A DNA stretch of 64,000 nt from Ignavibacteria bacterium (lineage in GTDB: Bacteria; Bacteroidota; Ignavibacteria; Tepidaquicellales; OLB5). The notes below the pieces were generated by a model. That model was not told the origin of the DNA. It ran no database searches and was given only the letters and a program-made list of their open reading frames with translations. Of this stretch, positions 1-64,000 are shown in pieces; within the stretch, counting starts at the first letter, position 1; each line of letters starts with the position of its first letter. The stretch is from positions 81,486 through 145,485 of the forward strand of contig JADZAP010000004.1 in the NCBI GenBank assembly GCA_020852705.1, read 5' to 3'. The translations under genes were made by a program, and so were the position numbers.

Positions 1-234
1 CATGATTTCAACATTTCTTCAACCTCGAGCATCCTATCCCCTACAAACATATTGACCTGCTTAAAGATAAGTATGGCAAGAATATAATAAGGATAGGATT
101 GGGGAAAAGCTGAAGCAAGGATATTGTAATACATGAAAGTAAATATTATATTTGCAGAACGATAGATTAAGGCACTTGGCAATATGTGAAATTTTTTAGA
201 ATTAAATTACTTTGAATATAAATAATAAGTAATT

Positions 235-1506
235 ATGCATAAGCAGTTAAATACATTCCGTAGTTTTTTTTTCCTTTCGAATAATATCCCAAAAATAATT
301 TTTATTGTGTTAATTTTAACTTGTCCTCAATTCAGTATATCGCAGTGGATACAGCAGACAAGCGGTGTAAGTGTTGATCTGTACGGGGTTCAAATTCTTA
401 ATAATAATACAGGTTGGGTATGCGGGCAGGCAGGGGTTTTATTAAAAACTACAAACAACGGGAATAACTGGGTAATATTTAACAGCGGAACTACGCAGAC
501 TTTAAGTGATATACAATTCATTAATGAAAATACAGGTTGGATCTCGGCAAGAATAGGCGGGAAAGTTTTTAAAACTACGAATGGTGGCGTTAACTGGGTA
601 ACACAACTTCAAACAGTTCAGTCAATTACTGCAATACAGTTTATAAATTCAAATACAGGCTGGGCTTGTGATCTAGGGGGAAATGTATTCAGAACAATTA
701 ACGGAGGGAATAGTTGGGATTCAGTGGATGTAAATTTTTCATTACAGGATATTATTTTTATTAATAATGACACCGGATGGGTCTGTGGTAACACAACATA
801 TATTTATAAAACTACCGATGGAGGAATAAACTGGAAATGGCAGCATGGGGGATCATTTGGCGGTGCATTTACATCAATATCATTTATAGATAATAATAAT
901 GGCTGGGCGTTAAATTTAGAGTTATATAGGTTATACAAGACAACAAATTCCGGCAATAACTGGATATTGTCAGACTCATTAACAGATTGCTTTAATGCAC
1001 ATGATATATTTTTCACCAGCTTAAACACCGGATATGTAAGCGGAGACTGCGGTCAAATGTTCAAGACTACAAACTCAGGTTTGAACTGGTATCAGCAGAT
1101 TACAGGTACTAATGCTTTCCGTAGTTCTGCATTTTTTCTGAATGATACAGTTGGCTGGTCTGTAGGCGGTAATGGTGTTATAATTAAAACAATCAATGGT
1201 GGCGCATTTGTTAAAGTAACATCAAATTATGAAGTTATTCCCCAAGACTTTAAATTGCATCAAAACTATCCTAATCCCTTTAACCCAGAAACAAAAATAA
1301 AATTTGAGTTGCCTAAAAGTGAATTTGTTGAAATTGGCATTTATGATATTACCGGAAAACTAATTTCTAAAATTTTAAATAAATACCTAACAGCCGGTAT
1401 TTATGAAATAAATGTAAGTTTAAATAATTTTTCAAGCGGATTATATATATGTAAACTTTTTACATTAAACTATTCCTCATCAATTTTAATGACTTTAATA
1501 AAATAA
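235..1506 (+). CDS. Secreted Ycf48/BNR-like beta-propeller repeat protein with T9SS C-terminal sorting domain
   Basis: 423-aa ORF with a hydrophobic N-terminal signal-like segment. About eight T(T/I)NGGxNW Asp-box-like motifs at ~40-aa spacing. C-terminus NYPNPFNPETKIKFELP... has the Por/T9SS tail pattern shared with four other ORFs here. Confidence 0.8.
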   Translation: MHKQLNTFRSFFFLSNNIPKIIFIVLILTCPQFSISQWIQQTSGVSVDLYGVQILNNNTGWVCGQAGVLLKTTNNGNNWVIFNSGTTQTLSDIQFINENTGWISARIGGKVFKTTNGGVNWVTQLQTVQSITAIQFINSNTGWACDLGGNVFRTINGGNSWDSVDVNFSLQDIIFINNDTGWVCGNTTYIYKTTDGGINWKWQHGGSFGGAFTSISFIDNNNGWALNLELYRLYKTTNSGNNWILSDSLTDCFNAHDIFFTSLNTGYVSGDCGQMFKTTNSGLNWYQQITGTNAFRSSAFFLNDTVGWSVGGNGVIIKTINGGAFVKVTSNYEVIPQDFKLHQNYPNPFNPETKIKFELPKSEFVEIGIYDITGKLISKILNKYLTAGIYEINVSLNNFSSGLYICKLFTLNYSSSILMTLIK

Positions 1507-1517
1507 GAGGGTAATTA

Positions 1518-2385
1518 TGAAATTACACAAATACTATTTAGTAATATTTTTATTGTTAATATACAGTATTCTAATACAACTAATTCTCAGAATCCGGAAG
1601 ATATTTTACCTCTTACCTTTAAAATAACCAGTTACAATGAAATTACAGGAAATATTGGTTTACGAATTTATTATAATTCTGAAGCTCAGGCATTATCGGA
1701 CTTGCCACTCAGTAAACCAAAAAATATTAAAGTTTCAAAATTTATTGTTGATCCTGTTACCGGTAAATTTGAACCAAAAGTTACCTGGGACGCAAACATA
1801 GAACCAGATTTTACAATTAATGGTATTTATAATATTTACAGAGGAATACAATACGAATGTGACATACAAACAGAACCATCTTATATCCAAATAGGTACTG
1901 TAAACGCAGGGAAGGAAGAATTTATTGATCATAATATTTACCTCTATCCAAGAAGTGATGGAAGCGGAATATGCGAATATCAGTTTAGAAGTCTTTCTTA
2001 TAAAGTTGAAGCCGTTGATAATTCAAATAAACCATCTTTAAAATCTGACCGTTCAATAATAAACGGATATACTGCTCCATGCGACCCGCTTGACGGTAAA
2101 GTTGTAAGCAATAATTACCCGAAAGAATTTAAGATATATAATTATCCAAATCCGTTTAATCCCATAACTGATATAAAGTTTGACTTACCTCAAAATGCTT
2201 TTGTTACACTGAAGATTTACAATGTATTAGGCGAAGAAGTTTCATTTTTGATAAACAAAGAATATAAAGATGCCGGCAGATATTCTGTTAAATTTGATGG
2301 TTCAAATCTTGCAAGCGGTATTTACTATTATTACATTGAAGCCGGCTTAAACAAAGATGTCAAAAAAATGGTATTAATAAAATAA
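1518..2385 (+). pseudogene. T9SS cargo protein interrupted by an apparent 1-nt frameshift near its start (or assembly error)
   Basis: ATG at 1518 is preceded by AAGAGGG and encodes MKLHKYYLVIFYC, then TAA at 1557. The 227-aa body with a T9SS tail (NYPNPFNPITDIKFDLP) is open in the +1 frame from 1546 but has no ATG before TTG 1702. Deleting one T from the T4 run 1548-1551 fuses them into MKLHKYYLVIFIVNIQYSNTTNSQ..., a signal-peptide-like N-terminus. Confidence 0.5.
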
Positions 2386-2593
2386 GTATTAACCAATATT
2401 TCTATTTTTCAAAGGAGCTGTCTCAAAAGAAATTTATCGTTTATTTATTAGAGAAGCCATTACTAATAATTTATTAAATTAGTATTTTATTAGATTGCCC
2501 CTTTTTTATTAGGATAAACCTTTTCATTGAAATTCAACTCCTATATTGATAATTTTGCGTAATTATAAATCTAACCAAACACGCTTAATATCT

Positions 2594-3328
2594 ATGCAAA
2601 AACTCAAATTCCTGTTAATTATTCTGTTACCTGTATTAATGCTTGTTTCATGCTCAAAAGAATCTGAGGAAACTATGCTGCTGAATGCAAAGAACAAGAT
2701 GGAAGAAGCCAAAAAGCTTGATACAGAAAATAAAACTGAAGAAGCAAAAAAGGCATATACAGAGGTAATAGAATTGTATAAAAAATTCTTAACGGAATAC
2801 CCATCATCACAGAAAGCACCGGAAGTTTATTCTAATATAGCAAAGATATATGTAGATAACCTGCGTGACTATAACAACGCAATAAAATATTACGAAGAGC
2901 TTTCGCAAAAATTCCCGTCATCAAAAGAATCAAAATACGGAATGTTTATGGTTGCATTTATATATGATGAAATGCTGAAAAATAAAGATAAGGCAAAAGA
3001 AAACTACAAGAAATTTTTGGATAAATATCCAAAGGATGAAGACGCGAATGAAAAAATGAGTGAATCAGCAAGAATGATGCTTCAGATGCTTGATGAAAAC
3101 AGGTCAATAGAAGATATAATAAAAAACACACAAAAAGATTCAGTAAAGAGCGAGAGTAAGGAAGAGACTAAAAAGGATGATTCTAAGAAGGATGACAAAA
3201 AAATTGAGGATATAAATAGCAAGGATTTGAATAACAAAGACCAAAATACCAAGGATCAAAACAGTAAGGAAAAGAATGATAATAAGCCAAAAGACGGTGA
3301 TGAAAAAGTTCCCCCGCAGAAAAAGTAA
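2594..3328 (+). CDS. TPR-like lipoprotein with K/D-rich low-complexity C-terminal tail
   Basis: I prefer ATG 2594 (MQKLKFLLIILLPVLMLVSCSKE: signal peptide plus lipobox Cys) over the track start at TTG 2546. Helical Y/A/K-rich repeats resemble YbgF/TPR. The tail is KDxN-repeat low complexity. Confidence 0.65.
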   Translation: MQKLKFLLIILLPVLMLVSCSKESEETMLLNAKNKMEEAKKLDTENKTEEAKKAYTEVIELYKKFLTEYPSSQKAPEVYSNIAKIYVDNLRDYNNAIKYYEELSQKFPSSKESKYGMFMVAFIYDEMLKNKDKAKENYKKFLDKYPKDEDANEKMSESARMMLQMLDENRSIEDIIKNTQKDSVKSESKEETKKDDSKKDDKKIEDINSKDLNNKDQNTKDQNSKEKNDNKPKDGDEKVPPQKK

Positions 3329-3407
3329 CCTATCATAAAAATAGAAACAATAATGCAGAAAACGAAGTTACAAAAATATAACAATTAATTAATAACTTCG
3401 TAAAACA

Positions 3408-4397
3408 TTGGAAACCGGTTATAAGAAACACAGCGACTACAGAAAATTTTTAGAGCCGGGGGTAATTTCAAGATTATCTAATTTAGAGTTAAAGGCAAAG
3501 TTTGTGGTAGAAGGATTTATTGCCGGCTTGCATAAAAGCCCTTATCATGGATTCAGCGTAGAATTTGCGGAGCACAGGCAATATATGCCGGGTGATGACT
3601 TAAAGTATCTTGACTGGAAGATACTTGGAAAAACGGACAGATATTATATAAAGCAATTTGAAGAAGAAACAAACCTTAAATCATACCTGATAGTTGATTC
3701 AAGCAGGTCAATGCATTTTAATTCAGCCAATAGCACACTTTCAGTGCGCTCCCCTTTCAGCAGGTTTTTCAAAAAGAAAGAACAAACGGTACCATCAAAA
3801 AACAGTATAACAAAACTTGAATATGCAACATATATTGCAGCATCTCTTGCTGTGTTAATGAGCTTTCAGAAAGATGCAGCCGGGCTGATAATTTATGATG
3901 AAACAATAAAATCGTTCATACCGCCGAAGGCAACACGGCAGAACCTTAAAATTATTTTAAATCAGCTATCTCAGATTGTACCTTCGGGTAAAACCAATAC
4001 AGCATCAGCACTTAATAATGCAGCAGAAAGAATAAAGCGCCGAGGACTTGTTATAATTTTCAGCGATCTATTTGATGACCAAAAAGCAGTTATAAATGCA
4101 TTAAGGCACTTTCGCCATAAGAAAAATGAAGTCATAATGTTTCAGATACTTGATCCGTTAGAAATGAGTTTTGCAATTGACTCCCCCACAATTTTTAAAG
4201 ATATGGAAACAAACCGCGAAATGCTTTCGCAGCCAATTTCTGTGATGAACTCATATCAGGAAGCAGTTCAGGAATTTATTTCAAATTACAAAACTGCCTG
4301 TCTATCTGATAACATTGATTACGTTCTGCTTTCAACCGAAACTCCGTTTGATACAGCCCTGCTTGAATATCTGAATAAACGTAAACGTTTAAATTAA
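3408..4397 (+). CDS. DUF58 (vWA-like) family protein
   Basis: 329-aa ORF with a TTG start. The motif GFSVEFAEHRQYMPGDDLKYLDWK plus the later IIFSDLFD block is the characteristic DUF58 signature seen in MoxR/Bat operons. Confidence 0.8.
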   Translation: METGYKKHSDYRKFLEPGVISRLSNLELKAKFVVEGFIAGLHKSPYHGFSVEFAEHRQYMPGDDLKYLDWKILGKTDRYYIKQFEEETNLKSYLIVDSSRSMHFNSANSTLSVRSPFSRFFKKKEQTVPSKNSITKLEYATYIAASLAVLMSFQKDAAGLIIYDETIKSFIPPKATRQNLKIILNQLSQIVPSGKTNTASALNNAAERIKRRGLVIIFSDLFDDQKAVINALRHFRHKKNEVIMFQILDPLEMSFAIDSPTIFKDMETNREMLSQPISVMNSYQEAVQEFISNYKTACLSDNIDYVLLSTETPFDTALLEYLNKRKRLN

Positions 4398-4528
4398 TCT
4401 GCAATTTTTAATTACGCCTGAAATTAAAGCTAAAATACAGCTTTTTATATTGTTTATACCCGATTTTTAATTTTATTTGATTAAACTTTTTGTATATTTT
4501 ACTGTCTAACTTACAGAAATAGCAAATT

Positions 4529-5560
4529 ATGGCACATTTTAAAGTAATTGTTAAAAATATGACCTGCCTTAACAGGCAAAAGTTATTATCATTTATTGTT
4601 TTATTTACAATAATTTCAGTAAATAATGTGTTATTTGCACAAAATCAAGATAGCTTGCTTGAAAAAGTAAAGGAGCTTGATATATCACTTGATGCACCGC
4701 AAGCAGAAGATGAGGACCTTTATTTGAACACGGTTTCATTCCAGTCATTTTACGATGTACTTTCACCAATGGGTGAATGGATACAGATAACAAAAGAAGA
4801 TGCAGATGAAGATATGAATAATGGCGAAGGCGAAGGTAATTTCTTAGCAAAGAGTGATGATGAATTTATCTTTATTTGGAAACCGGAAGTTACGGAAGGA
4901 TGGAAGCCATATTCAAATGGGAGATGGGAGTATTGTGAACAGGGATGGTTTTGGGTATCAAGTGATAAATGGGGAAACACAACATACAATTACGGCAGAT
5001 GGTGGCACTCACCAAAATTCGGGTGGGTATGGCTGCCTGGTTATACCTGGGCACCTGCATGGGTAAGGTGGCGTATGACAAATGACGGAAAACATGTTGG
5101 ATGGGTGGCGCTTTCACCAAAGGCAAAATGGAAAAATGAAACAGGAATTACTGATAAGACATATCATTATAAAAACAACGATGCTGACTGGGTGTTTGTT
5201 GATAATAATACTTTTGCAGGAGAAATTAGTTCAATAACATTAAAGAGTTCTAATAATTCAGACCTGATAAAAAATTCAAGTTTAATAACTGAAATAAAAA
5301 CTGAAAATGACCGGGTATTTACCGGTGGTCCTGATGCTATGGAAATGGAAAAAAGGACGGGCAAAAAATATAACAGTAAACGCCTTAAATTTAAGGAGGG
5401 AAAAGAAAATGCTGTGGTTAGTGATAATGAAATTATTGCAGGCAAAGAAAAGTTTAAAAGAGAACAAAAAGATAAATTAGTGAAACCAAAAAAGTTCAGG
5501 AAAAGTGAGCGTGTAAAAAAGATATTAAAACACCGAAAGCACAAAATACCAAGAAAATAA
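4529..5560 (+). CDS. Secreted Trp-rich repeat protein of unknown function with lysine-rich C-terminus
   Basis: 343-aa ORF with a signal-like segment (LLSFIVLFTIISVNNVLFA). The core has dense W/G/Y motifs (GWFWVSSDKWGNTTYNYGRWWHSPKFGWVWLPGYTWAPAWVRW). The C-terminal 60 aa are K/R-rich. The true start may be the internal Met at 4559. Confidence 0.6.
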   Translation: MAHFKVIVKNMTCLNRQKLLSFIVLFTIISVNNVLFAQNQDSLLEKVKELDISLDAPQAEDEDLYLNTVSFQSFYDVLSPMGEWIQITKEDADEDMNNGEGEGNFLAKSDDEFIFIWKPEVTEGWKPYSNGRWEYCEQGWFWVSSDKWGNTTYNYGRWWHSPKFGWVWLPGYTWAPAWVRWRMTNDGKHVGWVALSPKAKWKNETGITDKTYHYKNNDADWVFVDNNTFAGEISSITLKSSNNSDLIKNSSLITEIKTENDRVFTGGPDAMEMEKRTGKKYNSKRLKFKEGKENAVVSDNEIIAGKEKFKREQKDKLVKPKKFRKSERVKKILKHRKHKIPRK

Positions 5561-5566
5561 TACTTA

Positions 5567-5597
5567 AAAATCCCGTAAATTTACGGGATTTTTTATT
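5567..5597 (+). terminator. Rho-independent terminator after the Trp-rich protein gene
   Basis: Perfect hairpin aaaatcccgtaaa/tttacgggatttt followed by a T-run. Confidence 0.65.
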
Positions 5598-5679
5598 TTC
5601 CTTTACCTGTTAATTTAATTATCCGGAAATATTTTATAGATTGTTACATATTTAATTTTGATATAATTTTGCTGTTAAT

Positions 5680-7749
5680 ATGAAAAAATATATACTATTA
5701 TTATTAGTAACAAGTTTGCCGCTAATTTCACAGAACCTGCATCAGCGTTTTGACGGAATGAATTTTATAATAAACGGCAATAATTGCATTAATCCGTTCA
5801 ATGGCGGCTTAGAAATTCCAAGATATCAGTTTATAGATATAGATGGAGATCAAGACCTTGACTTATTTATATTTGATAAAGATACAACGCTTAATTTTTA
5901 CAGAAATGAAGGAAATTCAACTTCTCCCCTGTTAAAATTAAACACAACACGTTTCCAGAATCTTAATATTAAGAACTGGTTTCGGTTTGCAGATATGGAT
6001 TCTGACGGAGATGTAGATTTGTTTTGCGGCGGAGATTCACAAAGAGTGAGGTATTATAAAAATAACGGATCAATTTCAAATCCAAATTTTTTATTAGAGC
6101 AATACGGAATAAAAACAAACTTAAACGAATATTTAAACAGTGAGTCAGCAAGTGTACCAACAATTGCTGATATTGATGGAGATGGTGATCAGGATTTTTT
6201 TTCAGGCACAGCGACAGGAGAAATTACATATTATCAGAATATTGGCAACCCGCAGAATTTTAATTTTAAATTCATAACATCACGATTTGCAAATATACTG
6301 ATAATTGGGGGGGCATTAGATGAGATGCATGGTGCCAGTGCTATTCAATTTGCGGATATTGACGGTGATAATGATAAAGACCTTTTTTGGGGAGACCTTT
6401 TTGGGTTAAGTATCTATTTTATTAAAAATACAGGTACGGCACAAAACTTTCAGTGGAATATTATTGATACCACTTCACCTGAGCCGAATCCATACTACAG
6501 CGGCGGGTATAATATGCCATATATTGCAGATATAAATGGTGACAGCAAGAATGATTTTTTTATTGGAGTTTTAATTGGCTCTAAGACAATTGATAATTTT
6601 GTTTACTATAAAAATCAAGGAACGTTGAACAATCCCTCATTTACAAAGATCACTGATAATTTTATATTATCTGCAGATATTGGTTCATACAGTTCCCCTT
6701 GTTTTACAGATATTGATAATGACGGTGATAAAGATCTTTTTATGGGTTGCGACAAATCAGTTGCATTTTTTAGAAATACCGGAAGTGCAACTATCCCGGA
6801 ATTTACATTGGTTACCGATAGTCTTCCATTGAACATTTCTAACTTTAATTACTCGCCAACGGCGGGAGATTTAGATAATGACGGAAAAAAGGATTTAGTT
6901 ATTGGGTATTATGCTTCAGCCAAACTGCGCTATTTCAGAAATACAGGTACAGTAAGTAATCCGGTATTTACATATACCTCCTCACAATTAGATACATTTA
7001 ATCTGCAGCAATCAAGTGCACCATGTTTGGCTGATTTAGATAATGATGGTGATCTTGATATACTTGCCGGCAGCTCTTCGGGTAAACTTACATATTACAA
7101 AAATGCAGGAACTGCAAGTGTATTTAACTTTCAGTTAGTTTCAAATAATTATGCAGGTGTTAACGTTGGCAATGATGCTGCCCCAAATCTGGGTGACTTA
7201 GATGGTGATGGTGATTTGGATCTTTTGGTTGGCAACAGACAAGGGAAAATAGTATTTTACAAGAACACAGGCAGTATTAGTTCACCAAACTTTGAATTTG
7301 TTACAAACAATTATGCCGGTATTTCAGTTTTTCTGAACTCTGCACCTGCAATAGTAGATATAAATAATGATAGTGACCCTGACCTGATGGCAGGCAATAC
7401 CAAGGGCGGGCTTTATTATTATGAAAACTGGAATGTATTTGGCATTCAGCAGATAAGCAGCGAAATTCCGTTAAGCAGCAACTTATTTCAAAACTATCCA
7501 AATCCGTTTAATCCCTCAACAAAGATAAAATTCACTCTCAAGAAAGATACAAAGAGTGAAAACAAGAATGTAAAATTGATTGTTTATGATATAAGCGGGA
7601 AACAGGTAGCAAACCTGATTAACAGAGCACTTTTAAGTGGTACATACGAAGCTGAATTTGATGCGTCAAATCTTCCGAGCGGAGTTTATTTTTACAAGTT
7701 AACTTCCGGAAACTTTAGTGAATCAAAGAAAATGATTTTGTTAAAATAA
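5680..7749 (+). CDS. FG-GAP/VCBS repeat protein with T9SS C-terminal sorting domain
   Basis: 689-aa ORF with a signal peptide. More than 10 repeats of the D(I/L)DGDGDxDL Ca-binding FG-GAP type. C-terminus QNYPNPFNPSTKIKF... is a T9SS tail. Confidence 0.85.
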   Translation: MKKYILLLLVTSLPLISQNLHQRFDGMNFIINGNNCINPFNGGLEIPRYQFIDIDGDQDLDLFIFDKDTTLNFYRNEGNSTSPLLKLNTTRFQNLNIKNWFRFADMDSDGDVDLFCGGDSQRVRYYKNNGSISNPNFLLEQYGIKTNLNEYLNSESASVPTIADIDGDGDQDFFSGTATGEITYYQNIGNPQNFNFKFITSRFANILIIGGALDEMHGASAIQFADIDGDNDKDLFWGDLFGLSIYFIKNTGTAQNFQWNIIDTTSPEPNPYYSGGYNMPYIADINGDSKNDFFIGVLIGSKTIDNFVYYKNQGTLNNPSFTKITDNFILSADIGSYSSPCFTDIDNDGDKDLFMGCDKSVAFFRNTGSATIPEFTLVTDSLPLNISNFNYSPTAGDLDNDGKKDLVIGYYASAKLRYFRNTGTVSNPVFTYTSSQLDTFNLQQSSAPCLADLDNDGDLDILAGSSSGKLTYYKNAGTASVFNFQLVSNNYAGVNVGNDAAPNLGDLDGDGDLDLLVGNRQGKIVFYKNTGSISSPNFEFVTNNYAGISVFLNSAPAIVDINNDSDPDLMAGNTKGGLYYYENWNVFGIQQISSEIPLSSNLFQNYPNPFNPSTKIKFTLKKDTKSENKNVKLIVYDISGKQVANLINRALLSGTYEAEFDASNLPSGVYFYKLTSGNFSESKKMILLK

Positions 7750-7777
7750 AAAATATAAAGTTTAATTTGTAAATTAA

Positions 7778-8662
7778 TTATACAAGTTTAAGTTTTTTAA
7801 GCACGGTACGCATCTTATCTTTATTAGCTTTTGACATTTTAGTAAGAGGAAGCCTTAAACTTTCATCAATTTTACCCATCATACTTAGTGCAGATTTTAC
7901 CGGAATAGGGTTTGATTCAAAAAAGTTTGCTTTCATAAGATCAAAGAGTTTGTAGTGAATTTCTCTGGCTTTTTTTAGATCACCTTTTAGAGCAGCACGC
8001 GTCATTTGGGCAAATTCTTTTGGCACTTCGTTTGAAATAACAGCAATTACACCATCACCACCAGCAGTTATAATTGGCAGAGTCAAAGAATCTTCGCCTG
8101 AGAGTACAGAAAAACCATTTGGCTTATGTTTTATTATCTGCATAATCTGCTCTAAAATATTAGAAGCTTCTTTAACGGCAATAATATTTTCAACTTCTTC
8201 GGCAAGTCTTAAAGTTGTTTCGGGCAGCATATTTGAAGCAGTACGCCCCGGAACATTATACAACACAGCTTTAATATCACAAGCTTCGGCAACTCTTTTA
8301 AAATGCTGAAAGAAACCTTCCTGCACAGGTTTATTATAGTATGGTGCAACAAGCAATGCTGCATCAGCACCAACTTCACAGGCATCTTTAGTCATTTCAA
8401 TAGAGTCGGCAGTAGAATTTGTACCTGTACCTGCAACTACAGGAAGTCTGCCGGAATTTTGATCAACAACAATTTCAATAACACGTCTTCTTTCAGCGCG
8501 GGTTAAAGTTGCGGCTTCGCCTGTTGAACCGCAAGGTACAAGAAACTCAATATTACTTTTTATTTGCCACTCAACATGTTTACGAAGTGATTTTTCATCA
8601 ATTGTACCGTTTGCTTTAAAAGGAGTTACTAAAGCAGTACCTGTTCCGTTTAGTTTTTTCAT
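7778..8662 (-). CDS. dapA: 4-hydroxy-tetrahydrodipicolinate synthase
   Basis: 294 aa. GTGTALVTPF N-terminus, GSTGEAATL, YNVPGRT and AVKEAS (Schiff-base Lys) motifs typical of DapA. Confidence 0.9.
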   Translation of the reverse strand: MKKLNGTGTALVTPFKANGTIDEKSLRKHVEWQIKSNIEFLVPCGSTGEAATLTRAERRRVIEIVVDQNSGRLPVVAGTGTNSTADSIEMTKDACEVGADAALLVAPYYNKPVQEGFFQHFKRVAEACDIKAVLYNVPGRTASNMLPETTLRLAEEVENIIAVKEASNILEQIMQIIKHKPNGFSVLSGEDSLTLPIITAGGDGVIAVISNEVPKEFAQMTRAALKGDLKKAREIHYKLFDLMKANFFESNPIPVKSALSMMGKIDESLRLPLTKMSKANKDKMRTVLKKLKLV

Positions 8663-8964
8663 ATAATTAAAATAGAATTAATATATACAAATTTAATTTT
8701 AATTTAGTACTTAAACAATTTATAAAGAAATATTCACAGATTTTAATTAAATGGCAGAATTATAATTTTAAAATTCAGCCATTTTATAAAAATATTTATT
8801 TTGCAAAAATATTATTAGTGATTAAACCATATATCTAAATTTATCAATTTTAAATCAATTAATTGCAAATAGGAAAGCAGATTTGAGAAAGAATTAATCA
8901 TATTTAAAATACTTAATTTTAAGTATTTTTGCTGATATTCATAAATTCCATATACAAAAAATAC

Positions 8965-10476
8965 ATGTCAGAACAATTTTTAAATTTAATAAACGGAAAC
9001 TGGGTCGCACCCAAAACAGGTAAATATATTGAAAACCGTAACCCTGCAAATAATGAAGACCTTATTGGGTTATTTCCAGATTCAGCAGAAGAAGATGTAA
9101 ACAAAGCAGTTGCAGCAGCAAAAGAAGCATTTGAAAAATGGCGATTGGTTCCTGCACCAAAGCGAGGTGATGTTTTAAAAAGGGTAGGCGATATAATGAA
9201 TGAGAAAAAAGATGAAATTGCATTTGAAATGACCAGAGAAATGGGCAAGGTTTTTGCTGAAACTAAAGGTGATACACAGGAGGGTATTGATACAGCATAT
9301 TATGCAGCTTCTGAAGGCAGAAGACTTTTTGGATTAAATGCACCGAGTGAACTTCCTAATAAAATGAATTTAAGCTTCCGTGTACCAATTGGTGTTGGAG
9401 GATTTATCTCTCCGTGGAACTTCCCAATGGCAATACCAACATGGAAACTTTTTCCCGCATTAGTTTGCGGTAATACTGCAGTATTTAAACCAGCAGAACT
9501 TACCCCAAAAACTGCACATACACTTGTTGAAATTATAGATACAGCAATGCGTGAGGTTTTAGGGAAAGATTATATACCGGGAGTCATAAATCTTGTTCAC
9601 GGAAAAGGGAGTATAGTTGGCGAAGCAATTACAAACCATGAAGATATTGATCTAATTTCATTTACAGGTTCAACAGCTGTAGGAAAACGTATTAACAGCG
9701 TTGCAGGAGCTTCGCTTAAGCGGGTTTCACTTGAACTTGGCGGTAAAAATGCACAGATAGTATTGGATGATGCAAATGAGGAACTTGCATTAGAAGCGGT
9801 TTTATGGGGAGCATTCGGAACAACAGGACAAAGATGCACAGCAACATCAAGACTTATATTACATGAAAAAATTTATGATGAATTTACAAAAAAGCTGGTA
9901 GATAAAGCTTCAAAATTAAAGCTTGGATACGGTAATAATAAAGGAGTTGATGTTGGACCTTGCGTAAGTGAGACACAGCGAAACACCGTAGATAAATATG
10001 TGCAAATCGGGATAAATGAAGATAAGGCAAAACTTGTACTTGGCGGCGAGTTTGCAAAAGAAGGAGAACTTGCAAAAGGATGGTTTTATAAACCTACAAT
10101 TTTTACAAATGTTACTCCAGAGATGAGAATAGCAAAAGAAGAGATATTTGGTCCTGTGCTTGCAGTTATTAAAACAACCTGCCTAGAAGATGCAATTAAA
10201 ATTCTGAATAATACAAAATACGGATTATCATCATCAATATTTACCAACAACGTAAATGATGCATTTACTGCTGTGCGTGATATAAAAGCAGGAATAACAT
10301 ACGTAAATGGTGCAACTATTGGCGCAGAAGCTCACATGCCTTTTGGCGGAGTAAAACAGACCGGCAACGGACACCGCGAAGGCGGGTGGACTGTATATGA
10401 TTTCTATACAGAATGGAAAGCTGTTTATATTGATTACTCGGGCAAGCTGCAAAGGGCACAGATAGATAATTATTAA
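8965..10476 (+). CDS. NAD(P)-dependent aldehyde dehydrogenase
   Basis: ALDH signatures ELGGKN and GQRCTA (catalytic Cys), and EEIFGPV. I prefer ATG 8965 (MSEQFLNLINGNWV) over the upstream track start at 8929. Confidence 0.85.
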   Translation: MSEQFLNLINGNWVAPKTGKYIENRNPANNEDLIGLFPDSAEEDVNKAVAAAKEAFEKWRLVPAPKRGDVLKRVGDIMNEKKDEIAFEMTREMGKVFAETKGDTQEGIDTAYYAASEGRRLFGLNAPSELPNKMNLSFRVPIGVGGFISPWNFPMAIPTWKLFPALVCGNTAVFKPAELTPKTAHTLVEIIDTAMREVLGKDYIPGVINLVHGKGSIVGEAITNHEDIDLISFTGSTAVGKRINSVAGASLKRVSLELGGKNAQIVLDDANEELALEAVLWGAFGTTGQRCTATSRLILHEKIYDEFTKKLVDKASKLKLGYGNNKGVDVGPCVSETQRNTVDKYVQIGINEDKAKLVLGGEFAKEGELAKGWFYKPTIFTNVTPEMRIAKEEIFGPVLAVIKTTCLEDAIKILNNTKYGLSSSIFTNNVNDAFTAVRDIKAGITYVNGATIGAEAHMPFGGVKQTGNGHREGGWTVYDFYTEWKAVYIDYSGKLQRAQIDNY

Positions 10477-10617
10477 ATTTCAATAACAATTTTTTTTAAT
10501 TACAGCAAAGAAACAAATTGCAGGCAAAGTATGTATAATTTATTAAATTATATCCAATATTTAATTAATTTATCTTTAATAAATTTTAACTTATCATTGT
10601 AAACTATTTAAAATTCT

Positions 10618-12486
10618 ATGATTAATCCCAAATATAAAAGAGGTACATTACTGTTTACTTTAGGAATTTTTATTAACCTTATCATTTCAGGATTACTTTT
10701 CCTAGGTGCAGGAATTCTTACCAAAAAAGGTACCAATAACAGCAAAGAACTTATTGAAATTTCCAAAGAGAAAGGAATACAGGTAATTGAGAAAGTTTGG
10801 GATTATTATAAAGGTTCAGCCGGTGATGTTAGAGATGATTCTGAAACAGAGTTAAACATGGTTGCAATGTATGATGCTATTGATTATGACTTAACACTTT
10901 CATTTGATATTTCGAATAAATCTATTACCGGGACAAATTTTATGCAGCTTCGTGCTGAGACTGATACATTACGGACTATTTATGTTAATCTGTATGAAAA
11001 TTTAACCGCGAACAAAGTAAGTGTTCAGAATATGATGAGGACGGGAATAAATTACAACGAAGCTCGTGATATTCAGAATTGGTTCGAGCCGGAATCATTT
11101 ACGCAGACTAAAAACTATCTTATAATTAAACTGAAAGATACAGATGTTCCAATGAAAGGTGATAACCTAGCACTTAAAATTGAATATTCCGGAAAACCGC
11201 TTAAAAAAGGATTTGATTCATTTTCATTTAAAGAACTTTACGGCAATACTTACATTTATACTCTAAGTGAACCGACATGGGGACCTGTATGGTGGCCTTC
11301 AAAGGATTTTCCAAGTGATAAAGCAAATATTCAAATACATCTTATTGTACCAACAGGTATGAAAGGAATTTCTACCGGACTTTTACAGGATTCAATTCAG
11401 AATGGAGACGGAACAACTACTTTTAACTGGAAAACCAATTATCCGATTGCAACATATCTAGTTAGTATTGTAGTTGGTAAAATGTCTTATTGGGAAGATA
11501 CTTATACATCTGTTGACGGCACAAAACAAATGCCTGTAGTATATTATGTTTTTCCCAGAGATTCCTCCAAAGCGCGGGTTGATTTTAAACCAACACCTGA
11601 GATGATAAGATATTTTTCTGAAACATTTGGCGAATATCCTTTTATTGATGAAAAGTACGGACTTGCACAATTTGGATGGACTTCAGGGGCAATGGAACAT
11701 CAGACAATAACATCATACGGTTATCTGCTTGTAACAGGTGATAACAGGTATGATTTTGTAAATGCACATGAACTTGCACATCAATGGTTTGGTGATGCTG
11801 TTACTCTGAAAGACTGGAGGAATATTTGGCTTAACGAAGGATTTGCTTCATACAGTGAAGCATTATGGATGGAACACACAGGCGGTAAAAGTGCATATAT
11901 TAAACATATAAAGAATTTTGATTACGGGTATTTTAGCGGTACAATTTACGACCCAAAAGGATTTATAGATAATCCTGCAATTTACGCTACCATATATAAT
12001 AAAGGTGCAATAGTATTGCACATGCTGCGAGGTATAATGGGTGATGATAAATTCTTTTCTGCATTAAAGGCATATTATGAAAAATATAAATATTCAAATG
12101 CAGAAACAAAAGATTTTGCAGCAGTAATGGAAGAATATTACGGCTCCAGCTTATCAGACTTTTTTGACCAGTGGGTGTATAAAGGTACAGGCAGACCAAA
12201 ATATGAATATTCATGGAAGTTTGAAGATTTTCAGGGGCAAAAAGGTTCAGGTAAATATACAGTAAGACTTATGCTTAAACAGGTACAGAAGGATGACTTA
12301 GATGTGTACAAAATGCCCATGAGAATAACAATTGTAACTGATACCGGAGATAAAGAGTTTACTGTTTACAATGATCAGCGTGAGCAATCTATACTTCTTA
12401 CAGTTGATGCAACACCAAAGGAAATAATTATTGATAAGGATGGCTGGATATTGAAAAAAGTAGCAAAAGGAACATACGAAAAATAA
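10618..12486 (+). CDS. M1 family zinc aminopeptidase, N-terminally membrane anchored
   Basis: 622 aa. GAMEH exopeptidase motif, then HELAHQWFGD...WLNEGFASY (HExxH-x18-E). One N-terminal TM helix. Confidence 0.85.
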   Translation: MINPKYKRGTLLFTLGIFINLIISGLLFLGAGILTKKGTNNSKELIEISKEKGIQVIEKVWDYYKGSAGDVRDDSETELNMVAMYDAIDYDLTLSFDISNKSITGTNFMQLRAETDTLRTIYVNLYENLTANKVSVQNMMRTGINYNEARDIQNWFEPESFTQTKNYLIIKLKDTDVPMKGDNLALKIEYSGKPLKKGFDSFSFKELYGNTYIYTLSEPTWGPVWWPSKDFPSDKANIQIHLIVPTGMKGISTGLLQDSIQNGDGTTTFNWKTNYPIATYLVSIVVGKMSYWEDTYTSVDGTKQMPVVYYVFPRDSSKARVDFKPTPEMIRYFSETFGEYPFIDEKYGLAQFGWTSGAMEHQTITSYGYLLVTGDNRYDFVNAHELAHQWFGDAVTLKDWRNIWLNEGFASYSEALWMEHTGGKSAYIKHIKNFDYGYFSGTIYDPKGFIDNPAIYATIYNKGAIVLHMLRGIMGDDKFFSALKAYYEKYKYSNAETKDFAAVMEEYYGSSLSDFFDQWVYKGTGRPKYEYSWKFEDFQGQKGSGKYTVRLMLKQVQKDDLDVYKMPMRITIVTDTGDKEFTVYNDQREQSILLTVDATPKEIIIDKDGWILKKVAKGTYEK

Positions 12487-12504
12487 TGAAGGAGCCCTTA
12501 ACTG

Positions 12505-13539
12505 ATGGATCTTTCTTTAATTGAACTAAATGCTCATTACAGCAAACTTCAAAACCTTCATATAAAATGGAAGGGGCAGGAAATTGCGATATTTGAAAGA
12601 CTTCATTCACACGGATCAGAGAGACTTATAGTAAGGTTAGTTTCAGAAGATAACACTTCATCAATTGGAATTGTAAGCAATAATTTAGCAGAGAACAAAG
12701 CTTTTATAAACTTTGGCAGGCATTTCAGGGATAAAGGATTAAATGTTCCCGAAATATATATTACAGATGCATCATTTGACAGTTATATACTTGAAGACCT
12801 TAATGATGAAACACTATTTAACAGAATTTCAGACGGAAGTGAGTTCAATGTAACAAAAGTTTCACTATATAAAAAGGTTATAGAAGAACTGCCCAAATTT
12901 CAGATTACCGCAGGGAAAGAAATAGATTTTAGTTATTGCTACCAATTTAATGAATTTGGCGAAGAAAATATAAAGTTTGATCTTGAATATTTCAAGAAAA
13001 GATTTTTAAATAATTTCTACAAAGGTGCTGCTGATATTGACAAGCTGAATAATGACCTAAATTTTTTAAAAGAGAAAATTACAGAATTACCCCGTCAGTT
13101 CTTTCTATACCGTGATTTTCAGTCAAGGAATGTAATGTTGAGGGAAAATATACCTTGGTTTATAGATTTCCAGTCAGGCAGAAAAGGTGCATTGCTGTAT
13201 GATATTGCTTCATTGTTATATGATGCAAAAGCTGATATTCCGCAAAATATCAGGGAAATTCTGCTTGAATATTATTTAGAAATAATTAAGCAATACGGCA
13301 TTAAAAATACAGAAATGCTTGGTTATCATTTTTGGTATTTTGCTGTTATTAGAATATTACAGGCAATGGGTGCTTATGGATATTTAGGAATAGTAAAAGG
13401 TAAACAAAGATTTCTTGAAAGCATTCCGTATGCATTGAAGAATATAAATTTTATTTTAAATAGCAGAATTGAAGGAAATGAACTTTTGTATCTTAAAAAG
13501 ATATTTAAAGAAATGCTTGATGCAAAAACAATAAAATAA
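12505..13539 (+). CDS. APH/choline-kinase-fold phosphotransferase, AmgK-like (possible MurNAc/GlcNAc anomeric kinase)
   Basis: 344 aa. Catalytic-loop motif YRDFQSRNVM followed by FIDFQSG resembles the HRDxHSRNLM...IDFQD pattern of AmgK-type kinases. Substrate is inferred only. Confidence 0.55.
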   Translation: MDLSLIELNAHYSKLQNLHIKWKGQEIAIFERLHSHGSERLIVRLVSEDNTSSIGIVSNNLAENKAFINFGRHFRDKGLNVPEIYITDASFDSYILEDLNDETLFNRISDGSEFNVTKVSLYKKVIEELPKFQITAGKEIDFSYCYQFNEFGEENIKFDLEYFKKRFLNNFYKGAADIDKLNNDLNFLKEKITELPRQFFLYRDFQSRNVMLRENIPWFIDFQSGRKGALLYDIASLLYDAKADIPQNIREILLEYYLEIIKQYGIKNTEMLGYHFWYFAVIRILQAMGAYGYLGIVKGKQRFLESIPYALKNINFILNSRIEGNELLYLKKIFKEMLDAKTIK

Positions 13540-13570
13540 TTTGATAACTTTACACAAATAAGATATATTA

Positions 13571-14371
13571 ATGATAAAACATAATATACGCGGATTAAAT
13601 GTAATAGAATTTGGTGATGAAAATAAACAGGCAATAATATTTGTTCATGCATTTCCGTTATGCAGCAGGATGTGGGATAAACAGGCAGAAGAGCTGCAGA
13701 AAGAATACAGAGTAATTGTTTATGACCTGCGGAGTTTTGGATACAGTGAAGCGGGAGACGGACTATTTACAATAGATTCACATGTAAGTGATTTGATTTC
13801 AATTATAGACAGTCTTAAACTTGAAAAACCTGTTGTATGCGGACTTTCGATGGGAGGATATATAACATTAAGGGCTCTTGAACTTTATCAGAGCAAGTTC
13901 AAAGGTGCAGTTCTGGCTGATACAAAAGCTGAACCGGATAATAATCCGACAAAACTTGCCAGAGCGGAGCAAATGAAATTAATTAAGAACGAGCAAAGAG
14001 AGCAATTCACAGTAAACTTTATAAAAGCAGTTTTATATGATGTTAATTATAACGAAAAACCGGAGCTAGTTGAGTTTTTAAAGAAAATGATAGGATGGCA
14101 GAAAAATGAAGCAATAAACGGTGCATTGTTAACTCTTGCAGCAAGAACAGATACAACGGAAGCATTAGAAAAATTTGATATTAAACTTCTTTTTATGGCA
14201 GGCAAAGAAGATAAGTTAACACCCCCGGAATTTTCAAAGATAATGTACAGCAAGACAAAGAACTCTGAGATTAAAATCATTCCAAATGCAGGTCATTTGC
14301 CAAACATGGAAAACCCGGACGATTTTAACAAAGCAATAATGGATTTTATGAAGAGTATTGAGAAGAAATAA
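13571..14371 (+). CDS. Alpha/beta hydrolase
   Basis: 266 aa. HAFP oxyanion region, GLSMGG nucleophile elbow, C-terminal GH motif (NAGHLPN). Confidence 0.8.
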   Translation: MIKHNIRGLNVIEFGDENKQAIIFVHAFPLCSRMWDKQAEELQKEYRVIVYDLRSFGYSEAGDGLFTIDSHVSDLISIIDSLKLEKPVVCGLSMGGYITLRALELYQSKFKGAVLADTKAEPDNNPTKLARAEQMKLIKNEQREQFTVNFIKAVLYDVNYNEKPELVEFLKKMIGWQKNEAINGALLTLAARTDTTEALEKFDIKLLFMAGKEDKLTPPEFSKIMYSKTKNSEIKIIPNAGHLPNMENPDDFNKAIMDFMKSIEKK

Positions 14372-14427
14372 TTTAAACGGATAAATTAAATGGTCAATTT
14401 AATTTAATGTTTAGATTAAATTCAAAA

Positions 14428-15375
14428 TTAAGAAAGTTTTTTCCCTATTTCCCTTAACATTATTTCAATCATTTTAGGCAAGTCATAAGTATATTTCCAT
14501 CCCCAATCTTTTTGAGCACACTCATCATTAATGCTTTCGGGCCAAGTTTCAGCAATTTGCTGACGGAAATCAGGTTTATAAGATATGTTGAAATTTGGAA
14601 TATGTTTTGTAATTCCTATAGCAAGCTGTTTTGGAGAAAAGCTGATAGCGCTTAGATTGTAACTTGAGCGAATTTTGATATTTTTGGGATCTGCCTCAAC
14701 AAGATCAATAGTTGCCTTAATTGCATCGGGCATAAACATCATTGGCAAAGCAGTATTTTCAGTAAGAAAGCATTCATATTTTTTATGTTTAATTGCTTCA
14801 TAAAATATTTCCACTGCGTAATCGGTTGTACCCCCGCCTGCTTCAGTTTTGTAGCTGATAAGTCCCGGGTAGCGAATACTTCTAACATCAGCATTATACT
14901 TTTTGAAATAATATTCACACCATCTTTCTCCGGCAAGTTTACTTATTCCGTAAACTGTTGAGGGTTCCATTATGGTAAGCTGAGGTGTATTAATCTTTGG
15001 AGTAGTAGGTCCAAATACAGCAATAGAGCTAGGCCAAAATAATTTTTTAACCAAAGAATCCTTAACCAAATCAAGCATTAAAATAAGACTTTTCATGTTA
15101 AGCTCCCATGCTTTTTTAGGGTTTTTTTCAGCACTTCCGGAAAGCATAGCGGCAAGAAGGTAAACAGTATCAACATTATTTTTTTTTATTGTATCAAAAA
15201 CTTTCTTTTCATCCAAAACATCTAGGACTTCAAATTGTCCGCTAGACATAACTTCATCGGAAGCATTTTTAATATCACTTGCAATCACGTTTTCATTTCC
15301 ATATCTGTTTCTGAGCTCAAGGGTTAAGTCAGATCCAATTTGTCCGGATGCACCAATAACAATAATTTTATTCAT
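14428..15375 (-). CDS. NAD-dependent epimerase/dehydratase family protein, L-threonine 3-dehydrogenase-like
   Basis: 315 aa. N-terminal GASGQIGS Rossmann motif and YxxxK (YGISK). The overall pattern resembles short UDP-glucose-epimerase-like TDH enzymes. Confidence 0.7.
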   Translation of the reverse strand: MNKIIVIGASGQIGSDLTLELRNRYGNENVIASDIKNASDEVMSSGQFEVLDVLDEKKVFDTIKKNNVDTVYLLAAMLSGSAEKNPKKAWELNMKSLILMLDLVKDSLVKKLFWPSSIAVFGPTTPKINTPQLTIMEPSTVYGISKLAGERWCEYYFKKYNADVRSIRYPGLISYKTEAGGGTTDYAVEIFYEAIKHKKYECFLTENTALPMMFMPDAIKATIDLVEADPKNIKIRSSYNLSAISFSPKQLAIGITKHIPNFNISYKPDFRQQIAETWPESINDECAQKDWGWKYTYDLPKMIEIMLREIGKKLS

Positions 15376-15551
15376 TTTGATTTGCTTAATTTTTAATCGA
15401 AAAAAATTTGCAGGTTTCTGATTAGGTTACTAAATTCCTTCTTCAGAATAGATATTCTAATATTTTATAAAGGTATTACATAAAACTTTTGTTGTTTATC
15501 AATAAAATTAAGGATCAATTATTTTATTAAACTTTTTTTAACCAAATTATA

Positions 15552-16913
15552 TTAAATCCCTTCAACAGTAACTTGTGGGGTAACTTTATTCTTTGGAATT
15601 AAAGCGGGCCAATAAGCTACAACATCGCTGGGTTTGGGTCTGCCACCGGCAAAACCGGTAACACTTGGGGGACCTGTTAAAATAAGCGGAGCAATTTCTT
15701 TGCTGAACCTTTCAATTGTGGCTTTATCTTTTGCCCTTACCCCTATTCTTAATACAACCTCGCTAATATCTTCATGTCTTTTTACAAGGGGTCCGTGGCA
15801 GCTGTTGTATCCCAGGAATTCAGTTCTAATTTCCTCAAACTTCAAACCAAGGTCATCAAGCCGAGTTCGCAAAATTTTATCGGCAGCTTCCGCTTTTTTA
15901 AGTGCATCAGGTGCAGAATAAGTTAAAGTGGAAAATGCACTAAAGCCATCATCGTAAGACATTGATACCTTGTAGAATTCAGTTGCAGGTTTGCCTGTAA
16001 TGCTATATGCTTTAACGCGGTTAGAGCCATTTTGCTCAAGTTGAATGGAGGTGAAGTCAGCAATACAATCAGGTGTAATATATTCTTTTGGATCACCAAT
16101 TTCATATAACAGCTGTTCGCTTACGGTTTCAACAGAAACAAGCCCTCCTGTATTTTCATGTTTTGTAATAAAGAAAGTACCATCTTTATGTGCTTCAACA
16201 ATTGGAAAGCCAATTTTTGCGAGGTCAGGAACTGATTCCCAGTTGCCAAGGAAATTTCCTCCGGAAGCTTGCCCACCGCACTCTATAATATGCCCTGCAA
16301 TTGTACCGGCAGACATTTTATTAAAATCGTTCATATCCCACCCAAACTCGTAAATCATTGGTGCAAGAGTAAGACCTGTATCAGTAACTCTGCCGGTTAT
16401 AACAATATCAGCACCTTGTTTTAATGCTTCAACAACAGGAGCGGCACCAAAATAAACATTTGCGCTTAAAATTTTATCTTTTACTTTTTGGGCACTTTCA
16501 CCTGTCTCCATATTTTTTAATAACACACCTTCTTTAAGGAGACTTTCAATGTTTTCCAGAATATTATCGCCATCAACCACACCTATTTTAATTCCGCTAA
16601 TACCAAGTTTTTTTGCTACATCAAAAACAGCATCACGGCATGCAAACGGATTAACTCCTCCCCCATTTGTAATAACTTTAAATCCTTTTTCCTTCATCAA
16701 GGGAAGTAATCTCTCCATTAAAGGGGGAATATCACGGGCGTAGCCAAATGCGGGATTTTTAAGTTTTTGTTTCATTAGGATTGACATAGTAACCTCTGCA
16801 AGATAATCCATCATAAGATAATCAATTGGACCATTAGAAGCTTGACTAACAGGGGCATCAATTAAGTCGCCCCAAAATCCCTGCCCTGAAGCGATTCTGA
16901 TTGTTTCTTTCAT
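15552..16913 (-). CDS. DUF1446 / AtuA-like acyclic terpene utilisation family protein
   Basis: 453 aa. The N-terminal IRIASGQGFWGD motif and length are typical of AtuA/DUF1446. Confidence 0.7.
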   Translation of the reverse strand: MKETIRIASGQGFWGDLIDAPVSQASNGPIDYLMMDYLAEVTMSILMKQKLKNPAFGYARDIPPLMERLLPLMKEKGFKVITNGGGVNPFACRDAVFDVAKKLGISGIKIGVVDGDNILENIESLLKEGVLLKNMETGESAQKVKDKILSANVYFGAAPVVEALKQGADIVITGRVTDTGLTLAPMIYEFGWDMNDFNKMSAGTIAGHIIECGGQASGGNFLGNWESVPDLAKIGFPIVEAHKDGTFFITKHENTGGLVSVETVSEQLLYEIGDPKEYITPDCIADFTSIQLEQNGSNRVKAYSITGKPATEFYKVSMSYDDGFSAFSTLTYSAPDALKKAEAADKILRTRLDDLGLKFEEIRTEFLGYNSCHGPLVKRHEDISEVVLRIGVRAKDKATIERFSKEIAPLILTGPPSVTGFAGGRPKPSDVVAYWPALIPKNKVTPQVTVEGI

Positions 16914-16988
16914 TAAATTTTATTTCGGTTAATGCTAATTTTTGATAAATTTATACAAATTTACCAAAAAAAGATGATATTAAAAATT

Positions 16989-17016
16989 AAAAACCCCGCA
17001 CAAAATTGTATGGGGG
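16989..17016 (-). terminator. Probable Rho-independent terminator downstream of the FabK/NMO-like gene
   Basis: On the minus strand, cccccatacaattttgtgcgggg forms a hairpin with one mismatch, followed by TTTTT. Confidence 0.4.
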
Positions 17017-17101
17017 TAAATGAGGTATTCAAGATAATTTGAAAATTTTCTATTAAAATTTAAATTTAATTAGTCATTTATTAAATAATAAGCTGATTGC
17101 T

Positions 17102-18052
17102 TTATATATTTGATACAGCAATGGAATATTCATTTAAAAGTCTATTAACCAAATCCTTAACAGAAATAATATCATTAACCAAACCGCTTGATTGCCCCAT
17201 TTCCAATTCACCTTCATCAAGGTCGCCTTCAAATATACCCTTCATTTCCCTTTTTTTACCAAGAATTTCTTTAAGTTCATCAGCAGAAGCACCCTTCCTT
17301 TCAGCTTCAATAACATTTAAAGCAAATTTATTTTTTAAAAGTCTAACCGGATTAAGTTTTTTCATTGTTAAATAAGTATCGGAATCTTTAGCATCAACAA
17401 TTTTTTGTTTGAAGGAACTGCTGCTGGAAGATTCTATGGTAGCGGCAAACCGTGTACCAATTTGCACGCCTTCGGCACCAAGTGCCATGCAGGCAGCAAT
17501 CTGCGCCCCAGATGCAATTCCCCCTGCTGCAATAACAGGAATATCTACAGCATTTACAACCTGCGGAACGAGGCATAAGGTAGTTATTTCATCAACACCG
17601 TTATGACCGCCTGCTTCAAATCCTTCTGCAACAACGGCATCGCATCCGGAATCCTGTGCTTTGAGTGCATGCTTAACGGAAGCAACAACATGCACAAGAA
17701 TTATTCCATTATATTTAAAAATATCTGAATATTGTTTTGGATTTCCGGCAGAGGTGAATACAATTTTTATTTCTTCTTTAAGGATAGTATTTATAAGGTC
17801 TTTAACATCACCGCGAATAAGGGGAAGATTTACACCGAATGGTTTATTAATATTATTTTCTTTATAATAATTTTTCAGCTTTTGGATATGTTCGCTCAGC
17901 AGGTCAGGTTTCATTGAGCCGGCACCAATTAATCCAAGGCAGCCGTTTTCACTTGCTGCTGAGGCAAGTTTCCACCCCGAGGTCCACACCATACCTGCCT
18001 GAATAATAGCATGTTCAATTCCGAATAATTTATTTATACGGGTTTGTTTCAT
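17102..18052 (-). CDS. Nitronate monooxygenase family / FabK-like enoyl-ACP reductase (FMN TIM barrel)
   Basis: 316 aa. IIQAGMVW N-terminus, GFEAGGH and AAGGIA motifs of the NPD/NMO/FabK family. Confidence 0.8.
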   Translation of the reverse strand: MKQTRINKLFGIEHAIIQAGMVWTSGWKLASAASENGCLGLIGAGSMKPDLLSEHIQKLKNYYKENNINKPFGVNLPLIRGDVKDLINTILKEEIKIVFTSAGNPKQYSDIFKYNGIILVHVVASVKHALKAQDSGCDAVVAEGFEAGGHNGVDEITTLCLVPQVVNAVDIPVIAAGGIASGAQIAACMALGAEGVQIGTRFAATIESSSSSSFKQKIVDAKDSDTYLTMKKLNPVRLLKNKFALNVIEAERKGASADELKEILGKKREMKGIFEGDLDEGELEMGQSSGLVNDIISVKDLVNRLLNEYSIAVSNI

Positions 18053-18056
18053 CAGC

Positions 18057-18563
18057 TTATATTTCTTTAAGCAATTTAATCATATCCAGCACAGCTTTGG
18101 CAGCTTCTTTTCCTTTATTGTTTTCATCTGCATTTGAGCGATTTAATGCCTGTTCATCTGTATAACAGGTTAAAATACCAAAAGAAACGGGTGTGCTGTA
18201 GGTCATATTCAATGTCATTATAGCGTTAGAAACGGTTTCAGAGATATATTCAAAATGGGCTGTTTCACCTTTTATTACTGCACCAAGGCATATAATACCG
18301 CAATACCTGCCGTTTATACATAACTGCTTTGCAGTTAATGGAATTTCAAAAGCGCCTGGCACATAATAAATATCAAATCCGTTTTCATGGTAATTATTTT
18401 CTTTAAGAACATCTACAGCGCCTTTAAGCAAACCGCTTGTTACCTCATCATTAAACTTGCTTACAATAATTGCTATTCGTGCAGAACGCTTTTTGCTATC
18501 TTTGATATTTTTACTATCCTTTAATTTTTTGTTTTCTTTATTTTTTTTATTTGATTTTGACAT
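18057..18563 (-). CDS. ribH: 6,7-dimethyl-8-ribityllumazine synthase with lysine-rich N-terminal extension
   Basis: 168 aa. The core RIAIIVSKFN...VPGAFEIP...GAVIKGETAHFEYI is canonical RibH. It is preceded by ~27 K/N/S-rich residues. The start lies 4 nt after the upstream gene stop. Confidence 0.85.
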   Translation of the reverse strand: MSKSNKKNKENKKLKDSKNIKDSKKRSARIAIIVSKFNDEVTSGLLKGAVDVLKENNYHENGFDIYYVPGAFEIPLTAKQLCINGRYCGIICLGAVIKGETAHFEYISETVSNAIMTLNMTYSTPVSFGILTCYTDEQALNRSNADENNKGKEAAKAVLDMIKLLKEI

Positions 18564-18567
18564 ATAT

Positions 18568-19416
18568 TTATGATTTAAACAATCTGTTTTTCATTGCAGT
18601 AATTTGCGATATGGTGATAAAATACTTTCCCAGAATTGATACATCATTTATTCTGCCTCCATGGAAATCGCTGCCGCCGCTTTCCAGAAGAAAATATTGA
18701 TTTGCAATATTACGAAAGTATTCTGAGTCTTTTTCAGTATGCGAAGGGTGAATTACTTCAATGCCATCAACACCAAACTCAATCATTTCAAACAGGGCAT
18801 TATTGTTGCGCATACTTTTGCCCGGGTGGGCAATAAATGAAAGTCCACCGCACCTGTTTATAAGAGAGATTGCATCTTTAGCAGATATGTTTGGTTTTTT
18901 AACATACGCAGGTTTATCATCACCAATATATTTATTGAAAGCGTCAAAATAATTATTAACAAATTTATTTTCAACCATTGCAATAGCAATATGCGGTCTG
19001 CCAATAGAGCCGTTGCCTTTTACCTGTTTTATTACATCACCAAAAGTGATAGCCAAGCCAAGCTCATTAAGCTTATTTACAATTTTTTCGGCTCGTTTCA
19101 CTCTTTCTCTGCGGAAGTTTTTAAGGTATTGAAGCAGTTCTTCATTTTTGTGGTCAATAAAATAGGCAAGGATATGAGTTTCTTTTCCGTTATGCTCAGC
19201 ACTTATTTCAGTACCTGAAATAAGTTCAATGCCAAATTTATCGGCGTACTCAGATGCTTCAAAGTAAGAATCAACGTTATCATGATCGGTAATAGCTATG
19301 TGAGTTAACCCGGAGTTTTTGGCATGTTTAATTAGTTCTTCCGGCGAATGATAGCCATCGGAATAATGAGTGTGAGTATGAAGATCGGCTTTGAAATTGG
19401 AGTCAATGCTTCCCAT
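18568..19416 (-). CDS. PHP-domain phosphoesterase (TrpH/YciV-like)
   Basis: 282 aa. [12 protein letters not shown]-terminal metal-binding motif, IAITDHD, later HP and DFHG motifs. Confidence 0.8.
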
Positions 19417-19550
19417 AGGCGGATTGACTTATGCAGAAAAACGGCTAAAAGATAAAGAAATAGCAGCCGTAAACAGAGCCCTGAATGTATAAAATGGACT
19501 AAATCCTGCGGTTTTTCTCCTGAAAGCGAAGAATTTAAAATGGTTAATTG

Positions 19551-19624
19551 TACCGGAGGAGGGACTTGAACCCCCGACCTGCGGATTATGATTCCGACGC
19601 TCTAACCACCTGAGCTACTCCGGC
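19551..19624 (-). tRNA. tRNA with CAU anticodon (elongator Met, or Ile2 if lysidine-modified)
   Basis: The reverse complement GCCGGAGTAGCTCAGGTGGTTAGAGCGTCGGAATCATAATCCGCAGGTCGGGGGTTCAAGTCCCTCCTCCGGTA folds as a cloverleaf. It has a 7-bp acceptor stem (G1-U72 wobble), GCTC/GAGC D stem, anticodon loop AUCAUAA, GGGGG/CCCTC T stem and TTCAAGT T loop. No CCA is encoded. It lacks initiator features. Confidence 0.85.
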
Positions 19625-19689
19625 AATAATAAAACATTAAATAAGCACAAAAATAGCAATTTAGTAATTGGGTTTCAAGGGAAAATTCA
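19580..19689. repeat. Left copy of a 110-bp perfect direct repeat (tRNA nt 1-45 plus 65 bp of 5' flank)
   Basis: Identical base for base to 23083-23192 by my reading. Flanking bases differ (c/t on the left side, c/t on the right side). Confidence 0.9.
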
Positions 19690-19769
19690 CTTCAAAATTC
19701 CCATTTGTAAATAAACTGTAATTAATTTTCATTATATTTGTAGAATTAAAATAAAAATTATTTATTGTT

Positions 19770-19982
19770 ATGACAATGAAGTTTGAAGTAATAATCTATC
19801 AAGACGAAGATGGTGTTTTTATTGCAGAATGTCCTTCAATACCGGGCTGCGTAAGCCAGGGGGAAACACATGCTGAAGCCGAAAAGAATATAAAGGATGC
19901 AATAAAGGAATGCTTAATTGTAAGAAAAGAAAACGGGCTTCCTTTAACCGTAGAAACAAACAAGGTTGAAGTAACAATTTAA
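19770..19982 (+). CDS. hicB: HicB-family antitoxin (UPF0150, short form without DNA-binding domain)
   Basis: 70 aa. YQDEDGVFIAECPSIPGCVSQGETHAEAEKNIKDAIKECL is the classic HicB/UPF0150 pattern. Its stop abuts the hicA ATG. Confidence 0.8.
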   Translation: MTMKFEVIIYQDEDGVFIAECPSIPGCVSQGETHAEAEKNIKDAIKECLIVRKENGLPLTVETNKVEVTI

Positions 19983-20204
19983 ATGCCCAAAATTCCTTTA
20001 TTACCCCCAGCAAAAGTCATTAAAATTTTCGAAAAATTTGGATGGTCAACTGCCCGTCAAAAAGGCAGTCATATTATTATGACAAAACCCGGCAGTATTT
20101 CAACGCTATCTATCCCCAATCATAAAGAAGTTGCCAGAGGAACTTTAAAGAGTTTAATTATAAAGGCTGGTATTAACATTGATGAATTCTTAAACATTTC
20201 ATAA
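19983..20204 (+). CDS. hicA: HicA-family mRNA interferase toxin
   Basis: 73 aa. KVIKIFEKFGW...QKGSHIIMTKPG...IPNHKEVARGTLKSLIIKAGI matches the YcfA/HicA pattern, including the catalytic GSH. Confidence 0.85.
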   Translation: MPKIPLLPPAKVIKIFEKFGWSTARQKGSHIIMTKPGSISTLSIPNHKEVARGTLKSLIIKAGINIDEFLNIS

Positions 20205-20428
20205 AATCCGATTAAAATAAAATTTCGGAAATCAAAATAATCTTATTTAAACCGTAATTTTATTATATATGAAAGCTCTCTGAATAATTTTTTTTAAGCG
20301 GACTAAATAGTCTACTTTTCTCGACTATTCTTGCCAGCAACATTGCAGCGGGTTCTCGCGCTCTGGGTGCATTTTAAATTGTAAAATTACAGCAGAGGGG
20401 AAAGAATAAAATAATGGTTTTTTCACCT

Positions 20429-21187
20429 CTAGTTAGCTCTATCTAATCTATTTAATGATTCGAAGTAATTTACTGAACCACTATATTCACTTATTTCATA
20501 ATTAAGTTTTGATGAACCGTATTTTATGCTCTTTAAATGACAATCAATGTATAAATAATTAGGATTGTAATTTATTTCAGTAATTGTAATTTCAATCTTT
20601 TTATCTTTTATAAGTTCAAAATCTTTAAAATTAAACTCTTCTTCTAACCTCAAAATATATCCAAATCTATACGCGTGCATTGAACGAATTCCAATGTCAA
20701 GTTTAAATTGGAGCCAATTTAAATCTATATCCCTTTCATTTGCAATGTCCAGTTGCAAGTAAAGACTATACTTTAATCTATCAAAATGTTTGGCATCATA
20801 ACCCATTGGAACTTCTGTTTTTTTTGATTTTAGTTCTGATACTATTGTATTTTGGACATTAACATAATCCATTATCTTTTTTTTAAGCTCATCCATTTTG
20901 CTAAACCTAAAATTTTTAGCTTCAGTATTAAACCTCCACCTAAAACTAATTAGTGGTTCATGTAAAATAGAATGGGACTTAACAGTAGAAAACATCAAAT
21001 AATATGTAAATACTACATAAATTGTTGTAGCCAGAGTAATGAAATAAGTAGGGATTATTTCTAACAAATGTTTTAATATTTCCTCTGATGGTTTAGTATA
21101 ATATAATAAATAAAAAATTGTTGCTATAATCAAAGTTTCAATTACTATGAAAAAAATAGATATCATTAAAGCTCTTTTATTCATCAT
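20429..21187 (-). CDS. Hypothetical membrane protein (two N-terminal TM helices plus ~180-aa soluble domain)
   Basis: 252-aa ORF with hydrophobic stretches at about residues 7-29 and 45-66. I recognise no motif in the remainder. It has its own upstream region after a terminator. Confidence 0.55.
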   Translation of the reverse strand: MMNKRALMISIFFIVIETLIIATIFYLLYYTKPSEEILKHLLEIIPTYFITLATTIYVVFTYYLMFSTVKSHSILHEPLISFRWRFNTEAKNFRFSKMDELKKKIMDYVNVQNTIVSELKSKKTEVPMGYDAKHFDRLKYSLYLQLDIANERDIDLNWLQFKLDIGIRSMHAYRFGYILRLEEEFNFKDFELIKDKKIEITITEINYNPNYLYIDCHLKSIKYGSSKLNYEISEYSGSVNYFESLNRLDRAN

Positions 21188-21249
21188 AATTGCAGCTCCT
21201 ATAAATTTTAATTTAATCTAATATAATTTTTTATGTTTAACTTAATAAT

Positions 21250-21277
21250 GAAAAAAGATAGGCTTAACCTATCTTTT
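21250..21277 (-). terminator. Rho-independent terminator after the 140-aa islet gene
   Basis: Hairpin aagatagg-cttaa-cctatctt, flanked by an A-run on the plus strand (a T-run on the minus strand), immediately downstream of the stop at 21291. Confidence 0.55.
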
Positions 21278-21290
21278 CCAATTATAGCAG

Positions 21291-21713
21291 TTATGCAACC
21301 TGCATCTGCTGAAACAATTCATTAACCGCTCCGATGATAGCTTCTCTTAACTGCACAAATTCCGGCTTTATTTTTATGCCGGTTTTCCTTTTGTCCGGCT
21401 TATTTGAACCGTTCTTAGCTATTGCAGCAGCAGAATTTTTTGAAATGATCTCGATGTCATACACGGTAGCAAGTTTCTTGCCTTTCTTTCTCATATCCTT
21501 TGTAACCGCTATTACTGAATTTTTACCTAATCGTTTCTTCTGAATGAAATCAACTACATCCTGCGGCGCAAAGAAGCTCTGTATTTCATATTCATTTAAT
21601 AAAGGAAACATATTCCATTTCCCGTATTGGCTTATGCCTGTTATAACGTTGTCGGTTAAGAGTTTCAATTCAACAGGTTCGCCGATATTAAATTCAAGTT
21701 TTGGATTATTCAT
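21291..21713 (-). CDS. Hypothetical small basic protein
   Basis: 140-aa ORF. The N-terminal ~95 aa look like a compact beta-rich domain, followed by a K-rich/Ala-rich linker and a terminal helix. No recognisable family. Confidence 0.5.
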   Translation of the reverse strand: MNNPKLEFNIGEPVELKLLTDNVITGISQYGKWNMFPLLNEYEIQSFFAPQDVVDFIQKKRLGKNSVIAVTKDMRKKGKKLATVYDIEIISKNSAAAIAKNGSNKPDKRKTGIKIKPEFVQLREAIIGAVNELFQQMQVA

Positions 21714-21808
21714 TTTGTGTTTTACTCCTTCCCGATTAGATTATATATATTATACCAGTTTTTCAATTTATCAAATTAAAATTTTTGAATATATTTGAAG
21801 CAAGATAA

Positions 21809-22252
21809 ATGATGGAAAATCAAGACAGGATATTGGAGTATTGCCCCATTTGCAAACATTATGGTAGTAATGGTGCTTGCGGAAAACTGGAAATTAACAT
21901 TAACTCTTATCCGGAAAAGTTCTATGCAAAATGTGATGGGAAATTGTTTGAAAAAATAGATAATATTCCTGATGAAAATTATTTAGTTGAAAAGTTTTAT
22001 GAAGAAGTATTGAATAAGCCGGATTTTGAGGAGGAATTGAATGATTTTATTTATCCGCATTTACACGAGGATAATTTGAAAGGTAAAGCTCAAAGAAAAA
22101 TAAAAAAATTTATTAAAATATCTGAAGATTACAGAAATAATATGTGGGATTTTAGTGGCACCCCGAAACAAAAAATTTTGAAAATACTGGCAGCAATTTT
22201 AGGATTAGTAGGTGCTTTTGTAATTGGTGGTTTTTTAAAAGGTTATTGGTAA
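21809..22252 (+). CDS. Hypothetical protein with N-terminal 4-Cys zinc-ribbon-like motif and C-terminal TM tail anchor
   Basis: 147 aa. CPICKHYGSNGAC...C at the N-terminus, an acidic middle, and a C-terminal ILKILAAILGLVGAFVIGGFL hydrophobic helix. Confidence 0.5.
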   Translation: MMENQDRILEYCPICKHYGSNGACGKLEININSYPEKFYAKCDGKLFEKIDNIPDENYLVEKFYEEVLNKPDFEEELNDFIYPHLHEDNLKGKAQRKIKKFIKISEDYRNNMWDFSGTPKQKILKILAAILGLVGAFVIGGFLKGYW

Positions 22253-22255
22253 TGT

Positions 22256-22888
22256 TCAATCAAATATTTTTAAGTAAGTTTTTGTAGGCATAACAATAAT
22301 AGAAACAAAATTATTAAATTTTACACATAATTCAAGTTCCGTTAGATCGATTGGCTTGAAATCACTATTAATATCGTTTTCGATATGACAGAATGATAAC
22401 GAAATACCTTTAAATCTGTTATTGGGTGAAAATGAATAATAATATCCTTTTAATTTTTCTATTTCGGAACTTATGACATTAAGAAATGGAAAGTCATAAA
22501 ATAATTTTATTTCAATTCCATATTTTACTGGTTGTATCCACAAAGCTTCACTATTGAACCAATCTCCGCATTGTTCATTAATTTCCTTTAAAGCTTTTTT
22601 TTCATGTTTATTCAAAATAGCAATATCAAACCTGTTTTTTGAATATTCACTCCTGTCGTTTTCACCTTTATAAAAGTAATGATATTCGGTAGTTAAAACA
22701 GGAATATTTACCTGATCTTTTTCTTTTTTTAGATATTTCTCTGTGTTTATTTCGAATGTGTCCTTATAACTTTTTATTAGATAGCTATATAAGCAACATT
22801 TAATATCACTCTCAGTCAAAAATTGAAAGGGATTTTGTTTATAATTATTTATAAATTCATTAATTGCATCAATTAATTTTTTATCCAT
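22256..22888 (-). CDS. Hypothetical protein with PD-(D/E)xK nuclease-like motif
   Basis: 210 aa. E68 (TTEYHY), D88 (RFDIAIL) and E126-I-K128 (YGIEIKL) sit in hydrophobic beta-strand contexts, as in restriction-endonuclease-fold proteins. This is motif-level evidence only. Confidence 0.45.
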   Translation of the reverse strand: MDKKLIDAINEFINNYKQNPFQFLTESDIKCCLYSYLIKSYKDTFEINTEKYLKKEKDQVNIPVLTTEYHYFYKGENDRSEYSKNRFDIAILNKHEKKALKEINEQCGDWFNSEALWIQPVKYGIEIKLFYDFPFLNVISSEIEKLKGYYYSFSPNNRFKGISLSFCHIENDINSDFKPIDLTELELCVKFNNFVSIIVMPTKTYLKIFD

Positions 22889-23082
22889 TTTTTTAAACCG
22901 GTTTAAATTATCTTAAACAATACTCAAAAATAATAAATTAATCAATTTACTTCTGAATGCTATTATTATTGAAACGACCTATTTATCTAATTATAGTTTT
23001 AAGAGAAAAAAATTGAAGTGAAATTAAACTGTAATTATTGAAGCTGAATTTTACCGAAAAGGAACAATTACTAAAACAAAAT

Positions 23083-23127
23083 TGCGGATTATGATTCCGA
23101 CGCTCTAACCACCTGAGCTACTCCGGC
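23083..23127 (-). pseudogene. Orphan 5' fragment (nt 1-45) of the tRNA(CAU) gene
   Basis: Contains the acceptor 5' strand, D arm and complete anticodon arm. No T arm or 3' acceptor strand follows. Confidence 0.85.
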
Positions 23128-23192
23128 AATAATAAAACATTAAATAAGCACAAAAATAGCAATTTAGTAATTGGGTTTCAAGGGAAAATTCA
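23083..23192. repeat. Right copy of the 110-bp perfect direct repeat
   Basis: Identical to 19580-19689. Confidence 0.9.
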
Positions 23193-23236
23193 TGTGAAAA
23201 ACTATAAGTTTTGAACAACTGAGCAAAAAATAATTT

Positions 23237-23545
23237 AAAAGCAATGGACACTAATTACGCGAGTTTTACGAATTAACACAAATTCAAACTGGAATAATTA
23301 TTATATATTGAAAATATTCAGGGGAATAAGTTTGATTAATTGAAAGTTGAAAATTAACACAGTTAATTACACTCATCTATTTAAAAAAACAAAAAAAAGC
23401 ATTGGACACGAATTATACGAATTATACGATTTAACACAAATTCAAACAGATATAATTAATATATATTGAAAATTATTCAAGGATAATGATTTGATTAATT
23501 AATGAAAAAAATTAACTACATTATACACATTAAATAGATATTAAA
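23237..23545. repeat. Two imperfect tandem copies of a ~158-bp AT-rich unit
   Basis: Unit A (23237-23394) and unit B (23395-~23545) share long blocks (aaaagcaWtggacacNaatta...ttaacacaaattcaaac...atatattgaaaat...tttgattaatt...aaaattaac). Unit B contains acgaattat x2 plus acgattt (23408-23432). Confidence 0.6.
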
Positions 23546-23797
23546 CAATTTTAATTCCGGTTGCATTAATTTCTTTTACAAATAAATCATAATTTTCATT
23601 AAATTTTTAAGGGCGGTATGTTAAGAAATCAATCTTGTTATCAATCTGCAAAGTTATTTCAGCAATTTTTTTCTGTTATTAAATTTATTCCCTTCAAAAT
23701 TATCTGAAACAAGAACAATATCAATATCGCTCCATTCTGAAAATTTGCCATGAAGTACTGGGGCTTGTTGAAGGCGAAGGCAATTTAGCACAAAAGT
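23541..23797 (-). pseudogene. Degraded small nucleotidyltransferase (MNT/Pol-beta-like) gene remnant
   Basis: One minus-strand frame reads ...APVLHGKFSEWSDIDIVLVSDNFEGNKFNNRKK (23797-~23666). After the A7 run (23666-23672) the sense continues in another frame: KKIAEITLQIDNKIDFLTYRP*KFNENYDLFVKEINATGIKIV*. That frame has an in-frame TAA at 23607-23609. The SDIDI motif in a hydrophobic context is NTase-like. Confidence 0.4.
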
Positions 23798-23909
23798 TCA
23801 ATCGAAGAACTAATGTTGAACCTGCACAGACGTTTTTTCGATGCATTTCAGATCCCATTACGCAAAGCCACTGTTAGCGGATCGAGCTTTATTTTGCCAG
23901 TTATAATTA

Positions 23910-25925
23910 TCATGTCAGTCGTCTTTTTAATAGTTGTGCATTTATTGCAACCACAATGGTGCTTAAGCTCATTAATACTGCGCCAACAGCAGGACTAAGC
24001 ATAATATTCCACTTATACAATACGCCTGCTGCCAATGGAATTGCAAGGATATTGTAGCCAGCAGCCCACCAAATATTTTGTATCATTTTGTTGTAAGTGG
24101 CTTTACCGAATAAAATCAGATTAGCAATGTCTTTCGGGTCAGAGTTGACTAAAATAATATCTGCTGTTTCTGCTGCCACATCAGTTCCTGAACCAACGGC
24201 AATTCCAACATCTGCTTGTGCCAAAGCAGGAGCATCATTCACTCCGTCACCTGTCATAGCAACATTTTCACCTTTTTCTTGTAGCTCTTTTACCTTTTCT
24301 AATTTGTCGTGCGGTAATACATTGGCTATAAAGCCGTCCATTTTCAATTCATCACTAACGTTTTTGGCTACTTTTTCATTGTCGCCTGTGAGTAATAAAT
24401 TCTTTATTCCTGCTTCTCTCAGTATTGTAATTGCCTCAAAAGAACTTTTTCTTATCTGGTCAGAGAACGTAAAATATCCTATCACTGAGTTATCTATCAA
24501 GGCATAAACAACCGTTCCTGTAAATTCATCCTTTGTTTCAGTAATGCTGATGTTTTGTTCTTTCAAATAATTTGGACCAACCACTTTTAGTTTAATCCCT
24601 TCAACTATTCCTTCCAAGCCTATGCCTGGCAGGTAATTGAAGTTTTCTGATTTTGGAATTTCAATCCCTAATTCTTTGACTTTTCTGAGTAGCCCTGAAG
24701 CGATATAATGTTCCGAATGTTGTTCAATACCTGATGCTAAGCGGAGTAATTCCCTTTCATTAAATTGTTTGTTCAATATTTTTACTTCCTGTAATTCATG
24801 CGAACCTTTTGTAAGTGTTCCTGTTTTATCAAAAATGATTGTAGTAATCAATCGGGCATTTTCAAAAGCCGTTCTGTTGCGAATGAGTAAACCTTTTTGA
24901 GCAGAAATGGAAGTAGAAATTGCTACCACTAATGGAACAGCTAAACCCAAAGCATGAGGACAGGAAATTACCATAACAGTTACCATTCTCTCCAATGCAA
25001 ATACAAAAGGAAATCCTAACATCAACCAAGTGACAAGTGTAATAACGCCTCCACCAAGAGCAACAAATGTTAGGACTTTTGCAGCTCGGTCGGCAAAGTT
25101 TTGTGTTTTCGATTTTACCTTTTGTGCATCTTCAACCAATTTCACCACCTTATTAAGGTAGCTGTCTTTTCCTGTGCTCAACACTTTAATTGTTAGTGAA
25201 CCATTACTATTTACAGCACCACCTATTACTTTATCGTCAATTGCTTTTTTTACAGGTTTACTTTCGCCTGTAAGCATACTCTCATCAACATAGCTTTCGC
25301 CTTCCGTTACAATTCCATCAACAGGTATTTTTTCACCCGGTTTTATTAAAACAAAATCTCCGATTTTTAAATGGCTGACAGGCATATCGTGAACATGACC
25401 GTTTACAAGATGATGTGCAGTAGAGGGCATCATCTTAACCAACAACTCTAAAGAACGAGACGCACCCATTACCGATTTCATTTCAAAGTAATGTCCGATG
25501 AGCATAATGTCTATAAGGGTTGCCATTTCCCAATAAAAGTCCATTCCCTGTAAACCGAAAGTAATAGCAACGCTGTATGCCCAAGCAACGGAAATAGCCA
25601 CGCCAATTAGTGTCATCATACCAATGGCGTTGTCTTTCACTTCGTCATAAAGACCTTTTAAAAACGGATGTCCTCCATAAATGAAAATGAAGGCAGAAAG
25701 CATTGCCAATACATACTTATCGCCTTTAAACATTAATTCAAAGCCGAGCCAATGCTGTATCATGAGCGATAAGGCAAGTACAGGAATAGAAACTATGGTA
25801 CAAACAATAAATCGTGTCCAGAAGTCGGATACGTTGTGTCCAGCGTGTTTATCATGACCACTATGCTCCGAATGTTCGTTCGCATTATGATTTGAATGGT
25901 CGTGAGTTGTGTGATGATGTTTCAT
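23910..25925 (-). CDS. copB: Heavy-metal (copper) translocating P1B-type ATPase, CopB-like (P1B-3)
   Basis: 671 aa. His-rich N-terminus ([30 protein letters not shown]), TM CPH motif ([10 protein letters not shown]), DKTGTLT phosphorylation site, TGES, and GDGVNDAP hinge. Confidence 0.85.
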
Positions 25926-26088
25926 TATTTATTGTGACTATTCAATTTCTTAACCAATTTTGTTGATGCTGTATTGCATAAATGCTATAAGCGTTTACCA
26001 AAATAATCACAATATATATCTTCCCGGTTAATCAGACGTAAACATGTTTCCAAAATTACAAAATTATATACGAAATAAAAATATCTAT

Positions 26089-27549
26089 CTATATCATCCG
26101 GTTAAAAATGCTTTTTACATTTTCAAGGTTATCTTTGTTAACAAGTACAAGAATTGTATCCCCTGCTTCTAGCTGAGTGCTGCCACTTGGTACAACATAA
26201 TCATCATCCCTGTAAATTACAGTTATAAGACTTTCAGCCGGTAAGTGCAGTTCTGCCAGTGTTTTTCCTGCAGCCCATGACCTTTCAGAAATTATTAAAT
26301 CAAGCAGGTCATTTTTAGTATTAACATTTTCATTTATTTCAATAGGGATGCCTGCAATTTCCTTTTTATCACTTTTTACACCTAGCAGCTTTGCTGCAAG
26401 CGGAATTGACCATCCCTGCACAAGTGCAGAAGTTATAGTAATGAAAAAAACAAGGGTAAATATGTATGGACCTATTGATAAACCTGCTGTCAATGGAAAT
26501 GTTGCTAAAATTATAGGGACTGCTCCTTTTAATCCGACCCATGAAATAAATAGCTTATCGTTAAATTTAAACTTTGAACCTATCATAGAAATAAATACAC
26601 TAATTGGTCTTGCAAGCAATATTAATGCTGCTGAAAGTATTAAACCAACTCCAATAACATTATAAAGCTGTGCAGGATATACGAGCAGCCCAAGTGTTAA
26701 AAACATAATAATTTGACCAAACAAAGCAAGACTATCAAAAAATCTGATAGTTGATTTTTTTTGAACAAAATCTGAATTACCCAGTATAACCGAAGCAATA
26801 TAAACTGCCAAAATTCCGCTGGACTCAACTGACGCAGCTGCTGCATATATTAATACAGCAGATGCAATAGCAAAAACAGGATATAAGCTTGGAAACGGAA
26901 AGCGAAACTTATTAAATGAATAGGCAAGCAATTTTCCCGAAGCTAACCCAATAATTGAGCCAAGCCCAATTTGGAGGAACAAAAATAATACTACTCTTAA
27001 TGCAGTTACTTCATCACCCTGAAGAAATTGAATAAACAAAACCGTTAGAATTATAGCCGCGGGATCATTGCTTCCGGACTCAAACACAAGCAGCGGTTTT
27101 ATGTTGTTTTTTAAATTGATACTTTTACCGCTGAGCACAGAAAATACAGCAGCTGCATCGGTAGATGAAATAATAGCACCAATAAGTAAACCTTCGGTTA
27201 TACTTAATCCGGTAAGGAAGTGAATAACATATCCCATAACAACTGCAGCAATAAAAACACCAATTGTTGAAAGAAAAAAAGCCGGTTTTAAAACAGGTTT
27301 AACCTCATACCATTTAGTATCTAAACCGCCTGAGAATAAAATGAAAATTAAAGCAACAATACCTACATATTGAGCAATATATACATTATCAAAATATATT
27401 TTACCAAAACCATCAGAGCCGGCAAGCATACCAACTATAAGAAATAAAATCAGTGACGGTACTCCAAGGTTTTCTGAAACCTTAGTAAGAGAAATACTGA
27501 TAAGTACAAGTACTGAAATTACTAATAGTATATATTCAAATGGCACCAT
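26089..27549 (-). CDS. K+/H+ (cation:proton) antiporter, NhaP2/CvrA-like, with C-terminal TrkA-C domain
   Basis: 486 aa with ~12 TM segments of the CPA1 type. The C-terminal soluble ~90 aa (LAELHLPAESLITVIYRDDDYVVPSGSTQLEAGDTILVLV) are typical of TrkA-C. Confidence 0.8.
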   Translation of the reverse strand: MVPFEYILLVISVLVLISISLTKVSENLGVPSLILFLIVGMLAGSDGFGKIYFDNVYIAQYVGIVALIFILFSGGLDTKWYEVKPVLKPAFFLSTIGVFIAAVVMGYVIHFLTGLSITEGLLIGAIISSTDAAAVFSVLSGKSINLKNNIKPLLVFESGSNDPAAIILTVLFIQFLQGDEVTALRVVLFLFLQIGLGSIIGLASGKLLAYSFNKFRFPFPSLYPVFAIASAVLIYAAAASVESSGILAVYIASVILGNSDFVQKKSTIRFFDSLALFGQIIMFLTLGLLVYPAQLYNVIGVGLILSAALILLARPISVFISMIGSKFKFNDKLFISWVGLKGAVPIILATFPLTAGLSIGPYIFTLVFFITITSALVQGWSIPLAAKLLGVKSDKKEIAGIPIEINENVNTKNDLLDLIISERSWAAGKTLAELHLPAESLITVIYRDDDYVVPSGSTQLEAGDTILVLVNKDNLENVKSIFNRMI

Positions 27550-27551
27550 AT

Positions 27552-27581
27552 TATAAAAAAGGCATTCACAAAGAATGCCTT
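27552..27581 (-). terminator. Rho-independent terminator downstream of secA
   Basis: On the minus strand, aaggcattc-tttgt-gaatgcctt is followed by TTTTTTAT. Confidence 0.6.
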
Positions 27582-27615
27582 AAATTAAAAATCTAATTTT
27601 TTAATTTAACAAATT

Positions 27616-30600
27616 CTATGCTGTTTTTCCGTGACAATTTTTATATTTTTTTCCGCTGCCGCAGGGGCAGGGGTCATTTCTGCCAATTTTAGGACCGACT
27701 TTAACAGGCATCTTTTTTACTTCACCCGGCTGATTTTGCAGGTCATCTGACTGTTCGGGTGTCATTTTTAAGCCTACGCCATCAGCATTTGCTTTAATAG
27801 TTGTCATACGCTGAGGCATTTTTTGACGCTGCTGAGGTACTTCAACTTTTTGCTCCTGAGTGGTAAATTTGAATACAAAATTAATAACATCTTTGCTAAT
27901 ATCTTCAAGCATCTGCACAAAGAGTTCAAAACCATCTTTTTTGTATTCAATTAACGGATCTTTTTGACCGTAAGCACGGAAGTTAATACCTTCTTTCAGG
28001 TCATCCATTTCACGCAGATGTTCTTTCCATTTATCATCTATTACAGTCAAAACAGCAAAGCGTTCAATTTGAGCAATAAGCTCGGTTCCGTATTTTTCTT
28101 CTTTGCGTGAATAGTTTTCTTTAACAAGATTAATGATGTATTCTTCTAAACCTTTTTCGCCCTGTTTTTGGAATTCTTCAGGGGTTAAATCCATCAGAAC
28201 TGTAAATGTTCTTTGAATTTCATCTCTTAAACCATCATAGTCGCCATCGGGGTAATATTTTTTAACGGTATTTTCAATATAAGAGGCAGCCATATCAAAA
28301 ATTTCATCTTTAACACGCTCACCCATTAATGCCTGTCTTCTTCTATCGTAAATAACTTCGCGCTGCTGATTCATAACGTTATCATACTCAAGCAATCTTT
28401 TACGGATACCAAAGTTATTTTCTTCAACTTTTTTCTGAGCACGTTCAACTGAATTGGTAATCATAGAGTGCTCAATAGCTTCACCTTCTTCAATGCCTAT
28501 TTTTTCCATTATGCGTGAAATTCTTTCACTGCCAAATAATCTCATCAGGTCATCTTCGAGAGAGAGGAAAAATCTGGAAGAGCCGGGATCACCCTGTCTG
28601 CCTGCACGACCGCGAAGCTGTCTATCAATACGTCTTGCTTCGTGGCGTTCGGTTCCAATTATATGCAAACCGCCAAGCTCAGAAACACCGGGACCGAGTT
28701 TAATATCGGTACCTCTTCCTGCCATATTTGTAGCTATGGTTACTGATGATTTTAAACCTGCATTCTGCACAATTTGCGCTTCGCGCTGATGCTGTTTAGC
28801 ATTAAGAACTTCATGGGCTATCTGTTTACGTTTAAGCATTCTGGAAATTGTTTCAGATACTTCAACAGAAGTTGTACCAACAAGTACAGGTCTGCCAATA
28901 GTTTTCATTTTTTCAATTTCAGCAATAACGGCATTATACTTTTCACGTTTGGTTTTATACACAACATCGTTCATATCATCACGAATGCACTCAACATTTG
29001 TAGGGATAACCACTACATCAAGTTTGTAAATATCAAGAAACTCCCCTGCTTCGGTTTCAGCGGTACCTGTCATACCGGCAAGTTTTTTGTAAAGTCTAAA
29101 ATAATTCTGCAGAGTAACTGTTGCGAGTGTTTGCGTATCTTTTTCAACATGAACACCTTCTTTAGCTTCAATTGCCTGATGAAGACCTTCGGAATATCTT
29201 CTGCCGGGCAGAACGCGTCCGGTGAATTCATCAACAATCATAACTTTGTTATCCTGTACTACATACTCAACATCATTTTCATAAAGTGAATATGCCCTTA
29301 ATAGCTGCTGAACGGTATGGATTCTATCGCTTCTTAAGGAATAAAGCTCACCAAGTTCATCTTTCTTTTTTAATTTATCCTGCTCACTAATACTTGAGTC
29401 ATCTTCAATATGTGCAATTTCAGTACCCATATCAGGAAGGATAAAGAAATCTTTATCTTCGTTTGCAGTTGTTAAAAAGTCACGTCCTTTTTCGGTCAAA
29501 TCAATTGAATGAGCTTTTTCATCAATTGCAAAATACATAACGTCATCAATTTCGGGCATTCTTTTAGCATTATCCCTCAGGAATTCCATTTCAGTTGACT
29601 GCATAAGAGTTTTGTTTGAAGGTTCTGCAAACAGCTTAAGCAGTTTTTTATTTTTGGGGAAGCCGCGATGTGCTCTAAGCAAAGCAACACCTGCCTGGTG
29701 AATTTCATCTTTTGAAGCATCATCACCTTTATTAAGGATTGTTTCGGCTTCACCGGTTATTTTGGCAATCAGTGCTTTTTGAGCATCAACAAGGCGTTTA
29801 ACACGGGGATTCATTTCATTGAATTTATGTTCGCTCAATTCAACGGCACCTGAAATAATAAGCGGCGTTCTTGCTTCATCAATAAGAACTGAGTCAACTT
29901 CATCCACTATAGCATAATTATGCCCGCGCTGCACCATGAACTTTTTATCAACAACCATATTATCGCGGAGGTAATCAAAACCGAACTCATTATTAGTACC
30001 ATAAACAATATCACAAGCATAGGCATCACGGCGTTTATCATTATCCATATCGTTAAGAATAACACCAACGCTTAATGAGTGGAATTTAAAAATTTCACCC
30101 ATCCATTCGCTATCGCGTTTAGCAAGGTAGTCATTAACAGTAATAATATGAACACCTTTGCCTGGTAAAGCATTAAGATAAATGGGCAGAGTGCCAACAA
30201 GAGTTTTACCTTCACCTGTAGCCATTTCAGCAATTTTACCCTGATGCAGTACCATACCGCCAATAAGCTGAACATCAAAAGGTATCATATTCCACTGAAT
30301 TCGCTGACCTGCTGCAAGCCACTCCTTACCGCATAATCTTCTGCATGTTTCTTTAACAACAGCAAATGCCTGCGACAATAACTCGTTTAATGTATCTTCA
30401 ATTATTTCATCAATCTCATTTTCAGTTTTTTCAAGTTCATCATAAATATCTTTTCTTTCTGCTTGTGTGATATCACTTGTAAGTTTTGTACGAAGTTCAA
30501 TAATTTTATCTTCGTGTTCCTGTGTGTTGCTTTTTATAATTTCACGGAATTCAGTAGTTTTAGCTTTTAGTTCGTCATCGCTTAAACTTTGATATTGGCT

Positions 30601-30693
30601 GTATAGCTCGTTAATTTCATCAACGACGGGCATAAGCTCTTTTACATCTTTTTCGTGTTTAGAAGGAAATATTTTTTTTAGAAGTTTAAACAT
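27616..30693 (-). CDS. secA: Preprotein translocase ATPase SecA
   Basis: 1025 aa. Walker [39 protein letters not shown], and C-terminal zinc motif [14 protein letters not shown]. Confidence 0.95.
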
Positions 30694-30832
30694 TTTATAT
30701 TGAATATGTAACCAAAACTGGAGATAATGATTACAGAAATATTTTAAAACTTTTTAAAATCCTCAAGCTCCAGATTGAGGAAATATTATTAAAATTTAAT
30801 ACAGAGTGAAACCATTAGTTTTTTAATCGGAA

Positions 30833-31378
30833 TTATTTCCATTTAATGCTGCACCCAATTGCATGGATCATTTCAAAATTTATACTTTTACCTGCCAAAA
30901 GCAGGTCAATTGCATTTTCAAGATCTTTACTTTTTACCAAAGTTTCATCTTTCCAGCTGTCATCAATCCTGCCGCGGTAGCGTAGGATACGGTTTTTATC
31001 GTAAAGGTAAACATCAGGGGTACATACAGCATCGTAAGCTTTTGCAACTTCCTGAGTTTTATCATGCAGATAAGGAAAAACAAAACCTTTTTCATTAGCT
31101 CTTTTTTTCATTTCTTCAAAAGAATCTTCGGGATATGTATTGCCATCATTTGGATTAATGCATAATAAGACGAATGACGAGGCGGAATATTTTTTTGCAA
31201 TATTGTTAATTCTGTTTTCAACAGCTTTTACATAGGGACAATGATTGCAGGTAAAAATAATACAAACAACATCTTTGCCGTAATAATCTTTAAGGGCATA
31301 GGTTTTACCATCAACCCCCTTAAGCGAAAAATCATAAGCTTTGGTCCCTATTTTTAGGTCACTTGGAGATACAGCCAT
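30833..31378 (-). CDS. Thioredoxin-fold (AhpC/TSA-like) thiol-disulfide oxidoreductase
   Basis: 181 aa. CNHCPY CxxC motif in a thioredoxin-fold context. Confidence 0.7.
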   Translation of the reverse strand: MAVSPSDLKIGTKAYDFSLKGVDGKTYALKDYYGKDVVCIIFTCNHCPYVKAVENRINNIAKKYSASSFVLLCINPNDGNTYPEDSFEEMKKRANEKGFVFPYLHDKTQEVAKAYDAVCTPDVYLYDKNRILRYRGRIDDSWKDETLVKSKDLENAIDLLLAGKSINFEMIHAIGCSIKWK

Positions 31379-31381
31379 AGT

Positions 31382-31996
31382 TTAATTTTGATAATCAAGT
31401 TTATTGAAAATAATTTCAAATTCCGAATGATTATTTTTATTGTAACAAATAGTATTCAATCCATGCTGATTTGCGGCAGAACAATTTACTTCAAGGTCAT
31501 CAATAAAAATTGATTCTGCAGGATCAATTTCTAAATGTTCAATGGTTTTTTCATAAATAACAGAATCAGGTTTTAAGCATTTTAGCTCATAAGATAATGC
31601 AAATTTATGAAGCAGGTTAACATAATCAAAATTTTTTTTAATAAATTCAAAATGCAGCGGACTTGTGTTAGAGAGCAGAAATAACCGGTATTTATTTTCT
31701 GCAGCAAGTTTTTGCACAAGTTTTTTCATAGCTGTAATTTCACTGAACATATTGTTAAATGCATCTGCATATTCATTAGGTTCCATCTTCAAATCAAGAC
31801 CTTTCAGGCATTTTGAAATGAATTCATCAGTTGAAATTTCGCCTGATTCGTAACCTAATAGTCTATATGCTCCGCCTTTAAAAAAATTGTTATAAGTATT
31901 TGTGCTAACTCCGTTGGCATTAAGCAAATTAATAAATCTTTCGTACTCAACATTAACAAGCACACTGCCAAGATCAAAAATTATATTCTTTATCAA
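31382..31996 (-). CDS. HAD-superfamily hydrolase
   Basis: 204 aa. N-terminal IIFDLGSVL (DxG variant of HAD motif I), LLSNT (motif II), FIDD (motif IV). Confidence 0.7.
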   Translation of the reverse strand: MIKNIIFDLGSVLVNVEYERFINLLNANGVSTNTYNNFFKGGAYRLLGYESGEISTDEFISKCLKGLDLKMEPNEYADAFNNMFSEITAMKKLVQKLAAENKYRLFLLSNTSPLHFEFIKKNFDYVNLLHKFALSYELKCLKPDSVIYEKTIEHLEIDPAESIFIDDLEVNCSAANQHGLNTICYNKNNHSEFEIIFNKLDYQN

Positions 31997-32007
31997 AAAT
32001 TATAAAG

Positions 32008-32532
32008 CTAATTTAATTTATATTTTTCTTCGAGCTTCAGCAAAAACCTTTTCATTTTCAAACCGCCGCCGTATCCGCCAATAGAACCGTTCTTTGAAAT
32101 TACCCTGTGACATGGAATAATAACAGGAACGGGGTTGAGGGCACAGGCGGTAGCTGCTGCCCTGATTGCTTTGGGATTGCCTGTATTTTTTGCAAGTTTG
32201 CTGTATGATATAGTTTCACCATATTCAGTTTCTGACAAAGCCTGCCATGCCGAAAGTCTGAAGGAAGGACCTATTAAATGAACAGTTAGAGTAAAATACC
32301 TGCGCTTACCTGAAAAGTATTCTTTAACCTGATTTATTTCTTGTAATAATTTTTTGATATTTTTTATTACAGGAACATTTGGCAAGGATTCATTTTCAAT
32401 CATTTTATTGATTTTGTGCAAAAACTCCGATTCATTATCATTTAACTCAATGAGAAATATACCAACATCATCTTTAGCAATAAAAAAATATCGTTTTAGC
32501 TGAAAAACGTAAAATTTTGAATAAAAAATCAT
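32008..32532 (-). CDS. ogt: Methylated-DNA--protein-cysteine methyltransferase
   Basis: 174 aa. Active site IPCHRV, a YGGG motif, and the helix-turn-helix region ISYSKLA. Confidence 0.8.
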   Translation of the reverse strand: MIFYSKFYVFQLKRYFFIAKDDVGIFLIELNDNESEFLHKINKMIENESLPNVPVIKNIKKLLQEINQVKEYFSGKRRYFTLTVHLIGPSFRLSAWQALSETEYGETISYSKLAKNTGNPKAIRAAATACALNPVPVIIPCHRVISKNGSIGGYGGGLKMKRFLLKLEEKYKLN

Positions 32533-32609
32533 TATTTACCAGAAAAATAATATAAATTTACTAATAATTTTATTTAAGTATAAGATATTAAAATTTCTCA
32601 AAATACTAT

Positions 32610-32642
32610 AAAAAAAACCGCCTTTGCAGAACAAAAGCGGTT
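32610..32642 (-). terminator. Rho-independent terminator after the SBBP-repeat gene 32664-34319
   Basis: On the minus strand, accgcttttgttctgcaaaggcggt forms a hairpin (9 of 10 bp) followed by a T8 run. Confidence 0.55.
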
Positions 32643-32663
32643 TAGTGATAAAAATAATTAATG

Positions 32664-34319
32664 TTATTTTGTAAGAATCATTTTCATAGTTTTGCTGTAT
32701 CCATTAGCAGAAATGCTGTAGAAGTAAATACCGCTAGCAAATCCGGAAGCATTCCAGTTAACTTTGTATTCACCTGCAGTAAGCGTACCATTTACAAGAT
32801 TTTCAATTTCTCTGCCTAAAATATCATAAACGGATATTTTAACGAATGAAGATTTAGGAATATCAAATCTGATAGAAGTAACCGGATTGAATGGATTAGG
32901 ATAATTTTGCTGAATGTTGTAATTTAAAGGAACTTGATTTGATACAGGTTCAACAGAATTAAACATATCATATCTCAGGGTATAGAAATTTGAAGGAGTG
33001 CCTGAAAAACTTGCAGTCCCTGTTACAAAAATTTTATTAGTATCCTGTACATAAATACCGGATGCAAAATCATTACCGCTTGCAGAGCCATTTTCCCTTA
33101 TTTGCCATTTAAAATTACCATTGGTAGTATATGCAATTGTTAAATAATCATATCCTGTACCGGAACCTATACTTGAACCGGTAACAAAAACATTATTTGA
33201 TGCATTATCATAGGCAATTGAACAAGAAAAATCGCTGCCTGCATCGGTAGTTCTTTGAACCCATTGCTGAGTTAAACCGGAATTATATTTTATCGTAGCA
33301 TAATCATAGCCGGTAGTTAATGATGTAGAGTAACCTGTAATATAAATATTATTATTTGCATCTTTTGTCATAGCAGTAGCAATATCAATGCTGGCTGCAG
33401 GTCCGTTATAACTAGCAGCAGCAACGCTATCCCCGGTTGAAGCAGCATACTTAATAGTCATGTAATCCTGATTACCCTGAAATTTAAAACTGTATCCGGA
33501 AACAATTACATTTGCAGCGGAATTATCCAGAATAATAGCATTTATAACGTCATCATTATTAAGAGTACCATTATATTTTTTAGCCCAGTTAACAGTACCA
33601 CCGCTATGGATTCCAATTGTAAGATAATTAAAACCGCCAGCAGAACCGGTACCTGATTTACCGCCTGCAAAAACATTTCCAGAACCATCAACGGTTATGG
33701 CATTCACCTGATCAAATGCAGCAGATAAGCCACCGGTATAAACACAGGGCCATCCAGAAACCATATTGCCTGAGGCATCATATTTTAAAATTGTAAATTT
33801 TTGGGAACCTCCGACATCACTTCTGCCTGCCGAATAAACATTTCCTGAACCATCAACAGTAATAGCTAAGCCATAATCTCCGCCGTTACCTATACCATTA
33901 TATGTTTTAACCCATAATCTATTTCCGGTTGCAGCATCATATTTAATAGTAATAATATCCCGGCTGGGAACAAAAGACCATCCTGTAACATAAACTGCAT
34001 TATTATCCGAAGTAATTGCACTTACTTTATCTTCCAGATTAGTAGGACCGCTATATCTGTTTACCCAGATAGTATCACCAGTTACAGGATTATACCTGAC
34101 TGTTACAATATCAGCACTTGTGCCGGTGCCTAAGCTCCATCCGGTAACAAAAACGTTGCCGTTTGAATTTACGGAAATACCAATAGCAGAATCCTGAAGG
34201 TTAGAAGGTCCGTTGTATGCTTTTGACCAAACTGTAACAGGTTGAGAAAATATATTTACAGAAAAAATAAACAGCATTACAGCAACGGCAATAAGTGAAT
34301 TTGATAAAGATTTTTTCAT
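32664..34319 (-). CDS. SBBP (beta-propeller) repeat protein with T9SS C-terminal sorting domain
   Basis: 551 aa with a signal peptide. About 9 repeats of the GxxxD/Y..T(I/V)(K/R)Y(N/D)..G...W type. C-terminal QNYPNPFNPVTSIRFDIP... tail. Confidence 0.8.
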   Translation of the reverse strand: MKKSLSNSLIAVAVMLFIFSVNIFSQPVTVWSKAYNGPSNLQDSAIGISVNSNGNVFVTGWSLGTGTSADIVTVRYNPVTGDTIWVNRYSGPTNLEDKVSAITSDNNAVYVTGWSFVPSRDIITIKYDAATGNRLWVKTYNGIGNGGDYGLAITVDGSGNVYSAGRSDVGGSQKFTILKYDASGNMVSGWPCVYTGGLSAAFDQVNAITVDGSGNVFAGGKSGTGSAGGFNYLTIGIHSGGTVNWAKKYNGTLNNDDVINAIILDNSAANVIVSGYSFKFQGNQDYMTIKYAASTGDSVAAASYNGPAASIDIATAMTKDANNNIYITGYSTSLTTGYDYATIKYNSGLTQQWVQRTTDAGSDFSCSIAYDNASNNVFVTGSSIGSGTGYDYLTIAYTTNGNFKWQIRENGSASGNDFASGIYVQDTNKIFVTGTASFSGTPSNFYTLRYDMFNSVEPVSNQVPLNYNIQQNYPNPFNPVTSIRFDIPKSSFVKISVYDILGREIENLVNGTLTAGEYKVNWNASGFASGIYFYSISANGYSKTMKMILTK

Positions 34320-34539
34320 GTGAATTGATATTAAAATTTCAAATTAAACGCTTTAAGATACTTGACTTACGGTACTACATCAATACCGTATTGCGGTGAT
34401 ATAATATTTTTTAAAATAAAATTAAACAGATTATTATGTTAATATATAAAATTTATGAAAGAATTACAATATATGAATAAAAATGATACTTTTAGTCCAT
34501 ATTGTAAACTAACACAATATGTTTAAAAAAAGTTTTAAT

Positions 34540-34568
34540 AAAAAAGCCGAGGCATTAACCCCGGCTTA
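34540..34568 (-). terminator. Rho-independent terminator after the SBBP-repeat gene 34597-36255
   Basis: On the minus strand, aagccggggttaatgcctcggctt forms a hairpin followed by TTTTT. Confidence 0.6.
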
Positions 34569-34596
34569 AAACAGCATAGATTTTTTTAAATTAAGT

Positions 34597-36255
34597 TTAT
34601 TTTATTAAAATCATTTTTTTAGCTGCAGAAAAATTACCTGAATGAAGTTTATAAAAATATACTCCGCTGGAAAATCCAGAAAGATCAATGCTATACTCAT
34701 AATAAGCCGCCGCAAGATTACCCAGTTTGAATACTTTGATTAAATTTCCCGAAATATCGTAAATTTTTATTTCAGTATAATTTTGTATTGGGATTGAAAA
34801 CTTAATCTTTGTAGAAGGATTGAAAGGATTTGGGTAATTTTGCCAAAGACTGAATTTATCAGGAATCTGACTGTTAACAGGTTCTATGCCAACTAAATTT
34901 CCATATTTTAAAGTAGCATAATCATAATTGCTGCCAACTCCTATACTTCTTCCGGTAACATAAACATTCCCAATATCATCAGCAACCACACTTGTACTGT
35001 AATCATTGCTGTTTCCTGTGCCGTTATATGACATAATCCACTGTGCAACGCCAGAGGAGTTATATTTAATAGTAACATAATCATCAGAACCTGCACCTTT
35101 ACTGCTTCCGCTGATATAAACATTCAGGCTATTATCAACAAAAACTGTTCTGGAAACATCAACTGAATTGTTTGGTCCGTTATAGAAAACAGTCCATTGA
35201 ATAACTCCATTTTTATCAAATTTTACAGTAGCATAATTAGAATCAGGTATTGTACCCATAATTTGAGTTGTTACACCGGTTAAATAAATATTATTCATAG
35301 CATCAACTGTCATAGCCGTTGCAATATCAGTAAAATGTGAAGTTCCGTCATATTGCGCTTCCCAAATTAAGTTACCCGAGGAGTTATATTTTAAAACCAA
35401 GAAATTATATCCCTGAGCTGACCCCATATCAACAAAACCACCTGCAACGATATTATTTTCACTATCAACTTTTAATCCCACTACAGCATCGCCCCCATTA
35501 CCCGCACCGTTATATCTTTTTTGCCACTGCATTACTCCGCTGCTGTTATATTTTATAACCATAAAATCTAAACCGGAGTTAGCTCCGATACTGCAGCCGC
35601 CAACGTAAATATTTCCTGCAGCATCACAATCAAGACTGACAATATAATCATCTGTATTACCTGTGCCGTTATACAGAGTCTTCCACGCCTCAGTGCCATC
35701 TGAATTATATTTAATAGTAATAAAATCAGAACCGGAACCTGTACTTGTAGTTTTACCGCTAACAATAACTGAACCATCACTTAAAACTTTTATAGACCTG
35801 CCTTCATCAAATAAGTTTGCAGTACCGTTAAATCTGGCAAACCACTGCTGTACCCCGGAAGAATTATACTTAATAGTAACAATATCAGCAGATGTTGTTC
35901 CATAATCAACTCTTCCGGTAACATAAATATTTCCAGAATTATCGATTGCCAATGCATTGGAATAATCTCCACCATTGATTGGTCCGTTAAATGATGCTTC
36001 CCATAAAATATTTCCAAGCGAGTTATATTTTATGGTTTTGTAATCTTTACCGGTTCCGGCACCTGTTGAATAACCGGTTACAATAATGTTACCAGCCGGA
36101 TCCAATGCTACAGTATAAGCCATATCAAGTGAATTACCAGCACCATTAAACCTTGAGCTCCATTCAAGCCCAATAGAAAAACTTTGTGTAACGTAAATGA
36201 ATATAAATAGAAGTGAAATTAGTAGTTTATTCATCTTTATCCCCCTTTTCCGCAA
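34597..36255 (-). CDS. SBBP (beta-propeller) repeat protein with T9SS C-terminal sorting domain (paralog of 32664-34319)
   Basis: 552 aa with the same repeat architecture (D(Y/F)xT(I/V)KYNSSG..QW). C-terminal QNYPNPFNPSTKIKFSIP... tail. Confidence 0.8.
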   Translation of the reverse strand: MRKRGIKMNKLLISLLFIFIYVTQSFSIGLEWSSRFNGAGNSLDMAYTVALDPAGNIIVTGYSTGAGTGKDYKTIKYNSLGNILWEASFNGPINGGDYSNALAIDNSGNIYVTGRVDYGTTSADIVTIKYNSSGVQQWFARFNGTANLFDEGRSIKVLSDGSVIVSGKTTSTGSGSDFITIKYNSDGTEAWKTLYNGTGNTDDYIVSLDCDAAGNIYVGGCSIGANSGLDFMVIKYNSSGVMQWQKRYNGAGNGGDAVVGLKVDSENNIVAGGFVDMGSAQGYNFLVLKYNSSGNLIWEAQYDGTSHFTDIATAMTVDAMNNIYLTGVTTQIMGTIPDSNYATVKFDKNGVIQWTVFYNGPNNSVDVSRTVFVDNSLNVYISGSSKGAGSDDYVTIKYNSSGVAQWIMSYNGTGNSNDYSTSVVADDIGNVYVTGRSIGVGSNYDYATLKYGNLVGIEPVNSQIPDKFSLWQNYPNPFNPSTKIKFSIPIQNYTEIKIYDISGNLIKVFKLGNLAAAYYEYSIDLSGFSSGVYFYKLHSGNFSAAKKMILIK

Positions 36256-36433
36256 GTTTGCAGAATTTTTATTGATGAAATAAAATAATTTATATTAAAA
36301 TACATAACTATAATCACTATGTCAATCATTATTATAGTTAGTGTTTATAGCTATATGCCTGCTTACATAAATTTTCGTTTTACTTAAAATAATTGTAAAT
36401 TTGTAATAAATTATACATAATATTATATAAAAA

Positions 36434-38197
36434 TTGAAAAATATAAAATTTCTGTCATTCTTTTTGATACCGGTAATAGTTTTTATTATTATATTTTTAA
36501 TGCAATCCAATAACTGTGCTCAAGCAGAAGATATAGCTGAGATAAAAAATATTTTTAATAAACAAAAAAACAGCAAACTTATTAAATTAAAGCTTAGTCA
36601 AATGACCCTTAGAGAAAAAATAGCACAGATGGTTATTTCAAGCATAGTGCCTGAAAATTTAAATGAAGGGTCTTCAGAATTCAGGAAAATTAAAAAACTT
36701 TGTACTGAAACTAAAGTTGGCGGATTCATTTTTTTTAAAGGAAGTTCTGATGATTATGTAAGAATTGCAAACAAAATCCAATCGTTAAGCAGCACACCAT
36801 TATTAATAAGTGCAGATTTTGAACGCGGCACCAGAATGCGAGTTACAGATGGTGCAGTGTTTCCAACAAACATGGCAATAGGTGCAGCGGGTAATTATGA
36901 TTTAGCATACAAAATGGGACTTGAGGTTGCAAGGGAAACAAGACTACTGGGAGTTCACCAAAATTATGCTCCTGTATGCGATGTGAACAATAATCCAAAC
37001 AACCCGATAATTAATGTTAGATCATTTGGAGAGGATCCGCAGCTTGTTTCAAAAATGTCTGAGGCAATGATAAAAGGGCTGCAGGATGGAAAAGTTATTG
37101 CAACAGCAAAACATTTTCCGGGACATGGCGATACAGAAATTGATTCGCACAATGATTTACCTCAATTGAATTTTACAATGGATAGAATGAATACAGTTGA
37201 ACTTATCCCATTTAAAAATGCAATTGAGCACAATGTAATGTCAATAATGATAGCACACCTTGCATTTCCTGAACTAGAAAGTACGCCAAATATACCGGCA
37301 TCACTTTCACCGGCTATAGTGCAGGGTTTGCTTATTGATAAATTGGGTTTTAACGGTCTGGTAGTAACTGATGCTTTGAATATGAAAGGTATTACGAAAT
37401 ATTTTTCAACAAGTGAGGTTGCAGTTATGTGTGTAAAAGCGGGAATTGATTTAATCCTGATGCCATTAAATGAAGAGACAACAATAAATGCAATTGAAAA
37501 TGCTGTAAACAACGGTGAGATATCTGAGGAAAGAATAAACCGTTCTGCAGAAAAAATTTTAAAGACAAAAGAGTGGCTTGGTTTATTTGATAATTCAGCT
37601 GTGGACGAAACAAATATCAGTACAAATATAAATACATTAGGGGCAAATGAACTTGCCCAGCAAATAGCGGATGAATCAATAACACTTGTTAAAGATGAGA
37701 ATAATTTTCTGCCATTAAATGAAAAATCAGACGGCAATACCGCAATAATAATTATCAGTGAAGGAGGGCAGCAGGATAATACATCATATCTGAATGAGAT
37801 CTCAACTGATTATTTTAAGAATAACCGAATTTTTACAGCAGGAACATCTGCTGAGCTTACGGGTGACTTATCGGGATTCAGCAAATATGACAATATTATA
37901 ATTGCTGTTTATGCAAAGGTAAGATTTGGTACCGGCAAAATTTCAATAAGCAGAGAAAATATAGACCTGATAAATAAGCTAAAAGATATAAACAAAAATG
38001 CTGCATTATTATCATTAGGTAACCCATATTTGCTGAAAGAATTTCCGTCAATTCCTGCATATATATGCGCATACGGTGATTCAGATTTTTCCATAAAAGC
38101 ATCTTTAAGGGCAATTACAGGTAAAATTAAATTCAAAGGAAAATTACCTGTTACCATTAATGATTCGTATAAATACGGAACTTCAATTTTGAAATAA
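36434..38197 (+). CDS. Glycoside hydrolase family 3 protein (NagZ-like beta-N-acetylhexosaminidase) with extra C-terminal domain
   Basis: 587 aa with a TTG start. N-terminal TM/signal, then GH3 motifs KHFPGHGDT and VVTDAL. Confidence 0.85.
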   Translation: MKNIKFLSFFLIPVIVFIIIFLMQSNNCAQAEDIAEIKNIFNKQKNSKLIKLKLSQMTLREKIAQMVISSIVPENLNEGSSEFRKIKKLCTETKVGGFIFFKGSSDDYVRIANKIQSLSSTPLLISADFERGTRMRVTDGAVFPTNMAIGAAGNYDLAYKMGLEVARETRLLGVHQNYAPVCDVNNNPNNPIINVRSFGEDPQLVSKMSEAMIKGLQDGKVIATAKHFPGHGDTEIDSHNDLPQLNFTMDRMNTVELIPFKNAIEHNVMSIMIAHLAFPELESTPNIPASLSPAIVQGLLIDKLGFNGLVVTDALNMKGITKYFSTSEVAVMCVKAGIDLILMPLNEETTINAIENAVNNGEISEERINRSAEKILKTKEWLGLFDNSAVDETNISTNINTLGANELAQQIADESITLVKDENNFLPLNEKSDGNTAIIIISEGGQQDNTSYLNEISTDYFKNNRIFTAGTSAELTGDLSGFSKYDNIIIAVYAKVRFGTGKISISRENIDLINKLKDINKNAALLSLGNPYLLKEFPSIPAYICAYGDSDFSIKASLRAITGKIKFKGKLPVTINDSYKYGTSILK

Positions 38198-38296
38198 AAT
38201 ATTTAAAATTAATTATCAGAACGTTAGTGCGGAATAATATTACTCTTTATTGGTATTATATTTGCCAGCAAAGGTGCCATTCAATAAGGAAGGATA

Positions 38297-38980
38297 ATGA
38301 TGAAATACAAGCTTAAATTATTATTTGTTTTAACGGTATTTTTATTTTCATTTTTTATAAATTTAGCAGGATGTGTTAATTATGATCAGAATACAACTAT
38401 AAATGAAGATGGTTCCGGTTCAATGAAGATACATTATTGGAGCAGTATGAAGAATTTTTCGATGGGTACAGCTTTGGGGAAATTTGAGTTTGATGAAGAA
38501 AAAGCGAAAGACAAATATAAAAGTTCAAATACAGAAGTAACCAATATTAAAGTTGAAGATAAGTTAGACGACTCAACTAAAAATGTTTTTATAGAACTGA
38601 CATTTAAGGATATAAATAAATTAAACGATGCAAAAGGATTTGAGAGTGTAAAAGTAACATGGAAGGAAGTAACAGACGGCATGGAGCTTAAATACACACT
38701 GCTTATGGATACAACAGCTGCAAAAAATATCAGCGCAAGTAACTATACGATTACGTATGAGTTTAAAATGCCCTCAGAGGTAGTTTCAACAAACGGCACA
38801 AAAGATGGACAGACAATAAAATATAACTATTCCTTAGCTGATTTAAGCAAAGATATAGAAATGATAACAGTAGTAAAAAAATCAGACAGTAAATTTTGCG
38901 GACTTTTTGGAATAATTGCAGGATCAACGTTAATTGGATTTTCTTTTTACTCACAAAGAAGAAAAAGAAAAAATACATAA
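38297..38980 (+). CDS. Hypothetical lipoprotein with C-terminal motif-TM-basic tripartite tail
   Basis: 227 aa. N-terminal lipobox INLAGC. The C-terminus KFCGLFGIIAGSTLIGFSFYSQRRKRKNT is a short motif, a hydrophobic helix and a basic cluster. Confidence 0.6.
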   Translation: MMKYKLKLLFVLTVFLFSFFINLAGCVNYDQNTTINEDGSGSMKIHYWSSMKNFSMGTALGKFEFDEEKAKDKYKSSNTEVTNIKVEDKLDDSTKNVFIELTFKDINKLNDAKGFESVKVTWKEVTDGMELKYTLLMDTTAAKNISASNYTITYEFKMPSEVVSTNGTKDGQTIKYNYSLADLSKDIEMITVVKKSDSKFCGLFGIIAGSTLIGFSFYSQRRKRKNT

Positions 38981-39083
38981 TTAAACTTTAGAATTATTTT
39001 GCCAAAATGAATTTTTTAAAGATCAAATACAAAACAATAACATTTTTTAAAACTAACTATTTTAATAATTAAATTTAACAGCT

Positions 39084-39659
39084 ATGAAAAAAACATTTTT
39101 CATGCTAATTTCTGTTATTGCTGTATTAGCAAATTCAATCACTGCATTTTCACAGGATGACCAGACAAAAAAATGGATGGACTACATGACACCGAGCGAA
39201 ATGCATAAAATGCTTTCAAATGGTGCAGGTATGTGGGATGTTAAATCTACATTTTGGATGACACCTGGAGGTGAACCAAATATTTCAACTGCAACTGCTG
39301 AATCTGAAATGATAATGGATGGCAGATATCTTCAGACTAAAATTTCTGGAAATGTGATGGGAATGCCGTTTAATGGATTTTTAATTGAAGGTTATGATAA
39401 TGCATTAAAACAATTCCAGTCTTTTTGGATTGATAATATGGGAACAGGTACTGTGTTTTTGACCGGAGTTTATGATGGAAAAAGCAAACAAATAAACTAT
39501 ACAGGCAAAATGTGTGATCCAATTTCGGGAGGTATGGTAGATGTGCGTGAAGTTGTAACATATAATTCAGATGGCTCTACAAAAATGGAAATGTACGTAC
39601 CCGGACCAGAAGGTAAAGAATTTAAAACTACTGAAATTATTTCAACGAAAACAAAATAG
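39084..39659 (+). CDS. DUF1579 family secreted protein
   Basis: 191 aa with a signal peptide. The pattern G.W......W..PG...MDGRYL...MGMPF.G....GYDN....F...WIDNMGTG is typical of DUF1579. Confidence 0.7.
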   Translation: MKKTFFMLISVIAVLANSITAFSQDDQTKKWMDYMTPSEMHKMLSNGAGMWDVKSTFWMTPGGEPNISTATAESEMIMDGRYLQTKISGNVMGMPFNGFLIEGYDNALKQFQSFWIDNMGTGTVFLTGVYDGKSKQINYTGKMCDPISGGMVDVREVVTYNSDGSTKMEMYVPGPEGKEFKTTEIISTKTK

Positions 39660-39684
39660 AATAGTAAACAGATTTGATAAAATT

Positions 39685-39711
39685 AACCTCTTATTATTAA
39701 GAGGTTTTTTA
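39685..39711 (+). terminator. Rho-independent terminator after the DUF1579 gene
   Basis: aacctctta-ttat-taagaggtt followed by TTTTAT. It overlaps the last codons of the convergent kinase ORF. Confidence 0.6.
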
Positions 39712-40785
39712 TTGTTTAAATGTAAGTGTAAATTTTGCACCTTTCTGGTTTGAAAACATTATTTTGCCATCTAGTTGTTTGGCAAATGTTTCAACAATCA
39801 TCAAACTAGTACTTTTTACATTTTTTGGGTAATCTTCAGGAAACCCTTTTCCGTTATCGGTTACAGAAAGATATATTAAATTATCTTTTTCGTTTTTCAA
39901 TTCTATTTTAATTTCAGCATTATTGTAATTGTCAAAAGCATATTTTAAAGAGTTACTGACAATTTCATTAATTATAAGCATACATGGAATTGCCTTATCT
40001 ATTGTCAAAAGAATTTCATGACAATCATAAACAAATCTAACACATCTTGAATTTCCGGAATAGACATCAACAAGACTGTGGGTTATATCTCTAATATTTT
40101 TGCAAATTTCAACTAGATTAATACTGTGTGATTTATAAAGCTGCTCATGGATTTTTGAAATTGAAATAACCCTTGACCTCGATTCATCAAGAACTTTTTT
40201 AGTTTCATCGCTATGTGCCTTAACTGATTGCAGTCTTAAAAGACTGGAAATAACCTGAAAATTATTTTTAACCCTGTGATGAATTTCTTTTAACAAAAGT
40301 TCATTTTCATTAAGCAGTTTTTCTTTTTCTAAAAGTGCTTTTTGAAGCTTATCGTTATACATTTTTTTATCATGGATATCCTCGTCAATTTCTATTATAA
40401 TTTTGCTCTTAGGGTTAGTACTTTTTAACACATAGGTATTATACCAGCGGTAATCAGAATCAATACAGCTTTTCATACGCATTTCTTTATTGAATACGAA
40501 ACCATTTTGGATTTCATTTTTCAGTAATTCAGCACTTCCTTCTGAATCGTCAAAATCATCAGGATGAATGGTAATATAGCTATCACTTTCAATTAATTCA
40601 TTTAGCTTATCCAAGTTACCGGGTTCAACTCCAACGGCTTTATAAAATCCTTGATTTGCATATATTGCTTTACCTTCCTGCCAAACAGAAATATTTGAAG
40701 GCATTGAATCAATCAGATTTTTCAATAATCCGTTTAAAGGATCATTTTCATTTTCACAGTTTAAAATTTTTGAAATAACTTCCAT
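39709..40785 (-). CDS. Cytoplasmic PAS-domain sensor histidine kinase (HisKA_2/HWE-type)
   Basis: 358 aa. H-box EIHHRVKNNFQVISSLLRLQ, a C-terminal HATPase_c region (NSLKYAF, DNGKGFP), an N-terminal PAS-like region, and no TM segment. Confidence 0.8.
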   Translation of the reverse strand: MEVISKILNCENENDPLNGLLKNLIDSMPSNISVWQEGKAIYANQGFYKAVGVEPGNLDKLNELIESDSYITIHPDDFDDSEGSAELLKNEIQNGFVFNKEMRMKSCIDSDYRWYNTYVLKSTNPKSKIIIEIDEDIHDKKMYNDKLQKALLEKEKLLNENELLLKEIHHRVKNNFQVISSLLRLQSVKAHSDETKKVLDESRSRVISISKIHEQLYKSHSINLVEICKNIRDITHSLVDVYSGNSRCVRFVYDCHEILLTIDKAIPCMLIINEIVSNSLKYAFDNYNNAEIKIELKNEKDNLIYLSVTDNGKGFPEDYPKNVKSTSLMIVETFAKQLDGKIMFSNQKGAKFTLTFKQ

Positions 40786-41074
40786 AAAGGATAATTCTTC
40801 TATATTAAAGTTCTATAATTTATAATGTGACCAATAATAGTAAATCTCAAAACTTCAGCAAAAAATTATGGACTTAATTGACCATATAAATATACACCCG
40901 AGTCATTAAATTGAATATAGCCATTTTACGTGAAAACGCATTATTTACACAATAATATGAATTTAATGTATTTCATTGAGGTTTATTTGCTTAATCGGTA
41001 TATTTGTATTCAAACAAAAACAAAAAATGCATCAAATAAGTATTTACAATATAACCCCTAAAAACAGGTTATTT

Positions 41075-42268
41075 ATGCCTTTTTTGAAAATTTTACTAGT
41101 TTTATTATGTGTTCTTTTAAATTTTACAAATCTTGTTTATACACAAAACAAGCAGGAAGACTTTAGTAAAGTTGATGCAATAATTGAAGATGGAATCAGG
41201 TCTCATGCGTTTCCTTCAGCAGTACTTATAGTTGGAAACTCAAAAGGTATAATATATCAAAACGCCTATGGCAGGTTAAAATACGAGGAAGATTCTCCAA
41301 ATACAACCTTGCGGACAATCTACGATCTTGCTTCGGTTACAAAAGTAATTGCTACAACTGCTGCAATTATGTATCTGTATGATGAAGGGAAAATTGATCT
41401 GTATGCGCCGGTAGCTTCATATATTCCGGAATTTGACAATAACGGTAAAGGTGATATTACAATATTCAATCTTCTTGTACATAATTCAGGTTTAACAGCA
41501 TGGACCCCATTTTACCAGAATCCTGAAATGGACTCACCTCAAAAAGTTAAAAATGCTATTTTTAACTGTACAAAGGAATATGAAACAGGAAGCAGAACTC
41601 TATACAGTGATTATAATGCTTTCCTGCTGGGAGAAGCGGTTGAACGAATTAGCGGTATGAAACTTGATAAATTTTGCCGAGAAAATATTTTCATCAAGCT
41701 TAATATGACAGATACATATTTTCTGGAACCGATGACTGAAGATTACAGAATAGCTCCGACAGAAAACGATACATATTGGCGTAATCAATTGCTTGTTGGA
41801 TATGTACATGATGAACTGGCTGCAATATTAGAAGGAGTTTCGGGGAATGCGGGACTTTTTTCAACCGGACCTGATCTTTTCAGGTTTATGCAGATGATGC
41901 TAAATTACGGCAGATATACAGATGAGCGAAGGATGTCTCCACAGCCATTACAGGATACATTATTTAAGAGTACAACTGTTGAATTATTTACATCAAAGGT
42001 AACCGGCTTAGGTTACAGCAATACAAGAGCACTTGGCTGGGAAACGAAACCAGAGCCGACAAAATATCCGCCGGCATGCGGTAATAAGTTTTCTTCAAAC
42101 TGTTTTGGGCACACAGGATATACTGGTACATCTGTTTGGTGTGACAGAGATAAAGACTTAATAGTAATTTTTCTAACAAACCGAGTTTATCCTGACCGTA
42201 ACAGTAATGAGATACGAAATGTTAGACCAAAGCTGCATGATGAAATATGCACAATTTTAGGATATTAA
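41075..42268 (+). CDS. Serine hydrolase, beta-lactamase/PBP4*-like (class C fold)
   Basis: SxxK motif (ASVTK) and YSD/YxN-like motif. I prefer ATG 41075 (MPFLKILLVLLCVLLNFTNLVYTQ signal peptide) over the track start at TTG 40976. Confidence 0.8.
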   Translation: MPFLKILLVLLCVLLNFTNLVYTQNKQEDFSKVDAIIEDGIRSHAFPSAVLIVGNSKGIIYQNAYGRLKYEEDSPNTTLRTIYDLASVTKVIATTAAIMYLYDEGKIDLYAPVASYIPEFDNNGKGDITIFNLLVHNSGLTAWTPFYQNPEMDSPQKVKNAIFNCTKEYETGSRTLYSDYNAFLLGEAVERISGMKLDKFCRENIFIKLNMTDTYFLEPMTEDYRIAPTENDTYWRNQLLVGYVHDELAAILEGVSGNAGLFSTGPDLFRFMQMMLNYGRYTDERRMSPQPLQDTLFKSTTVELFTSKVTGLGYSNTRALGWETKPEPTKYPPACGNKFSSNCFGHTGYTGTSVWCDRDKDLIVIFLTNRVYPDRNSNEIRNVRPKLHDEICTILGY

Positions 42269-42312
42269 GACAAACAGAATTATTTTACTTAACTTTTAAT
42301 TTTTAAAAATAT

Positions 42313-43866
42313 ATGAAAGCTTTTAAAAACGAACCATTTACAGATTTTACAAATCCAAAAAATGCTGCCAAATTTCGTGAGGCACTTGCAAAGGTAAAAA
42401 GCGAGTTAAATAAAGATTACCCGCTAATTATTGGAGGTGAAAAAATATTTACTGAAGATAAGATTGAATCTATAAATCCATCAAATACCTCAGAAATTAC
42501 AGGACGTGTTTCAAAAGCAACACCTGAGCTTGCAAACAGAGCAATAGAAACAGCTCATTTAAAATTTAATGAGTGGAAAAATACACCTGCTAGAAAACGA
42601 TCTGATTATCTTTTTAAAGCCGCATCAATAATGCGAAAGCGTAAATTTGAGTTTGCAGCGTGGATGGTATATGAAGTGGGAAAAAATTGGGCAGAAGCAG
42701 ATGGTGATGTAGCAGAAGCAATAGATTTTATGGAGTTTTATGCACGTGAAATGCTGAGATATGATAAAGGAACAAAACTTGTTAAAATTAAAGGCGAAGA
42801 AAACACACAATACTACATTCCACTTGGGGTTGGAGTAGTAATTCCGCCATGGAATTTTCCTTTAGCAATACTTGTAGGGATGACAACAGCAGCATTTGTA
42901 ACCGGAAATACGGTAGTATTAAAACCTTCAAGTGACTCACCGGTAATTGCATCAAAGTTTATGGAACTGCTGGAAGAAATTAAACTACCGGCGGGTGTAG
43001 TAAACTTTATTCCCGGCTCAGGAGGACAAATTGGAGATTTAATAGTTGAGCATCCGTTAACCAGATTTATTTCATTTACTGGATCACGAGAAGTAGGTCT
43101 TCGCATTAACGAGCTTGCAGCAAAAACACAGCCCGGGCAAAAATGGATAAAGCGTGTAACTGCAGAAATGGGCGGCAAGGATTCAATTGTTATAGATAGT
43201 GAATTAAAATCAATTGATGAAGCTGCCGCAGGAGTTATTTCATCTGCTTTCGGATTTCAAGGGCAAAAATGTTCAGCATGTTCAAGAGTTATAGTACATG
43301 ATAAGATATACGATAAATTTATTGACCTTTTGATAGAAAAAGCAGCTGCTTTAAAAATGGGACCTGCTGAAGAAAACCCGAATATGGCATCAGTGATAAA
43401 TAAAAGATCACAGGAGAGTATTTTAAATTATATACAAAAAGCAGTTGCAGAAGGCGGAAAGTTAGTGTTTGGAGGTTCAAAAGGCAGAAGCACAGGATAT
43501 TTTGTAGAACCGACAATAATAATAAATGTAAAGCCAAATGATACAATTGCACAGGAAGAAATATTTGGACCGGTACTTGCAGTAATTAAAGCTGGTAATT
43601 TTGAGGAAGGAATTGCGATAGCAAATAATACGGAGTATGGTTTAACCGGTGCAGCATATACAAAGGATAAAAAGAAGCTTAAAAAAGCAGGAGATGAAAT
43701 TTTTGTTGGTAACCTTTACCTAAACAGAAAATGTACAGGAGCACTTGTTGGGGTGCACCCGTTTGGCGGATACAATATGAGCGGAACATGTTCTAAAGCA
43801 GGCGGTTTTGATTATCTGCTGTTATTTATGCAGACAAAAATTGTTGCAGAAAAGATATATAAATAG
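42313..43866 (+). CDS. pruA: L-glutamate gamma-semialdehyde (1-pyrroline-5-carboxylate) dehydrogenase
   Basis: 517 aa. The N-terminus FKNEPFTDFTNPKN and ALDH motifs EMGGKD and GQKCSA match RocA/PruA-type P5C dehydrogenases. Confidence 0.8.
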   Translation: MKAFKNEPFTDFTNPKNAAKFREALAKVKSELNKDYPLIIGGEKIFTEDKIESINPSNTSEITGRVSKATPELANRAIETAHLKFNEWKNTPARKRSDYLFKAASIMRKRKFEFAAWMVYEVGKNWAEADGDVAEAIDFMEFYAREMLRYDKGTKLVKIKGEENTQYYIPLGVGVVIPPWNFPLAILVGMTTAAFVTGNTVVLKPSSDSPVIASKFMELLEEIKLPAGVVNFIPGSGGQIGDLIVEHPLTRFISFTGSREVGLRINELAAKTQPGQKWIKRVTAEMGGKDSIVIDSELKSIDEAAAGVISSAFGFQGQKCSACSRVIVHDKIYDKFIDLLIEKAAALKMGPAEENPNMASVINKRSQESILNYIQKAVAEGGKLVFGGSKGRSTGYFVEPTIIINVKPNDTIAQEEIFGPVLAVIKAGNFEEGIAIANNTEYGLTGAAYTKDKKKLKKAGDEIFVGNLYLNRKCTGALVGVHPFGGYNMSGTCSKAGGFDYLLLFMQTKIVAEKIYK

Positions 43867-43886
43867 CCGGCAAAAAATATATTGCA

Positions 43887-45089
43887 ATGGCTAATGCAGA
43901 AACAGATGTAATAGTTGCAGGTGCGGGAATTACAGGACTTGCAACAGCGTTAAAATTACTTGAGGCAAAACCCGGATTAAAAATAATTGTGCTTGAAAAA
44001 GAATCAGGACCTGCCATGCATCAAACGGGTAACAATAGCGGTGTGATACACTCAGGTATTTATTACAAACCCGGCAGCTTAAAAGCAGTAAATTGTATTT
44101 CGGGGTATAAGATGCTGATTGATTTCTGCAAAAAGCATGAGGTTAAATATGAGCTTTGCGGGAAAGTAATTGTTGCCACTGATATCAACGAAATTGACCG
44201 ATTACAGGAAATATATAACAGAGGGATAGCCAACGGACTTGATAAGATAAAATTAATTTCAAAGGAAAAACTTAAAGAAATTGAACCTTATGCAAACGGT
44301 ATAAAAGCAATATATGTACCATATACAGGAATAATTGACTTTCGTAAGGTATGTGAAAAATATGCAGAGATAATTAAAGCTGCGGGCGGAACAATAAAAT
44401 ATAATGAAAAAGTTACAGCTATCAGAAAGAATTCAGCTCTGAGGATTGAGACAAAAAACAGTTCTTTTAATACAAAAATATTTATAAATTGCTGCGGACT
44501 TCAATCAGATGAGGTTGCAGGATTAACCGGTGAAATGGCAGGCACAAGGATTATTCCGTTTAGAGGCGAATATTACAAAATAAAAGCAGAGCGGAGATAC
44601 TTAGTAAAAAATCTGATTTATCCTGTTCCTGATCCTGCATTTCCGTTTCTAGGCGTACATTTTACAAGAATGATATCCGGAGAAGCGGAAGCGGGTCCGA
44701 ATGCAGTGCTTGCATTTAAAAAGGAAGGATACAAGAAAACAAGTTTCAGCATAAAGGATACATTCAGAACATTTACCTGGAAGGGATTTTATTCAATAGC
44801 AGGCAAATATTACAAGACGGGACTGAGTGAATTCAGAAGATCGTTAAGTAAAAAAGCATTTGTAAAAGCATTGCAAAGACTGATGCCGGAAATTACAGAA
44901 AATGATTTAGAGCCGGGCGGTGCAGGAGTAAGGGCACAGGCAATAAGTATTGATGGTAAACTTATAGATGATTTTATGATTCAGGAGAAAGAGAATGTAA
45001 TAAATGTACTTAATGCACCCTCCCCTGCTGCAACGTCCAGTCTTTCAATTGGCAAAACTATTGCAGAAACAGTAATTAAAAAATTATAA
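43887..45089 (+). CDS. lhgO: L-2-hydroxyglutarate oxidase/dehydrogenase (FAD-dependent)
   Basis: 400 aa. GAGITGLATA dinucleotide-binding motif followed by HQTGNNSGVIHSGIYYKPGSLKA, characteristic of LhgO/YgaF. Confidence 0.75.
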   Translation: MANAETDVIVAGAGITGLATALKLLEAKPGLKIIVLEKESGPAMHQTGNNSGVIHSGIYYKPGSLKAVNCISGYKMLIDFCKKHEVKYELCGKVIVATDINEIDRLQEIYNRGIANGLDKIKLISKEKLKEIEPYANGIKAIYVPYTGIIDFRKVCEKYAEIIKAAGGTIKYNEKVTAIRKNSALRIETKNSSFNTKIFINCCGLQSDEVAGLTGEMAGTRIIPFRGEYYKIKAERRYLVKNLIYPVPDPAFPFLGVHFTRMISGEAEAGPNAVLAFKKEGYKKTSFSIKDTFRTFTWKGFYSIAGKYYKTGLSEFRRSLSKKAFVKALQRLMPEITENDLEPGGAGVRAQAISIDGKLIDDFMIQEKENVINVLNAPSPAATSSLSIGKTIAETVIKKL

Positions 45090-45093
45090 CATT

Positions 45094-45348
45094 ATGAAAA
45101 CAATAAAATATTTTTCAGCATTAATTATCATTGGTGCAATTTTAAGCTGCAGTAAAATCACAGAAAAAGTTGAAGAAAAGGTTAATGAAAAAGTGAACGA
45201 AAAAATTGATGAGAATTTAAAGAAGATAGATTCATCAATTGACAGGAATTCAATAGATTCACTAATGAAGTCAATTGATTCAATTAAAACAAAGGCAGAT
45301 TCAATAATGAACGAAGAAACAGATAAGCAGTCAAAACGCTCAAAATAA
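45094..45348 (+). CDS. Small coiled-coil lipoprotein
   Basis: 84 aa. Lipobox ILSCS, repetitive EKVNEKVNEKIDEN, charged helical remainder. Confidence 0.5.
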   Translation: MKTIKYFSALIIIGAILSCSKITEKVEEKVNEKVNEKIDENLKKIDSSIDRNSIDSLMKSIDSIKTKADSIMNEETDKQSKRSK

Positions 45349-45364
45349 TTTTAGCTGTAAGAAA

Positions 45365-45655
45365 TTGGCAATTAAGATATACATATTCATTTTTCTATCA
45401 ATATATCTGACAGGTTGCAGTATGTTTGGGAAGAAAAAATTTGAAGATACTGATACATACAGGGAACTTATGAAACGGCAGGAGGAAACTGACAAGAAAC
45501 TTGACTCCATTAGGAAGCAGAATTACAAACAGCTGAATGATTCTGTTAACAGCAGATTTAAAAGAGAGCTTGACTCCCTTAAGCGAAGCACAGATTCACT
45601 TGAAAAGGAGCTTGAAAAAAGTATACAAGACTTAAAGAAAAACAGTGCTAACTAA
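45365..45655 (+). CDS. Small coiled-coil lipoprotein
   Basis: 96 aa with a TTG start. Lipobox LTGCS, charged heptad-like remainder. Confidence 0.5.
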   Translation: MAIKIYIFIFLSIYLTGCSMFGKKKFEDTDTYRELMKRQEETDKKLDSIRKQNYKQLNDSVNSRFKRELDSLKRSTDSLEKELEKSIQDLKKNSAN

Positions 45656-45687
45656 AATAAAATTTTAATAATTACAAATAAGCAAAA

Positions 45688-46902
45688 ATGAAAATACACG
45701 AATATCAGGCAAAGGAAATTCTTTTAAAATACGGAGTACCGGTTCAAAACGGTGTTCCGATTAGAGATATAGGTGAGTTTGACGGTGCAATAGCCGCACT
45801 TCAATCAAGAGGTATAAATCAATATGTTGTAAAATCACAGATACATGCCGGAGGCAGAGGCAAGGGAAAAGTTTACAATCCGCATAACAGAGCGGAATTA
45901 ATTTTGGATGGTGGCGTAAAATTTACAACAGATATTGAAAAGGCACGTGAGTATGCCCATAAAATATTAGGCAATCTGCTTGTTACGCATCAAACCGGTG
46001 AAGAAGGAAAGATTGTAAAGACACTTTTTATAACAGAAGGATTGGATTACACACATGAGTTTTATATAGGGATACTGTTAGACAGAGCAATTGGCAGAAA
46101 TGTTATAATGGCATCAACTGAAGGCGGTGTAGAAATAGAAAAAGTTGCGGCAGAGACTCCTGAAAAAATAATTAAAGAATGGATTGACCCTAATTTAGGT
46201 TTCCAGTCATTTCAGGCAAGAAGACTTGCATTTGGACTTGGCTTAAGCGGAGATGTATTAAAAAATTTTGTATCATTTATTAAGCTGCTATATAAAGCAT
46301 ACGAGGAAAGTGATGCAACCCTGATAGAAATAAATCCAATGGCAATACTAAAAGATAATACTATAGTTGCATTAGATGCAAAGATGACACTTGATGATAA
46401 TGCAATGTTCCGCCATAAAGAATACCCTGCATTAAGAGATACAAACGAAGAAGATCCGTTAGAAGTTGAGGCATCAAGCTCAAATTTGAATTATGTTAAG
46501 CTTGATGGTAATGTTGGCTGTATGGTAAACGGAGCAGGTTTAGCAATGGCAACAATGGATATAATAAAGCTGGCAGGCGGAGAACCAGCAAATTTTCTGG
46601 ATGTTGGAGGCGGAGCTTCCAAGGAAACCGTTGAAAACGGTTTCAGGATAATTTTATCAGACCCAAATGTTAAGGCAATTTTGGTTAATATATTTGGGGG
46701 AATTGTAAGGTGTGACAGAGTTGCAGGCGGAATAATTGAAGCAGCAAAAAATATAAATATAAGGATACCTGTAGTTGTAAGACTTGCCGGAACAAATGCA
46801 GATTTAGCAAAAAAAATGTTAGATGATAGCGGATTAGCAATAATTGCTGCTGAAGGATTTAAAGATGCGGCTGAAAAAATTACAAAAGTACTGAATAATT
46901 AA
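45688..46902 (+). CDS. sucC: Succinate--CoA ligase (ADP-forming) beta subunit
   Basis: 404 aa. MKIHEYQAKEILLKYGVPV N-terminus, the ATP-grasp region and the GGIVRCD motif. Confidence 0.9.
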   Translation: MKIHEYQAKEILLKYGVPVQNGVPIRDIGEFDGAIAALQSRGINQYVVKSQIHAGGRGKGKVYNPHNRAELILDGGVKFTTDIEKAREYAHKILGNLLVTHQTGEEGKIVKTLFITEGLDYTHEFYIGILLDRAIGRNVIMASTEGGVEIEKVAAETPEKIIKEWIDPNLGFQSFQARRLAFGLGLSGDVLKNFVSFIKLLYKAYEESDATLIEINPMAILKDNTIVALDAKMTLDDNAMFRHKEYPALRDTNEEDPLEVEASSSNLNYVKLDGNVGCMVNGAGLAMATMDIIKLAGGEPANFLDVGGGASKETVENGFRIILSDPNVKAILVNIFGGIVRCDRVAGGIIEAAKNINIRIPVVVRLAGTNADLAKKMLDDSGLAIIAAEGFKDAAEKITKVLNN

Positions 46903-46959
46903 AGTAGTTATTCAATCTGTATCTTGTAAATAATTTAATTTACAAAATTACATTTCAAT

Positions 46960-48423
46960 TTGAGATCAGTTTACGAAAAATATGAATCTGTAATTGGGCT
47001 CGAGGTCCATGCACAGATGAAAACAAAGAGCAAGGCATTTTGCTTGTGCTCAACTGATTACAGTTCAGCACCAAATACAAATGTGTGCCCTGTGTGTTTG
47101 GGTCACCCGGGTACACTGCCTGTTTTAAACAAAAAGTTAGTTGAATATATTTTAAAACTTGGAATTGCAACAGATTGCAAAATCAGAAAACGCTCAATAT
47201 TTGCACGCAAAAATTATTTTTATCCTGACCTGCCTAAGGGTTACCAGATCTCACAGTTTGACCAGCCGATATGCGAGCATGGCAGGGTTGAAATAGAAGG
47301 CAAAGTGATAGGCATAACCCGCATACACATGGAAGAAGATGCGGGCAAATCGATACATGATCTTTCAACTGATGAATCGCTGGTTGACCTTAACCGATGC
47401 GGAGTTCCGCTAATTGAAATTGTAAGCGAGCCGGATATGAGAAGTTCAAAAGAAGCATACGACTATTTGACAATGTTAAAACAGCTTGTGGTTTATTTAG
47501 ATATTTGCGACGGCAATATGGAAGAAGGCAGCTTACGCTGTGATGCAAATGTATCTGTAAGAATTAAAGGTAATGATACCTTCGGAACAAAGTGTGAAGT
47601 TAAGAATCTCAATTCATTCCGTAACGCAGCCGATGCACTGGATTATGAAATAAAACGTCAGATAGAGTTAATTGAAGCAGGAGAAGAAGTAACGCATCAA
47701 ACTATGAGTTTTGATGCAAAGACAAAAACCACATATCCAATGCGTTCAAAAGAAGAGGCACATGATTACAGGTATTTTCCTGAGCCGGATTTAGTTACAG
47801 TGTATGCAGATGAAGAATGGAAGAAAAGTATAGCAGAAAATATGCCCGAACTTCCGCATGTTAAAACTGCCCGTTTCATCAAGCAGTACAACCTGCCTAA
47901 GTACGATGCAGAAGTTTTAACACAGCATAGAGGAGTTGCAGAGTATTTTGAGAGTGTTTGCAGTAATATAAGCAACAAAAACTTTAAAGCTGCAAGCAAC
48001 TGGGTTATGGGAGAAGTTATGCGTGTACTGAATGATAAAAAGATAAATATAGATGAATATCATATAAGCAGTAAAAATCTAGCTTCATTGATAAATCTAA
48101 TTTCAGAAGGGAAAATATCAAACAATACTGCCAAAGAAGTTTACAATGAAATGCTGAATACATCCGGCAGAGAAGATGAAAACCAAGAACCTGAAAAAAT
48201 TGTTAAAGAAAAAAACCTTATGCAAGTTACAGATACAGCAGAAATAGAAGGAATAGTAAAGAAAGTAATTGAAGACAACCCCAAAGAAGCAGAAAGATAC
48301 CGTTTGGGAGAAACCAAACTGCTTGGACTTTTTGTTGGGAAAGTAATGAAAGAATCAAAAGGAAAAGCTAACCCTAAAACGGTTAACGAGCTTATTTTAA
48401 AAGCATTTTCAGAACAGATTTAA
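46960..48423 (+). CDS. gatB: Asp-tRNA(Asn)/Glu-tRNA(Gln) amidotransferase subunit B
   Basis: 487 aa with a TTG start. YESVIGLEVHAQ, CPVCLGHPGTLPVLN, and a C-terminal YqeY-like tail. Confidence 0.9.
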   Translation: MRSVYEKYESVIGLEVHAQMKTKSKAFCLCSTDYSSAPNTNVCPVCLGHPGTLPVLNKKLVEYILKLGIATDCKIRKRSIFARKNYFYPDLPKGYQISQFDQPICEHGRVEIEGKVIGITRIHMEEDAGKSIHDLSTDESLVDLNRCGVPLIEIVSEPDMRSSKEAYDYLTMLKQLVVYLDICDGNMEEGSLRCDANVSVRIKGNDTFGTKCEVKNLNSFRNAADALDYEIKRQIELIEAGEEVTHQTMSFDAKTKTTYPMRSKEEAHDYRYFPEPDLVTVYADEEWKKSIAENMPELPHVKTARFIKQYNLPKYDAEVLTQHRGVAEYFESVCSNISNKNFKAASNWVMGEVMRVLNDKKINIDEYHISSKNLASLINLISEGKISNNTAKEVYNEMLNTSGREDENQEPEKIVKEKNLMQVTDTAEIEGIVKKVIEDNPKEAERYRLGETKLLGLFVGKVMKESKGKANPKTVNELILKAFSEQI

Positions 48424-48462
48424 TTTAACGATTGAAATACATAATTAAGGGAGTTTACATAA

Positions 48463-49233
48463 ATGGCAAATAATAAATTAATAGTTGCAAACTGGAAAAT
48501 GAACAAAGGACTTGTTCAGTCACAGCAGTTTGCAGATGAAATGAAACTTTACCTTGAAAAGCACAAGGTAATTGAAGCAGATATTGTATTATGCCCTCCT
48601 TTCACCTCGCTTGATGCTGTTAATAAAAAAATTACAGGAACACAGATAAAGCTTGGAGCACAAAATATGTATTTTGAAACAATAGGAGCATATACAGGCG
48701 AAATTTCACCTGGTATGCTTAAATCCTGCGGATGCGAATATGTAATATTAGGTCACTCGGAACGGAGACAGTATTTTAACGAAACTAACGCAGTGGTAAA
48801 CAAAAAAGTTTTAATAGCTCTTGATGAAGGCTTGAAACCGATAGTATGTATTGGCGAAAATCTTCAGGAGCATGAAGATAAGTTAACTGAATCTGTAATA
48901 GATGAGCAAATAACTGCATGCTTATTACATGTAAGCGAAGAAGGCATTGCAAATGTAACAATAGCTTACGAACCCGTTTGGGCAATTGGCACCGGTAAAA
49001 ATGCAACAGCACATCAGGCAGAGAGTGTTCACAATTTTCTGCGTAAAAAAATCAAAAAAATGTATAACGAAGAAGTTTCAAAAAATATAAAGATAATTTA
49101 CGGAGGAAGCGTAACACCGGAAAATGCAAAAGAACTATTTACTCCTCAAACAATAAATGGCGGACTAATTGGGGGAGCATCTTTAGAAGCAGAAAAATTT
49201 ATAAAAATAATTAATGCATCAAATATTAAATAA
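48463..49233 (+). CDS. tpiA: Triosephosphate isomerase
   Basis: 256 aa. ANWKMN, GHSERR and AYEPVWAIGTG motifs. Confidence 0.9.
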   Translation: MANNKLIVANWKMNKGLVQSQQFADEMKLYLEKHKVIEADIVLCPPFTSLDAVNKKITGTQIKLGAQNMYFETIGAYTGEISPGMLKSCGCEYVILGHSERRQYFNETNAVVNKKVLIALDEGLKPIVCIGENLQEHEDKLTESVIDEQITACLLHVSEEGIANVTIAYEPVWAIGTGKNATAHQAESVHNFLRKKIKKMYNEEVSKNIKIIYGGSVTPENAKELFTPQTINGGLIGGASLEAEKFIKIINASNIK

Positions 49234-49256
49234 ATAACAATAAGATTACAAATTAT

Positions 49257-50435
49257 ATGAAAGAAGCAGTAATAATATCAGGAGCACGTACACCAATCGG
49301 TTCTTTTAACGGCGGTTTAAGCGGATTTTCTGCAACACAGCTTGGTGCAATTGCAGTTAAAGAAGCCATTAGGCGAGCAGAAATTAAACCTGAAGAAATT
49401 GATGAAGTATTAATAGGCAATGTTTTACAGGGCGGCTTGGGACAGGCGCCAGCAAGACAAGCATCAATTGCGGCAGGTATTCCAAATACAGTTTCGGCAA
49501 CAACAATTAATAAAGTTTGCGGATCAGGATTAAAATCGGTAATGTTTGGTCAGCAGGCAATTAAATCAGGTGATGCAGAAATAATAGTTGCCGGTGGAAT
49601 GGAATCAATGACAAATGCTCCATATATACTTAAAAAAGCACGAAATGGCTACAGAATGGGAAACGGAGAAATTTTTGATTTAATGATTCATGACGGTCTT
49701 TGGGATCCATACGGGAATAAGCACATGGGATTGTTAGGTGAGCAATGCGCAGCCGAATATAAGGTAACACGTAAGCAGCAGGACGATTATGCAAAAGGTT
49801 CGTATGAAAAGGCAATTGATGCCATAAAGAACGGATACTTTAAAGAGGCAATTGTACCCGTTGAAATGAAGGATAAAAAAGGAAATGTAAGCTATTTTGA
49901 TACAGATGAAGACCCCGGCAAAGTAAACTTTGAAAAAGCATTAAGTTTAAAACCAGTGTTCGAAAAGGAAGGTACAATTACAGCTTTCAATGCTTCAAAT
50001 ATAAATGATGGTGCAGGAGCAGTAGTAATTATTTCAGAAGAAAGAGCGGCTAAGCATAGTGTAAAGCCAATGGCAAAGATATTAGCACAGGCAACTCATT
50101 CACACGCTCCGGAGTGGTTTACAACTGCACCCGGATATGTAATTGATAAAGTTTGCAAAAAAGCTGGTTTAAAAAAAGATGATATTGACCTGTTTGAAAT
50201 AAATGAAGCGTTTGCAGTTGTAAGCTGTGCAGTTAATCAAATAGCAGGAATTGACCCCGCAAAAGTAAATGTAACAGGAGGAGCAATTGCAATTGGACAT
50301 CCGATTGGTGCATCAGGAGCGAGACTGTTAATTACATTAATGTATAACTTACACAGAATGAACAAACGCTACGGATTGGTTACATTATGCAACGGCGGAG
50401 GCGAAGCTACTGCAATGATAATTGAAAAAATTTGA
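49257..50435 (+). CDS. Acetyl-CoA C-acetyltransferase (thiolase II)
   Basis: 392 aa. The active-site region NKVCGSGLKS, the C-terminal NGGGEA block and the GHPIGASGAR motif. Confidence 0.9.
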   Translation: MKEAVIISGARTPIGSFNGGLSGFSATQLGAIAVKEAIRRAEIKPEEIDEVLIGNVLQGGLGQAPARQASIAAGIPNTVSATTINKVCGSGLKSVMFGQQAIKSGDAEIIVAGGMESMTNAPYILKKARNGYRMGNGEIFDLMIHDGLWDPYGNKHMGLLGEQCAAEYKVTRKQQDDYAKGSYEKAIDAIKNGYFKEAIVPVEMKDKKGNVSYFDTDEDPGKVNFEKALSLKPVFEKEGTITAFNASNINDGAGAVVIISEERAAKHSVKPMAKILAQATHSHAPEWFTTAPGYVIDKVCKKAGLKKDDIDLFEINEAFAVVSCAVNQIAGIDPAKVNVTGGAIAIGHPIGASGARLLITLMYNLHRMNKRYGLVTLCNGGGEATAMIIEKI

Positions 50436-50505
50436 CAAACAAATTTATACAGCAAAACCAGAAGCAGATTAGATATAATATAATTTTTTAAAACTTTCAT
50501 TCACT

Positions 50506-51363
50506 ATGAGCATACAGAATATTTCAGTAATTGGTTCGGGAACAATGGGCAACGGAATAGCCCATGTGTTTGCGCTATACGGTTATAACGTTACATTAAT
50601 TGATATTAAACAGGAGTTCCTTGAAAAGGCAATTAAAACTATAACAGGCAATTTAGAGCGTCAGCTAAAGAAGGAAGCTATAACAAAAGAAAAGATGGAG
50701 CAAGCTTTAGCAAATATAAAAAGCTCGACAGATTTAACTGATGCAAAGAATTCAGACCTAATAATAGAAGCAGCCACAGAGAACTTTGAGATTAAAAAAA
50801 ATATATTTAAAACTCTTGATGATAACTGTAAAGCGGATGCAATTTTAGCAAGTAATACATCCTCAATTTCCATAACAGAAATTGCAGCAATAACCGGCAG
50901 AGCAGATAAAGTGATTGGGATGCACTTTATGAATCCGGTACCGGTGATGAAGCTAATAGAAGTTATCCGCGGGCTTGCAACAAGCAATGACACTTACAAC
51001 AAAATTAAGGAGCTATCTGAAAAGATAGATAAAATTCCCGTTGAAGTAAATGATTACCCGGGATTTGTTTCAAACCGTATATTACTGCCAATGCTAAATG
51101 AGGCAATATACTGCGTAATGGAAGGTGTTGCAGAACCGGAAGCTATTGATAATGTGATGAAGCTTGGCATGGCACATCCGATGGGTCCGCTTACACTTGC
51201 TGATTTTATAGGACTTGATGTTTGCTTATCAATAATGGAAGTGCTTTATAACGGGTTGGGAGATTCAAAATACCGCCCTTGTCCCCTGCTAAAGAAAATG
51301 GTAGCAGCGGGTTATTTAGGCAGAAAGACGGGAAAAGGATTTTACGATTATTCAAAAAAATAA
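50506..51363 (+). CDS. hbd: 3-hydroxybutyryl-CoA dehydrogenase
   Basis: 285 aa. [10 protein letters not shown] Rossmann motif, SNTSS and HFMNPVP motifs. Confidence 0.9.
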
Positions 51364-51386
51364 AAATACAATTAAACAAAAATAAA

Positions 51387-52532
51387 ATGGATTTTAATTT
51401 TACTGAAGAGCAGATAGCAATTAGAGATACAGCAAGAGATTTTGCTCAAAATGAAATAGCACCAAGCCAGATTGAAAGGGATATAAATGCAGAATTTCCT
51501 TTTGAAATAGTTAAAAAACTGGGTGAGTTTGGATTTATGGGAATGATGATACCGCCTGAATGGGGCGGTGCGGGCTTTGATACTGTTAGTTATGTTTTAG
51601 CTATGGAAGAAATTTCCAAGGTTGATGCATCTGTTGGTGTAATAATGTCGGTTAATAATTCACTTGTTTGTTTTGGAATAAATCAATGGGGCACTGACGA
51701 ACAGAAGGAACGTTTCTTAAAGCCGCTTGCCTCTGGGCAAAAACTTGGGTGTTTTTGCCTGAGTGAACCTGAGGCAGGAAGTGATGCTACTCAGCAGAAA
51801 ACAGTAGCAGTTAAAGACGGTGATTATTATATAATGAACGGAATTAAGAACTGGATAACCAACGGAAAGAATGCTGATATATATTTTGTAATGGCTATGA
51901 CTGATAAGGAAAAAGGTCATAAGGGTATTTCAACATTTTTGATTGAAAAAGGTACTGAAGGACTTGAAACAGGTATAAAGGAAGATAAACTTGGAATAAG
52001 GAGCAGTGATACATGCACCGTTAGTTTTAATAACTGCAGAGTGCATAAAGATCAGATGCTTGGAGAAGAAGGCCATGGATTTAATATTGCAATGGAAACA
52101 TTGAACGGAGGAAGAATTGGAATTGCCTCACAGGCACTTGGAATAGCACAGGCATCTTTAGAAGCATCTGTACGTTATGCAAAAACAAGAAAAGCTTTCG
52201 GAAGTCCAATTGCAAATTTACAGGCAATACAGTTTAAGCTGGCAGATATGGCAACAAATGTTGAAGCTGCTAGAAATATAGTATTGGAATCAGCGTGGTT
52301 AAAAGATCAGCACAGGCCATTTTCAAAAGAAGCGGCAATGGGCAAACTGCTTGCAAGCAAAGTTGCGGTAAATAATGCTTTAGAGGCAATACAAATTCAC
52401 GGCGGTTACGGATATGTAAGGGAATATTTGGTAGAGCGTTACCTGCGTGATGCAAAAATCACAGAAATATATGAAGGTACATCAGAGATACAGAAAGTTG
52501 TAATATCCAGAGCAATGCTTAAGGATAAATAA
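51387..52532 (+). CDS. Acyl-CoA (butyryl-CoA-type) dehydrogenase
   Basis: I prefer ATG 51387 (MDFNFTEEQ), because the track start at 51279 overlaps the hbd 3' end. ACAD motifs are present, including the C-terminal YEGTSEIQ. Confidence 0.9.
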   Translation: MDFNFTEEQIAIRDTARDFAQNEIAPSQIERDINAEFPFEIVKKLGEFGFMGMMIPPEWGGAGFDTVSYVLAMEEISKVDASVGVIMSVNNSLVCFGINQWGTDEQKERFLKPLASGQKLGCFCLSEPEAGSDATQQKTVAVKDGDYYIMNGIKNWITNGKNADIYFVMAMTDKEKGHKGISTFLIEKGTEGLETGIKEDKLGIRSSDTCTVSFNNCRVHKDQMLGEEGHGFNIAMETLNGGRIGIASQALGIAQASLEASVRYAKTRKAFGSPIANLQAIQFKLADMATNVEAARNIVLESAWLKDQHRPFSKEAAMGKLLASKVAVNNALEAIQIHGGYGYVREYLVERYLRDAKITEIYEGTSEIQKVVISRAMLKDK

Positions 52533-52545
52533 TAATATTTTTAAA

Positions 52546-52578
52546 ATAAAAAAGGGAGCATAAATGCTCCCTTTTTTA
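52546..52578. terminator. Bidirectional Rho-independent terminator between the acyl-CoA dehydrogenase gene and the convergent OMP gene
   Basis: gggagca-taaa-tgctccc hairpin flanked by an A8 run upstream and a T6 run downstream. Confidence 0.65.
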
Positions 52579-52596
52579 TTTACCGCTTAAAATTAT

Positions 52597-53463
52597 TTAA
52601 AGACTAAAATAGAACCTTAAAGTTATATCAACACTGTTCATATCTTTGGCAAATCTGGTTGCAAAAGGTCCTTTTGTTATATCCTGTTTTAAAGGAACAA
52701 AATTGTAGCTAACCTCTCCCCCAAATCCAAACTGACCCCCTGTACCGGTAAATCCCGCCATTGCCTTAAAAATAGGAGCCCATTGGCTAGTTGTCATGCC
52801 TGAAATATATTCACCATTGCCGTAGTATGAGTTATTACTGTACGGGTTATCATTAAAATTCACATCATTCTCTTCCCTAATCCAAGAAAAACCGGCACCG
52901 CCTCCTATAAAGAATAATCTGGCAAAATCTGTTCTTTTAAACATTGGAAAAAACCTGACATTAATTACAATTGGCAAAGCTATTAAACCATTAGTAAAAG
53001 TATGCCCGTATAAATAATTATTAGAGCCCGTATTATATCTATTTGGGAAATGATAATTAACCTGACGGTTATTATTTGTGAACAAAATAGAAGGAGAAAT
53101 TTCAAGAGTAACAGCTTTTGCAATTGCAAAACCAAAGAAGAGATTAATATTGGTTAAAAAACTGCCATTACGAGTATCAAGTATAGGAAAAGCACTGCTA
53201 AGGAAACTGTTGGTAAAAATCATAAAAGAGTAACCTGCTCCAAAGTAAGATGTTACGGTTTTTCTTTTTTTAAGCTGAAAATTTTTCTTAAAATCGGTTT
53301 TTTCATCAGCATTAAAATTATTCTGAAGGATGACCGGATTTTTAAGTGAGAAGCGGTTTTCTTTCAGTTTAAATCCTGCTGAGTTTTGCGAATAAATACC
53401 GGCAGTAAAAATTATTACTGCCATAAAAACTGAAAAAGAAATTTTCATATAGAACTCCTGCAT
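52597..53463 (-). CDS. Putative outer-membrane beta-barrel protein
   Basis: 288 aa with a signal peptide. Alternating aromatic/glycine-rich strands and a C-terminal aromatic-rich end (LRFYFSL). The start may be the internal Met at 53448. Confidence 0.5.
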   Translation of the reverse strand: MQEFYMKISFSVFMAVIIFTAGIYSQNSAGFKLKENRFSLKNPVILQNNFNADEKTDFKKNFQLKKRKTVTSYFGAGYSFMIFTNSFLSSAFPILDTRNGSFLTNINLFFGFAIAKAVTLEISPSILFTNNNRQVNYHFPNRYNTGSNNYLYGHTFTNGLIALPIVINVRFFPMFKRTDFARLFFIGGGAGFSWIREENDVNFNDNPYSNNSYYGNGEYISGMTTSQWAPIFKAMAGFTGTGGQFGFGGEVSYNFVPLKQDITKGPFATRFAKDMNSVDITLRFYFSL

Positions 53464-53515
53464 TAAATGTAAAAAATCATTTTACAAAGATAATAATTTT
53501 TTTAAAAAATCATAA

Positions 53516-55030
53516 TTAAAGAATATATCTGCTTAAATCTCTGTTTTTAACAATATCTTTAAGTTTTTCGTTAACAAGCTCTCTGTTAACAACAATTTTT
53601 TTAACAGAAATCTTATCAGGTGTATTAAACAAGATATCCTCAAGCAGAGTTGAAAGTATAGTATGGAGTCTTCTGGCTCCGATATTTTCGACCTGTTCGT
53701 TAACTTCGGCAGCAATTTTTGCAACTTCCATAATACCTTCTTCTTCGAAAATCAGTTCAACACCTTCAGATTTTAATAAAGCTTCATACTGTTTAAGCAG
53801 AGCATTTTGGGGCTGTGTTAATATTTTAACAAAATCTTCTTCGGAAAGACTGTTAAGCTCAACTCTAATAGGAAATCTGCCCTGCAGTTCAGGAATTAGA
53901 TCACTTGGTTTGGAAACATGGAAAGCACCGGAAGCAACAAAAAGTACATGATCCGTTTTAACGGGTCCATATTTTGTAGTAACGGTAGAGCCTTCAACAA
54001 TAGGCAGAAGGTCTCTTTGAACACCTTCGCGTGATACATCCGGACCCTGTCCTTTACCCTGTGAACCACCAGCAATTTTATCTATTTCATCAATGAATAC
54101 AATCCCGAACTCCTGCACTCTTTCAACAGCTTCTTTAATTACGGAATCCATATCAATAAGCTTATGAGCTTCTTCCTGAACAAGAACAACACGTGCTTCG
54201 CGGACAGACATTTTGCGTTTTTTCATTTTTTTAGGCATCACACTGCTGAAAAGATCCTGCAGATTCACACCTAGGTCATCCATACCGATTGGACCCATAA
54301 CCTGCATCATAGGCATTGAGTCACTGCTAATATCAATTTCAACTATTCTTTCATCAAGCTCACCTTTTTGGAGCATATCGCGGAATTTTTCACGGGTTTT
54401 GAAGTTTTCTTCTTTATCACCTTCGGAAGAAGACTGCGGATTAGTAAAACCAAGCGTAGCTTGCGCAGCATTTGTATCCTCATGTTTCTTTTTAACAGGT
54501 GGGATTAAAATATCAAGCAATTTTTCTTCAGCAAGATATTCGGCTTTTTTCTGTACGGCAATACTTTTTTCTGATTTAACCATGTTAACACCAAGGTCAG
54601 TTAATTCGCGCACAATTGACTCTACATCTCTGCCAACATAACCTACTTCAGTGAATTTAGATGCTTCTACTTTAATAAACGGAGCATTTGAAAGTTTAGC
54701 AAGTCTTCTTGCAATTTCGGTTTTGCCAACACCGGTCGGTCCGATAAGAATAATATTATTAGGCATAATTTCTTCACGCAGGCTGTCTTCAATCTTTTTT
54801 CTTCTCCAGCGGTTCCTGAGAGCAATTGCCACAGATTTTTTAGCATTATTCTGTCCTATGATATATTTATCAAGCTCGCCAACTATTTGCGAAGGAGTTA
54901 ACTCCTTTTCAAGAGATTTTTCATTATCTTTCAAGTCTTTTTTAGCTTTAAGTTTCTTTTCATTTTTAGCAGCAGCTTTACCGTTTCCGTTTTCAGTTGT
55001 TAAAATTTTTTCTTCTGTTTTTTCTGTCAT
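53516..55030 (-). CDS. hslU: ATP-dependent protease ATPase subunit HslU with ~44-aa K/E-rich N-terminal extension
   Basis: 504 aa. [17 protein letters not shown], Walker [16 protein letters not shown], Walker B FIDEIDK. Confidence 0.9.
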
Positions 55031-55082
55031 TTGTTTATGTATAGTTTCTTAAAATCAGCAAAGGTGATTAATAAAAATTAAA

Positions 55083-55640
55083 TTATAATTCTTCAATTGT
55101 AATACTGTGATTAGTGTAAATACAAATATCAGCTGCAGTATTAAGTGATTCTTTAACAATTTCAGCAGCAGAAAGGGTGCTGTATTTTAAAAGCATTCGT
55201 GCAGCGGCAGTAGCAAAACTGCCGCCTGAGCCAATTGCAACAATACCGTCATCGGGCTCAATTACATCACCGTTTCCGGAAATTATAAAAGCATCTTTGC
55301 TATCCATAACAGCAAGCAAAGCTTCTAATCTCCTAAGATATCTATCAGTACGCCAATCTTTGGCAAGCTCAACAGCGGCACGCGGCAGGTTGCCTTTGTA
55401 TTGCTCAAGTTTAGCTTCAAATTTTTCAAACAGAGTTAAAGCATCGGCAGTTGAGCCGGCAAAACCTGCAATAATTTTGCCGTTATAAATCTTCCGTACT
55501 TTTTTTGTATTATGCTTTAAAACTGTGTTAGAAACAGTAACCTGTCCATCACTTCCCATGGCAGCTTTACCATCTTTAATTAAGCCAACAACAGTAGTAC
55601 TTTTAATTTTGTTATTAATGATTTCTCTTTGATTTCTCAA
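55083..55640 (-). CDS. hslV: ATP-dependent protease subunit HslV
   Basis: 185 aa with a TTG start. TTVVGL catalytic-Thr motif and a GSGG block. 14 codons precede the Thr-Thr. Confidence 0.9.
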
Positions 55641-55717
55641 TAATTTGTGAAATTTATTTGTGTAAAAATTAAAACTATAATTTAGGATTGAAAATTCCCA
55701 TAACTTACAAATATTTG

Positions 55718-57127
55718 TTAATTTATTAACTTGTTCAATGTTAATTTTCTTCGCAAAATAGCTTTAGGAATTTTCATATTTTCCCTGTATTTGGCAACAG
55801 TTCTGCGGGCTATATTAAATCCTGTTTTGTTCATCAACTCCGTAATTTTATCATCGCTTAAGGGTTTAGCTTTATCTTCAGAATCAATGAGTGATTTTAT
55901 TTTTTCCATAAATATTTTATTAGAAACATCTTCCCCACCGGATTTTTTCATAGCGGATGAGAAGAAATATTTAAGTTCATAAATGCCAAAATCTGTTTGC
56001 ACATATTTACCTCTAACAACCCTGCTAACTGAAGAAATATCCATGCCGGTTTCATTAGCGATTTCTTTTTCAAGCAAGGGTTTCAAATTATCACCGTGAG
56101 AAAGGAAGAATTCTTCCTGATGATTGACAATTGCTTTCATTATTTTAAGCATCGTGCTGCTTCTGGATGAAACAGCAGATATAAATGAACGAGCTGATTC
56201 AATTTTATTTTTTAAAAATTCACGGGTATCTTTTTTGGTTGATTTATCTTTTAGCATATCAAGGTACCTTTTGCTAATTTTTATACCGGGTGAAGAGCTT
56301 CCCAAAAGTTCAACAATCAGTTTCCCTTCTGATTGTTTAACAATAAAATCAGGAAGGATAATATCAGCAGATTTACCTGTTTTACCCGGAGCGGGATTAA
56401 GTTTTTGAATTATTTCAAATAATTCATTAATTTTTTGAAGCGGAACATTAAGAAGCGAAGCAAGTTTTTCGTAATGTTTTAATTTAAATTCCTCAAAATA
56501 ATCATTAATCATTTTTTTGCATAACAGCGCATCATCACTATCAAAACCATTATTTGCATCGTTTAATTGAATTGTAAGGCACTCCTGCAAATTTCGGGCA
56601 GCAATGCCAACAGGATCAAGGTTCTGCACAATATTTAAAACGTGTTCCATTTTTTTTATATCGGGAGTAAAATTAAATTTTTCAGCAATAATAGCTGCAA
56701 TTTCCTCAAGAGAAATCCTTAAGTAACCGTCATCTTCAAGGTTACCAAGAATTTCTTCTGCTATTTGCAGTTCATCAGGTTCAAGTCCCATTTTATAAAT
56801 CTGCTCAAGCGGTGTTTCTGAAGACTTATCAAGTTTGTTTATAAGGTAGTCAGTGCGTTCTTCATCGGTCCCCTGAAAGTTTGAAATATAATTAGAGCGA
56901 AGCGGGTAATCATTCCAGTTATTTATATCTATGGAGTTATCAGAATCAATTGCAGATGAATTTTCTATATTTACATCATTATCTTCTTCAAGAACAATGT
57001 TTTCTTCAAGCTGCTTTTTTATTTCCTGCTCTAATGCAATAGCAGGAACAGCAAGCAGTAATTGTGCCTGAATTGCCTGAGGGGAAAGCTTTTGCTGTAT
57101 GGCCTGTTTAAATGAATTTTTAAGCAT
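55718..57127 (-). CDS. rpoN: RNA polymerase sigma-54 factor
   Basis: 469 aa. Gln/Leu-rich region I and the C-terminal RpoN box ARRTVAKYR. Confidence 0.9.
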
Positions 57128-57173
57128 TAAAACAAATTAGAAAATATTTTATTTTTAAGAATTAATATTAAAG

Positions 57174-58325
57174 CTAAGATAATTTGAATCTTTTACCCGG
57201 CAGCTGTTCAACAATTCCTTTGAATTCAAGATTCAGCAATGTTACCAAACAATCTGAAATATTCAATCCCGATTTTTCTGAAATAACATCAATGTGAATT
57301 GGCTCAATAGTCATTAAAAAAGTGTCATAGACAAGTTTTTCACCTGAATTCAAATCTGGAACAACTGTATTTACCGGTTTTAAAGAATTATTAAGGTTTA
57401 AACTGATACCTATTAGATTGTTATGAATTTCCATCAAAATATCATCCAGATTTTCGACTAACTTAGCATGCCCGTTTTTTATTAATGCATTAGTACCATT
57501 GCTAAGCCGGCTGGTTATATAACCGGGAACAGCAAACACTTCCCTCCCCTGATCAAGTGCAGTTCTGGCAGTAATTAGGGCACCGCCCTCAGAATCACTT
57601 TCAATAACAACTGTTCCAAGAGAAATACCGCTGATAATTCTGTTGCGTTTAGGAAAATTGGCAGCATCAGGAAAAGCAGAAAGCTCAAACTCGGAAAGCA
57701 GCAAACCCTTTAGCAGCATATCTTCATAAAGAATTTTGTTTTCGGGCGGATAAATTATATCAACACCGCATTCAAAAACTGCAGCTGTTACTGCTGAGGA
57801 GTTAATATTGTTTAAAACTGCTTTATGAGCAGCAGTATCAACACCTCGGGCAAAACCACTGATTACTGAAATTCCCACAGAAGAAAGTTCATTTGCAAAT
57901 TTTTCAGCAATTTTTTTCCCATAATCAGTTGGTTTTCGGGTGCCAACAATTCCAATTGAGTTTTCAAGTAGTTTTTTATCATAATTACCCCTTGTATAAA
58001 GTATTACCGGGGGATCATATATTTTTTTTAAAAGATCGGGATATTCGTCACTATCAAGTGTTATAATTTTTACATCAAGTTTTTTGGCTTTATCAAGGTA
58101 TTTATTAAAATCATCATCAAACGCATTAAAACCGGAATTATAAGAATTAATAATTTGCTTAGCAATCTTTATGCTAAAGTTATCAATTTCAGCAATTTCA
58201 TTTTCATGCTGTGCAAAAACACTTTCGGCAGAACCAAACTTTTCAATAAGCCGTTTAACTCTAACAGCACCAAGTCCATTTAAACGTGAGAGGAATAATA
58301 AATGTTTTAAACTATTTACCTGCAA
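57174..58325 (-). CDS. dprA: DNA-processing protein DprA
   Basis: 383 aa. The N-terminal SAM-like region, a Rossmann-like core GTRKPT...SGFARGVDTAAH and a C-terminal winged-helix-like tail. Confidence 0.85.
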   Translation of the reverse strand: MQVNSLKHLLFLSRLNGLGAVRVKRLIEKFGSAESVFAQHENEIAEIDNFSIKIAKQIINSYNSGFNAFDDDFNKYLDKAKKLDVKIITLDSDEYPDLLKKIYDPPVILYTRGNYDKKLLENSIGIVGTRKPTDYGKKIAEKFANELSSVGISVISGFARGVDTAAHKAVLNNINSSAVTAAVFECGVDIIYPPENKILYEDMLLKGLLLSEFELSAFPDAANFPKRNRIISGISLGTVVIESDSEGGALITARTALDQGREVFAVPGYITSRLSNGTNALIKNGHAKLVENLDDILMEIHNNLIGISLNLNNSLKPVNTVVPDLNSGEKLVYDTFLMTIEPIHIDVISEKSGLNISDCLVTLLNLEFKGIVEQLPGKRFKLS

Positions 58326-58354
58326 AAAAAATAAATGATAAAATTAAAAATGGA

Positions 58355-59440
58355 TTATCTTCTCATTTTGGGATCAAATGCATCACGCAAACCATCGCCA
58401 ATAAGATTAACAGCAAAAACAGTGAGCATAATTGCAATAGAAGGATACAATGCCAAACCGTAGTTTGTACCGGCAACAATATATTTGTAGCCATCAAAAA
58501 CCATTTGCCCCCAGCTTGCAGTTGGGGGCTGAACGCCTAGACCGAGAAAACTTAAACTTGCTTCAAAAATAATTGAAGTTGCAAGACCGGCAGTACCGGT
58601 AACTATTATTGGACCAATAGTATTTGGTAAAATATGCCTGAAAATTATTCTGGTTGACCTGTAACCAAGTGCCCGTGTTGCTTCAACATATTCAGTTTCA
58701 CGCAGAGAAAAGAATTGCCCTCTAACAATTCTGGCAATTTCAACCCAACCTGTTAAACCAATAGCAACAAAAGACTGCCAGAATCCTTTACCAAGTACAA
58801 CAGAAAGAGCAATGATGAATAAAATTGAAGGGAAAGACCAAATAACATTAATAAACCACATAATAACAGCATCAGTTTTACCTCTGTAATAACCTGCAAA
58901 AGCTCCTAGAATTACACCGATAAAAATTGCAATACTTTCTGAAATTACACCTACGGAAAGACTTATCCGGCTGCCATAGATTAGTCTGCTTAAAATATCT
59001 CTGCCGTATCTATCAGTACCAAGAAGGTAATGCGGTTCAATATGCCAATTGGATTCATCAGCATCAATAAGCTCTTTTTTTGGAATTGATTTGTTTGAGC
59101 CGCTGTAATTAACGAAAAAAACTGAATCTTGTGTAGTTTTGATTATCCTTTTAACCGGTATAAAATCAGTTCCATCAAGTGCCTTTTTGACAATTACATT
59201 ACCTGCAAAACCGGAGGGTTTTGTAGCATATTCCAAAGTTTGATCATCAGGGTCAAAAGGAGCAAGCAGAGGAGCGGATAGTGCAATAAAAATTAATAGA
59301 ATAAGAGTAAATAAACCAGCCATAGCAAGTTTATTACGTTTAAATCTTATCCAGGAATAATACCAAAGACTACGTGAAGCTTTTTGTTTTTCGGCTTCAG
59401 TAAAGCGGTCTTTATCTTTAAAAAAATCATTTTCCTGCAT
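58355..59440 (-). CDS. ABC transporter permease, OppC/DppC family
   Basis: 361 aa. N-terminal OppC_N-like TM, and the EAA-loop region EYVEATRALGYRSTRIIFRHILPN. Confidence 0.85.
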   Translation of the reverse strand: MQENDFFKDKDRFTEAEKQKASRSLWYYSWIRFKRNKLAMAGLFTLILLIFIALSAPLLAPFDPDDQTLEYATKPSGFAGNVIVKKALDGTDFIPVKRIIKTTQDSVFFVNYSGSNKSIPKKELIDADESNWHIEPHYLLGTDRYGRDILSRLIYGSRISLSVGVISESIAIFIGVILGAFAGYYRGKTDAVIMWFINVIWSFPSILFIIALSVVLGKGFWQSFVAIGLTGWVEIARIVRGQFFSLRETEYVEATRALGYRSTRIIFRHILPNTIGPIIVTGTAGLATSIIFEASLSFLGLGVQPPTASWGQMVFDGYKYIVAGTNYGLALYPSIAIMLTVFAVNLIGDGLRDAFDPKMRR

Positions 59441-59557
59441 AATTTTGCTAAATATACCGAAAAATCATAAGATTATCAAAACCAATTGATAAAGACAAAT
59501 CAATTTGAATAAAACAATAAAAATTACAAATTATTGAAATTTTTTTTGAATAAGAGG

Positions 59558-59566
59558 TGTTACATA
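59558..59566 (+). promoter_or_regulatory. Possible extended -10 promoter element (TGtTACATA) for the candidate sRNA
   Basis: TG at 59558-59559 and TACATA at 59561-59566 place a predicted start ~6-7 nt downstream, at the first base of the closing stem. No convincing -35 at canonical spacing. Confidence 0.3.
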
Positions 59567-59571
59567 TAACA

Positions 59572-59718
59572 GGCAGGCTGCGGGATAGTATCATAAAAGA
59601 AACAAAATAGCTGCTCACCTAAACTGCCTCCTGGTGAGGGCAAGTGAAATCGCAGGACTCGCTGATTTCCTCCTGTATTGTTTTCTCCTTTAGAACCCGC
59701 AGTTTGCCGATTTTTTTT
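59572..59718 (+). ncRNA. Candidate structured small RNA (unassigned family)
   Basis: GGCAGGCUGCGGG (59572-59584) pairs over 13 bp with CCCGCAGUUUGCC (59696-59708), followed by GA and U8. An imperfect inner helix AGAAACAAAAUAG pairs with CUGUAUUGUUUUCU. There are two hairpins: CUCACC/GGUGAG at 59614-59638 and AAAUCGC/GCuGAUUU at 59647-59668. A second terminator lies just downstream. No co-oriented ORF follows. Confidence 0.4.
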
Positions 59719-59724
59719 CATGCT

Positions 59725-59758
59725 AAACCCGAAAGATATAACTATCTTTCGGGTTTTT
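59725..59758 (+). terminator. Strong Rho-independent terminator
   Basis: 14-bp perfect stem aaacccgaaagata/tatctttcgggttt with a 4-nt loop, followed by a T-run on the plus strand only. Confidence 0.75.
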
Positions 59759-59801
59759 ATATTTATAATAACAAAAATAGAATTTGATAGTGAAAAAATG
59801 T

Positions 59802-60563
59802 TTATAACAGATATTTTTTTGCCCATACAGCAATTATGTTTCCAACATAAAAGGCATCATTTTTATTGAGCATTAAATGGTCAATATTATCAAGCGAAAT
59901 GAAGCTTTTGGGCTGGTTTGCCTGAGAGAATAATTTTAAGCCATTTTCAATTCCGCTGTAAGTATCGGCAGTAGAGTGCATAGCAAGATATGGCAAATGG
60001 ATGCCTTTTTGCAGCTCTGCTGCATTGTATTTTTCAATATCAGCAAAAAATTGCGGTTTAAAATTGAATTTAATACCTCCAATTTCAGTTTCAGCAACAC
60101 CCGTTTTAATGCTTTGCATTTTTGTATTTCTAAGTTTAATTGACATATTAGAAGGTTCAGCCGGTGCAGCAATAGTAACAAGTGCTTTTGGTGAATATAA
60201 TTTTGCAGAAGCAAATAAAATGGCTGCACCCCCAAGTGAATGTCCAATTAAGAGCTTTGGGGCAGAGTAATTGCGTTCAAGAAAATTTGCGGCAGATATA
60301 ACATCATCAATTTGGGTGGTAAAGTTAGAATCAGGAAAGCTTCCCTGACTGGAGCCGATACCGGTCATATCAAAGCGAAGCACTGCAATACCCTGTTTAG
60401 TTAAAGAACGGTTAATATTTGCAATTGCTTTTAATTTCATAGAGCAGGTAAAACAATGAGCAAATACTGCATAGGATGAGATATTTTCAGCAGAAGGTAA
60501 ATCAATTTCACCTGCAAGGGTAATATTTTTTGAATTTTTAAAATTTACTTCAATTGTTTTCAT
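59802..60563 (-). CDS. Alpha/beta hydrolase
   Basis: 253 aa. GHSLGG nucleophile elbow, an HCFTC region, and a C-terminal DH motif. Confidence 0.8.
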   Translation of the reverse strand: MKTIEVNFKNSKNITLAGEIDLPSAENISSYAVFAHCFTCSMKLKAIANINRSLTKQGIAVLRFDMTGIGSSQGSFPDSNFTTQIDDVISAANFLERNYSAPKLLIGHSLGGAAILFASAKLYSPKALVTIAAPAEPSNMSIKLRNTKMQSIKTGVAETEIGGIKFNFKPQFFADIEKYNAAELQKGIHLPYLAMHSTADTYSGIENGLKLFSQANQPKSFISLDNIDHLMLNKNDAFYVGNIIAVWAKKYLL

Positions 60564-60711
60564 ATTACAAAGATAATGAAATAGAAAATTATTTTAACAA
60601 CCACAGGTTTAAAACATTATCGAAATAAACTTACATATAAAATACATCATATATCCATTGACTTTAAGTATATAATACAATTTATTATTTTACCATAAAA
60701 TAAATAAAGCT

Positions 60712-61374
60712 ATGTGTACAAACTATGACAGATATATAACAGATAAAGAAATCAAGAAAAAAATGAAATCTTTAAAATATCCCTTAAAAAATGATGATGA
60801 GTTCACAGATGAAGACTATAAGAATCTGAAGGAAGGTGATTTACGACTGACCTCGCCAATAATGAGCATAAAGTTAAATGGAATTGCACCTGTTATCAGC
60901 ATAATGAAATGGTCTATAAACTGGAATCCCAAAATGCCGATTTATAACAGCAGGATTGAAACAATCCGTGAACAGTCTAGGTGGAAGACCATATTCAGCA
61001 AAAGCCGCTGTTTGATACCTGCAACATCATTTTACGAATACCGTCCGTTTGAAAATGATCCTCCGGATGTTGTAAAAATTAAAAAGGAAAAAAAGATAAA
61101 ACGGAAAACCAAGTTCAGAATAAGCGTTAAGGGTGAAAAATTCTTTTTCATAGGGGGAATATTTGTTTGGAACAAAGATTTTAATTACTGCAGTATGATA
61201 ACAACACCTCCTCATAAAGATCTGAAGAAAATCCCCCATCATAGATGCCCTTTAATTATTCTGTCTGAAGATGCAAAAGAATATCTGGAAGGTGATGCGG
61301 GATATCTTATTGACAGTATAAAGAGTTTTACAAATTCAAGAGAATTGGATATAAGCCAAAGCAGTGATTATTAA
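60712..61374 (+). CDS. SOS response-associated peptidase (SRAP/YedK family, abasic-site crosslinking)
   Basis: 220 aa. N-terminal Met-Cys (catalytic Cys2), NSRIET, RCLIPATSFYEY and HHRCP motifs parallel the SRAP consensus (MC..., NARSET, RCL.P..GFYEW, H.RMP). Confidence 0.8.
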   Translation: MCTNYDRYITDKEIKKKMKSLKYPLKNDDEFTDEDYKNLKEGDLRLTSPIMSIKLNGIAPVISIMKWSINWNPKMPIYNSRIETIREQSRWKTIFSKSRCLIPATSFYEYRPFENDPPDVVKIKKEKKIKRKTKFRISVKGEKFFFIGGIFVWNKDFNYCSMITTPPHKDLKKIPHHRCPLIILSEDAKEYLEGDAGYLIDSIKSFTNSRELDISQSSDY

Positions 61375-61377
61375 TTT

Positions 61378-62448
61378 ATGAGATTATTTTCAATAAATAG
61401 AACCTTTTCGGTATTATTAACATTAATTATTTTTTTTTCATGCAGTAAAAAAGAAAATGAACTTACTGATACTCATTTGAATAAGCCGCTGCGTGAAGCA
61501 ATTGTTGGTTATATGTCAGAGCCGGTTTTCCGAAATAAGGATTTTGTTCAGCAAATAACCGGCACAGAGGCAGACCTGAAGCTCTACGACCTTGATGAAC
61601 AAACTTTATACTTTGTAATAAATAAAACTGATTATGACAGCACAACATTAGATAAACTTACAATAGATAAAGGTGCAGTAGAATTTGGATTTGAACAAAA
61701 TGGAGATGTATTTTTAGGGCAATATACATTAAAAGGCACAGGGCGAAAGCTTTTCCGTTTCCCCAAAAATGATTTTAAACCGGATAGCAATGCAGTTGTT
61801 AAAGTAAAATTCAATAATGGTTTTGAATATATACAAAACATGAATGAACTTGCTGATTTTGCAGATGATAAATCAATTTACGGAGGCAAAACCAATTCTG
61901 AGATAAAATCAAATAAATATATGGCAAGTCATATAGCTTTTGTAAGCAACGGAATTGAGCCAAGTCTTAAAAGACTTACAGATAAAATAGTTAAGCCGGA
62001 GGGAACGCCAGAAATAAATTATCAATTGCTGCTGAATTTTGTAACTCAGCAAATTGAGTACAGTAAAAATGAGGCATACGGAGGATATGAAATTTTAAAA
62101 CGCCCGAATGAAGTTTTAATGTCAGGCAAATCTGATTGCAGCGGTATGGTAATTCTTTATGCTTCTCTTCTTGAGCAGGTTAAGGCAGATTACATATTAA
62201 TTTATTTTAAAGATCATATTGCAGTTGGAATTAACGGAAAATACAGAACAGTAAACGGGCTAAGGGTAAAATTTGAGAACAAGGATTATAATTATGCAGA
62301 GTGTACTGTGCAGGGTTTTAAAATTGGAGAGACAGAAATACTTGAGAAGGATTTAACAAACAGGATATTATTTATACAAAAACCCGGGAAAGATTCACCA
62401 TTTATAGATTATAAAACAGGAAAACCGATTACAATTAGTAATGAGTAA
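61378..62448 (+). CDS. Lipoprotein with C-terminal transglutaminase-like cysteine protease core
   Basis: 356 aa. Lipobox FFSCS. GKSDCSGMVILYASLL (Cys) followed by FKDHIAVGI (His) resembles the transglutaminase-like Cys-His core. The start is 3 nt after the SRAP stop. Confidence 0.5.
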   Translation: MRLFSINRTFSVLLTLIIFFSCSKKENELTDTHLNKPLREAIVGYMSEPVFRNKDFVQQITGTEADLKLYDLDEQTLYFVINKTDYDSTTLDKLTIDKGAVEFGFEQNGDVFLGQYTLKGTGRKLFRFPKNDFKPDSNAVVKVKFNNGFEYIQNMNELADFADDKSIYGGKTNSEIKSNKYMASHIAFVSNGIEPSLKRLTDKIVKPEGTPEINYQLLLNFVTQQIEYSKNEAYGGYEILKRPNEVLMSGKSDCSGMVILYASLLEQVKADYILIYFKDHIAVGINGKYRTVNGLRVKFENKDYNYAECTVQGFKIGETEILEKDLTNRILFIQKPGKDSPFIDYKTGKPITISNE

Positions 62449-62548
62449 TAAATAATGAGTAATAATTTTGCGAATATAAAGAATTATAAATAAAAATAAA
62501 TGTGAGAGGAAGGAAGTACTTTTAAAATGCTTTGTATATTGTTATATT

Positions 62549-63064
62549 TTAATGACCTTTGCTGCCAGACCTATGGGTTAAATAAATAGATACGGCAATA
62601 AGTAAAATACCAATGCTCAGATACAGAAGGTTTATCATTTCTGAATAATGGAAATTTATAGCATATTTAAAAAAAGTAACAATTAGCACCATAATAACAA
62701 CCTTTGCAATTTTTTCTTTCAGTGCATCAAGGTCGTGAATTATAAGCACACGAGAAGAAGTTTCATCAGTTTCAGCAATATCAATTTTGCTGATAAACAA
62801 TTCGTAAAGCCCAATGCCAAAGATAAGGAAAACAGTTCCTATGAGATAATAATCAATAGCACCAACAAGATGTGACACAGTAGTTTTGCCGAATTCTTCA
62901 TACGCCTGCGGTGAGGAAAATGCATGAGAAAACTCACCAATAACACCAAATACTTCAATAGTTCCCATAACAATCATAACCAAAGCAGAAATAATAGCAG
63001 AAATAACAGCAAGAAAAACCATATACCTGCTTTTCCAAAGAACTTTTTCAATAAACTGTATCAT
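62549..63064 (-). CDS. YqhA (UPF0114) family membrane protein
   Basis: 171 aa. The N-terminal FIEKVLWKSRYMV motif, 3-4 TM helices and a central LDALKEKIAKVV segment parallel E. coli YqhA. Confidence 0.6.
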   Translation of the reverse strand: MIQFIEKVLWKSRYMVFLAVISAIISALVMIVMGTIEVFGVIGEFSHAFSSPQAYEEFGKTTVSHLVGAIDYYLIGTVFLIFGIGLYELFISKIDIAETDETSSRVLIIHDLDALKEKIAKVVIMVLIVTFFKYAINFHYSEMINLLYLSIGILLIAVSIYLTHRSGSKGH

Positions 63065-63278
63065 TTAAATAGTACCCAAATTATTAATAAAAAAATTCAT
63101 TAGCGACAAAGATAATGATTTATGTTAAAAATAAAAAGAATTTACATATATATGTGATTTTTGTTAACTAAATCTGTTATAAACAATTATTTTTTACATA
63201 TTGCAAAAATTAAAATATTTTCATATTTTAAGTGAAATTAATTTATATAATAACATCAAATTCCATAAACTAAAAATC

Positions 63279-64000
63279 ATGAAGAAATTTACAACAATCT
63301 TCCTGGGAATGCTATTTATTGTTTTGAGCATAAATTCCCAGACAGGATTTAATTCAGTTCATTCCAAGGACGGCAGTTTTGTAATTGCCGTAGGTGATGG
63401 AGGAGCAATTTTTATTTCCTATAACGGAGGGCAGGATTTTGGCTCATACCCAAATGCCGGCTCATCAAATTTTAAATCGGTATATTCACTTAACAATAAA
63501 ATATGTATAGTTGGAGATGCAGGTACAGTTCAGGTAAGTAATAATTCAGGGGTTTCGTATTCAAATTACTCAATAGGCGGAGGTAACCTGAACGGTGTAT
63601 ATTTTATTGATGTAAATACCGGCTGGGCAGTTGGTGCAGGCGGCAGAATTGTTAAGACAGTTAACGGAGGAGTAAACTGGTCAAACCAGACAAGCGGAAC
63701 TGCTAATGATTTAAACGGAGTAAAGTTTATCAATTCCAATACAGGTTATGCATGCGGAAATAACGGCACAGTTGTTTACACAATTAATGGAGGTACATCA
63801 TGGAGCAGTTATTCCACCGGTACAACAAAAAACCTGCTTTCAATTGATGCTGTTAATCCAGCAATTGTTGCTACAGGAGCAGATGGAATTATAGCAGTTT
63901 ATAACGGCTCAAACTGGTCAATTAAGGATTATAAGAGTGTTATAAAACCTGATGTAAGAGGAGTTTCAATGCTAAACGCATCTGCCTTTTATACATGCGG
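63279..64000 (+). CDS. Secreted Ycf48/BNR-like repeat protein (3'-truncated by window edge)
   Basis: It is absent from the ORF track because no stop lies in the window. ATG 63279 opens MKKFTTIFLGMLFIVLSINSQ (signal peptide), followed by SYNGGQDF, SNNSGVSY, TVNGGVNW and TINGGTSW repeats like those of ORF 235-1506. Confidence 0.7.
   Translation, partial: MKKFTTIFLGMLFIVLSINSQTGFNSVHSKDGSFVIAVGDGGAIFISYNGGQDFGSYPNAGSSNFKSVYSLNNKICIVGDAGTVQVSNNSGVSYSNYSIGGGNLNGVYFIDVNTGWAVGAGGRIVKTVNGGVNWSNQTSGTANDLNGVKFINSNTGYACGNNGTVVYTINGGTSWSSYSTGTTKNLLSIDAVNPAIVATGADGIIAVYNGSNWSIKDYKSVIKPDVRGVSMLNASAFYTC

Follow-up and report, generated by a model that had tools for sequence, protein, structure and literature searches.

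An integrase-less islet at a tRNA(CAU) gene in an Ignavibacteria bacterium and its relationship to small integrative islands

What kind of element lies between two identical direct repeats, one of them part of a tRNA(CAU) gene, in the DNA of an Ignavibacteria bacterium, how did it arrive there and can it still move? These questions are raised by a 3.4-kb islet within the stretch of 64,000 nucleotides analysed here (GCA_020852705.1 JADZAP010000004.1:81486-145485, hereafter the window). Classical tRNA-targeting elements carry the 3' portion of their target, starting at the anticodon loop, and sublocation classes of tRNA-targeting islands and prophages, including crossover in the anticodon loop, are said to have been distinguished by Williams in 2002. 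A preliminary description of the locus, made from the sequence alone, regarded the islet as a small mobile or formerly mobile element, either decayed or mobilised in trans.

Direct repeats at the tRNA gene and the empty site

The two repeats (19580..19689 and 23083..23192, minus strand), described earlier as identical base for base, align at 110 of 110 bp, with the identity falling to 97% when the alignment is stretched to 118 nt, and are separated by 3393 bp. The left copy, the att identity block, belongs to an intact tRNA(CAU) gene (minus strand, 19550..19624), recognised by ARAGORN and by Rfam (RF00005, 63.8 bits) and read here as the reconstituted target gene; the tRNA is not initiator-like and is either a Met-elongator or an Ile2 tRNA. 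An identical tRNA lies upstream of the PHP gene in the relatives L014 and L026. Because the gene is on the minus strand, each repeat covers tRNA nucleotides 1-45 and 65 bp of the 5' flank, the tRNA share comprising the 5' acceptor strand, the D arm and the complete anticodon arm plus one nucleotide. Thus, the 5' half of the gene with its promoter side is duplicated and not the usual 3' end. The right copy consists of the native promoter side and a truncated tRNA (nt 1-45, 23127-23083) from which the T arm and 3' acceptor strand are missing and which scores 27.7 bits in Rfam, below the gathering score of 29; similarity beyond it is weak and no better than chance, a score as high as the observed one being obtained in 839 of 5000 shuffles. 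It adjoins chromosomal spacer, which runs on unchanged in the empty-site strain described below. The preliminary account of both copies is hence accurate, while the polarity, with the 5' half and promoter duplicated in a rare reversed orientation, had been overlooked. Repeats holding a part of the target tRNA flank the islet, as in tRNA-targeting integrative islands, and their content (nt 1-45 with upstream sequence, the truncated copy being without the 3' part) is that of the reversed, 5'-distal orientation.

A promoter-like site, TTGAAA-17-TATTTT with an upstream TG, is located at 19678-19650 and is present in both repeat copies; the same hexamers and spacing were noted by eye in the relatives L026 and L041. 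Judged from its sequence, it may serve as the promoter of the reconstituted tRNA gene; the promoter consensus scan overall yielded 28 sites against 26.8 expected, not above chance.

The search for an empty site, proposed as a check in the preliminary description, gave a positive result. The conspecific strain L012 (WBZR01002523.1), with flanks 99-99.7% identical, has an intact tRNA gene and one copy of the repeat, and the islet is absent. It aligns to window positions 15379-19689 and 23083-30067, the two alignments overlapping by the single 110-bp copy, and the distance between the ATPase and PHP genes is 990 bp in L012 against 4493 bp in the window. Its left flank differs from the window by 44 mismatches, which marks it as a different strain. 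Such a precise empty site in a related genome is characteristic of tRNA-targeting integrative islands; RecA-mediated deletion between the repeats could be an alternative source of it. The islet was detected in one strain only (identical Logan contigs) and has a GC content of 25-30% against 35-40% in its flanks. The left flank had been described as housekeeping, and Pfam identifies PHP, DMRL synthase and NMO genes there. Outside the tRNA, the 65 bp of the repeat match the empty-site strain at 100% and the island copies of L026 and L041 at only about 85-92%. This pattern speaks against the island origin proposed below, and long residence in the species, gene conversion or an origin of the segment in the same lineage is needed to account for it.

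Genes, att arms and non-coding elements of the islet

The hicBA pair named in the preliminary description was recovered by Pfam. The hicB-like antitoxin gene (70 aa, 19770..19982, plus strand) matches PF21748 (E 7.7e-07; 29.4 bits against a cut-off of 27.3), PF15919 (E 2.2e-06; 28.3 bits against 27) and phrog_497, and is followed by the hicA toxin gene (73 aa, 19983..20204, plus strand; PF07927, E 5.1e-19). The genes abut at 19982/19983, adjacent HicA and HicB-fold genes being the arrangement of HicAB type II toxin-antitoxin systems. As in the HicAB type II modules of mobile elements, both partners are recognised by Pfam, whereas the HicB here is short, its match being confined to the N-terminal HicB/UPF0150 fold (positions 2-52 in a profile of 123), and a DNA-binding domain for autoregulation was not recognisable.

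The remaining four ORFs had been reported as without a nameable family, which agrees with the absence of matches in Pfam, NCBIfam and PADLOC. ORF252 (20429..21187, minus strand), with a hydrophobic N-terminal part by eye, is an orphan with only self-matches among 5.8 billion clusters, and occupies the variable cargo slot, its position corresponding to the MTase and HNH, SIR2 or SMODS/SLATT cargo of the relatives. ORF140 (21291..21713, minus strand) belongs to the conserved backbone of the island family described below (homologs of 60-93% identity), and its homologs lie beside a tyrosine integrase in L026, L030, L033, L037 and L041; its AF2 model has a mean pLDDT of 58.9 and gave no significant match in the fold search. 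ORF147 (21809..22252, plus strand), in which clustered Cys residues in the N-terminal part and a hydrophobic stretch in the C-terminal part were noted by eye, shares 80% amino acid identity with positions 1105-1548 of the integrase-less relative L044 and has a DNA match in L045 as well. ORF140 and ORF147 had been treated as orphans in the preliminary description; both are conserved island genes.

ORF210 (22256..22888, minus strand), also cargo, encodes a predicted nuclease of the PD-(D/E)xK type. It has 34 distant homologs, and residues E26, D88, E126 and K128, which make up the E...D...ExK signature, are invariant in an alignment of 27 sequences. A weak profile match (E 0.035) was obtained to residues 234-313 of 6qzq, a 'CRISPR-associated (Cas) DxTHG family' protein; Pfam gives no match for any member of the family, and the single-sequence AF2 model (pLDDT 31) is unusable for the fold. 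The cargo slot of the relatives holds restriction-modification, SIR2, SMODS/SLATT and Mrr genes, as in defence islands, whereas ORF252, ORF147 and ORF210 of the islet gave nothing beyond noise with the PADLOC defence models. By analogy with the relatives, these three are probably defence or accessory genes. No replication gene was recognisable in the islet. The earlier claim that the islet ORFs have their own terminators did not hold, as two terminator-like sites were found against 1.4 expected.

A conserved non-coding backbone element of about 146 bp (20247..20392) is 87% identical to L026 2914-3060 and 74% identical to L030 11762-11908 (80-87% to L026 and L041 taken together), and is also present in L041, L036, L043 and L044 and partly in L033; it has no Rfam match and no consensus structure. 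The tRNA-proximal att arm (19690..19725), which is missing from the empty site of L012, is homologous to the integrase-proximal arm of the full-length islands (window 19725-19499 against L026 5786-6013, 92%, and against L041 5642-5773, 89%, blastn). The distal att arm (22902..23082) is homologous to one end of L044 (22902-23013 against L044 2-114, blastn 76.5%). Thus, attL and attR of the parent type are kept, as judged by sequence conservation only. A 19-nt motif occurs exactly twice in the 64 kb (0.02 expected), at 19706-19724 in the tRNA-proximal arm and at 23019-23037 in the distal arm, that is, at both ends of the islet, and recurs in L026 and L041 in the arm nearest the integrase; the two islet copies may represent arm-type binding sites.

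A family of small islands and the missing integrase

On the basis of these homologies, the islet can be placed in a hitherto undescribed family of small islands from Ignavibacteria. Their order runs from ORF140 through variable cargo and the non-coding element to the gene of a 443-aa phrog_4756 protein, then a tyrosine integrase gene and finally the att site. Family islands with both ends seen measure about 3.5-7.4 kb, and no conjugation or mobilisation genes were recognisable in the parent elements. L026 lies at the same tRNA-Met/PHP locus and carries an ORF140 homolog (93% amino acid identity), an MTase, MTaX1/HNH, the 443-aa protein and a 353-aa Phage_integrase (PF00589, E 5e-34), the last situated 130 bp upstream of tRNA-Met, which is followed by PHP-ribH-NMO-AtuA. 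Homology between the islet and L026 is collinear and brackets the swapped modules (21798-21251, 20392-20247 and 19725-19499). The islet is therefore homologous to integrase-carrying elements at the same target, L026 and L041 sharing with it ORF140 (84-93% amino acid identity) and the arm with the att region (89-92%). The 110-bp block of an autonomous sibling is itself deduced, because the distal end of a full-length island of the tRNA-Met type was not recovered.

Siblings at tRNA-Glu are bracketed by repeats of tRNA nt 1-40/42, namely L030 (7280-7321 and 14671-14712, on a 320-kb contig), L033 (8889-8931 and 15762-15804, on a 50-kb contig) and L037, which begins and finishes inside the repeat; both the 5' polarity and a boundary at the anticodon arm thus characterise the family. 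In the Met type the integrase adjoins the intact tRNA, whereas in the Glu type it adjoins the truncated copy; with the orientation flipped between the types and their integrases only 35% identical, extrapolation between them has limits. ORF140 retains 93% identity between hosts that agree far less in PHP (74%) and in the DNA of the flanking genes (74-76%), a disparity which indicates that the family has spread horizontally.

The islet has no integrase of its own beside the att site. Its hicBA pair stands in for the 443-aa gene and integrase gene of the relatives, the slot being set by the flanking homologies to L026; that hicBA occupies exactly this slot had escaped the preliminary description. 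In tblastn searches of the whole 64-kb window with the tyrosine integrase and the 443-aa protein of the family, all matches had E>1, and the best E-value of a tyrosine recombinase profile search of all six-frame ORFs was 0.24. Precomputed Pfam hits on identical or near-identical contigs show no integrase among the genes at about 7.8-36.3 kb. The claim that the window lacks an integrase or recombinase thus stands for tyrosine recombinases window-wide and for every gene at about 7.8-36.3 kb, and the two options offered with it, decay or mobilisation in trans, were correctly drawn. In L044, a second integrase-less relative, the slot is taken by a DUF5678 and aspartyl-protease pair, and the tRNA-proximal arm has been lost.

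Origin and present status of the islet

The islet is very probably a reduced, integrase-less member of this family of small integrative islands, in effect a trimmed version of the small defence-carrying mobile islands which target the front half of a tRNA gene, with a toxin-antitoxin pair in place of the integrase. The empty site, the AT-richer DNA and the three backbone segments common to integrase-carrying islands agree with the earlier inference of a mobile or formerly mobile islet; it counts against the proposed explanation that there is no direct sign of the hicBA form moving between hosts. Full-length islands, which encode a tyrosine recombinase of about 350 aa, would join their own copy of the tRNA 5' half with the chromosomal tRNA gene, the exchange presumably falling in or beside the anticodon stem-loop. 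Entry from the 5' side would displace the 5' half and the promoter of the tRNA gene, for both of which the element would therefore have to carry replacements; this would explain why the repeat consists of nt 1-45 and 65 bp with the promoter-like site, and ends 1 nt past the anticodon stem. After integration, an intact tRNA gene would mark one end of the element and a copy without its 3' part the opposite end. In the islet, the att-adjacent module would have been swapped for hicB-hicA, while ORF140 stayed in place together with the non-coding element and the two att arms. As the att arms are kept, hicBA holds the integrase slot and the 64 kb contain no integrase, the islet appears to be a non-autonomous derivative resembling CIMEs (cis-mobilizable elements), incapable of moving by itself, and would be either a fixed remnant kept by HicAB or a passenger of a sibling integrase.

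These two states share the same origin and differ in the present status only. That the islet is a dead remnant, in which recombination placed hicBA in the position of the 443-aa and integrase module of an integrated full-length island and which is now lost only via homologous recombination between the repeats, has nearly an even chance of being correct. The absent integrase, the independent loss of the integrase in L044 and the decay to integrase-less elements described as common (PMC5704250) argue for it, whereas the perfectly identical repeats and intact arms do not fit well, and the decay must therefore be recent or the arms under constraint. The same repeats and arms, with both copies of the 19-nt motif, would be expected of a live non-autonomous element (a CIME or satellite-like) in which the hicBA form was selected, stabilised by HicAB and moved in trans through functional attL and attR by the integrase of a visiting sibling. 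The presence and absence of the islet within one species, the clean module swap between conserved junctions and the established CIME concept (PMC5704250) are also consistent with such mobility, which is possible though doubtful, as the cognate integrase is absent from the window, no member from the source MAG (IT280_ locus tags) falls within the 90% clusters to which the L026 and L041 integrases belong, the hicBA form is known from one strain only, and L044, lacking the tRNA-proximal arm as well, looks like decay.

An assembly artefact, in which an empty site and a free 3503-bp circle (the islet with one repeat) were threaded together through the common 110 bp, is very unlikely. An empty-site contig exists, and in the k=31 Logan assemblies the islet forms a separate 3453-bp contig ending exactly 30 nt inside each repeat, which fits both topologies; that empty-site contig, however, comes from the different strain L012, the islet is without a recognisable replication gene, and relatives are integrated and repeat-flanked inside the long contigs of L030 and L033. 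Reads of 150 nt can span 110 bp, and the published 172-kb contig was therefore probably resolved by reads. It is scarcely credible that the repeat was made by the insertion itself, as a very long target-site duplication, or by duplication in situ, without site-specific recombination. The identity of its 65-bp non-tRNA part to the host sequence of the empty-site strain would suit such an origin, but integrase-carrying siblings show the same kind of tRNA 5'-half repeats, and homologs of both the tRNA-proximal arm and the 65-bp segment occur in the island DNA beside the L026 and L041 integrases. To our knowledge, no prokaryotic transposition mechanism produces 110-bp duplications.

Among known systems, CIMEs, derived from the ICEs and IMEs of streptococci, have likewise lost their integration genes and kept attL and attR, and could in principle be mobilised by a related integrase of the same specificity (PMC5704250). 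The islet, as far as its sequence indicates, shares both features, but its parent elements are without recognisable conjugation or mobilisation genes, its integrase module was replaced by a toxin-antitoxin pair and not simply deleted, and its mobilisation in trans is putative. Cases in which the 5'-distal part of a tRNA gene serves as the target are on record but rare, according to PMC6563490, which cites Zhao & Williams 2002 and others. In the reversed-orientation tRNA and tmRNA elements, including archaeal cases, as presented there, the element carries the 5' part of the tRNA, the truncated copy being therefore without the 3' part, and the element side must supply the promoter. The polarity is the same here, the element would likewise have to provide a promoter, and the full-length relatives have a tyrosine integrase. 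Compared with the cases presented in that source, the present islands are bacterial (Ignavibacteria) and very small, the identity block is long and includes a recognisable promoter-like site, and the window copy is without an integrase. With classical tRNA islands and prophages, the family shares a boundary at the anticodon stem-loop, an att site next to int, repeated arm motifs and a tyrosine recombinase with a SAM-like N-domain, whereas its polarity is mirrored, the segment carried reaching from the promoter as far as the anticodon arm.

Direct repeats at the tRNA(CAU) gene and the unoccupied site

The sole tRNA gene of the window (19550-19624, minus strand; Rfam 63.8 bits) encodes a tRNA(CAU) and lies at the left end of a 3.4-kb islet. 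The two copies of a 110-bp direct repeat at 19580-19689 and 23083-23192 were found to be identical, as the preliminary description had claimed, with the identity falling to 97% when the stretch is lengthened to 118 nt. Given the minus-strand orientation of the tRNA gene, the repeat spans nt 1-45 of the tRNA (the 5' strand of the acceptor, the D arm, the anticodon arm in full and one extra base) along with 65 bp upstream. The right copy had been described as partial, and it scores 27.7 bits in Rfam against a gathering score of 29. The Rfam alignment hinted that this copy is a decayed full tRNA with a residual 3' acceptor strand; this was rejected, the similarity being at chance level in local alignments compared with shuffled sequences and 60-mers of the islet.

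An exact look-up of the ATPase of the right flank led to WBZR01002523.1 (L012), a contig of a conspecific strain in which 990 bp lie between the ATPase and PHP genes, as against 4493 bp in the window. BLASTN aligned 15379-19689 of the window with this contig at 98.98% and 23083-30067 at 99.74% identity, the two alignments overlapping by exactly one 110-bp copy, and in the multiple alignment the outer flank of the right copy directly joins the 3' part of the tRNA from the left copy. Thus, the conspecific strain carries the precise unoccupied site, the search for which had been proposed earlier. The host is a MAG of the Ignavibacteria. More distant relatives keep a tRNA-Met upstream of the PHP gene, with an identical tRNA and unrelated sequence upstream. 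The left flank is of housekeeping nature, as stated previously (PHP, DMRL synthase and NMO in Pfam), and the GC content is 25-30% in the islet and 35-40% in the flanks.

In comparison with the unoccupied strain, the left flank (15379-19689) has 44 mismatches in 4.3 kb (1%), the first of these at 19446, 104 bp past the tRNA, whereas the right flank (23083-26805) has zero mismatches over 3.7 kb. This asymmetric divergence indicates a recombination breakpoint coinciding with the tRNA/islet, and homologous recombination of the flanking DNA may therefore have carried the islet, or the islet-free state, between strains.

From the right repeat to the P-type ATPase gene runs an AT-rich spacer with two 134-nt direct repeats (23225-23358 and 23383-23516) that share 73% identity at a spacing of 158 nt. 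The spacer upstream of the tRNA also contains, on the minus strand at 23560-23800, a decayed MNT-type nucleotidyltransferase-like pseudogene with in-frame stops and the motif SDIDIVLVSDNFEG (NTP_transf_2, E 0.0058, below threshold). As no mismatch occurs across this stretch, the pseudogene is presumably also carried by the unoccupied strain, and it may be left over from older mobile DNA at the site. A short indel or gap in secA at 30067-30097 parts two alignment blocks with L012, where secA has been annotated as two genes of 195 and 823 aa, probably owing to an assembly or frameshift problem in that contig.

Gene content of the islet and the related islands

Pfam searches recovered the HicB/HicA pair attributed to the islet, and its four further ORFs (named by their length in amino acids), noted before as being without a family, had no match in Pfam, PHROGs, PADLOC or NCBIfam. 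The same searches yielded no recombinase hidden among these ORFs, an rve_2 match of ORF252 (E 0.0094, 16.5 bits against a cut-off of 22) being below threshold, and the terminators ascribed to the islet genes in the preliminary description were found to be unsupported. ORF210 and ORF252 are orphans with zero homologs at word-index sensitivity, while ORF147 is common to L044, a contig with a related island, at 80% amino acid identity. A phage or plasmid origin was rejected, as BLASTN gave no match in the phage and plasmid collections and protein scans of viral contigs revealed no relative.

The contexts of the ORF140 homologs (60-93% identity) were decisive in placing the islet in an island family, which appears to be undescribed. 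ORF140 itself received no structural assignment: the AF2 model (pLDDT 58.9) had its best Foldseek match in PDB at E 0.84, with SSB/OB-fold proteins at noise level only, and a profile search of PDB gave nothing better than sortase B (E about 0.08). The contig L026 carries an ORF140 homolog, an N6/N4 methyltransferase, an MTaX1/HNH endonuclease, a 443-aa protein and a 353-aa tyrosine integrase (4697-5758; PF00589, E 5e-34), with a tRNA-Met 130 bp beyond the integrase followed by PHP-ribH-NMO-AtuA, and represents the same chromosomal locus as the window in a different species; L041 is a second island of this tRNA-Met type. In L030, L033 and L037 (tRNA-Glu type), ORF140 and cargo are accompanied by a 349-aa integrase that shares about 35% identity with that of the Met type, and these islands are bracketed by direct repeats of tRNA-Glu(CTC) nt 1-40/42. 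L042 begins in the same tRNA-Glu repeat and its contig stops short of any integrase. Restriction-modification genes, SIR2, SLATT+SMODS+HNH, Mrr and HTH/TPR proteins are among the cargo found between ORF140 and the integrase module. The islands define a small, modular family in an under-studied phylum, with R-M, SIR2 and CBASS-like (SMODS/SLATT) cargo placed between conserved junctions. ORF140 is 93% identical across hosts in which PHP is 74% identical and the flanking genes 74-76% at the DNA level, and these sequence identities argue for horizontal spread of the island backbone. L036 (JGI 3300039222, 11.5 kb) shares the conserved non-coding element and encodes a homolog of ORF140, its other called ORFs being very short; it may be a low-quality or frameshifted assembly and was left out as evidence on the family.

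The islet and L026 share three collinear homologous blocks around two swapped segments. ORF140 and its upstream region (21798-21251) correspond to L026 130-864 at 89%; the cargo slot (21250-20393) holds ORF252 where L026 has the methyltransferase and HNH genes; a non-coding element (20392-20247) corresponds to L026 2914-3060 at 87%; the end module (20246-19726) consists of hicA-hicB (521 bp) in place of the 443-aa gene and integrase (2.7 kb); and the arm, repeat, tRNA and 50 bp beyond (19725-19499) correspond to L026 5786-6013 at 92%. The arm at 19690-19725 is missing from the empty site and is therefore island DNA. The distal end of the islet (23013-22902) is homologous to the end of L044. 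Each arm holds one copy of a 19-nt motif, TGWAATTAAACTGTAATTA, and the 64-kb window has these two copies and no others, where 0.02 were expected. The motif is also present in the integrase-proximal arm of L026 and L041; these are putative arm-type protein-binding sites.

The non-coding element of about 146 bp (window 20247-20392) recurs in L030 (11762-11908), L041 (2066-2168), L043 (1356-1439), L044 (4309-4384) and L036 (7056-7190), with 74-89% conservation in most of the family islands examined. Usually, the cargo and the 443-aa/integrase module (hicBA in the window) converge on it with their 3' ends, and it might serve as a junction for module exchange, as an origin or as a regulatory site; a structured RNA was rejected, as Rfam gave no match and neither strand yielded a consensus fold. 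The 443-aa protein belongs to the backbone of the full-length islands (L026 3298-4629, L030 12152-13483, L041 2436-3767, L043 2452-3510) and is 80% identical between Met-type and Glu-type islands, whose integrases share only 35%. It matches phrog_4756 (no function assigned; E 6.5e-53) but nothing in Pfam or among PDB sequences, and two of its motifs picked by eye, DYSGLHLR and VIHDS, give rise to the hunch that they resemble motifs A and C of family-A polymerases.

Polarity of integration

Integrases with the anticodon stem-loop as the core site are well known, as Williams reportedly set out in 2002. In the window and the tRNA-Glu siblings, the repeat runs 5'-ward from within or just after the anticodon arm. 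The polarity here is mirrored, and the literature reports such 5'-side polarity to be considerably less frequent (PMC6563490). Entry on the 5' side would part the tRNA body from its promoter, which would explain why the identity block reaches 65 bp upstream and includes a promoter-like site, TTGAAA-17-TATTTT; long identity blocks would be needed since the promoter as well as the 5' half must be replaced. The same site was seen by eye in L026 and L041. The 65-bp segment has 100% identity to the host copy in the empty-site strain and about 85-92% to other islands, and could be either native or island-borne.

In the Glu type (L030 7245-14724; L033 8856-15815; L037, whole contig), the integrase adjoins the truncated tRNA copy and is co-directional with the tRNA, while in the Met type it adjoins the intact tRNA and is divergent from it. 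The orientation of the island to its target is thus flipped, with the 5' polarity kept. The filled site, the exact empty site and the integrase-bearing siblings provide a clean natural example of reversed-polarity tRNA integration, which is on record but rare, and the reconstructed attP and attB (the latter at L012 12700-12885) along with the two integrase types (tRNA-Met and tRNA-Glu) are candidate site-specific recombination tools.

The missing integrase and the mobility of the islet

No homolog of either type of family integrase was identified in the window, in agreement with the preliminary description, nor any of the 443-aa protein, and the MAG of the window contributes no member to the 90% clusters that hold the L026 and L041 integrases. 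The islet differs from an autonomous tRNA island in having no integrase of its own. Its sequence features agree with those of CIME-type non-autonomous elements (PMC5704250), which keep att sites and have lost their own integration genes; these and reversed-orientation tRNA integration are the closest concepts. The earlier interpretation as a mobile or formerly mobile islet is both supported and sharpened by the family islands at tRNA genes and the empty site.

The hicBA form may have integrated as such with the integrase of a sibling, and the intactness of the arms and the perfect repeats speak for recent activity. It is also possible that the integrase was lost after integration, and the single-strain distribution and the decayed relative L044 speak for such decay. 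A third and unlikely possibility is that the islet exists as a circle beside an empty site instead of being integrated. In the k=31 Logan assemblies the islet forms a separate 3453-bp contig ending 30 nt inside each repeat; a k=31 graph is compatible with both topologies and the contig ends were hence set aside as evidence on integration. Overlaps of k-1 into the repeat account, as expected, for the breaks at 19608, 19660 and 23112, and those at 19578-19580 fall where the 31-mers turn into pure tRNA sequence, likely because the tRNA is common to other species in the samples.

A joint reading, proposed here tentatively and with considerable doubt, is that the islet is an evolved, toxin-antitoxin-stabilised hitchhiker of Ignavibacteria mini-islands and not debris, mobilised in trans by its siblings. 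The same doubtful reading would have all the family islands enter the tRNA 5' half "backwards", bringing their own promoter, with the defence cargo and end modules swapped at the ~146-bp element and the att arms, and with the backbone ORF140 and the phrog_4756 protein possibly forming a replication module. The islet is a candidate case of an addiction module replacing an integrase.

A second integrase-less island, at a tRNA-Met, is present in L044 (Logan SRR32799351, 5167 bp). The integrase slot of its relatives is occupied here (4417-5006) by a pair encoding a DUF5678 protein (56 aa) and a retropepsin-like aspartyl protease (138 aa), and its tRNA-proximal arm is unlike that of the window, which suggests repeated loss or replacement of the integrase module.

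Follow-up and report, generated by a model that had tools for sequence, protein, structure and literature searches.

We identified a structured small RNA (sRNA) gene of about 147 nt at 59572-59718, plus strand, in DNA from an Ignavibacteria bacterium (GCA_020852705.1, contig JADZAP010000004.1, positions 81,486-145,485 of the forward strand; this stretch of 64,000 nt is referred to below as the window). Conservation and covariation across at least 33 homologous loci settle that the element is beyond chance, and we are highly confident that it is a real and independent plus-strand gene for a structured RNA. The features described in an earlier note on this DNA all occur where it placed them. The note had also arrived at an independent sRNA gene; compensatory changes, a strand bias in G-U pairs, a promoter-like block and two terminators of plus polarity bear it out. 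The best reading of the RNA, at about 0.5, is a trans-acting base-pairing sRNA with redundant seeds that resemble the anti-Shine-Dalgarno (anti-SD) sequence, a mechanism that we infer.

Genomic location and gene neighborhood

The gene occupies an intergenic gap of 361 bp between two minus-strand genes, where a plus-strand element in a gap of about 360 bp had been noted before. The features of the locus are as follows.

58355-59440, minus: OppC-type ABC permease gene (Pfam BPD_transp_1 and OppC_N)
59534-59539, plus: -35-like TTGAAA followed by a T-rich tract; position conserved in 24 homologs, putative promoter element
59558-59563, plus: -10-like TGTTAC (TGTTAY in the family), in nearly all homologs; the next 7-8 nt vary
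59572-59584, plus: 5' strand of helix P1, GGCAGGCUGCGGG, pairing with 59696-59708; 9 of 13 pairs change on both sides among 28 distinct sequences
59585-59609, plus: joining region J1/2, A-rich, with a variable 12-nt insertion; indel-rich in alignments
59610-59641, plus: P2 hairpin, stem 59610-59619 with 59633-59641; 7 of 10 stem pairs change on both sides
59646-59669, plus: P3 hairpin predicted by RNAalifold, GAAAUCG...UGAUUUC with a variable loop; 2 of 7 pairs covary
59664-59693, plus: invariant 30-nt tract GAUUUCCUCCUGUAUUGUUUUCUCCUUUAG, holding the second CCUCCUG motif (59669-59675) and CUCCUUU(AG)
59696-59718, plus: terminator 1, the 3' strand of P1 (CCCGCAGUUUGCC) with GA and U8; a U-run follows P1 in the homologs, interrupted in a few
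59719-59726, plus: linker CAUGCUAA between the terminators; CATGCT nearly invariant in 18 sequences (one CATGTT)
59725-59762, plus: terminator 2, a 14-bp hairpin (59725-59756) with a U-run, found by terminator scan
59802-60563, minus: alpha/beta hydrolase gene

Both flanking genes are on the strand opposite the sRNA, and the plus strand continues through the two terminators into a convergent gene. No plus-strand ORF lies downstream of the sRNA. Because no gene follows it on the same strand, the sRNA is not a leader or riboswitch, roles that had been thought unlikely from the start. A riboswitch or 5' leader was rejected for either direction of reading, since the plus strand runs into the convergent gene and the permease on the minus strand has a promoter-like motif of its own.

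The permease gene has no SD sequence. Upstream of it on the minus strand, in the region 59441-59481, is a promoter-like motif of the Bacteroidetes type that is conserved in relatives: TTTG (59480 to 59477), N20, TATATTTAG (59456 to 59448) and 8 nt to the ATG. The arrangement suggests that the permease mRNA is nearly leaderless. With this motif next to the ATG, the permease transcript should start downstream of the sRNA element, so the sRNA does not belong to the leader of the permease. The stretch that separates the divergent permease and sRNA promoters contains a perfect inverted repeat at 59470-59489 (TTATCAA-N6-TTGATAA). The homologs lack this repeat, and it is therefore probably not a shared operator.

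Secondary structure and covariation

The 147-nt plus strand has a predicted minimum free energy of -46.5 kcal/mol, which corresponds to z = -2.9 when dinucleotide shuffles are the reference; its complement also folds, more weakly (-41.7, z = -1.9). The closing helix P1 has 13 bp, two of them G-U, and is followed by GA and T8 (59709-59718), just as the earlier note had described for 59572-59584 and 59696-59708. The two internal hairpins that it had described were also recovered: RNAalifold, given a structure-blind MAFFT alignment of 20 sequences, returned P1, a 10-bp P2 and a 7-bp P3, with double-sided changes in 12 of the 30 pairs.

A second alignment, of 28 distinct sequences, was fitted to the covariance model and hence is not structure-blind. 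In it 96.3% of the cells pair, compared with 28-42% when partners are slid by 1-3 columns, and 18 of 30 pairs change on both sides; none of 500 shuffles reached the observed values. The covariation is carried by P1 and P2 (16 of 23 pairs double-sided), so that the homolog collection and covariation analysis proposed earlier as a check yielded compensatory changes in both helices. P3 shows little covariation because its stem is nearly invariant. A possible interaction between CUGCC in the P2 loop and GGCAG at the 5' end was considered and rejected, as a change of the 5' end to GACAG is compensated by the 3' strand of P1 and not by the loop.

An imperfect internal helix had been proposed in addition to the two hairpins. 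Within J1/2, GAAACAA (59599-59605) can form 7 bp with UUGUUUU of the invariant tract, and this helix is compatible with most of the sequences. The pairing potential thus exists, with one-sided consistent changes and no covariation, since the 3' strand of the helix never varies.

The direction of transcription is indicated by the G-U pairs, which become A-C mismatches when read on the minus strand. There are 80 G-U cells, and pairing falls from 96.3% on the plus strand to 87.7% on the minus strand. Together with the plus polarity of both T-runs, these place the RNA on the plus strand.

Invariant pyrimidine tracts

None of the 30 nt of GAUUUCCUCCUGUAUUGUUUUCUCCUUUAG differs among the 20 sequences collected by way of the permease protein, a set chosen by a neighboring protein and so an unbiased sample with respect to the RNA. 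When all 27 distinct full-length sequences (the window's included) are considered, a 24-nt run of this tract is invariant in every one, and 23% of the other columns are invariant. The core of the P2 loop, UGCCUCCU (also given as TGCCTCCT), is likewise invariant. The loop itself has about 13 nt, UAAACUGCCUCCU(G), and holds the first CCUCCUG motif (59627-59633).

In all, the RNA has three pyrimidine-rich tracts. One CCUCCUG is in the P2 loop and another directly follows P3 on its 3' side; the third tract, CUCCUUU, comes after a spacer of nine nucleotides. Accessibility was estimated by partition-function folding of each homolog. The mean probability of being unpaired was 0.81 for motif 1, 0.61 for motif 2, 0.63 for CUCCUUUAG and 0.47 for the spacer, against 0.42 for the whole RNA. 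The two CCTCCTG heptamers that had first drawn attention to the element, at 59627-59633 and 59669-59675, are thus invariant and predicted to be mostly unpaired. CCTCCTG occurs seven times in the window, where 2.6 copies are expected, and two of the seven are within the sRNA. A conserved region that is predicted to be accessible (0.61-0.81 for the motifs) is what is looked for as a seed in a base-pairing sRNA.

Promoter-like block and terminators

A block of the form TTGAAA-N18-TGTTAY, followed by 7-8 AT-rich nucleotides, precedes P1 in essentially all homologs. The -35-like sequence varies (TTGAAA, GTGAAA, GTGCAA or ATGCAA) and stands 17-18 nt upstream of TGTTAY. Of the extended -10 sequence TGtTACATA suggested in the earlier note, TGTTAY proved to be conserved and the downstream "TACATA" half did not. 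From the geometry, and from covariation at the second pair of P1, we infer a transcription start at about 59572. When the upstream alignment was compared by eye with a sigma-54 promoter and with a promoter of the Bacteroidetes type (-33 TTTG / -7 TAnnTTTG), both were rejected for the sRNA, because their spacing and conserved bases do not fit.

Two 3' ends are predicted: the U-run at 59718, for an RNA of about 147 nt, and, as the alternative, the second terminator near 59760, for one of about 190 nt. Terminator 1 is the sole terminator in the most divergent members of the family (L015, L085, L102, L134 and L097). Terminator 2 is present in most homologs and absent from the most divergent ones; 10 of its 14 pairs change on both sides among 18 homologs. 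The terminator scan found its T-run on the plus strand only, in agreement with the polarity first assigned to it. The CAUGCU(A)A linker between the two terminators is nearly invariant although it lies outside the core RNA. No conserved ORF starts from the antisense ATG of the linker among the homologs. The element thus has the general features of an sRNA gene: it is intergenic, has a promoter-like block of putative activity and intrinsic terminators, and is without an ORF on the same strand.

Distribution of the sRNA

With the permease protein as query, 80 loci were obtained; almost all of them are from metagenome-assembled genomes (MAGs) labelled Ignavibacteria, Chlorobi or Kapaibacteria. With blastn and a covariance model built in the present analysis (R1), the element was found upstream of the permease gene in 19 genome loci (L001-L018 and L028), in all of which the permease is at least 82% identical. 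The covariance model did not find it upstream of the permease in relatives with 77-81% permease identity (one of these, L020, has only about 160 nt of upstream sequence to search), and it had no match anywhere in the other 60 loci.

Metagenomes were scanned with a pattern of the two CU tracts in which the spacer was left free. The scan matched 89 stretches; among the 80 matches listed, 66 were due to chance and 14 were true homologs. The spacer between the CU tracts is 9 nt in all 14 of these homologs. All 14 loci have the permease and dprA on one side and, wherever the contig reaches, the hydrolase on the other. One of the metagenome contigs (L096, WBZR01002129.1) is identical or nearly identical to the window across the sRNA region. 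A scan of viral contigs for the invariant 20-mer gave nothing. In total, homologs occur at no fewer than 33 further loci (19 from genomes and at least 14 from metagenomes), in Ignavibacteria MAGs and metagenomes, and the sRNA is known so far only from one Ignavibacteria clade and one syntenic locus. Over the same set of homologs, the identity of the neighboring hydrolase falls to 53%.

The surroundings of the permease gene differ among the relatives. Within the RNA-bearing clade, the permease gene is on its own, has a separate promoter and is followed by dprA. In four more distant relatives (L025, L029, L030 and L032), the OppC-type permease gene directly follows another permease-like ORF, an operon arrangement. 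Insertions resembling GC-rich palindromic repeats, such as CCCCTCTCCTCTTGGGAGAGGGGCTGGGGGGTGAGGGG, are found between the permease start and the RNA promoter in L012, L020, L097 and L134, where they break up an otherwise AT-rich intergenic region.

Comparison with known RNA families and coding potential

Comparison with Rfam had been proposed as a first check on the novelty of the element, and no Rfam 15 family matches it in the window or in seven homologs. Specifically, cmscan of the window at the gathering threshold gave no match at the element, and cmscan of 59400-59850 at E <= 10 and of the seven homologous loci at E <= 5 gave only chance-level matches to terminator-like parts. The alpha-r14/NfeR1 model had no match at the element under any of these three settings. 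Models of the 6S type, including 6S-Flavo, also failed to match the element in the window or the seven homologs (E <= 10 and E <= 5, respectively), and the fold, with two adjacent hairpins inside P1, is unlike that of 6S RNA, as had been remarked before. The only match in the window at the gathering level is a tRNA gene at 19551-19624, minus strand (Rfam tRNA, 63.8 bits, anticodon loop CAU).

The element is non-coding on both strands. On the plus strand, one-nucleotide indels in the alignment break the sense frames. As for the minus strand, its ORFs do not keep to one frame across the invariant block but use three, and many are truncated; in many homologs they amount to 2-10 amino acids or have no ATG within 30 nt of the block. 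A GGA sponge of the CsrB/RsmZ type was also rejected, as the GGA motifs are confined to the minus strand and the RNA is assigned to the plus strand by its G-U pairs and the polarity of its terminators. A search of the literature found nothing relevant on sRNAs of Ignavibacteria. In view of this and of its absence from Rfam, we regard the element as a new RNA family.

Shine-Dalgarno usage and search for targets

The anti-SD-like motifs had led to the suggestion that the sRNA occludes ribosome-binding sites, on the premise that genes in the window carry sites of the GGAG type. This premise did not hold. A match to the 16S tail with dG <= -6 precedes 6 of the 52 gene starts, which is the background expected from random 22-mers (10.3%); the starts were taken from the longest ORFs in the window, so that a few start codons may be wrong. 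Upstream of most starts in the window the sequence is A/T-rich, as it is in Bacteroidetes. Genes at 21291-21713 (minus), 38297-38980 (plus), 12505-13539 (plus) and 48463-49233 (plus) belong to the six exceptions, whose products include triosephosphate isomerase, a kinase of the APH family and a protein with an LppM domain.

The 52 initiation regions of the window show no enrichment of predicted pairing with the invariant tract (p = 0.95), and a sliding RNAduplex scan placed the top sites of the window inside genes. The best of these, 22650 on the minus strand (UAAAGGUGAAAACGACAGGAGUGAAU, 22630-22670, within the ORF 22256-22888), is nearly complementary to the tract and forms a duplex of -27.1 kcal/mol. 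It is not significant, since shuffled seeds reach -24.5 to -29.4 in the window. The adjacent genes (permease, hydrolase, dprA and SRAP) were rejected as targets, having neither SD-like sequence nor notable complementarity.

Of the trans-acting, site-occluding sRNA first envisaged, the sRNA gene therefore stands. Given SD usage at background, no enrichment at initiation regions and a best site at the level of shuffled seeds, it is unlikely that the sRNA occludes ribosome-binding sites in general. It may act on a small regulon whose rare sites are SD-bearing or purine-rich, or may have a role other than pairing. As the genome has several megabases, the absence of a target within the window does not decide the question.

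Proposed function and alternative explanations

P1 (13 bp) closes the RNA, encloses P2 and P3, and doubles as the stem of the predicted terminator. In the mechanism that we propose, the three exposed pyrimidine-rich tracts would act as redundant anti-SD-like seeds, pairing in trans with purine tracts of the GGAGG or AAGGAG type in a limited set of mRNAs. Such pairing may block initiation or alter mRNA stability, as NfeR1 and AbcR do in the alpha-proteobacteria. Because most genes in the window have no SD sequence, the regulon would consist of a few tract-bearing genes and not of ribosome-binding sites in general. Base pairing is favored by the invariance of the 30-nt tract in the protein-ascertained sequences, while the stems turn over and the hydrolase diverges, and by the predicted accessibility of the motifs, which exceeds that of the RNA overall. 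There is also the precedent of NfeR1, with its three redundant ultraconserved anti-SD motifs (PMC10746234). Set against this are the lack of a significant target within the 64-kb window, the scarcity of the obvious class of targets where SD-like motifs are at background, and the use of a long-range helix as a terminator stem, which is unusual. In addition, absolute invariance over 24-30 nt is more than a short seed usually needs, and would also fit a surface contacted by a protein or the ribosome.

In a different explanation, the CCUCCU tracts imitate the 3' tail of 16S rRNA and the RNA is a decoy directed at a protein or the ribosome. It would titrate a factor that recognizes the anti-SD, or be a competitor of the ribosome for those few mRNAs that have an SD sequence. 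Candidate partners are proteins of the bS21/bS18/bS6 pocket, a binder of single-stranded pyrimidines of the RRM or S1 type, and an anti-SD-targeting nuclease or toxin. Three exposed motif copies on a stable scaffold are the architecture of CsrB/RsmZ and CrcZ, and the invariance extends over 24-30 nt, with the spacer included. SD usage in the window is at background, as in Bacteroidetes, and no mRNA target is detectable there. The motif ends in G (CCUCCUG), however, whereas the 16S tail ends in UUUCU, and restriction to one clade and one locus would be odd for the partner of a universal ribosomal feature. The partner proteins are hypothetical candidates, and both the 3' end of the organism's 16S rRNA and bS21 lie outside the window. 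We consider a decoy rather unlikely. The proposal that the sRNA is a mimic of the anti-SD tail that, in a lineage with little SD pairing, controls a specialized mode of SD-dependent translation, by capturing a few SD-bearing mRNAs or by titrating an anti-SD binder of the bS21/bS18 type, is distinctly improbable. If it were true, anti-SD availability would be regulated at the level of RNA, for which no description is known to us.

A divergent housekeeping RNA that the Rfam models miss, for example a 6S-like regulator of RNA polymerase, would fit the size of about 150-190 nt and the long closing helix, inside which large unpaired joining regions flank a structured domain. The sequence of 6S RNA is poorly conserved; its fold is rod-like, with a large central bubble between the closing and apical stems. 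The interior of the present RNA has instead two side-by-side hairpins and no apical stem beyond a central bubble, and neither 6S, 6S-Flavo nor any other Rfam model matches the element in the window or in seven homologs even at a permissive E. The element is also missing at this locus in relatives whose permease is 77-80% identical, and is found in one syntenic position, which makes a housekeeping RNA very unlikely. To a functional minus strand we give almost no credence. It could be the 5' leader of the permease, upstream of which the element lies, a sponge of the CsrA type (CAGGAGG, AAGGAG; GGA) or a small-protein gene; two CAGGAGG and one AAAGGAG are present, the strand has a fold of its own, and in some genomes ORFs of 53-70 amino acids begin at the antisense ATG of the linker. 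These ORFs lie in three frames and are often truncated or without a nearby ATG, and the lower fraction of paired cells, the polarity of both T-runs and the promoter-like motif that the permease has 8 nt before its ATG all speak for the plus strand.

Relationship to known regulatory systems

For the base-pairing sRNA that we favor, the closest parallel is NfeR1 (alpha-r14) of Sinorhizobium, in which three identical ultraconserved anti-SD motifs, CCUCCUCCC, lie in unpaired regions among variable stems. Redundantly, these motifs base-pair with the ribosome-binding sites of mRNAs, which are thereby silenced (PMC10746234). Like NfeR1 and the related AbcR1/2, the Ignavibacteria RNA is about 120-150 nt long and has several ultraconserved, unpaired, anti-SD-like CU motifs with differing stems. 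The two show no similarity in sequence or model. CCUCCUCCC, present three times in NfeR1, is absent here, where the motifs are CCUCCUG twice and CUCCUUU. NfeR1 has three motif hairpins, while in the present RNA one motif is in a hairpin loop, two share one 30-nt invariant strand, and the whole is closed by a long-range helix that doubles as a terminator stem. The hosts differ as well, the alpha-proteobacteria being SD-rich and this Ignavibacteria lineage SD-poor. The resemblance to NfeR1 is one of design, not of descent.

In the Firmicutes, RsaE/RoxS and FsrA use exposed C-rich loops or linkers as redundant seeds against G-rich SD regions. The Ignavibacteria RNA would share with them exposed pyrimidine-rich seeds; motif, fold and phylum differ, and there is no Rfam match. 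CsrB/RsmZ sequester CsrA, and CrcZ sequesters Hfq/Crc. These RNAs, too, combine a terminator with a stable scaffold whose loops and single strands present a short repeated motif. Their motifs are GGA or A-rich, unlike the ones described here, where GGA is confined to the minus strand.

In Bacteroidetes, bS21, bS18 and bS6 sequester the anti-SD, and strong SD sequences are retained in only a few genes, rpsU and rpsR among them (PMC7797042). The background level of SD usage in the window is similar, and the tracts of the RNA resemble the anti-SD of 16S rRNA. The Bacteroidetes system works without an sRNA, and a link between the two is speculation.

The covariation, strand assignment, promoter-like block and terminators are support enough to seed a new RNA family. 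Ignavibacteria of this group are abundant in wastewater and anammox reactors, so existing metatranscriptomes could confirm expression of the sRNA and the conditions that induce it. The finding raises the question of what anti-SD-like seeds pair with, or bind, in bacteria that make little use of SD sequences.
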